Positions 1 through 64,000 of a stretch of 64,000 nt of DNA are shown here, piece by piece. The stretch spans positions 9,130,011 to 9,194,010 of the forward strand of contig NW_002060945.1 in NCBI RefSeq assembly GCF_000150275.1. Direction: 5' to 3'. The notes under the pieces were generated by a model that was given only the letters and a program-made list of their open reading frames with translations, ran no database searches and was not told where the DNA came from. Positions within the stretch are counted from its first letter, which is position 1. The number at the start of each line of letters is the position of its first letter. Source of the stretch: Trichoplax adhaerens. Lineage: Eukaryota; Animalia; Placozoa. A program made the position numbers and the translations under genes.

Positions 1-660
1 GATATTTCTTAATGGTTAAGATTATAAAATGTAATTTCCAGATCATCAAAGTATATACTGTTTCTTCAGTAAATCGATATTTCAAAATAGTTAAGATCAT
101 CGATACTTTAAAACCACTAAAGTTACGAAAATGAAATTTAAATCATCAAAGTATAGCTGCTATATCTTTAATAAATCGATATTTCAAAACGGTCATAATT
201 ATGAAATATAATTTTCGGACCATCAAAGTATAGATACTTTTACTTAGGTAAATCGATGTATCAGAATTGCTAAAATTATTGATACTTTAGAATCACTTAA
301 ATTACGAAAAAAATTGGAATCATCAAAGTATATATACTGTAATGTAACTTCCATAAATCGACGTTTCAGAATGGTTAAAAATTATGAAAGTAGAATTTTA
401 AAAATCGTCAAAACATAGATATGTTCGACGTCAGATTGGCTAAAATTTTGAAAATAAAGTTTCAGAATTATCAATGTATAAATATATTAAATTAATTAAT
501 TTTTTCAATACGGTTAAAATCGCGGAGAAAATGAAATTTCAGAATCAAGGGTAGACCCATTTAATAAATTAACTCTTTAAAAAAGTTAAAATTATGAAAG
601 TAAAAATTCTAGGATAATCAAAGTATGGGCGTTTTAAATTAGCTAATATCATGCCAATTT
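1..660. repeat. Degenerate intronic tandem repeat, ~70-100 bp unit, ~8 copies
   Basis: Recurring ATCAAAGTATA...AAATCGATATTTC...AAAATTATGAAA at ~45, 144, 222, 321, 407, 470, 544, 617. Confidence 0.8.
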
Positions 661-701
661 ATGTCCTAAAATGATCAAACTATTTATTCTTTCGCAATTA
701 C

Positions 702-3700
702 CTTGTTGGTTTTCGGAAGACGATGTTGACTCTTCTGCTTCTGTAGTTTCGATAAAGTAAATAATTAATACTATTATTACAATTACTCGTCCAATTTTAT
801 GCTATTACATCTAGCATTTCGTGCATCGTACAATTATTTTGCTGCACTCTTTAAGCATAAAATGCGTATTGTTGTATCATATAGTATTTACATCAAATAC
901 TGACTCCTCGATCAATCATGGCAAATTATACGCTAGCGATAAATGTCGAGCAATCATAACTGCAATTGATATCCAAGAGTGAACAAATCAATTTTGCAAG
1001 AATGAATTAACATTAACTAATAATCAGCTCTCCATAAAAGTAACCGATATGAGACCATATTGACCAACACTATAACTTAGAATTTAACAGTAAGTATTAG
1101 TAATTTTAGTTTAGATTCACGTATGCAACAACCCTATTCTAAGTATAAAGTAGCTTATAAGCCGTATGGATCCTTAAAAAGTAGATCATGCATTAAAGAT
1201 ATAGCTTATACTATAGCAATATTTTTAGCCTTTTAAATATTCGTAAGCGTAGCTACCGTAACAAAACTAGTGCAATAAATAATCGCCTAAAATGACTAAT
1301 ATAGATCCTTAAAGATAGATCAATATCAAAATTACAGATTTATCTCATAGCTCTAAATTTTAGCCTTTTTCAGTTTTCATAAGTATAGCTATCATGACCG
1401 ATACTTCAGTACTAATACAATAAGTAAGCATCAAAATGACTAATAAAAATCACAAATCCTAGTGGATTAAAATAGTCCCCAACAATCAGCAAGTTAAAAT
1501 TTAAGTCTTAGTAAGTGCATTTTACAATCATACCTAAAATAATCTTCATAGAAGGTGCTCCGGCAGCACGACTTTCTTCCTCTATACAGTGATTAAAAGT
1601 ATCGTGTTTGCTTAAAATTAAGTCTAATACAAGCTAATGATACCATCCATCTATAAAATAGCATTTTTTAGCACTTTATAGCGAATATTATGCGAAAATT
1701 GTGTTAGGCAATCGCTAAAGACACTTTTAATAACAAGAAAAAATTTACAGTATAGATGTAAATTATTTACAGTTAATAACTTGAAGTAGAATTTATGTGT
1801 GTTCCAACAATGAACTAAAGGTATATTATGCTTTAAATTCTATTATAACTCTAATAGGAAGGCGCTAAAATTGGACAATTTCCTATCTAAAATAGACTTT
1901 ATAATATCAATAATTACTTTCTGTTGACTCCGTCGTATTGCTTTCTTTACTTTCAGCTTCAGATTCTAATTTATGAACCAAATCTTCAGCTATCCGCTTT
2001 TGAGCTTGATATAAGGATATAATCAAGAAAAGATATAAAAATGGACTATCCAAAATAGATTAAAGGCAATCTTATCAAATATAAATTGTTCATGCTATCA
2101 TTTTTTGGATATTTCATTCTATCATAATTCTGTATACTAAGGCAAAGTAATTTTGTCAAAATATTTCACAACGAATCAATATTATACTTTCTAATTGGAT
2201 AACATTTTCTTTTAAGTTCTTCAATTCTTCCTTCATCAAATCATATTCTTCTTGTAAAGTTTGATTCATGAGTGATTCTTTGGCTAATGATTCCGATAAA
2301 TTGGTTTTTTCTACTATTACAGCTTTTTTCTCATCTTTATCCGTAGGGTAGAGTAAATATTTTCAATTAGAATTTAGTTAGTCCATTATTCATCGTTATT
2401 TTTATATAAAATTCTTGAAAGGATATGATAAACTTCAAATAGTATATTAATCTTACTAAAAATCTTTTTACTTCTTTATATTTAGAGTAACTCACTTTCC
2501 AGTTGGACTATTCTTTGCATCATATCATTTAATTCGGTATCTTTATCTTTTAACTTGGTCTCAATGGCTTCTAAATTCTTGTTGAGTTTATCTTTTTCAG
2601 CTGCAAATTATTGAAATTTGGTTATTAAGTTATGGCAGAAGTTATAGTAAAAGCTGTATAACTTTTCTACACAATGTATTATAGATCATGGCTAATTTTG
2701 ACGAATTATTTTTCCTCTCTACTTTGGTTATAATTATCCTTCAATAAATCATTCATAAAAAAGTAATCTTTCAGCAAATTAACTACAAACCCATTAATTT
2801 ATTCATAGCTCGCTCTCCTTCTCGTTTAACTCTCTCTAGTTCTGTAATTCTGTTCTTTAATTGATCAATTTCAGAGCTTTTGGATGATATTTCTTCCCGA
2901 AGCTTAAATTTTTCATGTTCTAGCGACTGTTTATCCCCTGTAAAATAGATTTTGAATTATAATTCAGGACTACGAGGAACAAGCAATTTGTAGTAGCCAT
3001 AATCCTGATAGCATATAAATGAAAAAATTGAATATCTATGGGCAATAAAAATTTGGCAGGTAGTTTCTTTACCACTTAAAAGTTGAATTTGTGATAAAAT
3101 TGCAGTAACACTCTCGCCTTTAGCAGCATCCTTTGCCTCCATTTCTTTTAGTAATTGCATCATGGATTTCTTTTCATCTACATAAAAATAGAATTTAAAA
3201 TAAAATTTGGAGAATAAACTACAAATATATTCAGGAATGGCAACTGTTGGTTATATCTATGCAGCCATATCCATTTTGATAAAATATTCTTTATACTATT
3301 AAAAACGTGATTCCTTGTCAATCTACAGTACAATGCTAAAATATATATTTGTTTTATTTCGCGAAATGGACTACTGAATTGTGCAAATCTCAGGGCTAGC
3401 AGACGTTTGCTCCTTTAAGATTGGGTAATAAGAAATCTTACTTTGCAGCTCTTTAAGCTCCACGTCTAAGCTATTAATGGTTTCTTCGTATGTTACAATC
3501 TTTCTGCCTAATTCTTTAATTTGAGTATTATACTCAATACCTTTCTTTTCGAGAGCTAGTTTGCCATTATTTAGAGCTTTATTCTCGCCTTAAAAACCAT
3601 AACAGCAAGTAAAAATTATAGTTAGTATTAAGGCATTTTCAAAATCTTAATGCAGTAGAATAACCTATAGCCACTAAGTGGAGTACAGCAAGGAGAATAT

Positions 3701-6700
3701 CCTGTTTACAAGTGTTAATCATAAGCCCAATTTAGCTTCACTGATACCTTTTAATTTTTCTAGTTTAGCCAACAACGTAACTAGTTGTTCGTCTTTATTA
3801 GCCAATTTCTGCTCTGTTGTACGCAAGTTAATGGCTAAAGCTTCCTTTTCCACTAAATGAGTAAATTAAAAAGTCATAAAATAGCCCGTATTCATATAAA
3901 GCGAAGTAGGTAAACAAATTTAATATCAATCATGATCCTTATTCGCAGTACTGTGTATAAATTGTGATTTTTAGGAAAATCTTTACTACTTCATAACCAT
4001 TTATTCTTCGTAATACTATTGTATCCAAGATAGTTGTCAACTAATAATAACTTCAATAGTTGTTTTCATAATTTTATTCTACTTTAGCTTAACTTTGAGT
4101 ATACACTGGTTTTATTAAAGATAGCTACTACGGGTTAACTGATGTAAATTCTCTTAGGATAGGTCAATAATATTCTACTTTATCTTAACGTTTAGGCTTG
4201 CATATCGTTACTAATATCTAACATGTAGACTAATTTATAGGAATTTGTAATTTGCATAGATATTCTACTTTAGCTTAACCTCTAGGCTTAAATGCCGCGA
4301 AAGTATGAACTAGTTAATGAGAGCTTGTAGAGATATGCCCGCGGATGATTTTGTAATAAAACTTTACGATACTTTAATTTAAGTTAAGAGCAGATTTTGT
4401 GAAAGATAGCCACTACCTAACTAACAGTTATGTACTTCTTTTGCTGACCAATATTGTGCTTTAGCTTACCTTTAACGCTTTCGAACTCTGTCTTAAAGTG
4501 CTCAATTTCCTTTTCTAGCTCAATCGTCTTAACTTGTGCATCATGAGCTTTCTTTGCTAATGCGTCATTTCGATCTATAGTGGTGTATGAGTAAATAATT
4601 GTGTTATTAGCACTTGGTATTTACCTCACTGTGAAACCATAGTCACTTAAATTATAAATCTATTATCCTCTTTGCTGCCCTAATATGTCATAAGTTTGTA
4701 TATATATTTTAAAAATTGAAAATCATTTCCATGCTAAGTTGATTAATGAGATACTTAAAAATTTAGCGTTAAATCATTGGAAAGCTTATATTCAGAACTG
4801 CTTTTGAGATTTTTAACTGATTCTTACTCAAATCGAAATAATTAATTTATATACTGCAAGGTATAAGAATTAATTTACATCAACTACTAAATATGGCCTA
4901 TCATATAAATTTAACTCACTTATAACCAGTAGCAAGCAGACTAACCTTGCAAATAACGCAATTCATTTTCTTTATCATTAACTTTACTCTGGTAATATTG
5001 AACACTTTCTGCTAATTTATCTTTTTCTTTAGCCAATTTAGACCTTTCAGCTAGTATTTCCAATTTTTGATATATCATAAACATAATAAAATATTAGCAT
5101 TCGATTCAAATCATTGATGCTGGCAACAAGTATTCTCGGGATTCAAAGTTCGATGAATAATTCCATAGGATATCAGGATATCCGGATAAAATGAAGGGGT
5201 AAATTATGAGTTGTTTTGTACAAACCTTCCAGTTGTGATATTTTACTTTTGAATTCTTGAATTTTGAGCTCGGTTTTATTTCTAAATTCTTCTAAATTGG
5301 CATAATCGACACCTTGTTGAAGAAAAACGATGAAAGGCAATATCATAAGAGAGGTTAGAGAAGGATTGGAAAATTGCTGTAATTTAAATTACTATTTACA
5401 TTACACTAATAATGCTTCTAATGATCAGATAAAAGATAAAATAATCAGAGAGGTTAAAGTGGGATTAGTAAATTGTTGTAATTTGAATTACTATTTTAAT
5501 TATACTTATAATGATCACTCCATTAGCTACTCTGATGATTTCAAAATATAGAAGATAGTTAACATACTAGAATTTCGTCGTTTATCTTTCGATGAAGCTT
5601 TATTAGAGCTAGGAGCATCTAATGTGCTGCTACTTTTTTCTCCTAGACAGGTGTAAGAAGAATGAAAATATTATGATACTTTGTAGAGCTGATATTATTT
5701 TAAGTCCAAATAAACATCATTCAGTAGGCTAACTATATCGCTTTCAATCTATCGATCAACTATTAGCCATTTTTACCGGATGGCTAAAGATGCTAATTCA
5801 ATATCTGCTAAAGCTTACTAATTAAAGTATATTTAAACTGGCAAATATACTGCTGGACTGAGCATAGTATTGCTAGAAACTATCATCCTTTTGCGCTATC
5901 TAAACGATAAGATTGATCTAAAATATCCTTTGACGTATCAATTATACCTTCTAAGCAAATTGATAGTCATACTTTACTTAAGCTAAACGTGCTATTTATT
6001 TTAGCAAGACCTCGAATACTGGCTTTGTCTTCTTTATGTTCATTCGGTGATAGGAGACTAAGATCTGTGTCTAAAAGAAAGCCATATCATCAATATACGA
6101 GTCATTTTATATTTTTTGGACTATATAAGAAAAAGATGATCAATTTTGAAATAGGCAATCAATCCAATTGTATATAAAATTAGCTGTTGTAATGGGACAG
6201 TTAATAAAATGATTCGTTCAATATTACGGATATTTAAATAGAATTCGTTAAATGTTATTCGATATTAACTGTGTCATGAGACATTTAAATAAAATTATTC
6301 GTTCAGTATCACGGAAATTGAAATAGAATTGGTTAAATGCTATTCGATTTTGACCGCGTTATAGGACATGTAATAAAACAATTTAGATTAATGTTATGGA
6401 CTTTGAAATAGAATTCATTAATTACTACTGGATATTGACTGTCATCGTAGGATAGGGAAGGTAATAAAAATGATTATTTTAATATAATATGGACTGTCAT
6501 CACGAGATAGACACAGCAATAATCCATTAAATATGATGCCAGCTAACTGAATTGGAATGTATCTATTTCTGTGATACATTGGCTATCATAAGTCCAGGGC
6601 AAGAAAAATATTGGATTAAATGATCCATTACTGCTATTAAAGTATAATTCATTTATTTTCCTGCTCATTAAATTAACCATAGCGAAGAAAAATGCAATAG

Positions 6701-9262
6701 TTTTAATTGAATATAGAAGAAATACCATTTAAACGGATACTAATCCTTGAATGTTTATTGGAATGGTAAATGGACAATATAGCGATATTAAAAAACTTGT
6801 AGAGTTTACAGTGCGAGTACATGATAAAAGAAACTCCTATCATAAATAACGGCCCATCGAGGTATAAACAGTAGTTATAAATTTGAAAGTAGTTCTTTTG
6901 ATTATATAGGCATTACGCTATTCCAACTCAAATGATAGAAGAAGGATTACCTTGATTAACACTTAGTCTGCTTTCACGCGAGGCTAAATTCTGATTTGAT
7001 TTTCTTTTCAGCGAGTTATCCTTGCTGACGAGACTTTCTACAATAGATGAATAAAAAATGAGACAGTAGAGTTAGCTAATATCAAAGAAAATGGGTAGGT
7101 AATCGATTTAACTTTTCCACCAGTTTTCTAATACCGATAGTCGACAACTGAGCTACCAATTTGAAAGAAAATGTATGCACAATCTTGCACATTTCAGTAC
7201 TAAATTGATAATGCACGTATTTGACAGCTGAGCTATCCATTTGAAAGAAGATTAATGAGATATTGCCCTAACTTCTCTTGGTAAAATTGATCATGCAAGT
7301 GGTCGATTTAATAGGAAATGCACAAGTAATCTATTTTACTTTTATTTTCGTTTACACCACAAAATGAATCAGTAAGTTAACTGATTTAATGGATAATCTG
7401 CAAATCAATGAATCATTGGTCTGGTGTGATGAATTTGTAAACATGTCCGTTCAATTCTCAAACTGAACGTGGAAAAGGATAATACTATCTAGTTTAACCT
7501 ACTACGACTGGATTTCGCTATAGTGAGAAAGAATTAGGCGTAAATTATATTAAAATCATGTTTAGCAGAAAGAATGCTCAAATCTACTCTTGCAATCTAG
7601 TCGAAAAACCATCCAATTGAATTGTATAAAGCAATTACCCCTACTACTGCTACTGCTAACACGACGTCCGTGATTTGTAACAAATTGAACATCTTTAATG
7701 GAATCCAGGATATGTTCTTTATTGGGCATGGAACGAACTAGCTTTTCCAACTTCTGCTTAGCTTTTCTACCGTAGTGGTTGTCGTATAGAATGTAAGTTT
7801 TTTGCGCTTTCCTCATGGCTTTCTTGAGATGCTCAATGGCTTGTTCAGGATTTATCTTAACGCCATATCCGTTCATATACATAACACCTAAGTGGTAATG
7901 AATGCGAACTTGTTTAAACCATTGCTTTTCCAAAGCATTTCGATAGCTTTGTATGGCAGTTTCGAAAAATCGAAATCCTTTCTCGGAATTCCTCAGTAAA
8001 GTACTTGCCGCTTTCGTATAGACTTTCCCTAGGCGATATTTTGCATGACCAGAATAAGATTCATCATCTGAACGAGCAGCATAATCATATAATTTTATAG
8101 CTGAATCAAATGAGGATGGAGAAACCTTTTTCTTCTCTACTAATTTTGCTAATTTAATATACGCTGGAAAGTAATTCATTTTAGCAGCACTAGCATAGTA
8201 ATGCGCTGCTAATGAATAATCGATACCGACACCGATGCCTTTCTCGTACATAAAGCCTAAAATTTGCAATGCTAATTCATTACTTTTATCGCTGGTATAG
8301 TCATGAGCAACAGCTGCAGTTTGGAATAATTTAATAGCATTTTGGACGTTGGATTTAACACCAGCAATGCCAAGTAAATTATATAAGCCAAGATAGTAAC
8401 CGACCACGGTATAATTATATTTGGACGATTGCTTGAAATATTTATAAGCTTTAATTAAATCTTCTTCATGACCAACGGATAAATAGCCAAATAACAAACA
8501 GCCAAGATAAAATTGAGCTCTTGGATGGCCAAGTTGCGCCGCTTTACGCTCATATTCTTCTTCTTTATGCCGATCTTTAGTTACACCTAAGCCATTACGA
8601 TACATTTTAGCACCCAAGTTAAAATAAGCCGAGGAATTACCAAGTTGTGCTCCACGCTCGAAATAATTTAACGCTTTACTGTAATCTTGGTTATTACTAT
8701 ATTTAGTCAATTGTAAGGTAATATAACCCAATTCGTTGTAGATTTGACCAGCTTCTTGATTGGATAACTGGTCGATCGACTGTAATTTTTTCAAGTAATT
8801 AATTCGAGTTTCTTCTAGTGCTCTTTTCCAATGACTTGAGCGCTTATAATGACTCCATAATTCGTCATGGGCTCGGGTAAACCATGGATCTTGCGACGCC
8901 GATTTAAGATACATGTGTAACTTTAATTGAATTAATTCTTCTTCATCGACAATCCGTACACAATCGGATGTTCTGCCGCCTTCTCTAGTACCATATAATT
9001 GATAGGCAGTATATTGAGCGCCAGGATGATTTCCTTCAGCCGCAATTTTATAATTATAAAATGCTTTCATGGCATCTTTTTTAGTCGATCCTAGTCCATA
9101 TTGGTAGACATAGCCTAGTTGGTAGTAAGCGCTTGGATCGTTACTTTTCAAGCTATCTACTCCATAATTTTTAGATGCATCGTCTTGTAATTTAATTTGC
9201 AATTGATTTGCAATATAGTGTTCGATAATATCGTTAATTTCTAATTTATTAATGCCGGCCAT
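702..9262 (-). CDS. Sel1-like repeat (SLR) + long coiled-coil protein, multi-exon, 3' end outside the window
   Basis: Large exon 9262(ATG, MAGINK)..7639 carries many Sel1 repeats (AYYQLGYVYQYGLG..KDAMKAFYNYKIAAEGNHPGAQY; LGFMYEKGIGVGIDYSLAAHYYASAAK; LGVMYMNGYGVKINPEQAIEHLKKA). A G|GTAATT donor at 7638 joins in frame to exons 7037-6951, 6070-6011, 5642-5568, 5291-5226, 5050-4946, 4574-4470, 3852-3748, 3588-3442, 3177-3073, 2937-2791, 2600-2496, 2334-2188, 2004-1918, 1581-1534 and 740-702. All introns are GT-AG and phase 1; the joined frame is stop-free and E/K/L-rich. The Sel1-to-coil junction is inferred, not transcript-proven. Confidence 0.75.
1165..1445. repeat. Diverged intronic tandem duplication, ~137 bp
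   Basis: GATCCTTAAA..TAGATCA...TTTTAGCCTTTT...AAAATGACTAATA occurs twice. Confidence 0.65.
4070..4465. repeat. Degenerate intronic repeat, ~90 bp
   Basis: TATTCTACTTTA(G/T)CTTAAC recurs at ~4075, 4171 and 4261, with related copies near 4370 and 4455. Confidence 0.55.
5333..5515. repeat. Intronic tandem duplication, ~100 bp x2
   Basis: AGAGAGGTTA...AAATTG(C/T)TGTAATTT(A/G)AATTACTATTT...TA(C/T)ACT(A/T)ATAATG occurs twice. Confidence 0.8.
6185..6510. repeat. Degenerate intronic repeat, ~85 bp x3-4
   Basis: AAATAGAATT(C/G)(G/A)TTAAAT..TA(T/C)T.GAT.TT.AC.G recurs at ~6236, 6321 and 6406. Confidence 0.65.
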
Positions 9263-9289
9263 GATACGAAAATTCAAGTCTTTTACCAC
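7562..9289 (-). CDS. Sel1-repeat ORF (uninterrupted ~1.7 kb; probably exon 1 of the gene above)
   Basis: 575-aa ORF in the track with repeated A-x-x-x-LG-x-x-Y-x-x-G-x-G-V...A..Y..AA..G Sel1 consensus units. Confidence 0.9.
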   Translation of the reverse strand: MVKDLNFRIMAGINKLEINDIIEHYIANQLQIKLQDDASKNYGVDSLKSNDPSAYYQLGYVYQYGLGSTKKDAMKAFYNYKIAAEGNHPGAQYTAYQLYGTREGGRTSDCVRIVDEEELIQLKLHMYLKSASQDPWFTRAHDELWSHYKRSSHWKRALEETRINYLKKLQSIDQLSNQEAGQIYNELGYITLQLTKYSNNQDYSKALNYFERGAQLGNSSAYFNLGAKMYRNGLGVTKDRHKEEEYERKAAQLGHPRAQFYLGCLLFGYLSVGHEEDLIKAYKYFKQSSKYNYTVVGYYLGLYNLLGIAGVKSNVQNAIKLFQTAAVAHDYTSDKSNELALQILGFMYEKGIGVGIDYSLAAHYYASAAKMNYFPAYIKLAKLVEKKKVSPSSFDSAIKLYDYAARSDDESYSGHAKYRLGKVYTKAASTLLRNSEKGFRFFETAIQSYRNALEKQWFKQVRIHYHLGVMYMNGYGVKINPEQAIEHLKKAMRKAQKTYILYDNHYGRKAKQKLEKLVRSMPNKEHILDSIKDVQFVTNHGRRVSSSSSRGNCFIQFNWMVFRLDCKSRFEHSFC

Positions 9290-11471
9290 AATAACCTTGA
9301 ACTACAACAAGCATAAATTCGATAAGAGAAGACATTAATAACCCATGGTAGTTATCTCCATCTATTTATAAAATTCTTCCGAATAAGGATAATTTTTAGG
9401 TCATTCAAGTGGTTTGGCTACAACTAGATGGCTAAGAAAGGAATAATTAATTTTGGATTGGGTTAAATATCTTATTGTCAACGTCGTCGTGATGGTACTA
9501 AAAGACCAGATAGAGAGGAGAATGGTACTGAATAGCAGCATTTACTCCTAGATGGAGGTTGGAAGTAATAATGATTACTGGAAATGATACAGAGTTTATC
9601 CAATTGTATCATCCAGTCGACTGGCATTTAATGGAACAGCTGTTGAATAACATCTAAAATCAACATTTATTATCATGCTATTATTGAGTAGGAGGTATGA
9701 GGTAAAATTCCTCCTAGTATCTGGATATAGATCATATTTGCATTGCTCATGAATGGTTCACGAAAGAAACTTATAGTAATTGAATACGTTTAAATAGACA
9801 AACTATGGCAGTAGAATGTTACTATAAGTTAATATTCTGCTAGACGATCTAGTCAACTCTAGCGTAGGTATGAATCAAAATATACTAATTGCTTAACCTC
9901 TTGGATAAAGCATCGTGATCATAGTTAAAATTCAATACCTTAATCTCTGATTAATCCAAAAGGTATTTCCGTATGATTAATGTTTAATTACTATAGAAGA
10001 CAGCAATAAAGCTGTTCTATCAGCCAAAAAACTGGATCGAGAAATAGGGATTGAAGTACAATCCAACAGGTTTCTCTAATTCGGGGTATTGAAAAGTGAC
10101 AAATTTTATAATTGGTTAATAAGAACAAGGCTAGTAGACTATACTGACTGAATTATTATTTGCAATGCAATTATTAGCAGTAGAGCAAATAATATTGGAA
10201 ACTTGGGATTAAAGTAGTTCATTTCTTAAACTTGAATAATCCTAATACGATTACCATGATGGAAGAATTTATCGAGTATTCTTCTAGGCAAAATGAAGTC
10301 AGTTTGGATTGATTAAAGCAGTTTCTCTGATTGTGCTAGCTCCTAAATGCCATCTATATACTAATCATAGGAAAGATCAATAGAGTTTCGAAGTGATTCA
10401 ATTTTTTTCATTCCATTGGTAATCGTTAGTGCTTTAAACAGCACGTAGAAACTATAAACTAAACTTGTAGACGCGATAGAATTCTCTATGATTTAATTTG
10501 ATCGAGTACCGTAGTTTACTAGAATACTATAGCATCAGTGTAGATGGATAAGTATTATACACTAGCATGATAATTTATTTACACGAGTATATTGATATTA
10601 AGCATAACAAGCAATAATAAAATCTCAAGACTACATGCTTCATTTCCTATCTTTAATAATTAATCATCAATGATTGTAGAATTGAGAAAATCCTAAAGCT
10701 GTTTTTCAAGTTTTGTGATCATCCTGATGTTGAAATTATTAATGATATGGGTTTTGGGTAAAGAGATTACGGGTAAATTAATTAGTTTTATCCGGCATTG
10801 TCAAGCATAAAAGAATTAAAGTAATTTGATATATCAGATGTCAAAAGTAGATGAACCTAAGCCATTTTTAGCCTTGAATGAGGATTAATATTAAATTTGT
10901 CATAAATGGATCTACAGTACGAGCGCTAAGTCTAAACCCATTCTAAAAGATGTTTAAATCAGTTCACGATTTATAGATCACAAAACTAATATTAGCTGCC
11001 AAATTGTTTATTTAAATTACTCAATTTCATGGATATCGTATAAAAAAATAAGCATTTCCTTAAGAAAAGCGTTATATAAAAATGTACAGTGAAGGAACTC
11101 AACTAGTTATCAATTGTAAATATCTCTATCTATGTCTACTAAGCCTTCATTCATTACAAGCAAAGCTGATCCAAGTAATATAAAATTATATGAATTTATA
11201 TTACACAGGTAGAAGTATCAATATTTTAAATTGTCTACCTAAGGAGTAATGTTTTATATACAAGACTAATCCGAAATATTATACAACAATTGTAATGAAT
11301 TAGAGTTCATAGGCACTCCATTCTACAGTCTTTACCTAATACAGGAATTCGTCTGATTTTTGTATTATGTCAGCTTTCCTGTAGCAAAGATTATGCATAA
11401 AATTGTTAAGTTTAAATGGACTACTGTCTGATGAATTCATATCCCATCCTAGGCAAGTTCAGTGCGATTTT

Positions 11472-14400
11472 CTAGGAATTAACTCCAACTGATGTCTGGT
11501 TTTGTGGTGCAAGTTTTGCGCTAAGGCTATCCTCAGCGTTACTGGCGGTGTCACTAATGGAAGAAATAGAAATTTTACTTCGATAGTATTTTACATTAAA
11601 TAGTATAGGATATTATTATAATATTTCATTTCTCGGCAATATGTTATAACCATATGGAGTCAGAATAATGATTACAGCCTTACCCAGCTACGGACTGTCT
11701 TCGTCCCAAGTCAAAAATAGGATACTCTTCATCTAAATATTCCGGGCCAGCTTTTTCTACTGTAAACGGAACAGTTGTCATCGTTAATACCGAATCATAT
11801 TACATAACTTAAATTAAAAGAAATACAGCAAGTTACTATACGACCCTGACTACTTTATGAGTTAGAGTTAAAGTGATATAACCTATGCGTTAATGAAAAA
11901 ATTCCTAATTAGAATATCCCAACATAACTCTACATAAGTCTGTCTACTTACTACTGTTGGCCAATTGATCAGTAAGCCATTCAGATTGAACCCCAGATTG
12001 AACCCCGGACTGAACCCCAGATTGCGGCAGCTCTTGACGAATATTTGGCTATAAATAAAAGTAATTTAAATTAGGCACAGTTTTATTTTTTAGATGGATA
12101 TTAATGACCGACCAAGAAGTGGTTCACAGATTAGCTAAGGTTATCTTATCAAATTTTCACATTAAGATTTTTAAATTTGTAGAGAATTATAATATAATTT
12201 ATAATCCGAATATGTACGCGCTAGAATCGTACCAGTGGCTTTTTATGTGTTTCAGTTGAATTGTTATTATCAACCTGTAATCGAATAACCAGCAGACGGA
12301 TCATCATTAGTATTGATATTATCGATATTAAAATACCTAATAAATAAATGCAGTGCTTAATTCACTTTTTCTTCATTAAAATATCTATCAGTCTTGTATA
12401 CGAGTTAAGCAGTTAACGAAAAATCACACCTTTTAACCAGATAGTACACTTTTGATAAGTAGATTAATTTTTTATCTGGTGACTGAATTGTCTTAGTGAT
12501 TACATATAGCTTAGCTTAGCCCGATTTACCCAATTGCATCGGTTTCATTTCATGTAGTAGTAATATGATCATGCATACAGTATTAAATCTCGATAAATGA
12601 TAACATGGATTGTTTATCAATTATAATATAATAAATCATTTAGGGTAGGGTATTGACCGTTAATTATTCTATATCGTGACTCTCCAAAAACAGTTAATTA
12701 AATTTAGTGTTACTAAATATAACATCCTAGAATGCATTTAGGAGTGTGTCATAACGTCTGAATATTAATAAAATCCATTAGGATTACCAAGTAGGCGACA
12801 CCAGCAGGATGTAATGTTGCTGCTTGACGCTGAAGCGAAGCCCTTAAAAAGCTCTCATTTTTTAGTGCCATCATACTAAAGTAAACAATTATAGCATAAG
12901 ATATCTTTTAAGTAGGTATTCGTTAACATCATGAAATAAATATTGATTCGGAATAATATAGGGTCAAAATTAAAGCGAGCTTACGTTTGCTGAATTACGG
13001 TCGTTTTCTTTTCCCATGTCATATTGATTCTTCGTATTTCCTTTTCCAGTCTAAATAAACATCATATCATCATTATTTTGACAATTATACTACTAGACAT
13101 TATAGAAAGCTGATTGATAAATGCTAATGTACTCATTGACCTAGAATATCAAGTGATAAGCAAACCCAAATTTTTGTTTGCCTCTATGATTCATACAATA
13201 TTATGCTATTACAAAATAGCTACTTCACTTTTTTTATAGCTTTACCTGATGATTTCGTTTCGTTGCCGCTGTACTAATCCTTCTAACTTTTGGATCGTTA
13301 ATCTATCGTCAGCAGTAACAGGACTACGTTCAATCCTTTCCTATTGAGTGATTGGATCAAAAACATAGATATTTAATATTTCGAATTTACTGAATAGAGG
13401 ACCAGTTATGTTTATTTTATATTTGGCTAACCATCAGTAATCGTCGGTCGGCAATTTTCTTTTGAGATAATGCCGCATTGAAAGCTTCCTTTTCACGGGA
13501 TTGTAACGCAGATCGTTCTCTTTCTATCTGTTCGTTCATCTAATAATTAAAAGCAATCAAATGCTTAGCTTTAATCTCTTTATTTATCTAAATCCTAAGC
13601 CAAAATAGCTCGCTTAGTGTGAATCTTACATCCTGCGTAATTTTATCAATATGGCGTTTCATATCTTTTTCATGTTGCTTCTTTTCTTCACTAAACTACA
13701 TTGGATATGAGAATAAATGAAAAACTGTGTACGTAAATTTTATTGGTAAAATATAGTAAACTGCTGTAGAATGTTCACTGTATAACGACTGATTTCTAAT
13801 TTGTTAACAAATTGGCTCTTACAGTTTCCATAATTTTTTCTTTTTCTTTCTCACTAGTTGCTCTGATTAGATCGATTTCATTTTGCAGCTAATATTTATA
13901 AAATTAACTTATTAGAATATCAAAGGCAGTTAGAAGTATTTAAATGGCATTAGCGGCAAATGGAGATATAAATCTGCAAAGAAGCTCATTTGAATAGCTA
14001 TCTATTCATAAGCTAATAACTAACCTGACGAACTTTCAGTTGCTCTTTGTTCAGAGCTTCGGTAACTAAATCCTTCTCTAAAGCTAAATTTCGAAACAAT
14101 ATCAGTTTATTGTGTTACTCGCTGCTTTAAGCAGATTGAGCTATCTATTGATTTAAATTTTTCCTGTGATAAATTATTATTTTGCGTGTAGCCTATCCTA
14201 CTTGACAAGCTAACTAAATGACTGATTATAAATGAGTTTTACCGATTTAAATGATAAGTTAACATCGCCATTAATATCTCGATTGACTCGATTAACAACT
14301 ATACGCATGTATAATAATAATAACATCTTACATATTTTACTCTTTTCTCTTTTCTTTCGATCTATCTCTTTTGCCATCTCATCAATCTTTTCTTCTAGCT

Positions 14401-16951
14401 TGTTGACTATAGCATTTAATTCTTCAATTTCTGTATTATCAGGTTCTGGAGGTAGAGGAGCATCTGCGGCAGCCTTTATCCGTTTATAAAATTGAAAAGA
14501 AACATAGGGATATAAAATATCAAAAATTGCTTTCCGAACGATTAAAGGAAGGTAAAGAATTGCGCTAAATAAGATTTTTGAATTCTAATCGAATGTAATA
14601 CCTCATATAACATTTGGTTATGTTGAGCCTCTTGGCGCGCTTCTTCCAACTCGTGTTGTAATCGTTTAATAATATCATTATCGTCACCAGCATCATCGAT
14701 AAGGTCTTTAATCCTAATTAGAATTGATTTATAGTTCAGATAACTTACAGTATAGATCACTTTCATGAGATTTGTAGATTAAATTGGTATCTGTATCTTT
14801 AAAGTTGACTTATTGACTTTAGCTACCAAACTGATAACATACTGTTCTTCAAGTTCTTTAATTGCTTTCTTATATCGATCAGTCTCTGCCTCTATCTGAT
14901 CATCGAAAAAATCACTATGATCGATTGCAATTTGCTTGATAGCATTCGATAGTTGTTGCCGACAACTATGCCTGACGACTTCAACTCTCTATATCAATCA
15001 AAGTAAAAGCGATATTTTAAGTAACTTAGTAATATATTTAACATCTACTTTCAGAACTTATACAAATAATCAGCCTCATTTCAAGAATAATCTTGGTTAC
15101 CTGTTTATGAAGTTTTTCTAATTCTTCCACTTTATCATTAACGCGACAATATCTACAACAATTAAATTGATAGAGGAAAAAGAGTTAATTTACAATCAAA
15201 TAGTAGGGCATTACGGATATAGGATCATAACAAGTTTAATTTCATGTATCGATTAGAAAAAGTATAGGTGTACTTACAATTCTAGTGAACGCTGTTCTAA
15301 TCTATTTTCATAATCTGCTAGCATATTATGTTTAGTCAAACGAAATTCTCTTTTCAATCGGTCTAACTCCTAATTAGGCAACAAATGTTTCATGGTAGTA
15401 TAAGTAATTAATTATTGACTTTAATGGATTTAGAATAATTCTAATACCACGTTATAACACATTTGTTAGCTTGAATAACAAGATGATGCACAATGTCCAT
15501 CTATTTAGTTATATCTTAATAAATTACTGCATGCAATTTAATCCTTAAATTTTATATGTTCTATTTCAAGAGCAAAGTTATGACAGAACATACTAGACGC
15601 GCCATCAAAGGTAGAGATAGTCCCAGTTATGTCCTTTATAAATTTTTACCTCAATTAAATCTTGTACTACTGTTGTCATTTCCTTGATATCAACAATTTC
15701 TGATGTTTCGGTTTGTGTAGCAATATCTTTATAAAAGAAGCCAGCTTTATAGTCTTCAGCCAAAGATGGTCTATAGTACAGCGAATTAGAATTATATTAA
15801 CAACGGCACATTATTTACTGTAATTCCCTTTAATCAGTAAAGGTGTATGATTTCTGTGGTTACATGCTTCCATTAGCGTGTAGCCATCGTTTTGTCGCTA
15901 TATACAAATGCATAATAAATAAAATTCATTATTGCGCGTGCTATACTGAAACTTTTATATCAATTACTGGAATAGTGTGATACTTAAAATAATATAATAT
16001 GGGTCGGCAGGGGATGATGCTAGTTCGTTATAAACACTCAAATTTATAATTTTGCGATAATGATTTATATTTTTGATATTAAAATATCCATTTATGATTA
16101 GAAATGTAAAATAGGTGAAAGATAGTCATCTTTGAAAGAAATTAAAGTATCGACAATGCATAGTAGGCGATAACAGACACAGCCATACAGAAAGGGCTAA
16201 TAATGTGAAATGAAATAGAGTGACCTTCATGTATAGTATATCGTTATTTATTAATGACTAAGATTCTAAATGGTTATAAACTATATCTAAAAACGAAAAG
16301 AACGATAATTTACAAATATTCCTCTTTTGGTGGTAAGGAAAGTTGATTCATTAAAAATATAGCGGTGTTTAGTTAAGTCATATTGAATGGGAATTGATTT
16401 GGTATTAACTGCATTGTATAGTACTGGCAGTTTTCTGATCGTTGATAACTGTTGGTATAATATTTATTCGGACTAATCAAGACAATCTATTTTAATATTA
16501 TCCTATCTAATTTACCCTATTATAAGCTGCAATTTTTTAAATTGATAGTATGATAAGGTAGCTGAAAGATTTTATTAACACTGTAGTAAACACTTAATCA
16601 AGATGCCCTTTCTTATAGTATGTTTTAGTGCATTATAAAACTTGCATGCAGTAGTAGTATTTCATTACTCAATAAAAATATCAAGATGAATTATGTAATT
16701 TATCAATTGAATGCTGTCCCTAAAGTAGAATAGTATAGCAGCTATCGGAAACGTACTCGCCGAGTATCGTCTAAATCAATGCAAAGAGGCCACATCATGA
16801 CTTACTTGAATTTTTCATAAATACTATCATCATCCTCAGTATCAAGATTTTTGATAGAGTCATTCTCTTCGGTAATACTTTTTCTAGCATAGCTATTTGT
16901 AGGGGATTGTGAATTACTTTGGAGATTGCCGAAAGATATCCTAGTCGCCAT
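11472..16951 (-). CDS. C10orf67: C10orf67-like coiled-coil protein (DUF4709 N-terminal, DUF4724-like C-terminal), multi-exon
   Basis: ATG at 16951 (MATRISFGN...), exon to 16806. Next exons give KPSLAEDYKAGFFYKDIATQTETSEIVDIKEMTTVVQDLIE/ELDRLKREFRLTKHNMLADYENRLEQRSLEL, matching my recollection of the C10orf67 N-terminus. Later exons give LEKEIRRINMTWEKKTTVIQQTMMALKNESFLRASLQRQAA, resembling its conserved C-terminal block. Stop TAG at 11474-11472; a possible alternative last exon lies at 11378-11336. Confidence 0.75.
11982..12024 (-). repeat. 12-bp coding minisatellite encoding (QSGV)3 QSE in the C10orf67-like tail
   Basis: Plus strand cagattgaacccc/cggactgaacccc x~3.5, in frame in exon ~12048-11952. 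Confidence 0.75.
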
Positions 16952-17182
16952 CGTCGTTACTACGATACGCCAAGGTCACAATAAACTACTTAACGAATGA
17001 TAAAACGCCTTGCCTTGAGTATTAATCTACCTTCAAACCTATACTCTTTACTTTTCAAGTAAGGCGATTCTGTATGTTAATGTACTTTAAGGTACGAATT
17101 ACTTAACTTATTATTGACTTGTAGCATCCAGCACTAGTTTTAACTCGGGTTGTATTCGCCGTAGCCATTGACAACAACGGCG

Positions 17183-17257
17183 TACAGTACAAAGACAGTA
17201 CATTACAGTGCACAGTACTGTAATAAAGTACTGTACGAGTAATGTAGTGTACTGTAT
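17183..17257. promoter_or_regulatory. Putative promoter region of the C10orf67-like gene (TACAGTAC-motif cluster)
   Basis: Dense gtacagtac/acagtac/acagtactgta/gtactgtac copies ~230-300 bp upstream of the ATG at 16951. Confidence 0.45.
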
Positions 17258-20200
17258 GTTACGCATGCGCAGCACTGTCGAAGAGATTTAAAAATACTGC
17301 ATGATAGAGTTTGAAAATTTTCTTGTCGCCATTTTGCGTGGAGTGGAAAAACTTTCATTGCTTCAAAAAGTATGTCAATGAGGCAGAAAATCTTTACACT
17401 ATGCTGCAAACAAAACCTTATTTCATGACATCTGTTCTACACGCGTGTGGATAGCATTGTACTGTTGGCGGTATTGCCTTATCATCAACAATTCTTAAAC
17501 GTAGGAGATGGAATCGTACAGTTTACACGCATTCAAAGTGAATGCACGCGTATAAAAACGTATACCAATTTAAAATCCAGAGGTAAAAGTGATACTAGTG
17601 AAATTCCAGCGTAAAGCACGTATAGCTATGGACTACTAAGAGGAAACCTAGGTTTTCTTCCAATAGTCCATGGTGTAGCATACAATACTCATATGTTTAT
17701 ATCGTTTACGTATACAGTAATATTCGTCTGCTATACACACACGCACAGAAGCCATTTTTTGCCGCATTTTGGCTCTTGGTCAGTCAATTACTGTATATTT
17801 GGAGGATATCCGTTCGATGTCAAGGTCTTTAGCGTTGGATACAGAAACAGTGTCACGACATAACTTGGTTTTGATCCATTCTGTAGAACTAATCTGTATT
17901 TTTTCTCGATCTAAAGTACAGTAGTACCGAGTATCGCAGGTAAATAATATACAGTATAGTGTATAAAATGGATACAGAATGCGTATTATGTACAGTAAAA
18001 ATCGGAATTAGACTCGTCGTCAGTCTGTTTTTAATTTTAGTAAGCTTGGCTGAGGAGAAGTGATATCAAGTACTTTTTGAGTGTCATGATAGAGGTTTAA
18101 AACAATCGCTTCTGCTCTGTCTCAAAGCTTTAATCGGGTACAAATGATCAGTTTTGCTTGAAAGTAACCGACGGCATGGTGCTTCGATCGAAATTATTTT
18201 ACCAGCTAATCTTAGCATTTGAATACTCAATGAATTACTGTATAATGGAATCTGATCGGGGATTAGCAAAGTCTTTAACAGCTATTTCTCTCATATCAAA
18301 TCTGAAATAATAATAATTTACTTCGTTACATGGTAACAGATTCATATAAACTTACAACTACAACAAGTAGGAGAAATTAATTCAATAGCAAAGGCCATTG
18401 AAGTTACAATAAGCTACAACAGCTATAGGATCTGAAAGCCGGATATCAAGATGGAATCTTGGCAAATTTATAAGCTATACTACAGTTTTTACGGATATCT
18501 ACTCATTTGATTAGCATTTTATCCTATGGAGAAAATAGGATTTTTAAAGCTATTTTCTTAAATGAATTTATTTATTTACTCTTATTGAGTAACTTAAGAT
18601 AAATAAATAGATACGGTCGGAAAGCGGAGTTACAGGGGTTATTCGATATCGATTAAGTACAATGTGCTCACGGAAGTTTTCTATTCTTATTGTTAAGGTA
18701 ATAATTCATAACCTTATCGCTACTATAACTACTTAGACAAGTCGTAGTAGCAATGTATTAAATCATAGGTAGATAAAGGGAGTAAAGTAAAACCATTAAT
18801 ATAGCGTATTTGTTAGTAATACTTGATCTTGGAGTTGCTGCGTCTGCAATCTGTCCAAACACTAAAATGGTATACTGAGACAGGCTTTACAGCGGATTTA
18901 TTGCTTTTACTAATTATTGACTGAATAACCCAATGATAAGTCATTACGATCACCTGCAATAGAACAGACAACAGAACAATCCAATTTACAACTATGGTGG
19001 AGTTATCCAATAAGAATATGACGATTACAGTTTTGCTAATGGGGCTAAAATAAGTAAGAGAAGTGAAATAGGTATACTGGCTTAAGTACAGCGTTATGCG
19101 CTTAGATATCACAATACTGAATAGTAGCTGTCTATTAGGCCATTGGAGGAGCATATACTCCCGAGTCCTTGCTTATTTGATACTTGATGGCAACAATAGG
19201 GGTGTACATAAAGTACAAATTTAAGGTTCCAAATTTTCAGTCATAGGATATGAAATTTCAATAAAAGGACTAACCTATCATTGCCGTGATTTTATGCGGT
19301 ATAGACGGATATGCTATGCTTGCTATTGTATAGACTATATTAGTAGGATTTATGAGGTAAAAGCACAAGGTCAGGAAACAAAGGTACCTATTCTTATAGA
19401 GGACTAAACTATTTTGCAAATACTTGAAATATTTCTAATTTAAACTAGTCATAATATTTACGGAAAAAGATTATTTTTAAAGTCATCGTCAGGAGACTAG
19501 GTGTTTTCTAAAACACTAAGCAATTTCAACAGATTCATAAAGTGTGATTTTGCATAGTTGATTGCCATAATAATTGGTCTATTATTATGAGGTTACGTAC
19601 TTGAGATGAAGCAGGTTTACCTGATTTTCCCAGATAGGTTAAAAGCAACAGATCAGAACCTTAACCAATTTCCCTTTACCAATGATTTCCATATGATCAA
19701 ATTGTGTTTGCAAGCTGTCTCAAACTATGCTTTTACGTGAAAACAATTTTTCTTCATCAATAATTACTTACTGGATCGAATAACATTTTACCACCTGTCT
19801 CAAACTATGCTTTCGTATTGTAATCATTGCAGTCCATCCATCGCATTATCCCCCCGAAAGCAATATTGGAATAGTATTGCAAATAGGTTTGATATAGGTT
19901 ATGAAATGATAGGATATTGTTAACGGAAGATTGAAGTATACTGTCATGGTTAGCCCCTACAAATATCAAGCTATCGTATTTCAGTTTTTGAGACATAAAA
20001 CATTGAATACAGTATCTTTCGATTATTTTGACACTTTACCAAGTTGACGCAAAGATTGCCTGCAAGTCAAGCCTCCTACCGGCAAAATATTGTATTTGTA
20101 TTTTCCACCCGTGTATAATAACATGCCTATTTTGTAGCATGCAAGACTATTCAAATGATTGCAATTAAAGTATTGCCACCAAGACAGCATAAAGGGATGA

Positions 20201-20513
20201 TAAACGGCTTGTGGAATTTTTGATTTACAGAGCCATGGACTACTCGACCCCAATTTCCCCCCTGTTCGTTACCGCTGCTTGGTTGGGAAATTTTGGGTTC
20301 AATGGTCCCCGACCGAGGCTGTCTTGGCCTTGCAGCGAATTGACAATGTCACGCTCTTGCTTTCATTCAATGCAAAAGTAAAATGAATCTCATCCAAGTC
20401 ATGGCGAGTCGTAGTTTCCCATTTTTTACATTGCTATTTCCACCCAAAATAAAGGATAGTCTATCCCCCCCCCCCAAAAAAAAAATATGCAGGGTAGACG
20501 AGTCGTAGTTCAC

Positions 20514-20545
20514 GCTTAGCAGATCGCTTTGGCGGTCTGCTAAGC
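20514..20545. other. 14-bp hairpin with 4-nt loop (one U-G pair)
   Basis: GCTTAGCAGATCGC-tttg-GCGGTCTGCTAAGC. Confidence 0.85.
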
Positions 20546-21430
20546 ATTGCCAGATGCATCAGTGGTAGTGAAATTGAATGGATGTGCAGTTCAAAGACAA
20601 GAGTGGTGAGGCACAAGTGTCATAGCAATCCGTGGTAGCAGAGTGCGCTTGACGTTATCCTAGTCCATCACGTCGAGTGAATGTGCAATCGGTGACCCGG
20701 CGGCATACGGTACAATGCAGTTACAGCGGATCGGATGAATGTGGCCAATCAATGCTGTCTTCAAGCAGACTAGTTCGTTGCAGTCGATCGATCCTGTTTA
20801 CAATGGTAGAGTCAAGTACGTCAGTCAGTCAATAATGCGATCGACACCCAAAATGACCTGAATTCAAGTGTAGCGTACTACGGTGAGGTCAGATTGAAAA
20901 GTGAATTATTCACAGCGGCTAGCTATTGGTTTATACCAAGGTGACAACCACCTCTATGCTGCGTAACCCAATCAAATCAGTCAATTTATTATGATTAAAA
21001 GAATGATGCAGGTCAGTCTAGGGTACTACGGGTGTCCTTACTCGTCACCCCTACCGGTTGACTTGGAAAACTCCCAAATAATGTCGATCAAGTTGTCGCT
21101 GGTAGTATGGTCATCAGAGCCATGACAGCGTGACTGGGTCATGGTCAACTGTATGGTACCGGTAAAGCGACAAAACTAGAATTCCAATCAGACACGGTCA
21201 GCTCATATCACGTCCATTCCAACCGCGTCTCTAGCTGCCATACCAAGATGGACAGTGTAAAATGCGTTGAAAAAGGGCCTTGCAGGATAGCTGGAAGGAT
21301 AATATACAAGTGCAGCGTTATGGACATTCGTTAAAGGGATGTCCAACATGAATGTGTGTACACTGTACCATCGATAGGCTTGTAAGGCACTCTTGCCAAA
21401 GCCAAGGAGAGGGAAAAAAACAGTTCAATT

Positions 21431-21897
21431 GTACAACATGGACTAAACCGCTGTACACATAGTTATACCATTGAATTTAGTCATTTATCACTGTATTGAT
21501 CGTGAATTATTGTACAGTATAGAACGAGAATGCTATATGGTATCCCTCTTCTTTCCCAATACAGTAATAAATGATAACTTTGAGTCATAGTACAACATGG
21601 ATTAAACCGCTGTACACATAATTATACCATTGAATTGAGTCATTTATTACTGTATTGATCGTGAATTATTGTATAGAACGAGAATGCTATATGGTATCCC
21701 TCTTCTTTCCCAATACAGTAAATGATAACTTTGAGTCATAGTACAACATGGATTAAACCGCTGTACACATAGTTATACCATTGAATTGAGTCATTTATCA
21801 CTGTATTGATCGTGAATTATTGTACAGTATAGAACGAGAATGCTATATGGTATCCCTCTTCTTTTCCAAATACAGTAAATGATAACTTTGAGTCATA
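21431..21897. repeat. Near-identical tandem triplication, 151-159 bp unit
   Basis: Units start GTACAACATGGA at 21431, 21590 and 21741 and end TTTGAGTCATA; they differ by a few SNPs and indels. Confidence 0.95.
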
Positions 21898-23715
21898 GCA
21901 ACCGTATCGAATCAAATACATCACTCGATCCTCGGTAGGCAAATACCAAAGCCTACCGACCTATTTCCGTAAAGTGCAATATATTGGGTTCGTTCTCCAG
22001 TCAGCTACTGTAATTGGAATGAAAGTAGGCTACAGTTTAGCGCTACAGTCATCAACTCTTTTCTTGTTGAATCACGTCTAAAATGTTGGCGCCTGTAACT
22101 CTCACATTGACCTTTCTCCGTTTTGTTGATTAGCAAATACGCATCAAGTGTATCCCCCCCAAACAGGCGATGAAAACCATTTCACAACTTGTCCATAGTA
22201 TTTATACGTATGCATTGCCGTAGGTCATCGTACAGGTTTTACTGCATGTTTGTCCAACTTTATGGAAATAGTATGGGTATTATTTTGGCTCCATTCAAGA
22301 TTGCATGTATGCGTGTATTTTTTCCATCAGAACTGGATATATCCCCTTGCATGAACGCCGCTGGGGGTTTATTCTTGGTTTATTCTTTCATTTTGTTTTT
22401 TTGTTAACCGGATTACATCAGTCCGTTTTTCATCAAATCAAAAAAGTCATCCCCAAACGTATCTATTTGAATACCCAAGTCCATTCCTTGGAAAAGGCAT
22501 GGAGTCAAATCATCCTCCCTTCAGTGGAATTGTCATTTTGCTTGGTGACTGACGAGTTTTGCAATGCCTTTTTTTTAATTTTTATTTTTTCGGGAAAGGG
22601 GGGGCGGGGGGTTATCTCCAGAATGAAGGCCGTAAGATTTCCATTCCGGCTATCCTACTGTATGATAAGTGCTAGCATCAAAAAGCCTGACAGTACTACG
22701 CAAGCTGTTGTTCTCTTTCAATTTTTGGCTGAAAATAAATGGACATCGATGATAACATGTGGAATAGAAGAATGTATGACGAGAAAGATGATTTTCAAGT
22801 TAGATTGATCGGATGATCTTGTACCATTTTGAAGGGTAGAAGATAGACGCTGACAATACTTTGGTCAATCGATCCAAGTCCAACCACCATCGATGGTGAT
22901 ACACAGTCCATTAGTGAGGCACTATACCATGACTATATCGTCAAAGGAAAAAGAGCGACATGATAAGTGCACAATGCTGCACCTTGTACAAATTGAGTTA
23001 TTATTGTTATTCAATAAGGTTGCCATTGCAAGGTAGAAGTGGATCTTCTTGTTCCATCATAGTCAAATACAATATCAATAGAAGACTGTTTCAACACAAT
23101 CTAGCCCTTGTCCAAGCCGCCACTACGCATCATCGTACTGCACTGCCTAGAATAACAATGAATGCACGTATTGATTCTCTTCCAGTTTAAGGTAAATGTC
23201 AGCCAAAGGGCTTGTCAAGGCAAAGGCAACTGCAAAAAGGAGGAGGAGAGAACGGTGAAAAAAGGCCTTGTGCCAATGAAGGGGGAAGAAACATTTTTTT
23301 TTACAGCTTACTTGGATAGAGTAAACTGGTTGTGTGCTTGTGTATTGAACACGTTGTAATGACGCTTTCATCATCCCAACCAACCTTGACAGTGGTTGTT
23401 ATCCAATAGATCTCCAAGTGCAGACCACTGCCAACCAACTGGTCGATGCATTGCAATTGAACTGTTTGGGAAGCAACCAAATCACTCTACCTAATTAGGA
23501 ATTTGCTACCTGTAGTTTGGGGATCTCCAGTAGTAGATTACGCTTGGATCATTACAACCCACGTTGAACCAATTCGTTGGCTCACCACATTGGGTGACAG
23601 CTTATCACTCAAGCCAAGTTTTTTTTTTCCCATCCTAGAATTGATTGGCAACACTTTTCCAACCACATCCTAACGACGTCGACGTGTCGTGGTAAATCCA
23701 ACTTTTTCAACTGCA

Positions 23716-25623
23716 ATGACGAGCACCAATAACCAGAGTCAACGTTGCCGAATTCGAATATTCCATAATGTTGAATTAGGTGTAATTCTACGCAATGGTA
23801 AAGAATATTTTTGCTTAACTCAGTTATACGATCGCTTATGGCCAAATACATCACGTATGACCACCTTTAATAGGATCGATAGGTTAAAATGCAAAAAATT
23901 AAGTTGTACTTTAGATGAATTGAATATGTTGAAAGGTATTAAAGCTCTTGGCAGCACGGCAACACGGACTACTCTACTACCTACCGATGAAGTCGAAAGA
24001 CTGTATAATTATACTCAAGATAAGATCCAACGTCGAAAAAATAAGCAATTAAACACTTCCAAGCGTCCATATTCCAAATCCAATGATTCTCATACGCCTA
24101 ATCGAAAACGAAGTAATTTCAATAAAAGGCCATTGCTTGATCGTAACTTACTTAAAACGACAACAAGCAAAACTACACGGAAACCAATGACATCCAATGG
24201 GTCCGTCACCAATCATCCGAAAATGCCCAAAAATAAATCCCATACTAACCATTCTGATGCTAAATGTACAAAGCGCTCATTCATCAACAGGAAGAATGGT
24301 AAAAATAATACCAATAACGTAATCAATCATTCTGCCTTGCTCGCCTCTGCTACAAACGATTTTTATCCCTCCAATCAAAATGGTGGTCCAACCATAGCAA
24401 CAGTCTATCATTCCAACATCGACCATTACGACAAACATCATTTCTATCAAAATGATGACGACGATGTCTTTTCCGATGATGAATTATCATTCAATTTAGA
24501 TCAATTAGACGATGAAGAATCCAGTGAAGGATCTATCTTAACAACGTCATCATTTCTACTTGGATTGCAAAGTGCTACATCCATTTCATCCGATGATGAT
24601 GAAGGCTATACTCATAAAAATGGCATAAATCACTTGCAATCGAATACTATACCATTGGCAAATAATACTACAAGAAGAGGTCGAAATTTAAAATGTCAAG
24701 AGTTTGTTGACAATAGCGGGAAAAGTCTACAGCCGTCTGTCAATCAAGATAAGGAAGATTTTGATAATAATGGCATGCTAATAACTAAAGAAGATAAAGT
24801 GATGAAAGATGTTATAGTTATACGCAAGGATAAAAGTAGTCGATGGTTAGTTTCAAGTCGACAAAGTAGTCAAAGTGAAGAGGAAGATGTCGATAATAAA
24901 AATCTTTGCCGACCAACTAGTAAGAGATTAGCTTCCACTACTGTCAGAAACAACGGTAAAAAGGCTAATCGAAAACGCAGTCGTCTCGATTCTAGTACGC
25001 ATTCATCATTAAATATTCGAATTAGACGCGAGGGTAGTTCAGTTTCCGTCATTTCTAGTCATAGTAGTAATTCTAGTTACACCGATTGTACAACCGGTGC
25101 AAGTCTAATAAGTGGAGATGGTGCTAATGATAGCGCTCTCAAAGAAACCAATCTACAAAAAATGCCCTCCAATAACCCGATTCATCAAGATGATAGCGTC
25201 AAGACTGACAACCATAGTAGGAATACTAAGAAAACCAAGCGGAATATGGATATTCTACCGGATAAAACTGCCGATGATATCAATTATAACTCGCAAGTAG
25301 TTGGTAGAGGTCAAGCATTCCATCCTTATAAGAAAAATATGAATAACAACACCATAACCAAGAAATCCACTTTAGCTTCGTGGAATCGTAAAATAAGCAA
25401 ATCAAATTTCAGTATTCAATCAGTATTTAATCATTCTTTTCCCAAATTGACTGTTCAAAATGGCGACTTATGCCCTGCTGATAAACTTTCTATTCGAGAT
25501 GATAGCAAGATTGAAGATGATCATCCTATACTATCATGGGAAGTTGGCAAAGAAGTTCTCGGTAACAGAGTAACTAGCCGTCGTAAAAAGTCTGGCTTAA
25601 TTTCCAGGACTAAATTACCTTAA
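23716..25623 (+). CDS. SKIDA1: SKI/DACH-domain protein with EPOP-like C-terminal block (SKIDA1-like), single coding exon
   Basis: Track ORF 23689-25623, first ATG 23716. N-terminus (VELGVILRNGKEYFCLTQLYDRL..TSRMTTFNRIDRLKCKKLSCTLDELNMLKGIKAL..TTLLPTDEVERLY) matches the SKIDA1-type Ski/Sno/Dac domain. C-terminus (FSIQSVFNHSFPKLTVQNGDLCPADKL...HPILSWEVG) resembles the SKIDA1/EPOP shared block. The middle is acidic/Ser-rich low complexity with basic NLS-like runs. Confidence 0.85.
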   Translation: MTSTNNQSQRCRIRIFHNVELGVILRNGKEYFCLTQLYDRLWPNTSRMTTFNRIDRLKCKKLSCTLDELNMLKGIKALGSTATRTTLLPTDEVERLYNYTQDKIQRRKNKQLNTSKRPYSKSNDSHTPNRKRSNFNKRPLLDRNLLKTTTSKTTRKPMTSNGSVTNHPKMPKNKSHTNHSDAKCTKRSFINRKNGKNNTNNVINHSALLASATNDFYPSNQNGGPTIATVYHSNIDHYDKHHFYQNDDDDVFSDDELSFNLDQLDDEESSEGSILTTSSFLLGLQSATSISSDDDEGYTHKNGINHLQSNTIPLANNTTRRGRNLKCQEFVDNSGKSLQPSVNQDKEDFDNNGMLITKEDKVMKDVIVIRKDKSSRWLVSSRQSSQSEEEDVDNKNLCRPTSKRLASTTVRNNGKKANRKRSRLDSSTHSSLNIRIRREGSSVSVISSHSSNSSYTDCTTGASLISGDGANDSALKETNLQKMPSNNPIHQDDSVKTDNHSRNTKKTKRNMDILPDKTADDINYNSQVVGRGQAFHPYKKNMNNNTITKKSTLASWNRKISKSNFSIQSVFNHSFPKLTVQNGDLCPADKLSIRDDSKIEDDHPILSWEVGKEVLGNRVTSRRKKSGLISRTKLP

Positions 25624-25984
25624 AAAGTGTCAAAAAATTGCCATCTTGTATCACCCTCGTGTGATAAGAAAAAACTGCAAGGTATGCTGATTTCAAAGAA
25701 GAACTGCCAGTTTATCCTTTATAACGACTCTTTATCTTATTAATATGATTGTTGCCAATGAAAGTGCAACTATATTTATATCAAAAATATATCAACTTAT
25801 TAATACTATAAACTGTTGGTTTCTAGTTTTGTAGAGGCCTCCAGTTTCTCCAACAAATATTTTTTTATACTAGACGTCAATGTTTCTATAATAAGATATG
25901 TTTGTAATTCTCTCTACTATACGTAGATCACCGTTCATTTAAATGCCCACATTTTGTCAATTTGTATTTCAAATTAAACGAATT

Positions 25985-26178
25985 GTTGCCAATAATGCAT
26001 TGTCGGAAATCAATTGGGCTACTTCTTCCTACTTTGTATGAAATAAATTGCATTTACTGTTAGCTTGATGATAAATGAAATTCTTTTGCCAATAATACGT
26101 ACATGGGCAGAAATCGATTGTCTTATTTTTTTTCCTACTTTGTATGAAATAAATATGATTTACTGTTAGTTTGATGGT
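25985..26178. repeat. Tandem duplication, ~100 bp x2, downstream of the SKIDA1-like gene
   Basis: TTGCCAATAAT...GAAATC.ATTG...TTCCTACTTTGTATGAAATAAAT..ATTTACTGTTAG.TTGATG occurs twice; each copy contains AATAAA. Confidence 0.8.
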
Positions 26179-29100
26179 AGCGAGCATACAATTGTATTAA
26201 TTATTACCACATGCGCTAGCAAATCCGTCAGATTGGAACATCTAAGCAGTCTTGCATTGGCTAGTGCTTACAAGAATACGTTTAATTCCAACAATTTAGT
26301 GGTAATAGAACTTCAAACCCACTTTCAGTAGCTGATCATTACGATTATTTTGTAAATTTTAAAATTTTTTCCCGTCATTGCAATTTCGGCTTGATATGGT
26401 AATAAATAGAAACTTGGGCCAACATTTTTGTAAGCTGTAATAAAGTTGCTCCTTGATTGGTAAAGTTACGCTTACTAGCATTTTCTGGTTTCTTGTAATA
26501 TTTATAAATTCAGTCTTTATTTTAAGACCATCTAATTCAATTTCTTAATCCTGCAATGACGTTTTTTGTATCCAATATAATTCTTTACTAATGTGAAATA
26601 AATCACTTTTCAGTCATAATATGAATCCTGTGTCCTACTAATATAGCTCATGTGCTTTACAGTTTACTTCTGATTATATATTTATACTCGCATATGCTGC
26701 AGTACAGAGAAAAGTATACGGTTAAGGGGTTACAGTGGTTCATTGTAACTCACTCATTAATTCTTACTGTTGGGAATGAAAGCGCTTGAATATATTAGTA
26801 TACTTTTTAACATTATTCAAAGTTGGCTTACTATAGAATCCAGGTAAAGATTTTCCTTGCATTAACACGACAGTATCATTTTGCTGGCGTTTATAAAAGT
26901 TTACAAGAAAATTTTACCACTATCATGTTACAGTTCACTGTATACTACAAGAAGAGTAATATTCGCGTACTTTATGCAATATTTGTGAGTCTTCATTTTC
27001 AAGTTGATTATCACCATTTACTAAATTGACGATTGATAGTGGAGAAATAAATCATCTGATTCTTTTTCCTGTGGAGGTAGTTGCAATCTCTGTAAGCGTC
27101 ATCAAAGATGTCACACCGGTAGAAAACAATTTGATTTATTTATTTCTGTCTTTTCAAGAATCGGTGGCGGCATTAAGACTAATCGTTAAAAAATGTAGAA
27201 ATTTAAATTCAATATTATTTGAAAGCCGATGATGCCAGCGAACCGTGCTAAATAGCATTATTATCAGAATAAAATGTACCTGATGGGAAAGTATATATTA
27301 AATTTTATAAAACATAATGTATTTATATAAATGCAATGGAATAATAAATCAAATTGAGATCTGCTATTCCAGCAGTAGGTTCAAATGGACATAAGTATTA
27401 AAATAGTATCTTTGTAATTAGTTGTTGAATAGATTAGATTTTCATGTTTGCATCTACTTTATCAAAAAGGTATGTTAGGTAAAATGTCAAAATCAGTGTG
27501 ATAAAGTAATAAGACAAAATAAACACTAAAATTAGACTGTTGTAACTCAATTCTCATTTCTTGTACTATGGTGTAATAGATTTACTACGTGTTTTAGTGA
27601 ATAAAATTTTTCTACTACATAACGTCGAGTATTATCAAATTATGTCAAGTAAATTCTATTAAAAATGAACATAAGGTAATGTACACCAATTTAGTGCTTT
27701 CATTCTAGTCTAGCAATAGGAACTTTGCTTACAATGTAACTTGCGGTGCTACGGCTATGTAACTGAGAAGTGAGAATCATGCTGTTTAACCTCTACGTTA
27801 TAAATCTTTAGACAGACTATAGCGCTTATAGTAAACGTGAAAAATTAATTATAAATTTATCCATTCAACTAGGCAAGTTACTCTAAATCAAACTATCATC
27901 TCCCGGCACAATGGAGTCTCCAGGCACTTAGAAAGTAGCGGCAGTTTTCTCTCTGTACTTCTTCCTAACCTCTACGAATTGAACCAATAACCTGTAAAAA
28001 ATATAATATATCGTAGTTAATTTTATAGCCAATAAGTTAAGCAGTTAGCTACAGTATTTATTGCTTGAATATTACTACTATGTTAACTCATGATAAGGTA
28101 TTCGGATAATTGCAGTAAATTCTTTTAAGAATTATTAATGATACGTATGTGCTAACAACTTTTTCAAAACGGGCGGATATATAAATCTTTACGAAGTGCG
28201 CTACTTTATTATTCTAAGAAAGAAACCACTCAATATGATAAATAGATACAATTTTTAGCAGTAGTGGTAAGTTAACAGGCAAGAAAGTAAGATACTTATA
28301 AGCTTCAAAAATTATAAATACAGCCTCGGTTAACATGACAGTAGCACAAATTTGGCATATGCAACTACTACAGCCATATTTAGCAATTATAGATACAAAT
28401 TTTATTTTTCCGTTAATTGGCACGAAGTTTAACACCATCAAGGTTACTGAGCCAGTTATTTATACAAATTTGTATCTATGATACAAATCTTTACCACTTT
28501 GATTTACAATGGCTGACTTATTTATCGCCATACCGTGTGCAATAACTTATTTGAATCATAAATAGTCTATTTCAACATCTTACAGCGTATAAAGTCAGCG
28601 GTATTATCGGAACTCTAACGATGAAAATTGCTCACGTATAAGGCAACACTATAGTAAGTGTAAATGTTTAGTCAGGTAAAAAATCGCAATTCCTCAAATT
28701 TTATGCCATTTTGTCGATGTAGTTGAATTTCGTGACTATCTTTTATCATAGGCAAAAGCATACAACTTCATATTACCAATAGAGCAAGTACGGTATTCTA
28801 AGCATAATTTCTTTCTTACATACAGTACATTAAAAAGCGTATACCGCCACAAATACAGTAACAAATTAAGCGCGAAGACGTTACTGCTTGGTGATAATTG
28901 ATACATATTATAAGAACGCTGAAGCAAGACCCGTAAATAGTATAAAATATTCGAATCATCTTTATAATGCTAGCATTAGTAATAGAAGGATTGTATTACT
29001 TTTTCAGGGAGAAATTGATAAACTACTATTGCTAATGTTGCCCGGTACTTCATGAAAGTGTGTATGCATCAGGCGTTATGAATCGGCAGCCCTGTAAAAT

Positions 29101-32100
29101 TAGTGAGAAAATATACTAAAACTCGATGTTGAGACGATAAAAGAGGCAATATGGTTACGATATAGAGTATCAATTGAAATAAGTTCATTGATACTACATT
29201 TTTGTAGTAGTAAATCAATACGTTGATTAGCCTTTTGACCATAATTTTGTAGTCAGTTTGATTTAGTTATACTGTATATTATAAATATCGCGATACGATT
29301 AAAACATGCTAATGTGTGAATGTACGGACACGATGGATTAAAGTAGCCGATATGCGATAATGCATGAGAATACGGAGACGTTATATCACACCCAAAATAA
29401 ATAAAAGCAGTATGATAGCAATGTTACCGAACGCCATTATCAGCGTTGCTATTTACATCGCAATTGTCAAATGGCAATAATAAGTATTTGAGAACATATA
29501 AAATCAAGAAGCCTAAGAACAACCTATTACGAAACCGGTAAGCTTCCAATTAAAAGCTAATTTAATTCTACTTAACAGGACGAAAAGCAAATTTATCATA
29601 CAAATGTATCTGCTGTACGTATTTAGACTTGATTGCATGCATACTAGAACGAATGCTTTATTGGGCCAAAAAAAACTTCCCTAATTACCTTTACGAGATG
29701 TTTCAATTCCAGCAATTTAGGTACGTTTAAATTTTATCTTACTTCTTAACGATAGTCCAAATGAATAAAAAAATGCCGTACATTACTACTTTTATATCAT
29801 TTGAAACTGTTAGTTCCGAAAAATTTCTTCGAAGAATAGTCGACTTTGATAAATCTCTGTCATGTCCTTTTTAATAAAAATTCAATAGATTTTCCGCCAT
29901 ATTTCAAACATACTTATAGGTGAGGCGTATAGCATGACCACTAACATTAATTCACCAGAGGTATTTATTTGATCCCAAAAGCTAATACTACATCTTTGAA
30001 CTGTATCAGTAACCTTGTGAAGAAGGAAATAATTTACTGATTCTTCAAACATCGCCACAATCAATCGCTTCCTTCTTGCTGCATCAATACTATTGATATT
30101 TATTTATGTCAACTCTATTTGATAATATTCTAAAATGGAAGTTGGGTCAAGACAATTGTAGTGATAGGGCTGTAAATTAGCCACTGACGGCGACCGATAT
30201 GCTATAGTTTCTCAGATAAACGGTGAGAAACTGGTCAATACTGGAAATCACTATCAGAAATACGATTTCTCATATTGTTGATATTGAACGCAGTTCCTTT
30301 ATCGATTAGTTATCGTTGTGGCTTATATATAACCTCTCTATGACGCATTTAAGAAATGCCGAAACGTACTTTTAATATTAAATTTTTCCTTAAAGAGTTC
30401 AACTACAGTATAATAGGATCACACCTTTGCTGATAGATTCGCTAGGCAGTGTGTCGAACCAAATAATGGACCATAGAGGTAAGAAAAAACTTCTATGTAG
30501 TGGATACGTTTTACTAATGCAATAGACAGACAGTACCGGTACAACATTTACAGTACATACTGTAGTAGATTTATTAAAGCATCACGTCAATGACGATGGT
30601 ATGACCATTCTCCTAATAAGTTAATGTAGCTGGTTACGTTTGGTACTTAAACTCATATTGGTAAAAAGATAGAAAAAAAGATGAAATTAACGTAACTCCA
30701 AAACCGTCATCAAGATATTTCATGATCATTATTATAACGGATATAATTTCGAAGAATTAATCTTAATTGAATTGATACATCCTTCTATCTAGGCCTTCAA
30801 GGGATAATGATAATAATCTATTCTTATACTCTAATGATTACTATGATACGGTCGCATACGGGTGTTTTTTTACATCATAAGATTATTATGTAAGAAATAG
30901 GCTCGCATCTATTATTTTTTACAATCGCTGACTAAATAATCATTTCATAAGTCAACAGTTTTATTTGAAGTCGATTACTAGGTTACGAAATATATCAATT
31001 AATGCTATAGGATTAGTTTCTTAGAATGTGCTTTAATGATTTTACGATGGCCTATATTTGTTACGTAATGGCTCGTTAAAGCATGTACAAGCTAATGCCA
31101 AGTTAATACTGTAATATATAGAAAAAATGGAGGAATCGGGCAGCAAGTCCGGATTCGTTTTTCCCCTTTTAAATCATTTATGACTGAGTTTTCCGCTTAT
31201 CTTTAATCCATTTATTTGTTGATGTAAAGTGAAAGTTGACATACGCTGACCCATTGTAGAGTACATATGTTATACACCATATCTCCAACTATTGGACCTA
31301 TCTTAAGGACGCTAATATAATATTTCCAATTCTATCCTTGCATAGTTAGAGATATGTGAAGGAAGACATTACAAGGGCAGTGCGAACTTTTAGACATTAA
31401 AGATGATCAACAAGATACGTTTTTGATGATTAAATAGTACCACTGTAGATGGTAATTTATGTTATTCAATCAATTTAATAAAGGTGCACTTTTATTTTTA
31501 AATTCCCGCAAGGCTATTGTAAGCAAGTAATATTTATCTATTCTCTACAGTATATCTATCATTGTCTTTCATAATAAAAATGCAAGTGAAAAATGACTCC
31601 TTTGATTCCTCATTTACATACATGGCCTACCTCCACTAAAATTGCTATAGAATGTTTGCAGCAAATGCTATAGTAAAGATGGAGTTCCAATCTATTTTTT
31701 AGACTTTTATGCTATATATGGGAGTACACCTGTCATAAACCGGAACTGATAATCACGTGGTAGAAATACATCAATTTAATTGGGTTAATCTAATGAAGGA
31801 TTTCACGACCGTTAACAGAATAGCGTTTCTTGGCCTTCTTCCCCATATAAGTACGATATCATTTACAATATTGTCCATGATCAGGATAATAATACATCTA
31901 CAACATTTGAATAAAGGCCTTGGTCGCCAATCGTGTTTTTCGAAGCTAGTCCGTTTACTGCTACCGGTACAATCTTGAAGGAAACGGAAAATGTGTTAAG
32001 ACACTGTTACTATTGATGTAGGAAAATTATCGCGATCAAGGCTTCATATCCTCAAAAGTTAAAGGTATTCAAGTGGATCCCTAGATATTTTTAATCAATT

Positions 32101-33235
32101 TCTTCTCTGTTTTTGAAATAGAGTAGAAATAGCTTACAATGTGGATTTGATGTGTATGCTAGACGATTCTGAGTAGCCAGCCGTTTTATTGAAATCATAT
32201 GGTATAGTAACGACAATAAATACAAATAGTACTAGAATCCTTTGTCATAAAAATTTTTAATTTTCTTCTGTTTTACTCAATTAAGCATCTACAATTGCTT
32301 CTTCTTGTGTGTATACATTTTTATACCTTATCGGCCTCTTTGAAACATACACTTTGTTACTAATATAATTTTACAAAATCAGTACTCAACATTTGTAAAA
32401 AAAACAATAAAATCTTAATGTGATTTCTACTACTTTTCAAGGAAACTAATTCTTCTATACAATATCATTTTACTACTTTCAGTTTTTAGATTGAAGATTT
32501 TGTTATTAACTATCCACTTTATCCAGTGCCATGTCTAGTCTATATACTGTAGATAGTGCTGTATATCGTCGAGCGTGAAAGTCTTTCAAGTTGTTATTTA
32601 TTATGTGTAGAACAGTACGATATATAAATCTAAGCAACCAGTAAAATTAATTTTATCCTTGAGGCAGTTACGTCAACTTTAGGTCTAAATCTTTAAAGCA
32701 CCTTTTGTATGGTATGTGTATTGTATACAGCTGACTATTAGCTATAAAGTTATATTTATAATAAGTGAAACTATTAGACAGTGTGTATCTTACCAACAAT
32801 CGAAAATTGTTAAAACTTATCCTTAAGGCGGTATCTAGTACGGTTTCTAACCTCAAAATTATCAAGAATAGCGTTGTATGAAAATTATTATGTCCACTAA
32901 CTAGAAGTAGAAGAACATTAATAAATTTATACAGTACAGGACGATTCTTCACTTTGTTAATTTAAGGACTAAATTATTTCTATTAATGAATTTTAGCTAT
33001 AGGCATGGCTTGGATGTAATTTCTTTCACCTCTTACGACTAGCAATATCATCACCGATTTGATTTTAATTTATACGATTGACGCTAGTCAACATTTTTAG
33101 CGAATATCTTAAGTGCTATTAATTATCACTATCCTTACATAACGCTCCATTTTTACTGGTTATTGGCTGATTTTGGTTCTAAAAGTGCATTCTGTTATAC
33201 AAGAGTGTGCCGTAAGAAATTTCAATTATTCAATT

Positions 33236-36200
33236 ATGGCCAATAGGTATCTGCTTACTATATCATTACTTATATACCTTGCGACACAAGACGCAACCGA
33301 AGCTACAATTTATGTCAAAGCTAGCCAAATAGGTCAGTTGAATTTGAAAATTGTATACTAAATCCATTATTCAAGATATGTAAGCTTTTTTTTCAATTTC
33401 CATATCAAAGCTTCATCTTGATTAATGCTATATTACATACCAATTTGGTTACTATCAGTAAATTTTTCTCTATAATTATAATCGATATCGAACGACCTAA
33501 GTGGCATACAAAATAATTGATAGTTGACTTGCTCAGCTGTATTTAGTTCTTAATAGTGGTACATAAAACATAATATTATTGATCGACTGACGGCAAAAAC
33601 TTAATTATTGCCGACAAGTTACGAATAACGTATCGTGAATTTCACGTTAGATATCGAATGCCATTTCAAATCATATTAATTATATGGTTATTACCTCTTG
33701 AGATAAATAAGAAACCGATTCTTTACAATCAATAGGCTATATACCGTGATCTGTGACAAATGCATGGCTTTTGATATAATCATGTTACAGCTGCTTCATT
33801 TAGCTACTCACTTTTATCGTTCAATTAATTAGAAGTTGTTTTTGATCAATTTGACCCCTGTGCGTAGCTGACTAATAAGAGTAAATCCATTGAGAACGAG
33901 ACAGAAATCACTGCCTTAATATCTATATCATTTTTATAACTTAGGATGTCGTTATTATCAATCAATATGTCAACGAAATGAATATTGCAGTTCTGGTAAG
34001 TGCTATAGAAACTGTACTTCTAGTGAAAACTAACCGTAATGATAGAATTAACATGGTTGAAGTATACAGTATACATATATTTCTAGGTATAAGAACGATG
34101 ACAGTAACGCATCTCTTAGTCTTAAAATTTTCGCTGTCTATACTGATTTTATTTCAATTCTATGAAATTCGGTTACACTTAACACTAGAACAGAATTTTA
34201 ATTTTTCTCCCAAAACCTACGGATGACACAAAAATGTTTTAAGTCATCGATTAGAGTTCCAAACTATTTGACTGCCATACAGTGCATTTACCCGTATCAT
34301 AAACTTACGTTTTACAGTCGATCAAAACTATAGTCTGGGTGTAGAATGTAGTACTGTACAGTATGAGAAGTTCAGAGTTATTTAACGTCGATAAAGTTAA
34401 TATTTTGAGAATCAGTAATATAATCCCTGAAAATTGGTGGAAAGAAATGCACGGAGTTAACTTTAATGATTCGAATCATAACTGCTTAAGAGTAACGCAG
34501 TTACTATGATGTACTCGTACGGTTAGAAAATGTGAAACTATATCATTTTCTAATCAGTTAGAGGAATTTAAGTATTTCTTAGTCCAAAACGGAATACATC
34601 CATACTATCCACTTTAGCTTGAGAATACCTTTACGAAAATCATCTTTGAAGGAGAGTTTTCTACACTCTGATTATAATTATCAGGTAGATAGCGTGGTAA
34701 CTATGATGAATTATTAGCCAAACATGATATATCAATACCAGCACCATTCTTATATAAATTTTTGATAGGCGTATAGTAATAAATTAATGACTTTACTGTA
34801 TGCATTCAAGCTATCTATCATCGATGTAGTACACTGGCTTCAACATATATATCACGGTAAAAGCTTAAAATTGGCGAATATGCAACTCTATTACCCAAGG
34901 ACCATTCATGAAATATTTATTCTCCCTAAATGTCATACATGATCTCATTTTTATATTACGCGAACCTTAACTATGCTCTAGGTGAGGTATTTCCTTTTGT
35001 TCGACCAACACGAAGTTCTATTTAAGGATTATTCTAGGCAACAATATCATACGGCTTTACTTAGCTACGTATGCAATTTATAGTTCATAACTGTATAAGT
35101 GGAAATCTCGGATTTGAAATTGAATATCATTTTATACTATCGAAGCTCCGTTAATATGGGCATAGTACTATGAACAGCATTAAAGCTTATTTTCCCCGAT
35201 ACTACAGCAAAAAAAAAAAATTAACTAATTGATAAACGATTATATTAGTGAAAGAATTCTTCGTAATCTCCTACTTATTCTGTATCCTAATAATATGAAA
35301 TGCCCAAGTAGGAATCCTGAGCTAGTATTAATGAATAGCAGAAATTTAAGATCATTACAAATATAATTTATAACTTACTACAGGAAGAGATCTGTTCTTG
35401 GTGCATTAGCTATTATTATAAGTGCCGGTGCAATATAGGATTACGTCTTATCCTTTCTACAACATATTTCGTCTTGCTGCAATTAAGTTCAATTGAAGTT
35501 ATATTCGTAGCAGATTTGAAAGACAAACCGTAAATACTAAAAGCCCATCTACAGCACAATCATCACTGTATTCGGTCCTGATATAGATAATAGTTATGAT
35601 CGAACACACACCATCTTAATTGATCTTGAAAAACTTTGTGTATATTTTCTCGTTCATACAACCTGCAATATTACTATAACTATTTAATCCAGCTGCGACA
35701 AAGTAGTGACAATATACGGCTTTCTTTACACCTAACGTTCAAATCCATCATCGGTTATTTATCATTCAGTCATGTACTCTTAATGCCTTCAACACCAAAG
35801 AGGAACTAAGTGATCATTTGTTTTTACTGGTAAAATTTCAATAAACAACCTTTCTATGTGATTGAAATTGCAATTAGTTTGCAACATAAATTTAAGTTAT
35901 CAGTGGAAAAATCCCTCCATAGCTCAATGTTGTAATACAACGACTTTCTTCTATTTCTTTTATAGAGGGTAGAAGTTATAAATTTTCTAATGAGAGTTTT
36001 TCACGTTATATAGCACTACCAAATTATTTAGCATTTCACTCGACATAGGCTAATCAATTAGCTTATGCGAGTAGTATCTGTCGCGTGGTATCTCTTATTC
36101 TTATCTGTAAGATGTATCTTTTATGTTATTATACCCTAATTTGAAAATCGCATTAAGTACCATGAAGTTCAAATCTTCATTACGACTTATTCCACTGTCA

Positions 36201-39200
36201 CTTAAATTGAGTTGGAATTTCTTCATAGCGAAACTAAAATTGGAGAGCAACAACTCTTCATTTCTATCCGCTAATAAGTAGATATATAGATACTCTACAT
36301 TTGTGTCTTCTGCATAGAAGTCTAGAAATAAATCATGTTAGTAATATATTGTACTGTCGATTGGAATTACGCCTTTTAATAGAAGCTATGATTAATTGCA
36401 GCTGGAGACATTAATTTCAATGAAGATTTAGTGCCAAGATGTAAGCTATATCGGTTTACATTGAAAATAAGTTAGTAATTATTAGTACTAGTATTTCATT
36501 AAATACTTGGGGAGGTAAAAAGTCTATTGAACTGACGGTTTGGAAGAAAAGGATAACAATACAGGTTTAGTTACTTTGCATTACCAGAGTAAGATTAAAT
36601 AGATGCCCAATTAAAGTTATTTTTCTAAACGCAGATATAAATCATATACGAGTCATTATTTGGATTATGTCTTATCCTAGATTAAATACAAGGCCGTCCT
36701 AATTATAGTTGACAGGCATTAGCTTGATTTGACCTTTATGAAATTTTGACATATATTTTCCCAGTCACATTGGAAGTACTATAGATACACGTCGGATTTA
36801 GAGTCTGTGGAGTCTTTTGGATACGAAATTAAACAAGTTTTGCAATAACTTTATCCTATCCAATTTGATTACTCTTCTGCTTATCCAGTTTTGACATTTT
36901 TCTAATTTTAGCTTATCATGATTTAATAGAGTGCTGTCAATAACTATCTACGGTAGAGAATAAAACACCATTTTTTTAATCATATACTCTTTAATGTTAT
37001 AAAAATTACTGTAATATTAAAACTAAAATAAGTATCCGTTATATAATGTACAGATATATACCATTGGTTGTACCTTCTATTACACTCGAAATGTATCCCC
37101 ACAAATAAGTGTCTATCTATAGTTAATTTTTGCTTCACGTTATACGGCGATCATGACAATTTTGTCGTGAAAAAAATTGGTGCTTATATCTGAGAATAGC
37201 ATTAAAATAGAAATAGGCAAAGCAACGGTACGAAATTCAGCTAACAGTCTCTCATCTGTTTTCACACAGATGGTAAGGTAAACAAATTCTGTCGATTAAG
37301 CAACTCTATCACGCTGAATGTTGTAGTACATATTTAAAATACAATGATGATGATGAGGTCAATTCTTTTCTTTCAACATTTGTAATAAATAACGTAATAT
37401 CCTAAGACATAATTGATACGGAATATCAAATAGCGAAAAGAGAACTTTGACCGAAAGGGAATATTTATTATTGATCAACTTGATCGTAAATGATTTATAA
37501 GACTAATTTATTTTTAGAATCTGCAAGCAATTAAATAATTTTAACTCGATACGATTCTTATAACTATCCCGGATATTATTGCCATTTGACTGCTACCGAT
37601 TGCTAAATTATTAATAACGATAGACCGCTGTATATTATAGAGTAAGAGTTTCATACTGTAATTGATGATATGGAAATAGAGTCCTGTCTTTTAAGCCATC
37701 ATTTCATTCTGTACACATACAATAATTAAAATATGATTATAATTAATTCAACTTTAAGGGAAAAGGAGTATTTCCAACATTATAGGATGATGATAAACAT
37801 CAAGAGTTTTTATTTAAATTTATTGTAAGTTTTTTTATGTTTTAATTTCCATACCTCAAGGTCGATTGCTACGGTCTGATTCTTACTATGCATGTGTAGC
37901 GTTTAGCCTTTTGCTTTTATGATAAAAATTTCCACAAAGTTTAAATAGTAACCGTTAGTAGACCAATTTTTGATTCTAATGGTCTTGTCAACTGGACTAT
38001 TCAATCGTGATAACTATCTATCACTACGTTACCCACATGGATCCTCCCCTTTTCAATCTGCCTTGATTTAATAGATATTACCAGAAAAATTGTTCTAATT
38101 AGAAACGTCAGAATCTAGCTAAGAATATATGATATATATATACGCATATGTATTGAATAGAAATTGGATAACAATCATTTTCTATTGGTTGTTAATGACA
38201 GCAAAGGAAAGAAAGCCTTTTACCTTCAAACATAAATGCTATCAATAACATGGCGAGTGTATCGATTTAGTATTACCGCTTGGTAGGATGGAAAATATTG
38301 TATTAATTTTATTTTTAAGCTGCTAGCCAATACGTTGGAATGGCAGTTTATTAAATGAATTATCATTTTGCAATATTTTTTCCTGGTAAGGGAATCATCA
38401 CTTCGGCTACGTACCCACCCCCTCCCCTCTATTCCAGGTATACGCGTACAGTGTTATCGCTGATTTTCTATTTTAAAAGCATCAACAGGATACAAGATCA
38501 TAATTAATCAATACGCATAAGTAGGCATTGTCGTTATTGAAAATCCTTTATATTGCTCATCTTTGACGTCAAGTATGAAAGGAGAAGAAAATTATGTTGA
38601 CAAAGTGACAACATAATCTATTTGTAAAATTATAATTAGAGTCCAGTTTTGTTTAGAACGATCCTATCCATTTCTCTTTACTATAGAGACCATTTAGCGA
38701 CGTAGTATTTATTTAAATCAATAATTATAATCAATCAAACATACAATGAGAATTTTGGGCAACCAAATTATGAGCATAGAAGTTGATGAATTTAAAATAT
38801 TCCATTTCATCGGGTGTTAATACTACACAATCTCGGGTATACCTTGTCATTGTTATATTAAGAATATGTGTATTTGATATTGTAGAAAGGGGATAAAGTA
38901 AAGTAACCGGGATAGTTTTGTCTCGATTTAAGGTTTCACTATTCAAGTACTTAGGAGAAGACACTATAAGCTAGTATTTAATATGGCGTCCAAATAAATA
39001 TTCAATAAAATAGTCGGAGTCAACCCTGAAGATCTATTACATTGGCAGTTTAAGAATTGATTGATGCTTTAAGGATCGATTTGATTTGAACTATGATGTC
39101 TACTTTAAAGGGTCTACTACTGGCTATTTTCTATGCTACCATCGTGCACAATTTAGGTCAGGTTGTATATATATATCCTTCAATGCAGTCAGTGGTAAAG

Positions 39201-42200
39201 ACGTAAAGTACCATCACACGATAGTCAGGCTATATCGAATTCTTCCAACTCTTATGATTCTTTGCTATTTGGCAAGACTGTTACTATGAATAAAATAATT
39301 TGTTTTGAATGTTGATTTCATTCTCAGTCCTATGAAACCTTCTTACTTGTAAAATGTTCGACGCTTCAAGACGAATTTTATCATTGATTTGATTGTAATT
39401 TTGGATTTTTTTTTTTTTCCATCTTTTATTTGTGTATGTCAAGTGGATCCTCGTGGTGTTTGTCTACCAGTTAATGCTGCAAGGAGAAGTTATGGTAGGT
39501 TCAACTATAGTATTGTCGTATTTCATAGCTGTCCTATTACTGTAAAAGCTTTTGGCATGTTTCTATCCCCTTCCTGTCGCCATATTGTTGGAGTCAATAT
39601 GTGAATGGGAGATAGACATATAATACTGTTGTCATTGATATTGCCTTGTGGCATAAAGTGTGGAGAAAAACGTGCTCCATTTCAAGTTACTATTTTTCTG
39701 AATATTATTATTGATGTATAAAGTAATTCATTGCTTGCTATTGAAATTTCTATTTATAATTGATTCCATTGAAGTGGAAGAATTAATTAGACCCGAGATG
39801 AATAACCGTGGTAGTTATGAAGTGTACTTCAGAAATCCAGAATTATATGATTCACAATTAGCTATACGTACATCTTACCAGGATTTGCTTTGGAAATGGT
39901 ACTTAGCTCAACGTCTTAAGCAGCAAGGCTGGCAAGAATATGAGAATATCAATTACCAGGGAGACACTATTAACCCAATGGATGGTCAAGATAGCAATCA
40001 TAAACAATCATCACACTATTTATCCCAAAAGCCAAATTACAATTACGAATTTATACCTGAAACTGTCGATTCATCCAATCATCCAGATGATATGGATAAC
40101 GATGAGAATAACAATTCTAAAATGCCATCTCCTGCTAACACCGATCAAGAGAATCAACCAGGATATGGGCAACCAACCGATCATCCAACTTCTAATCCTA
40201 CCTCGGCAGCCATACAAACTCAAACGCCATCCACTCGGTCTTCTCCGACAGCCACTTCCAGCGTCACCATGGTTCCCAAATCATCATCAGCCAGTCATCC
40301 ATTTCATTCAGGTAACGACAGATGACCTGACATTGACGCCTGACCTGCTCGTCATCACGATAGCGTTTGTAGTGTGATGATATTTTAATGTTGACACGTA
40401 GCAGACAAACACGTCATCCAGCTTCAAGTGAATGACGAGTGGATCAGCTTGGATGTTGGAAGTGATCCTGCTGCCACTCAGTCTCGTTTTCTATCTCCAT
40501 AAAGTCATTCCCTTCATTCAATGGAGTAGAAATAACACACATATTAAACATAATGAACAGTAGGCAGTTATTCAATGGATGCTGTCGTATGCCATAGTAC
40601 AAATAATTCAAAAATCAGCGTCCAAATTATTCAGTCAATTGACTTTTGGGCAATTTTGGTGGGAAAAGTGCTACCGCAGTTCTTATCACTGTTATCAGTA
40701 ATTTGTGTTGTTTTCCATGGTTTGACACCAACTTGAGAGACTTCATACGATTAGGTATTGTACTGGTACTGTGTTGTACTGGTATGGTATTGTACTGGTA
40801 CTGTGTTGTACTGTTACTGTATTGTACGGTACCGTATCGTACTGGTACTGTATCGTACTGGTACTGTATCGTACTAGTACTCCGGTAAATTACCAATCAC
40901 TTCGTCTTGCTCCTTCTCATCATTCCCTTTGAAATTTTATGTAGTAGCAAGGTAGAATCCATTAATTATAGCATGCGATGGTGTTCTATTACTGCAGATA
41001 GAAAGGGTTGAACACAAGTTTTTTGGTTTTCACTTAGCTCCAATTCGATCAGCTTAGGACATTCATGGTCAACGGTAGTCGGATCATGAACTCATCACTT
41101 TCATTATGGTATACTATCCTGTAGTAAATGCACGGTGAAAAATTTCTTTGAGCCGTGATTGAAAGCTCGATGGAAACAACCACGACGATACTACATAGAC
41201 ACTGTACTGTAAATTAGCCTGCAATGGTCGGAAAATTTTTGAAATATTTCCATATCATACTATTAGGATACAGTATTATCATGATATTACCCATACCACT
41301 CATCTAGAATGGCTAATATAAACTGGTTTCATTGAAAAATCATTTTAGGCATATGTACCGGTAGCCACTGGAATGTCTCTAAAAATAATGTACAGTATTT
41401 CAAAAACGGGCCGATAGTCGGCACAGCTTGAATCGACAGAAACGTAAAGAATGTTCGCTATACAATATGCGTTGATTCGATTCCAGTAGTCATCGTGATC
41501 TCATGTAGTCCGCTTTAAATGCGTCTTATCATCATCAATTTCAATTAGGATAACTTATTGAACTTACAACACGTTAATTGCAGAGCTTGATGCAACACTC
41601 GACTTAATTTTGAATTATAAGGCAGTAGAATGAAACTTGAGTCCTATCACTTACGTGAGCGATAATCAAACCTCACTCATGGCAAATGCCAATAATAATC
41701 AATTAAGGTAGGTTAAAGTGTAAAAGTCAGCAATAGTTTTTGAGCACATGGATCAACGCCAATGGGGATAGGTGTTCAGTTCTAGTCGAAGCGAGCACAA
41801 TAAGTAAAGGATCATCACTCTATAACTCTATAAACAATTTTCAATTTTATTTCGTAAAAAATACTCTTATTTTACAATGCCAATATCAAGGTTGATCGGA
41901 TTGATCATGCAGTATATTGGCGATAGAAAACATCATTTCCAATTTTACTACAAATGGAATAATGAGAGATGTTATCGGTTGGTCAGCAGTAGAGCGAGAG
42001 CATTTTAAAATACTGCAAGGAATATAGCAAGTAGACGCATTACTATAGAATAATCATTCCATGCTGTTGCTTAGTCAAAAGTAGAACGAGAGGAATTCAA
42101 ATATACAAGGAATGCAAGTAGACACATAGGAAAGGTGCTAACATGAACTAGGACAGTTATATCATTAAAACTCATCCTGAACGGCAAGTAGTTGTCAAAA

Positions 42201-45200
42201 GAATTGACCATTCTACTATACTCTATTCTCCAATAAATGAACGATAATAATCTTGAATCTTCAAATAGACAGTTGCTTACAAGGGCTTCAATGAAATGAC
42301 AGAATCCAGTCAACTTAAACAACTTCATATACATACTACAGCACACAAATCATATTAATTTCCAATTCTGATTGCAGAATATAGTAGTACACTAAGCGTA
42401 AAACCTATCAAATTCCATCACTAGTTTCTTATGCTTGTTGAATACTTAATAAACACCTTAGTTCTATATTTTTACTTTATTCATTATCACCATTATCCTA
42501 CAGTAACATCAAATGATGTCGTTACAATCAAGATTAAAAGCGAAATCAATCCCAAAGTAATTGAAAATAATATTGTCTCACTCGAAAATTATTTACACCT
42601 GCGCCATGGTACATTCTCCAATGTAACGTAAGTTTTGAAACCTACAAAAAAATAAAAAATGTACATCAGGCATACCGTAAAGTATCCCAATCAAATTATA
42701 AAGTCACATTACACTCGTTGATGTTGAATGAACTAGAAAATAAATTGCTAACAACTTAATGATTGCTTTTCAAGGATCAATGGCAATAATCTATCTTTCA
42801 CAGTTAATCCAAATATAAGAAACGTGACAGCTACCATCGTGTTAGATGCTATTTGTAAGTCTTTCCATTAACTGTATCTTTGTAATCAAAAGTAACTCTG
42901 CATGTTGATTGTCACTTTTGAACACGAAAATAGTTCATCCTTTATCACTGTAATATGCATTACATTATTATAGCAATAGCCAAATATGTATGTGTAAATT
43001 AGTTATAAACGAGTAGTATCAAACAAGTGTTGTCAATTACATCATTAAAAATACCATAATATAGTAATAAATTCATTCATTCATTTATGATGCACCCATA
43101 TAACATCAATTGATTAACTTAGATCATGGAAATTCTCCATTTAAAGCCATAATGGAACATTCGACAGAAACGCCGGTAATTCTACCCTGATTTAATTTAA
43201 TATGATACATCAGTTGAAATTTGTTTGTATACCTAGGAAGAGGAGTAGTAGAAAAACTATGCTGATATATCGGATTAATGCGTTTCTAGATTGATGATGA
43301 AGACAACGATGAATTGCATATAACGCTTTTGATATGGATCATGGTTGCTGTATTGGTTATTACAGCTCTAGTTAGCTTATTTGTATTCGTATTTAAGAAA
43401 GGGTAAGTTGCTGTACTTGATGTAAATTTGAAGCACTGCATCGAACGCGTCGAAGAAATCACTTAATCAATACTATCGCACTTTATCAATCTCTTTACTT
43501 TAAAATGGGATTGTTCATAATAAACGTCCATGTCTATGATAGTAAACCTGATAATAAAGAAGATATGGTTGGATTGCTTGCATCTGAATCTGATATCACA
43601 GATTACGAAGTAAGGGCTCAATGAATTATGTAAAATGGCATTTATACTGTATTATCTGTCATTTTGTATTCACTTGGATTAATTTGCTTTATTTGCATTA
43701 AAGTTCCTTTAAATACATCTCTCAATTAGGATTTATGTCGCCAACATGTAGCATCAAAGAAATCTGAAATGGTTGATGGTGCATCTGGTAAAATTATTAC
43801 TATTGGTGATGCTGAGCAAGTAACAGAAGGCCTAGATTCTGTTGCTACTAGCTGGTATGTGAAAATTGACAGCTAAGTTTTGAATAGCTGCATACTACAT
43901 ACCTATACCTTCATCAATAATACTTGTTGATATTTTATAGGAGCCATGAACCAGTTACGGCAGATATGGATATATCAACTTGCCACGTTGTTTTAGTAAG
44001 TAAACAAATATCATTAATGCTTGTTTATTTATTATATGAAACTATAGCCTATGAATATGGTATTAAGTAATGGAAAGTGATTCTGTATGTGAATAAAGTT
44101 ATTCGTATTCTATTGTAGTCCTACATGGAAGATCATTTGAAAAATAAAGACCGCCTCATGAAAGAATGGGAGGTTTGTTATGACATTTGATTAGAGGCTT
44201 GTAATATTTCAAGTAATATTATAGTTATCAATGTGGATTTTAGTTTTTATGAAGGGATATATGAAGATATAAACTAGTATAATACATATTTAAGAATATG
44301 GTATATTTGAATACATTTGAATATTTATAACTTGAACTATGATTCAGGCTTTGCTAAGGTACAAAGTTGATCGCAGTAGTGGTTTGGTTGCTTCAAGAGC
44401 CGTTAATATTCGATTAAACAGATACAGCGATACCTTTCCATGTAAGTTCACGAATGATATTGGCGCCATATCATTCGAAATTATATTCAGCCTCTATCTA
44501 CATTAAGTATTCATCTACTTTCCGCAGATGATCATAATCGCGTCGTTCTAACTACCAGTCCAACCAATGATAACGACTACATTAATGCAAGCTACATTGT
44601 AAGCAATCATTGTCACAAAATATCACGTTCTTGATTTTGTAAGTACGAATGTACGATGGCGTAGTAACTGCTGATAATATTTATTGAATAATATATTTCA
44701 ATTAGTACGATCATAATCCAAGAAACCCAATGTACATAGCAACACAAGGGCCAATTCCAAATACTAAGGCTCACTTTTGGCAGGTTATTGAAAATAATTT
44801 TTGACGAATCAAAACTTAACTTGGCTTGAAAGAAAAAAATTAAGTAAAATTATTAGCACTTACTGAGAATTTGTAACCGTTACGTATTACTATAGATGGT
44901 TTGGGAGCAAAAAATTGCCACTGTTGTGATGTTAGCCCGATTAAAAGAAAATGATGTGGTAAATTAACGTAATTGATACCAAAAAAATGAAATCTTTATT
45001 TAACTGATACCAAATGATAGAGATTTCCCCTAGTTATTATTGGTTTTATCACATAATTTATATATTTTTATTCGTCCTTTATTAGGCTGTTTGCGCTCTA
45101 TATTGGCCAGAAAAGAAAGGAAAGGAGTGTTACGGTGACTTTGAGGTATATTAGCATAGGGTATATCCAAAAAAGTAAAATCTGTATCTAAATCTTGGAA

Positions 45201-46301
45201 TTTACTCTCGTTAAGGTTACTCTGGTTTCGGAGCATAATTGGTGTGATGATTATGTTGTTAGAAACTTCTATTTAAGAAATATAAAGGTAAGTAAAGCAA
45301 TATTCATGTTATATTTTATGTTATGGATATAATAAAGTGCGTTAAAGACAATGTACACGTTGTAGTATTCAGTAAAGAACATCTAACTAAAACTATTAAA
45401 AATTATGATACTTTCCTGTTTTACCCAATTAATAGAATCAAGAAACGCGTACAGTAACACAATTTCAGTATCTTTCGTGGCCTGATATGGGAATTCCTAA
45501 AGATACAAAAAATTTTTTAGAATTCCGCAGGTAAATTCTTGGTAACTTCTGTTTTATTCAATTATTTACTAGATATATCTGCAGTACATACTTTATTATT
45601 TTACCTAATATAAATAATGTTTGTCTACTGCTAAGTGCTTCTTACGCTTTATTTTAACTACTGATAATTATTCTACACAGGAAAATAAACAGATCGTACC
45701 ATGGTCAAGGTTGTCCAGTTATTATTCATTGCAAGTAAGTTATTTAGAATGTAGTCACTCTTAATGTTGGAGATATTACTTTTGTAGTAACCAAAATAAA
45801 CTAACATAAAAAATGGATTTTTCAACTTTGCAATGGATTGATTCTGTAGCGACGGAGCTGGGCGTGCTGGAACTTATATTCTAATTGATATGACATTAAA
45901 AAGATTATCTAAAGGTAGCTACGATCAAAACTAACTGCAAGCTATAACCTATTTCTATTATACAGATTTGTAATTAATGGATTTTATTAACGATGAGTGT
46001 GATTTAACATCTTTCTTAGGAACTAAAGAGATTGATATTGCAGCCACTATCGAACATCTAAGAGATCAGCGTATTTCAATGGTAAAAACCAAGGTCAGAC
46101 TACATCTTCATATAACCTCGAAAATGTATCATGATGTTTGTTCAATCAAATTCTAGTACTGTATTTAAACTATTGTTGCCCTTAAATGCACTACGCTAAT
46201 AATTACTTTTATTGGATATAAATATACAATAGGTCCAGTTTGAATTTGCGCTATCATCGATTGCAGAAGAAGTCAATGATATTCTTAATGCCTTGAAGTA
46301 A
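33236..46301 (+). CDS. PTPRN: Receptor-type tyrosine phosphatase N / IA-2-phogrin family, multi-exon
   Basis: Exon 33236-33332 is a signal peptide ([23 protein letters not shown]). Exons 33945-33995 and 39444-39494 give [24 protein letters not shown], the same C-x6-C-x5-C-x8-C spacing as the IA-2 N-terminus. Exon 39775-40311 is luminal, ectodomain exons start at 42504, and the TM exon is near 43290 ([23 protein letters not shown]). Then [77 protein letters not shown] and [14 protein letters not shown]. Stop TAA 46299-46301. Confidence 0.92.
40756..40882. repeat. Simple repeat of GTACT/GTACTG(T) units in a PTPRN intron
   Basis: tattgtactggtactgtgttgtactggt...gtactggtactgtatcgtactggtactgtatcgtactagtact. 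Confidence 0.9.
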
Positions 46302-47811
46302 TGTGGCCCAATTATTCTATCATGATTTAACTGTAACTTGGGTCGTGTTCCATATAGTTATAGTTGTATTCATAACTGATTGCGGAGTACTACACTTGAG
46401 ATTTGTATCGAAAAGTTCAGTATCTATGCCTATTAGTAATATATAAATCATAAAATTATTAATGCACTTTTATTAGCGAAACAAATTCAATGAATAGATT
46501 ACAATTTTGATAACAAGTATAAAATGAGCCTTGTTATCGTGTATTTTAAAAATTATTACCGCAATTAATAACCCTTCATTCGTTGCTCCTATCAAGTTAA
46601 TTATTCATTAATTATCAATACCATTATAGAATTCAAATCCATGTTAGCATTACTTAGATGTGTCGTTCAGACAGAATCATCTAAATTTTTCGTCAATATA
46701 AGGTTAACCTCATTGGTTAAAATATATTCGAATTTGTTTAATCTATGTTACTGTAGCTACTTTTACACGAAAATGTAGCTATTATCATGAAATTTGCTCT
46801 AATGCGATATGATAAATAGTACGAGGCAAAATCTTATTCATGCTATTATATAGAATTATGTTAGCTCGCTATCTATCCTGCTGATTAAAAATTCAAATCT
46901 ATTCTGAAATGATATCTAAATAGATTAATATAGCGAAATATTATTTATTAGAATCGTAATTGTTACCGAAAATTAGGAACAAACATGACTACTGCCGTAG
47001 TTGCTAGTTTACTATTACTGAATGTTATTAACGTAACATAACTTAGCTATTCTATAAAAAATGTCCTTAAAAATATAAATAATAACAATGAATGAGACTA
47101 TAGAGGGTATAGTTGTAAGAAATAAAAAATCTGCAACTGCGTGCAAAGCTAATGCTCTTGTCTAAATTTGTCGTTTCAAAATTTCTTAAGCACGATTATT
47201 CACCAGTGGTTTGACCGGAAGTTTCTAAAAATGATTACTTATAAATTGCAGTATTGGTCATTTTTACATGAAAGTTGAAGTTAAATAATCACCGTACAAT
47301 TGGCGCTTGGCGATCAAGAGACCTACTAGTTCCAGATATAAGTTACTAAAGCGTGCAATACAGTATTCGGTAGGAGTCTAACTTTATCCGTATTCATATT
47401 TCTACAGTAGATCTCGTAATCGTTGCTCACCCACCCTTTTGAGTAAAACACTAATGCTACGCGAATTGCCAGTCAGTCAAGTGTCAATTTCAGATATTTC
47501 ATTATAATCAATATTCCTGGAGGATTTTAAGTTGTGGTGATTTCAGCAACAGTAGTAATGTGTTCTATCGGGCTCAAGTCCCTTCAAATTTTCGGAGTTA
47601 GCGAGTTGCAACCTTAAGAGTGAAAACTAAAACCCATTGCCTATCAATGTCAACCCTTGACGCAATGTCGATTTCAGCTATTACTCAATTGCATGTTCCC
47701 TTTTTCATGATTGATTTTAAACTATAAAATGTTTCATTCATTTAAACTTGCAAGTTGCAGCCATCTCTGATCGCGACCGCCGTCCATTGGACTGGTTCAG
47801 GGCACACTTCA

Positions 47812-47878
47812 CAGTGTACAGTATACAGTACTGTAGCTCAATGTACAGTACACTGTACTGTAAGTCACAGTACTGTAC
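47812..47878 (+). promoter_or_regulatory. Putative WDR12 promoter (TACAGTACTGTA cluster in a GC-richer patch)
   Basis: cagtgtacagtatacagtactgtag..tgtacagtacactgtactgta..cacagtactgtac, ~120-180 bp upstream of ATG 47996. Confidence 0.5.
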
Positions 47879-47995
47879 CAGCCGCAGCCCAGCACGCTGA
47901 CGGCCAGATCTCAGCTCTGCTGTCTTGGAGATTTCAGCACCAGGTGAACGATTTTTTGAGAAGAATTTTTGTCCAATTGATCCAATTTTCAAGGA

Positions 47996-50900
47996 ATGGA
48001 ATTGGAAAATGATAAAACTTCTAGCAAGCAGCTGCAGATCCGACTTGTAGCTTTAAACAAACGGTATGCGAACTACGTATCATAGGTAACAATATCCAAT
48101 AAAATTCCTCTATCTAGCTGTGAAACATCATGATGCTTTTCGTCATCAGCTCAGCACCTTGTAGTACTACTGTATAGTGTAGTATGCTTCATTGCAATTC
48201 AGGATACATACTGTTTTACGTTATATCTTAGAAGAATAGTCGGTAGTTGTTGGCCAAACTATCTAGTATCTTGCAAGTCTACCATCAAATCATAGCTATG
48301 TATTATGTTGTTTTAGCTTTGATACATCAGGGAATCTATTATCTCTACCAAGCCGGTTTGGATGCGACGAACTGAGTGAAACGGTCCACACCTTGTTATC
48401 TGCAAGTAAGTTTATACTAGCAGTTCCTTCATGATTCATTTATTGACAGTGAAGTAAATAACTTACTATTCAATAGTATAACTCATATTGTAGTTGTAGT
48501 AAAGGCTGCATACTCATGCTGTAATAGCATTAGTAACTATTATTTAAAATTACAATTCGTTCTCGTATCAATACGGTCCTAAATTCGTTGGATATAAGTA
48601 ATGTGCATTTGGAATAAACTATAGACTATTCCATCAGTGGTAAACTAACGGTATACATTTCTAATTTTTCTTATCAGATGACATCGAGATACCTGCAAGT
48701 GTTCAATTTGATTTTGCAATCAATAATGATCTATTAAGAGATTCACTCGAAGGATATGTTACATCTAAGAATCTATCCACGGTGAATTGATACAGTAGTC
48801 AAAATTATGATAAAACTTTATTCATAAATGGTCATTAATTTAACGGTAATTGTATATACATGTAACCGGATGCAAATGAAATGTAGCATTAGTGCTACGT
48901 AAGCAAGAGAGTATTAATCACTGCTAATCTGAATGCAATGCAGTTTGTGCATATTGCTATAAATGGATTAATCTATGAGTGGGCCAAATCGTGCCAGAAA
49001 TTTATTCTTCTTTTAACATGTTGTAAATATGACCCATAGGAAAGTGTTATTGAAGTTGTCTACTTTCAAAAAGAACCTCCGCCAGATTTTTTAAATACTA
49101 TCCTCCATAGCGACTGGATTAAAAGCGTCAGAAGTAAAGATGATTGGTAAGTCTGCGATAATTTTAAATAAAACTTTTTTCTACACAAAAGAAATGGAAC
49201 AGTTTGTCGTATGGCAACAATTGCTGACTACGAGGAATTTTTATTTGATCTTAAAGTTGTAGACGATAAAAACGGATAAATTTTCTTAGGAATAGTATAA
49301 ACAATTATGATACATCCGCTGTCAATTGTTATTGTTTCTATTAGCAAAATTATTGTAATGCAGAAAAATTTCTTAAACTTATAAGTATATGGTCATAATG
49401 CTTAACAAAGGTCACTTCTTAATTTTAAATAACATTGCTTTATAATCAGTATTCTAGCTGGCTCCCTAGATGGTACAGCTAGAATTTGGAATATGGCAGG
49501 TACCAAACTGACCTTATAATTATATACTGTATTAGTAAAGGGTCTCTACCTCATAAACTTTCATATCAAGCCCAGTCTGCCTCTAAAAATTGTCCGCATC
49601 TTTGATATAATCACATTTTTGTACGATATATTATAAAGGTGAAGAATATGCTATATTTAAAGGCCATGAATCTTATGTTAATGGTGTTGAATGGATCTCT
49701 AAAGGTAGCAAAACCTATCTCTCAATTATCTTATTCTCTACCGGAAATGTATCATTTGTTGCTTTGGATTTACCCTAAGGTTTGTTATTTAGATAATAAT
49801 CATGCCACCATAGTGACGGCTTCGCAAGATGGCACCCTACGTTTATGGGAGGTATGAGAACTCACGATGTGCTAGAAATTATGATCAGTATTTTGTTGCT
49901 TTAAATTATTATCTACACTAAAATGATAAAATTGTTATCACCATTTAGTGGGCAATAGGAACTAAATCCGTGGAGTGTTTGTGTGAATGCAAAGGTCATA
50001 CACAAGCTGTCAATGCGGTTACTGTTAATCAATCGAAAACAAAGGTTTGCAAATCAATGTTTTCTCATTTCGAAAGTTAACCGATGGTAAATGGTAGTAA
50101 TGTTCTATATTTATTCAGATATGTAGCGTATCTTCAGATAAAATGATCAAAATTTGGTCAACAGGTTGGTACAGCAATGTGTAGTGAATTTATTTTATCC
50201 TGATATCTGAGAAGACTGTAATGCTATCGTTGTATTTTAAATTTGAAGATTGTTCCCGGAAAGATGACGACACAACACACCCAATACATAAAAAGATGAA
50301 AACAAATCAAGGTCTACAGAAAGCTGTCGATAAGGTACATGACATCGTATAATTTATCATGTCTCTTAAATTTTATTTGTTTTAAATCACTATACTGATG
50401 ATTTATTTTAATTGAAGCTCCCCGACATCACTCTTTCGGGGCATACTGATGGTATTGATGCTGTAGTTTGGCCGAAAGAAGCTGAAATTATTACTGCTGG
50501 ATGGGATCATCGAATCAAAATATGGGATACTGAAGTCGGCGTCAACAAATCCGATATTAATGTAAATAAAGTAGTTAAAGGTATTACATGTTCACCATTT
50601 CAGGACCTCATAGCTGCCGGAAGCTTCGACGAAGGAATAATTAGACTATATGATCCTCGAGTAGTTGGTAAATATCTGATTTGAAGCTTACATTAAATAA
50701 TTATGGTACCTCAAGGTCTGTTGACACTATTTAATAGATCAAACGGTCCTGAAGCTGACTTTAAAGTCCCATAAAAATATCGTTAGTTCACTTTGTTGGT
50801 CGACAACTGATGAACAACAGTTGGTATCTGGATCTTTTGATAACACTGTTAAGCTTTGGGACATTAGATGGTACTGTAATTACCGTATCGAACGATAATG

Positions 50901-51254
50901 GACGCTATAGCAAGAATTTTGTAGTTACTAAAATAATATATTTTGTTTGTTACTTATTAGCAACCTAGCTCCGTTATATTCAATAGAGGGCCATGAAGAC
51001 AAAGTACTTGCAGTCGATTGGTCAGAGCCACAGGTTACAAAAGACTTATTTAATACACCTACTTACAATCAATGCCACACAAGATTGCAGTTAACCTTTT
51101 GGCAAATGTCTATACTAGATATAAAATTAATTAATTGTGCATAATCTTTATTTCTCTTAGTAATCACTTTTTTGTTCATTTTTAGTATATCGTTAGTGGA
51201 GGAGCTGACAACAGAATACAGATTTATCAAAGAGAAGTTGCACAGAGATCGTAA
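47996..51254 (+). CDS. WDR12: Ribosome biogenesis protein WDR12/Ytm1 (NLE/ubiquitin-like domain + WD40), multi-exon
   Basis: ATG 47996 MELENDKTSSKQLQIRL.., then QFDFAINNDLLRDSLE, ESVIEVVYF..PPP....LHSDWIKSV, GSLDGTARIW, TASQDGTLRLW, ITLSGHTDGIDAVVW, TAGWDHRIKIWD, IRLYDPR, SGSFDNTVKLWDIR, APLYSIEGHEDKVLAVDWS and SGGADN. Stop TAA 51252-51254. Confidence 0.95.
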
Positions 51255-51607
51255 TACTGTAATATCGTAATAAAATATTTTTAATTAATTACAAGGACTA
51301 TTCATGTGCTGTGTTGGATTGTCTCGTTCTCATTTCCTCCAATATATATATACGTGTATGTATATGCATGATATAAATTAGTGACACTATGCAGCGTATT
51401 TAAATGTAAATGGTGATTGAATTTAGAACGCTACTTATTATTAGGCATAAAAGTTGATCGCTTTTAATAGTAATATGAATTTTATCTAAAATCTATTTAC
51501 ATGAGTATCGTCAATATTGAGGCAGTAATAGCGAAGAGATTCTTTACTACTAACAAATGCTATAATCGACGTTTAATATCAGTTTCTCCTCGGTTATCAT
51601 CCGTGTG

Positions 51608-53426
51608 CTATAATTTTTTAAATTTCCCTTGCAAAAATACCCTAGGAACAGAAAGATTTTCCTTTTTATTGACAGTTTGTCGGTATACATATTCGCACGT
51701 TACGACTTCGAATCCCTCGCCGATGAACAGTTTACGAGTTGCCTCTGGAATAAAAAATTAGTTTATGAATCACGGCAAAATACTATAATACGAATAAATT
51801 GTAAATCATCCTTTTTACATTTTATTTATAACTGAAGTAGTGTCGAATATGCTGAATCAATCGAGATTCAATTTAAAACTTTGGTTCCCATCATCATTAC
51901 AGTAATGTGTATGAAAAGCATATCATCACTGTTGCTAATCTTTACCTTCAGAAAAAAAGTAAGCCATCGTACCATCTTGCCTGACGTAAAAGTTGTCATC
52001 TATTTTATGTCCACGAGAGAATCTTAGCATAGCGTGATCATAAATTCCGTAATCGCGAAATAGCAAAGTTCCCCCAGTTGCCATGACCTGTACAAGTTTA
52101 TATTATATATATAGGTTATATACATTATGACTATATTGACGCCGACTTAAATAGTATAGTATCTAGGAATTAACGCTACAGTAGAGCTTCGATGTAAGTT
52201 AGTAGTGAGTAGATTCTACAAGATCGACTTAAGAAATTACTTAAATATAAATTATAACTCATTTTTAAAGTTTAAATAGTTATGTTGAAGTATTGTATGT
52301 ACTGTACTCATTTCATTCTTAGAAGAACAATACCTTGCCGATATTAGCAATAGCTGCACTCATTTTTTGTGGTGTAATAGCTGACAAGACAAAAATCAAT
52401 GTAGCGATATTGATAGTAGCAGCTGGAATTGACAGCGTCAAATCATCGCAAGTGATGTCGCATACAAAGGCATGGCATTTTGCTTCATCATACAATCTAT
52501 TGCTCTGATAAAGATAGTAAGTCGAAATTGTTTTTCATCATAATAAATATACGGGTATGTCAAGAGCCATTTAGTTACCGTTAGTATACCGGTACTGAGC
52601 AACTTAATAGAGGATATCAATGCAATTATTTCTCAATTGCAATTGTTTGTTAACTGTAGCAAAATTGGACACTAAAATAGTTCACTTACCTTTACAAAAT
52701 CAATTGCCCGAGGTGAGAAATCGCAAGCGTAAATATAGAGTTGGCATCCTTCTTCAATCAAAGGAAAAACAGCATTACCAACGCCACAACCTACTTCCAG
52801 CATGTAACGTTTGGAGCTTACATTGCTGTTTTTATTATCCTATAACATTTAAGATTATTGTAAGAGTGTGGTTACTGGGAAAATGATTGAATGATTAGTT
52901 CGTACTATCTCCGAGTACAGAGGTCGTAATTTTAAAGATGCTTGCATACTACAGTACATCTTTATACTAGTAGATAACAGATGTTGCATCAACTTCATAT
53001 TAATCAGACTGCTAAAAAGATTTGTATTTTAATGAAATTCTGCAGCTATCCAATGTGTTGCACGTTTTGCAAAATTTTGCGCCAATTAAAATAGCATGAT
53101 CTTGATTGAATCTGCTTGTGTGTGTATACTCGCATGTAGGTGTATTATTTAAGATCTGATTGACAGTTGATCAAAGTACGGCGAGTTCAATTAGTTCATA
53201 CCTCGGAGCAGAGTTCTTTAAATTCTCGAGTTGTCCAGTGCCTATCTTTAAAAAATTTTGTAGTATTTCTTTTGTAAAAGAGATCCCAATTTTTTTTAGC
53301 TTCTTTTTCTAATTTTTGTCGTTTGAAAGGTGTCAATAAGACGGTATCCATTGCTAATTGACTGCTCTCTTCTTCAGTTAATTCCCTAACATTATGGGTC
53401 GTCAATTGCACATCGTCGTCCATCAT
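51608..53426 (-). CDS. METTL6: tRNA m3C methyltransferase METTL6, 5 exons
   Basis: KLEKEAKKNWDLFYKRNTTKFFKDRHWTTREF; LEVGCGVGNAVFPL..YACDFSPRAIDFVK (SAM motif I); LIFVLSAI; LLFRDYGIYDHAMLRF..NFYVRQDGTMAYFFS; RQTVNKKENLSVPRVFLQGKF. Stop TAG at 51610-51608. Convergent with WDR12. Confidence 0.93.
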
Positions 53427-55526
53427 CACGACAATGATTATGTGTTTCTTATAATTATTGGTAATACAATATTACGATTATCACACACAGTTTAGCATAA
53501 CAGCGCCCACTTGGATCAAATTACAAGAATCTCGTTGTCCAGTAATTAACCTTGTCGATTAATAGCACGGAATGCAGTCGAGCTAGCAATGAGAGCTGCT
53601 TGAAAATTGCTTGCAAATAAATATCCAGTAGTCGTCTTTTTAATGGTGAAGCGTTTGCTTCCTACGATACAAATGATCGTCTACTGAGAGCACGGTAGAA
53701 TCCTCAAGGAATTGAGTAGATAAAAGAATCATAGAATGGGTAAGATATCTATTGCTTTATATTACATCTATCCACTTTTGCTAGGAGGTAGAATCGAAGT
53801 TATTTCCTATCAATAACACAGCTCACTAGCAGCCAACTTGAAATGCATCCATTGCTGTCGATGGCCAAGATGGACGGACATTCATCAAGCTGCGTGCTGT
53901 TGCCAGGATTCGGAATCAATGGGAGTACAGACGGTATCACGTGCCCTATGATTGCTATAATTTCTTTGTCAACCACGGTCAGGTCTAGAGACCGTTATAG
54001 AGACCCTTAGAGGGTGGGTCTCTAGTCAGTCAGGTCCAATCTGAAAAATGGGGAGGGGAGTTGCTGAAATTTGAATGGTAAAAGAGAGTTTAGTGCTTGA
54101 AAGGAAAGTCGCAAAGCTGCCTAATATATGCAACCCGATTACCTGGTTGTGCTCTCACTTTATTGGATTCATGATTTTAGAATCTACAGCTTTAGTTCCA
54201 CTTTATTTCATATTTCAACTGCCTTTATATGCTCATCCGATTATAGGATTATTAATGCATGATATGACGAGAACAGATACATCTGTACCGACCGTAGCGG
54301 TATACAGTACTACAGTATGGTGTACATGGCGCAATTTGAAGACTTTGCCCTTGTTGCAAGTATATCCATTACGTTTTGTAGAATTCTGAGACTAGAAATG
54401 AGCTATTAAACACGGAAAATAGTAGAGTACCCTACTGTCAAAATAGTTTGTTTTTCACGCAATGTTTGACTTAAGCTTTTCTTGGCACCCAGTGTACAGT
54501 AGTCAGGTATACACTTGGACAGGACGACGTATTGCATTCAATGGATATGATTTGATGATTGATATTCATCGCCTTGATATTCTGAGCTATTTATGTGTCA
54601 CTATGTTAAGCAACTTTAAACAACTGCATCAGACTAGCGTAATAACAGACAAGATATACGTTGTAGTCCAATTGTAGATTAAGAATGTACGTCAATGTTG
54701 TAGAAAGCTGGCAGACAGTCTCTGAAGCTCCCTAAATGTAATTTCTATGCGCGTTATTGATTGATAAACTAAACTTTGGTGCGTCGTTGACAATTTCATC
54801 CAATATTATACACTACTGTACGTATGTTGAATTGATAGAATGGCAGAGCAGCGCGATAAATCCGTATGTGCAACACTATCTACTATTAAGGGTAGAATTG
54901 TAAACTATAAGCGAATAGAAATATATATTTATGCAACTAGATCCATACGTATCGACGTAGAACTATCTCATGCAATGGATGACAAGGCTTGAACCTAGAT
55001 TGAAATGTCATCAATTTAGATCATAACCTACGTCAAGTATACGCTAATACAGTAGTAACAACTGTATTGGCTATAGAGTAAAAAAAAAAAATCAAAATCA
55101 AAAATGAGACAACTATATTCTCTGCATCATTTGATGAAGGGAGACTTTCCAACGTACCCCTGCACTATGTACAAGTCCAATTTATGTTTTACTTATTTAT
55201 TTTACAGACTATAAAAATAGAGAAATTCGTGCAAGCAATAATATCTAATATCTATAGCCGTAACATGGAATCCTACATCTTATTCAGTCATTATAGTTTC
55301 TTCATAACGTGCTATCGTCGTATGCATGATAGTATACTTAAATTCAGGTCATCGAAATAACAAGGGAGATTCGAAAGCGGAACAGAACGGACTGATAGTT
55401 TCATCACAGAATAAGCATACTTATATGTAGTCAATATTTGTACGACACAGCATCATGCTATAAATGACTAGTCTTGATTGAACTCTCATACAATCACCAT
55501 CGCCTTTAAAATAGTTGTATCACTCA

Positions 55527-56180
55527 CTATCCACTATCTTGAGCAATGCAACTGTCGTAAAGTTACCTACTACTTCGGACTACCGTCATCAATAAGACAT
55601 CGAGCAGCTCAAGTGTTTAACAAGCGTACAATAAGATCCAAGCTGGTAGACAGCTTGGCAAGTTTTAGCATTTTGACTTCTATTCATTCTATTGATTGAA
55701 AAACACCGCTTTTAAGCGTACACTGTCAACGATTTGGATATACTCGCATTAATGAGAAGATTGTGGAATAGTGGACGAATTATTCGTATGGGTAATATCT
55801 TCAGTGATTCTAATGTAGAATTATGAATTGGAAATAAACGTTTAAAATAGTTGTATTACTATCCGCTATCTTGAGCAATACTAACAACTGTAGTAAAGTT
55901 ACCTACTACTTCGGACTACCGTCATCAATAAGACATATCGAGTAGCTCAAGTGTTTAACAAGCGTACTATAAGATCCAAGCTGGTAGACAGCTTGGTAAG
56001 TTCTATCATCTTGACTTCTACTCACTCTGTTGATTGAAAAACACCGCTTTTAAACGTGCACGGTCTACGAATTGGATATACTCACATTAATGAGAAGATT
56101 GTGGAATAGTGGATGAATTATTCGTATGTGGCAATATCTACAGTTATTCTAATGTAGAATTATGAATTAGAAATAAACGT
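55527..56180. repeat. Tandem duplication, ~330 bp x2
   Basis: CTATCC.CTATCTTGAGCAAT..AAAGTTACCTACTACTTCGGACTACCGTCATCAATAAGACAT...GAAATAAACGT at ~55527 and ~55859. Confidence 0.93.
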
Positions 56181-57518
56181 ATTTAGGTCATACTTGCACA
56201 ATGTAGAAACAGGCTACAGCATGAAAGACTAGCCTTCAATCTCGATTAAATTCTTATAAAATTGCTACCGTAGTTGAAGGCTTTCCAAGTCACTTTATTG
56301 AGCTACTGTAATACTAAAATGATGTACAAACAATAGGCACGTAAATCAATACCCAAGTAAAATGGCGATAATCCAGAATTTTACGTCTGCGATATTTAGA
56401 CGTGCGGGTTAAATTTATCTTAGCGTCTTTTTGGTAAGGGTATGATCATGACTGCTATTACCATGAAAAATGATAAGCTTTACTCTATACGATTACAACA
56501 AAAATGGGTGGAAAATCATTGGAAAATATCCTGATATTACACTTGGAAATCTCAAATGACTTCCCACACACCCTGTACATTGAAGATTTGTGCTACCCTT
56601 GATTCGCTTTTCAGACGGGTCACGTAGTCAAATTTGGCGTAAAAGCTGTCCATCTGTACTCTTATTCACTTAATTGATTGAAAAGCGATGATTGTTATAC
56701 ATGCAGAGTTTACAATACTAATGTCTATGAACCAACCCTTCACACCTATGAATTATAATTCTAGCATTACAGAATGGTGGATCAATTCACGGGTCTGGCC
56801 ATATCCACAATGTAAAGTAAAGGTGGGATTTGCAAATGAATACGGCACACGCTGCAACGTGTTCTCAATGGCTAGCGAGTTTTGATCCAATTCACACGTA
56901 AAATCACATCATCATCAATTCCACGGTATACTATTTTAGTCAATCCATCATTATCCGTAATACCCTTTCAACTCCATAGAATCATAAAGTTAAATAAATA
57001 TATTGTACATCAACAATTTTAATCGAATTAATTTTATATTTATCTTATTCTACTCTATTAAAACGAGCGTTTAGAATAGTATCGAAGGTATAATTGCACT
57101 AGATTGGTATCTACAGCTATTAAATTAAATTAATGAATGAATTATCCCAGTAATTTGCTGTTTCTCCATCAAAGCTGACATTGTGCGGTGGTGATCGGCT
57201 GCGATATTCTACTGTATCCAAGATACTATCAAGGGCAATCTAGATTATTGTCAACGGTACTATTAAAGTGCTGTTAATTAATACTGTATGTCCTTGTTTG
57301 TCTTTTACTCGTTAATGTCGATACTGTAGAGTGGATTTTATTCCATCTTTATTTTGGGTAGGAGGGGCGGGGGCAACTTGATATCTCAGATTGTAGGATG
57401 GAATATCTTAAACGATAAAATTTACTTACTGGAGCAACGCAAACAGCATCAATTTGATTCCAGTAATAGGCATTTGGTAGTAAATTATAATACTGTGAGG
57501 CATCCATCGTCAAATTTC

Positions 57519-57686
57519 ATCGATCTTGCATTATGGTTCTGTATCATAAACTCGTCTAGGCAGCATTACTGTTAATATCTGTGGGCCAATGTCGGTCATG
57601 ATATCGATCTTGCATTATGGTTCTGTATCATAAACTCGTCTAGGTAGCATTACTGATGATATCTGTGGGCCAATATCGGTCATGAT
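57519..57686. repeat. Tandem duplication, 84 bp x2
   Basis: ATCGATCTTGCATTATGGTTCTGTATCATAAACTCGTCTAGG...GGTCATGAT occurs twice. Confidence 0.93.
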
Positions 57687-58259
57687 CTGTTATCTTAGTC
57701 AGGTGCACTAACCCTATTAAAAGATGCAATTTTATCCCTACAACTCTAGTATGTTTTCTACCCAGATACAAGATGGGACATCGAGACAGAAGCATACCAC
57801 TCCTCCATTTTGAACGAGTTCAAGTTGACTTTGGATGACCTTTCCACTCTACAGTCTACACGAGTACTTTAGAGTGTACACTGGAGGGTTTTTCTCTTAC
57901 GACTAGAACTATTATTATAGTCGACTCTTCCTATTAATTGATTAAGCAGACAAATGATGAATTTATCTGTAATTTTTTCAATTTTAGCAGCTTTGCCAAT
58001 GATATTATAACAAAGCCGTCAACCATCTGCTGCCTAGAAGAGCTCTTGGTAGACTGTCTACTCCTATAGTCCGGGACTAGTCACTGCATTTAGACCACGC
58101 TGGTTCATTAATAAGACATGAAAAAATCGCAGAGCTTGTGCCTAAGGCTCACACTGATTATTTTTACTGTAATTTTACCTCGTTTTTCTCTTCTTTTGCA
58201 AATTGCAAGGGGATATTTTAGGTTCGGTTAGACAAGGACTACTAGAAGAAGACGACCAG

Positions 58260-58295
58260 GTAGGCAGGGCAAACCCATACGTTTGCCCTGCCTAC
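58260..58295. other. Perfect 15-bp inverted repeat (hairpin) with 6-nt loop
   Basis: GTAGGCAGGGCAAAC-ccatac-GTTTGCCCTGCCTAC. Confidence 0.9.
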
Positions 58296-60394
58296 TACAG
58301 TACTACCTGGTTCGTTACAATACTACGTCGATGTGTATACTGTAGTACTGTACTAAACACTGGTACAGTATAGCACAGTACAGTACAATTCAGCAACACC
58401 GCCAGCGTACTAAATAATATTGTATTGTGGGTGACAATTAAATAATCTAATTTTTTATTTTGTTTTTTAGGTCGAAGCCAGCTAGACCCAAAGCGGGAGA
58501 CTGACCAAGGTGAGGAAGAGAAAGAGAGAGAAATAAGCCATCGAGCTCTTGACTACAGGAACTAATGATCAATCCAGTCCAAAATTCTTCTATTTTTGCT
58601 AACACTACCATCAACGGATCAGATTGTGACCAGTCGATTGATTGAGGAGAGAAAACAAGAAGAAGAAAATTGTTGGAACCAATTTTGCATCAGCTAAGAT
58701 CGCTTCCAATTAGATTGATTGGATCGAATCGTAAGTATTCAATCTATTTTTTCCTCGATTTTTTCCTACTCTTATTAAAACTGCCATCAATGAGGGTAAA
58801 AAAAGAATTCATTCAACATTGTCGGCTCCAAGTTGATAAAGTACAAGTAGGATAGTGATCAATCTGACCATGGTAGATGGCATGATACATAGACGGCGTG
58901 TTTCAAGAATAATTAGCAACTAAATAACCATACAATTCATCAAGATAGATTAATATTCATGATAAGAATACACTTGATTAAATCACTTAGATCATCGACT
59001 TGGTAGTCAATATCGTCATGTTGTACACCATGAATACTTTACCATTTGGAAACTGCAGATTGAAATTTAATCGCTACTCAACCCGATAGACTCTTTTTAC
59101 CAACTTAGCAGTTGCAGCAATCCTTTTTCCTCAATGCTATGCACATGTTATAAACATACTTCGCTACTACTCTAACCATGTGTTGTACAGAATTAGAATT
59201 TATCATCGATTCATTATATATTGCTGTGCCGATAGATGTACTGAGACAGTAAAAATCACTATCAGATATCTATCTTCCCATGATACAACACTATATAAAC
59301 AATACATGGCCGATATGAATAGCCCTTTTCCAAACTCAATTTCATCCTTTGCATACATTTGGACAAGAAGAAGAATTGATGATTATTCCATTAAGTACCT
59401 TTCTACAGTATCGATTGTATTACAGTAGTACCTAGAGATGTAATCAACACCATTTTTCATGAACATAGAAGTAATCATTTTCATCCCATAGCTTCCGACA
59501 GTACAGTACATCACCTACGTTTTACAGTAGACTCATGGAGCTCATTACCAAATTCAATTTCATCTTTTTACAAGTATGCATATTTAGACACATCGAAGAA
59601 TTACAATATTCATCTCCATCAAACTTCATCAAATACCTGCCCTACTACTTCATCTATTACTTCCTCAGAGCCTATTCTAAAATTGAATTCGTCTTCCACA
59701 TACATTTCCATAGTAAAAAGAATGAATAGACATCGGAGACCATGATAGATCACCTATGACAATATACTATGCCATGAGTAGACATCATAATTTCACCTTT
59801 TATTGCGACTGTAATAATGATATGATTATGTTATCAGATCTGCTTCTATATCGTCCATTGCAATATATGTACTCGTATAGGTTCAACGTTTATCCTTGAT
59901 TTAGACAATAGTCACTACTACCTGGGACTCTTCGTCATCCACCATGTTGGAAGACGAAGCAGCCGAGATTGTTGGATACTGACTGTACAAGTCTAAGTAA
60001 AGAGGCTATCAATAAATAAGTAGTTAGCATCTATAAGGAGTAATGTATAACTTGTTCACTCCAATCTCATGTCTCAGCAGTAGTAAATACATCCTAGTGC
60101 AATCCATGAAAAAGGAAACTGAACAAAGTGATAACATCAGTTTTGCGGCTCCTTTTTGAATAAACACTTGAACTTTTTTTAATCACTTTTACTTCTATTT
60201 CTGGGCATTACCTCCCACTTTATTACCTGTGTTATTTTTCCCAATTGAAAAGAGAATGAAAATATTTTACTTAGGAATACTTGAAGATCCTTTGTTCTAC
60301 TTATCATAGTCGTCGTTCTTTGATCGAAACACTACTCACTCATCCTGATTTAAACGAAAGCAAGCTCATCATGATTGCATAACAATTGATAAAG

Positions 60395-60545
60395 TCATAA
60401 ATCTTACTGTCATTCTCATTATCATCATTCTCATTCTACCATAGATGTCTTTTCAATTTACAGAATTACTCATAAATCTTATTGTTATTCACATTATGAT
60501 CATTCTCAGTCGACTATAGATGTCTTTTTAATCTATAGAATTATT
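60395..60545. repeat. Tandem duplication, ~76 bp x2
   Basis: CATAAATCTTA.TGT.ATTC.CATTAT.ATCATTCTCA...ATAGATGTCTTTT occurs twice. Confidence 0.8.
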
Positions 60546-62416
60546 CTATCCGCACAACTGCTAACAATAATGTGGTATTAGTAAGGAATATACAAGGAGC
60601 CTTTGTGATCAGCAATTTTCAATGTTACAACTTTATGCATTTGATCTCAAATCTTTTTTACTATGTTGTATACTACAAGAATACGGTCGAGAGAATGAAT
60701 TCTCGGAATTCTTTAAAATCACACACTTTTTTAACTTTGTAAATTTGCTAACGAGTCAATCCCACGCTTATACCCCTCGCCTATCATGACTAAAAGTTAC
60801 CAGTACATGTTTTCGTATCTTTGCTAAGTTAACCGATACGATAATAATTATATTATAATAATAATGGCCGCTGCTGTAAATGAATTTAATATTCTCGTAT
60901 ATACATACATGACATAAGGATCATGCCATAGTCATTTCTTCATTGCTTATGTAGATACGTGTATAGCATATACAGTAGGATGCTACAAAGTATTCAAACG
61001 TGTCATTTCACATTAATTCAAGCTTATTTTCACGGAAACCATATCATACTATTCATGGAAGACAATCCTGCATCCGCCAAGTATTCGAAAATTGCAATTG
61101 CAATCATATTGAATGACTATCTGAGAATTATGAAAGAAAATTAAAATTATCGTCCTTTGATTACTATAGCTTTATAACAAATAGTTACGCAACGAATGTG
61201 CTACCACGTACTAGTTTTACTACAATTTATTGATACACAAGGATTGTAATATTGTTTATTAAGAAGGAAAAAACATATTTTCAAGGTAGTATATTGGGAA
61301 GAGAGGTCACTACCAACAGATATCAAAGAACTATTATATAAATGTAAATTCTCTTGATAAATGATCAGATGAGTCTAGTGATTGCAGCAGGGATTGATCT
61401 AAAAATAGTGAAACCAATAATTTCAGTAAACTTAGTTCATTAATTATATAACCTTGGGCATCTTTCTGTAAACATATATATCATCTAATAAAATAGCTCC
61501 GTTCAGTGATGTGATTGGATTTATATTGCTTTGAAACTATGTTTACAATTATAATATTTTTACTAACTACATTTAAAAGATGATAATAGCTTATTGTAAG
61601 CGTCGACAAAAGTTACTAAGAAAATTATTGTTCGTATGGCTACTTCTTGTATCGTACAGTGCAAGATTTTGTCGTTTCTATTCAACAGTTATTCTAATAT
61701 TCTAAGCAGAATATTTTAAAGATAACGTTAAGTTACCTTAATCAGAAGCAGACTTTATTAGATAGCTATAATCTGATTACACTTTATATTGAGTCATTCA
61801 TACTCTAGTCACTTAGACGTATAAACTGATCAATGTATATAAGCTTTCGTCGTTTAATAAAAAGCATTGAAAGCCTTTAATTCATATCATTATAGGAAGA
61901 AGGAAGGGTGAACAATTGATGCTTAATTAATGCCTACTTTAAGCGTCTGCCTAGTCATATCTTCCGCCATATATAGATACAGATTTGTAGATACACCTGA
62001 CTGCCTAAAACCTAGATTATTGTCATTGCATAATAATATGGAGTAAATCAAAGTTAACAACATTTACAGGAAATGAAAAATATAATTTCCTTGAAAGTCC
62101 ACGCAATCACCTAATACTAGGCTCGTACTTGGCTGTATTTTTAGTTCTGATTCCTTATGAATTGTAATAAAAAATTGTCGATCATCTATGGAACCTTCTA
62201 TTTTAATACTAGATCGTTTTTCTATAGGAATTCCGTATGATAAACTAGATTGCCTAATCGATTATTGCTATCATATTTCATAATATTGAAGTATGAACTT
62301 TTCATGGCTGAATGCTTATAAAATAATACTATTCATCTTGATTTTTTTCTAAAGATTTAACGGTAGGAGATTTGAAATTATAGCACTATAATCGAAGAAC
62401 AATTAAGAAGTGAAAA

Positions 62417-64000
62417 ATGCCGACAGCTTTCACCATTGGAATTATCCAAATAACCTCAGGTGTGGTCAGCACCATTTTGGCAATATTGGGATGGATACTA
62501 CTAGATGAAATTCGTCATGAATATTTGTTAATTTCCACTGCTTTACCTACAATAGCGGTAAGTTTAGCATTTTTCGTCTAATATAAGTACATTGAGTATT
62601 TAGGATAGAGAGCATACATTAACACAATTTATTTTTTACCAATTCCAGTGTGCATATTGTATATTCTGTTCGATACTCTTTTCATAACGTGTAAAGAAGT
62701 TTAATTAATTAATATTACTTTTTATAATTTCACTGTAATGTATCGAATAGTAACGCAACCTTGATAAAATTTTAATTCACTCACTGATATTGCTGTAGAT
62801 GTTCTTATGTGGTATGTGCGCCATCGGTTTCGTACGAAAATCTTTGCATTCTCTGGTAAGCTAGATCATGAGCTACAATCATGATACAATTTATGATATT
62901 CAAATTCCGTGTCAACAGTTTCGCGGATGTTAGCAATTTTAAGACTTTATAGAGTTTAAACCTTTCAAAAGTCATCCTAAAAGAATTATGTTAAAGCAAA
63001 TAGAATCAGGAATAGATAAGCATGCATATAGTGCGTGAATCAACAATGAACTGTATTAACAATTTTCATTTTAATTTCATCTAGTTAATTGGCATCATAT
63101 TTTTTGCAACGATTTGCGTGGCTAGCGAGATTTTCAGTATTGCGTCTCACTCTTACATCATTTACATATTTTCAAGAAGGAATTCCAAAGTTGTCGAGCT
63201 AGCAGTTGCAAGTATTTCGCTTATTCTATCGTGTATTTTTGGAGTATTTAATGGCTATGTCATTATCAAGTTTGCTCGCTATCTCGTTACCGTCAATGCC
63301 TCATTCGAAGGAGACGCTACACAAAGTAATAATCAACAATCTGGAATGGCTTCCACTACAACCCCAGTCGACGCACACTTTCTGTTCTTCGGATTATTCG
63401 GCCCAGGCTTGTTTCAGCTAGTATCTGGAGGTGTTACACTTGTACTTGGTATAGTTAGTCTAGTAGTTCTTCAAGGAGGTTTTGCACCAGCTACCTGCTA
63501 TCTCGGAAGTATTGTAAGTATTCCACAAGACTAAACTGTTTTACGTAACCTGCAATCTTATAAGTACTAACACAATGATCGCCTAATTATTTCTCATATA
63601 TTTGCTGGATCGGGAATCAGATGATTGCGAGCGGTACCATTACTCATTTAACTCAAAAGTTAAGAAATATTAAATCATTGGTAATATCCCAATAAGTGAT
63701 TCTTATTTTTGCCGAAGAGTGTAGCAAACAGTATCATACAACTAAAATCATATATTTCCTTCTCCTGGTTTAGACTACCTGGTCTTTGATCACTTCGAAA
63801 TGGGCATGTCTTTGGTCTTTTGCTCTAATAGTTTCATCCACACTTTATCTCGTTTTTAACATCATTGGAAGACAAATTTTTGCGGCCTATATTGCATTTT
63901 ATGTTTTAGTCATGATAGCTGGTTTGCTTAATTTGGTGGGTTCAGCAATCATTACCTTCAAAATGGCGAGTTTGGAGGAAGTTCCAGTTTTCAAATTGAC
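62417..64000 (+). CDS. Multi-pass membrane protein with two tandem MS4A/CD20-like units (partial, 3' end outside the window)
   Basis: Exons 62417-62557, 62799-62855, 63085-63513, 63621-63680 and 63774->64000; all phase 0, GT-AG, open frame. About 8 hydrophobic segments. TM1-like motifs IGIIQITSGVVSTILAILG and PGLFQLVSGGVTLVLGIVS. Family assignment is by resemblance only. Confidence 0.7.

Follow-up and report, generated by a model that had tools for sequence, protein, structure and literature searches.

The 54-bp exon arrays of collagen genes are traced to an ancestral exon that was duplicated in tandem, and in nebulin, whose module spans 35 residues, many exons are 105 nt long. Alternative splicing is documented for nebulin and for the PEVK region of titin, where runs of symmetric one-module exons that can be skipped in frame form the basis of the ruler and tunable-spring ideas. 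Here the comparison is extended to a gene of Trichoplax adhaerens in a window of 64,000 nt (the whole stretch of DNA that was analysed). As in collagen, the exons of its rod are exact multiples of the repeat and share a constant repeat start point and phase; however, the collagen repeat is Gly-X-Y (9 nt), forms a triple helix and is split in phase 0, whereas the Trichoplax repeat is a heptad (21 nt), forms an alpha-helical coiled coil and is split in phase 1. The gene also shares with nebulin and titin PEVK the run of symmetric, in-frame skippable one-module exons, but those proteins are built of actin-binding repeats or of disordered PPAK motifs, while the modules of Trichoplax are heptads and are known from one full-length model. 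Keyword searches of the open-access literature returned no account of exon arrays quantised in heptads, the papers found being unrelated ones on bZIP, HSF and TNNT3.

Exon structure and the sister-strain protein

The gene lies on the minus strand and consists of 17 exons encoding 1139 aa, with 16 of 16 introns in phase 1. Exon 1 (7639-9262) carries the start codon and the Sel1-repeat domain detected by Pfam (541 aa) and ends in a phase-1 donor (G|GTAAT). It is followed by three phase 1-1 linker exons, namely exon 2 (L1; 6951-7037, 87 nt, Ser/Lys-rich), exon 3 (L2; 6011-6070, 60 nt) and exon 4 (L3; 5568-5642, 75 nt, Ser-rich with an RRNS motif), and by exon 5 (L4; 5226-5312, 87 nt, phase 1-1), in which the coiled coil starts and whose 3' end is already in the rod register. 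The rod itself is encoded by eight consecutive exons, E1 (4946-5050), E2 (4470-4574), E3 (3748-3852), E4 (3442-3588), E5 (3073-3177), E6 (2791-2937), E7 (2496-2600) and E8 (2188-2334), measuring 105, 105, 105, 147, 105, 147, 105 and 147 nt, respectively, that is, 5 or 7 x 21 nt and hence 5 or 7 heptads. Each is directly preceded by AG, directly followed by GT and flanked on both sides by phase-1 introns. Downstream are exon 14 (T1; 1918-2004, 87 nt), where the coiled coil ends and gives way to an acidic Ser/Thr-rich spacer, exon 15 (T2; 1534-1581, 48 nt) and exon 16 (T3; 702-740, 39 nt), all phase 1-1. The last exon, also on the minus strand, lies just beyond the window (G000:C1412:9129593-9129936; L002 9926-9583) and comprises 115 codons ending in ...KLPCCAIM-stop, followed by the poly(A) signal AATAAA.

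A search with E4 retrieved RDD42610.1 (P0001; matching residues 751-798), a protein of 1139 aa from Trichoplax sp. H2, the annotation of which was produced by evidence-based MAKER (PMC6057997). Its exon borders are identical to those of all eight rod exons, the junction of exon 1 (SSSSSR|ESLV) and exon 2 also agree, and the 17-exon translation differs from it in one residue, E584G, located in exon 3. The eight rod exons are probably all kept in the mature transcript. What a preliminary description made from the DNA alone gave as their coordinates, lengths, phases and peptides is confirmed by the AG/GT borders and by the same junctions in RDD42610.1; the opening peptides that it listed, from AERSKL in E1 to NEKKAV in E8, all match and share one register, and the hydrophobic residue that it placed next to last in each rod exon is Leu or Val in 8 of 8. 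Between H1 and H2 the locus is 99.64% identical with 0 indels, and the coding sequence carries 8 synonymous changes against 1 non-synonymous change, a pattern indicative of purifying selection.

The GenBank name of RDD42610.1, "Myosin-11", was rejected, as P0001 gave no match to the myosin motor and tail domains (PF00063 or PF01576) at E<=0.1; the name is an automatic mislabel, and only coiled-coil composition is held in common with myosin. The true myosin II tail gene sits elsewhere in the Trichoplax genome. Apart from P0001, the search of representative proteins with E4 gave two unrelated repeat proteins alone, and, when P0001 residues 545-1139 or 1-1139 were the query in word-index protein searches, the matches listed were only the protein itself and proteins matching the Sel1 part. 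No ortholog carrying the rod outside Trichoplax was present among the matches listed in the protein searches. Paralogous exons were absent when E6, the tail exon and an eight-exon profile were compared with the Trichoplax genome (best non-self E=0.02); a search of the ESM Atlas with the tail gave no usable match, and Pfam on single exons returned sub-threshold coiled-coil noise alone. The combination of a Sel1 head, a rod and a CaaX tail is a lineage-restricted architecture.

An unbroken heptad register in phase with the exons

The rod is a canonical heptad coiled coil, its a/d register running unbroken through about 50 heptads. Hydrophobic core residues (L/I/V/M/F/Y/W) occupy 61% of a positions (position 3 of the exon heptad) and 80% of d positions (position 6), compared with 7-17% elsewhere, and one and the same register scored best in 8 of 8 exons and in each 28-aa window taken along L4 through E8 (~350 residues). 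No register break was found at any junction. In total, the uninterrupted coiled coil extends over ~365 aa, corresponding to ~54 nm. For 8 phase-1/phase-1 exons of independent length, the chance that each is a multiple of 21 nt is (1/7)^8, or ~2e-7, and across the whole 64-kb window heptad-patterned, AG/GT-bounded open segments of at least 105 nt and a multiple of 21 were confined to this gene.

Every rod intron falls within the codon of an exposed f residue, and this junction codon begins with G or A, so that a stop codon can never be created at a junction. Together with exon symmetry and the shared register, this makes it formally possible to skip or double any rod exon with the reading frame kept, no stop introduced and the register intact; for frame and register, this had been proposed in the preliminary description. 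A feature absent from that description is a conserved polar core layer at the opening of the exons. The exon-opening heptad is of the E-K/N-x-x-L type, which places a polar residue in the core: K, R or N occupies the core a position of the opening heptad in 8 of 8 exons, compared with 6 of 38 heptads in the exon interior (p=1e-5). Matches to [DE][KRN]xx[LIVM] stand at 7 of 8 exon starts, and the only others are in heptad 2 of E1, E6 and E8.

Domain organization and a putative tether

From N- to C-terminus, the protein consists of the Sel1-repeat domain, a Ser/Lys-rich linker that is most likely disordered, the rod, an acidic spacer and a tail with RRxS motifs and CCAIM. The Sel1 family (PF08238) scored 121-128 bits against a cut-off of 30.7 bits, with 4-7 repeats scored, which identifies the head as an SLR domain. 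Paralogous reading frames of the Sel1 type number about 25 or more in the Trichoplax genome. The C-terminus forms a CaaX motif directly before the stop codon, with a second Cys adjoining it, and Met at the X position of such motifs favours farnesylation. From these four residues we infer that the protein may be prenylated and bind membranes.

A CaaX box at one end and a Sel1 domain at the other suggest a lipid-anchored coiled-coil tether. The protein would most likely act as a lipid-anchored, presumably dimeric, tether or scaffold, in which the rod would keep the Sel1 head, as a binding platform, at a distance of tens of nanometres from a membrane. The tether mentioned in the preliminary description thereby gains support from the CCAIM box and the Sel1 domain, both of which it had not seen; the role itself is read from this domain layout. 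In this respect the protein resembles golgin-type and other membrane-anchored tethers, with a long rod, a predicted C-terminal membrane anchor and a distal binding module. Unlike golgins, however, it has no GRIP or GRAB domain or transmembrane tail anchor, its head is a Sel1-repeat solenoid, and its anchor would be farnesyl, possibly with palmitoyl (CCAIM). No sequence relationship to golgin-type tethers was found in Pfam or, among the matches listed, in protein searches.

Lamin B1 ends in CAIM, and lamin B has, like the Trichoplax protein, a rod of ~350 aa and a tail closing with this same CaaX tetrapeptide. The two differ in that the Trichoplax rod is devoid of linkers or a stutter and is preceded by a Sel1 head of 541 aa as against the short lamin head. 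Lamin or intermediate filament identity was rejected, there being no intermediate filament rod or lamin-tail match in Pfam and no break in the register.

Origin of the exon array

The preliminary description had proposed that the rod grew by duplication of exons and of 35+49-aa exon pairs. The three 84-aa units E3+E4, E5+E6 and E7+E8 (U1-U3) align in register with 19-25% identity, scoring above register-preserving shuffles for U1-U2 (p=0.0005) and U1-U3 (p=0.0045), while the third comparison gave p=0.08; among single exons, the pairs E1-E7, E3-E5 and E3-E7 reached p values of ~0.001-0.002. These alignments are weak sequence evidence for the proposal. On the other side, a leave-one-out HMM profile gave no significant result for exon homology, exon-to-exon DNA identity (29-47%) is near background, and none of the intron-to-intron local alignments exceeded z=2.5. 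As the introns have no sequence in common, any duplication must be ancient and, given the low similarity between exons, the case for this history rests mainly on architecture. The doubled opening heptad of three exons is consistent with duplication accompanied by a whole-heptad change. In the scheme that we consider most likely, the exon sizes are an old record of rod construction: a symmetric phase-1 exon would have duplicated in tandem, a 35+49-aa exon pair would have duplicated later, and thereafter length changes in whole heptads alone would have been tolerated, since any other change would break the register.

Two other origins of the array can be set against this history. An intronless repetitive coiled coil might have gained introns repeatedly at a recurring ...L-x | x-E-K... 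sequence, so that equal phase and equal heptad position would arise without exon duplication. The conserved motif at 7 of 8 exon starts, the protosplice-like junctions ((C/A/G)A(A/G)|G or similar) and the weak overall similarity between exons all fit such a series of insertions, but the seven introns of the non-repetitive linker and tail are also in phase 1, which a rod motif cannot explain, three interior copies of the motif have no intron, and the lack of a sequence common to the introns speaks against one element having inserted itself in a recent burst. Repeated intron gain is judged improbable. Much less credible still is that the lengths were simply picked among the many AG/GT options of AT-rich DNA: such dinucleotides do occur inside every exon, but the same borders were drawn in an independent annotation, the 1139-codon frame closes with these junctions only, coding substitutions between the strains are mostly synonymous (8 to 1) and nothing comparable exists elsewhere in the window. 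An artefact of splice-site picking is thus refuted for practical purposes. We lean, with reasonable though not full confidence, towards a joint reading in which these are real exons of one gene, the product is a lipid-anchored tether or scaffold and its rod was built by exon duplication.

Some of the rod exons might also serve as cassettes, inclusion or skipping of which would yield tether isoforms whose lengths differ in units of 5 heptads (5.2 nm) or 7 heptads (7.3 nm). What speaks for this splice-tunable ruler, put forward in the preliminary description, is that the internal exons are all phase 1-1 and, in the rod, hold whole heptads, with a junction codon at the exposed f position that is never a stop; in addition, several donors (GTATCA, GTATAA and GTTTGT) are off the usual consensus, and the exon arrays of titin PEVK and nebulin offer precedents. 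However, the sole recorded model has each of the eight exons and is the one member of its 90% cluster, and no shorter variant or fragment appeared among the matches listed in protein database searches; a 72-aa stop-to-stop frame around E4, sought as short transcript- or genome-derived fragments, likewise had no match. With a full-length protein as the only database model and no shorter protein or transcript fragment found, the ruler is left unsupported. Moreover, duplication of symmetric exons under a register constraint makes skippability automatic, so that a function in splicing is not needed as an explanation, and we hold it unlikely that the exons are used as cassettes. It is similarly doubtful that the protein is a length-adjustable tether in which cell types include or skip exons and so hold the Sel1 head at discrete steps of 5.2 or 7.3 nm; were it one, the polar core layer opening each exon might reset pairing.

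Significance

The gene presents an unusually clean coincidence of exon borders with the period of an alpha-helical coiled coil, in one phase and at one heptad position, and its analysis corrects the mislabelling of a GenBank protein. As a concrete case, it illustrates how exon duplication may build a long rod when the register has to be kept. If splicing varies exon number, the gene would provide a simple natural system for length-coded tethers and, if this is true, the first coiled-coil counterpart of the splice-tuned rulers titin and nebulin, in an animal whose cell types are very few.

Exon borders and gene structure

The eight minus-strand exons of the rod (E1–E8; window positions 5050–4946, 4574–4470, 3852–3748, 3588–3442, 3177–3073, 2937–2791, 2600–2496 and 2334–2188) have the lengths given in the preliminary description (105, 105, 105, 147, 105, 147, 105 and 147 nt), each being preceded by AG, followed by GT and in phase 1 on both sides. 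Their translations open as claimed (AERSKL, DRNDAL, VEKEAL, GENKAL, NEKKSM, GDKQSL, AEKDKL and NEKKAV), and the next-to-last residue, said to be hydrophobic, is L or V in all eight. A protein search against 1.84 billion representative proteins using E4 alone as the query retrieved RDD42610.1 of Trichoplax sp. H2 (P0001; 1139 aa, named “Myosin-11” in GenBank) with 100% identity over residues 751–798. The annotation of strain H2 is evidence-based, using MAKER with Trinity transcripts (PMC6057997), and the translation of a hand-built 17-exon model was identical to RDD42610.1 at all residues but E584G, so the exact junctions first read from the sequence are used by a second, independent annotation. 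In a scan of both strands of the whole window, open, heptad-patterned, AG/GT-bounded segments of at least 105 nt and a multiple of 21 nt in length occurred in this gene only. The odds of all lengths being multiples of 21 nt are (1/7)^8 for eight independent symmetric exons; should they derive from one or two founding exons, the founder length is the only free draw and the odds are roughly 1/7 to 1/49.

The whole gene lies on the minus strand. The start codon is in exon 1 (9262–7639), which encodes a Sel1-repeat domain of 541 aa (128 bits in Pfam). Downstream of it come four short exons (L1–L4; 87, 60, 75 and 87 nt) for a linker rich in Ser and Lys, then the eight rod exons, three exons 3′ of the rod (87, 48 and 39 nt) for an acidic Ser/Thr-rich spacer, and a last exon just beyond the window (9926–9583 of the adjoining stretch L002), whose coding part closes with ...KLPCCAIM and a stop codon, with AATAAA downstream. 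All 16 introns are in phase 1, the chance of which is 0.3^16, or about 4e-9, assuming that some 30% of introns are phase 1. Met is absent between exon 2 and E4, as would be expected if the gene truly begins with the Sel1 exon. The intron between L1 and L2 contains an 85-nt tandem repeat (6195–6436; 2.9 copies, 76% matches).

Heptad register and exon-start motif

When the third residue of each exon is assigned to a and the sixth to d, hydrophobic core residues account for 61% of the a and 80% of the d positions, compared with 7–17% at the five other positions. The same register is the best of seven in all eight rod exons, upholding the claim of a common register, and also in all 28-residue windows between the beginning of L4 (5312–5226) and the end of E8, so that the rod is made of about 50 heptads without interruption, roughly 365 aa. 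At the coiled-coil rise of 0.1485 nm per residue, its length is about 54 nm. All rod introns cut the codon of an f residue after its first base, which is G or A at the rod junctions, so that no join between exons can create a stop codon at this, the most exposed, position.

All eight exons have K, R or N at their first core a, compared with 6 of the 38 a positions inside the exons (Fisher p = 1e-5), and the g residue before it is acidic in seven of the eight, compared with 12 of the 38 g residues inside the exons (p = 0.006). Seven of the eight exon starts carry the motif [DE][KRN]xx[LIVM], which is otherwise confined to the second heptad of E1, E6 and E8, where the E-K-x-x-L opening heptad motif is present twice in succession; in these three exons the opening heptad looks as if it had been doubled. 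This enrichment, only partly seen in the preliminary description, makes each rod exon a structural module opened by a polar core layer. The motif may serve pairing specificity, flexibility or, as a purine-rich element, splicing enhancement. At the start of E8 (2313–2334) there is an internal AG exactly 21 nt into the exon, splicing at which would remove precisely one heptad; its use is unlikely because no pyrimidine tract lies upstream of it.

Origin of the exon array

Similarity was tested against shuffles preserving the heptad position of each residue, since ordinary shuffles inflate coiled-coil similarity. In an all-vs-all comparison (28 pairs), E1–E7, E3–E5 and E3–E7 gave p values of about 0.001–0.002, and ungapped comparison at offset 0 of the 84-aa units E3+E4, E5+E6 and E7+E8 found 19, 21 and 16 of the 84 residues to be identical (p = 0.0005, 0.0045 and 0.08), lending some support to the proposed growth by 35+49 exon pairs. 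Against this, a leave-one-out profile test of homology was significant for none of the eight exons, and intron-to-intron comparison revealed no common sequence. With exon-to-exon DNA identities of 29–47% and unlike introns, any duplication would be ancient. The stronger argument for duplication is the architecture, namely the common phase and heptad position, the two length classes, the 35/49 alternation and the lengths of the within-pair introns (159, 135 and 161 nt for E3/E4, E5/E6 and E7/E8). The claim that any internal exon can be removed with frame and register kept holds, as these are phase 1–1 exons of whole heptads, and for this reason a splice-tunable ruler, in which exon skipping or inclusion sets rod length, is formally possible. 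However, the protein database searches gave no isoform, shorter protein model or transcript fragment among the matches, and the cassette property follows automatically from duplication of symmetric exons under a register constraint. We regard such a ruler as improbable.

At 4074–4480, the E2–E3 intron contains three copies of a 19–30-nt motif (GTTAAGCTAAAGTAGAATA), spaced about 90–190 nt, closely resembling the donor region of E2 itself (AAAG/GTAAGCTAAAGCACAATAT) and without other occurrence in the genome at 0–1 mismatch. They may function as decoy donors or be left over from a local duplication of the exon–intron junction.

The nearest parallels to the array are the 54-bp exons of collagen, the 35-residue (105-nt) module exons of nebulin and the PEVK exons of titin, which share its principle but differ in structural repeat. 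A keyword search of the open-access literature, which cannot prove absence, found no description of a heptad-quantised exon array.

Strain comparison and relatives

Over 10.1 kb around the gene, the strain of the window (H1) and Trichoplax sp. H2 (contig NOWV01000052.1) share 99.64% identity with zero indels; these strains are too closely related to bear on exon-number conservation. The non-coding part of the locus differs at 27 sites and the coding sequence at nine, and because eight of the latter are synonymous and one non-synonymous, the gene is judged to be under purifying selection. Searches of the window's own genome (105.6 Mb, 1414 contigs) found no second copy of the tail exon, E6 or the eight-exon profile. 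The Sel1 exon (within 7565–9301) has about 25 or more paralogs (including loci L006–L014), mostly single open frames of 530–640 aa, some being frames of 1100 aa that contain a pair of Sel1 modules, and several being clustered, at C1414:1.92–1.96 Mb, C1401:1.26–1.32 Mb and C1411:0.57–0.59 Mb; among them, a coiled-coil rod spliced onto Sel1 is known for this copy only. Database searches with the rod and tail and with the whole of RDD42610.1 gave only that protein itself and Sel1-part proteins among the matches listed; within the databases searched, Trichoplax alone has a protein that joins a Sel1 head to this rod and a CaaX tail. Sel1 was the only Pfam domain above cut-offs. The name “Myosin-11” is wrong, the protein having neither a myosin motor nor a myosin-tail match, and is an automatic label from coiled-coil similarity; the real myosin II tail gene lies on another contig.

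Elsewhere in the window, a second group of short open segments resembles coiled coil in sequence (13420–15184, minus strand; e.g. IEELNAIVNKLEEKIDEMAKEIDRKKREK) and probably represents another multi-exon coiled-coil gene. A GC-richer island (20000–24000; 0.40–0.42 vs about 0.31 in the surroundings) includes, at about 21300–21960, open pieces in tandem repeat spaced about 150 nt (LCVQRFNPCCTMTQSYHLL...).

Proposed function

Besides the continuous heptad register, the protein has three RRxS motifs in the disordered parts flanking the rod and a terminal CCAIM, which would bear a farnesyl group and perhaps also a palmitoyl group, as judged from the motif. The rod would presumably dimerise. The Sel1 solenoid would then form a binding platform at the end of the ~54-nm rod far from the lipid anchor, and the protein would most likely act as a lipid-anchored coiled-coil tether or scaffold.
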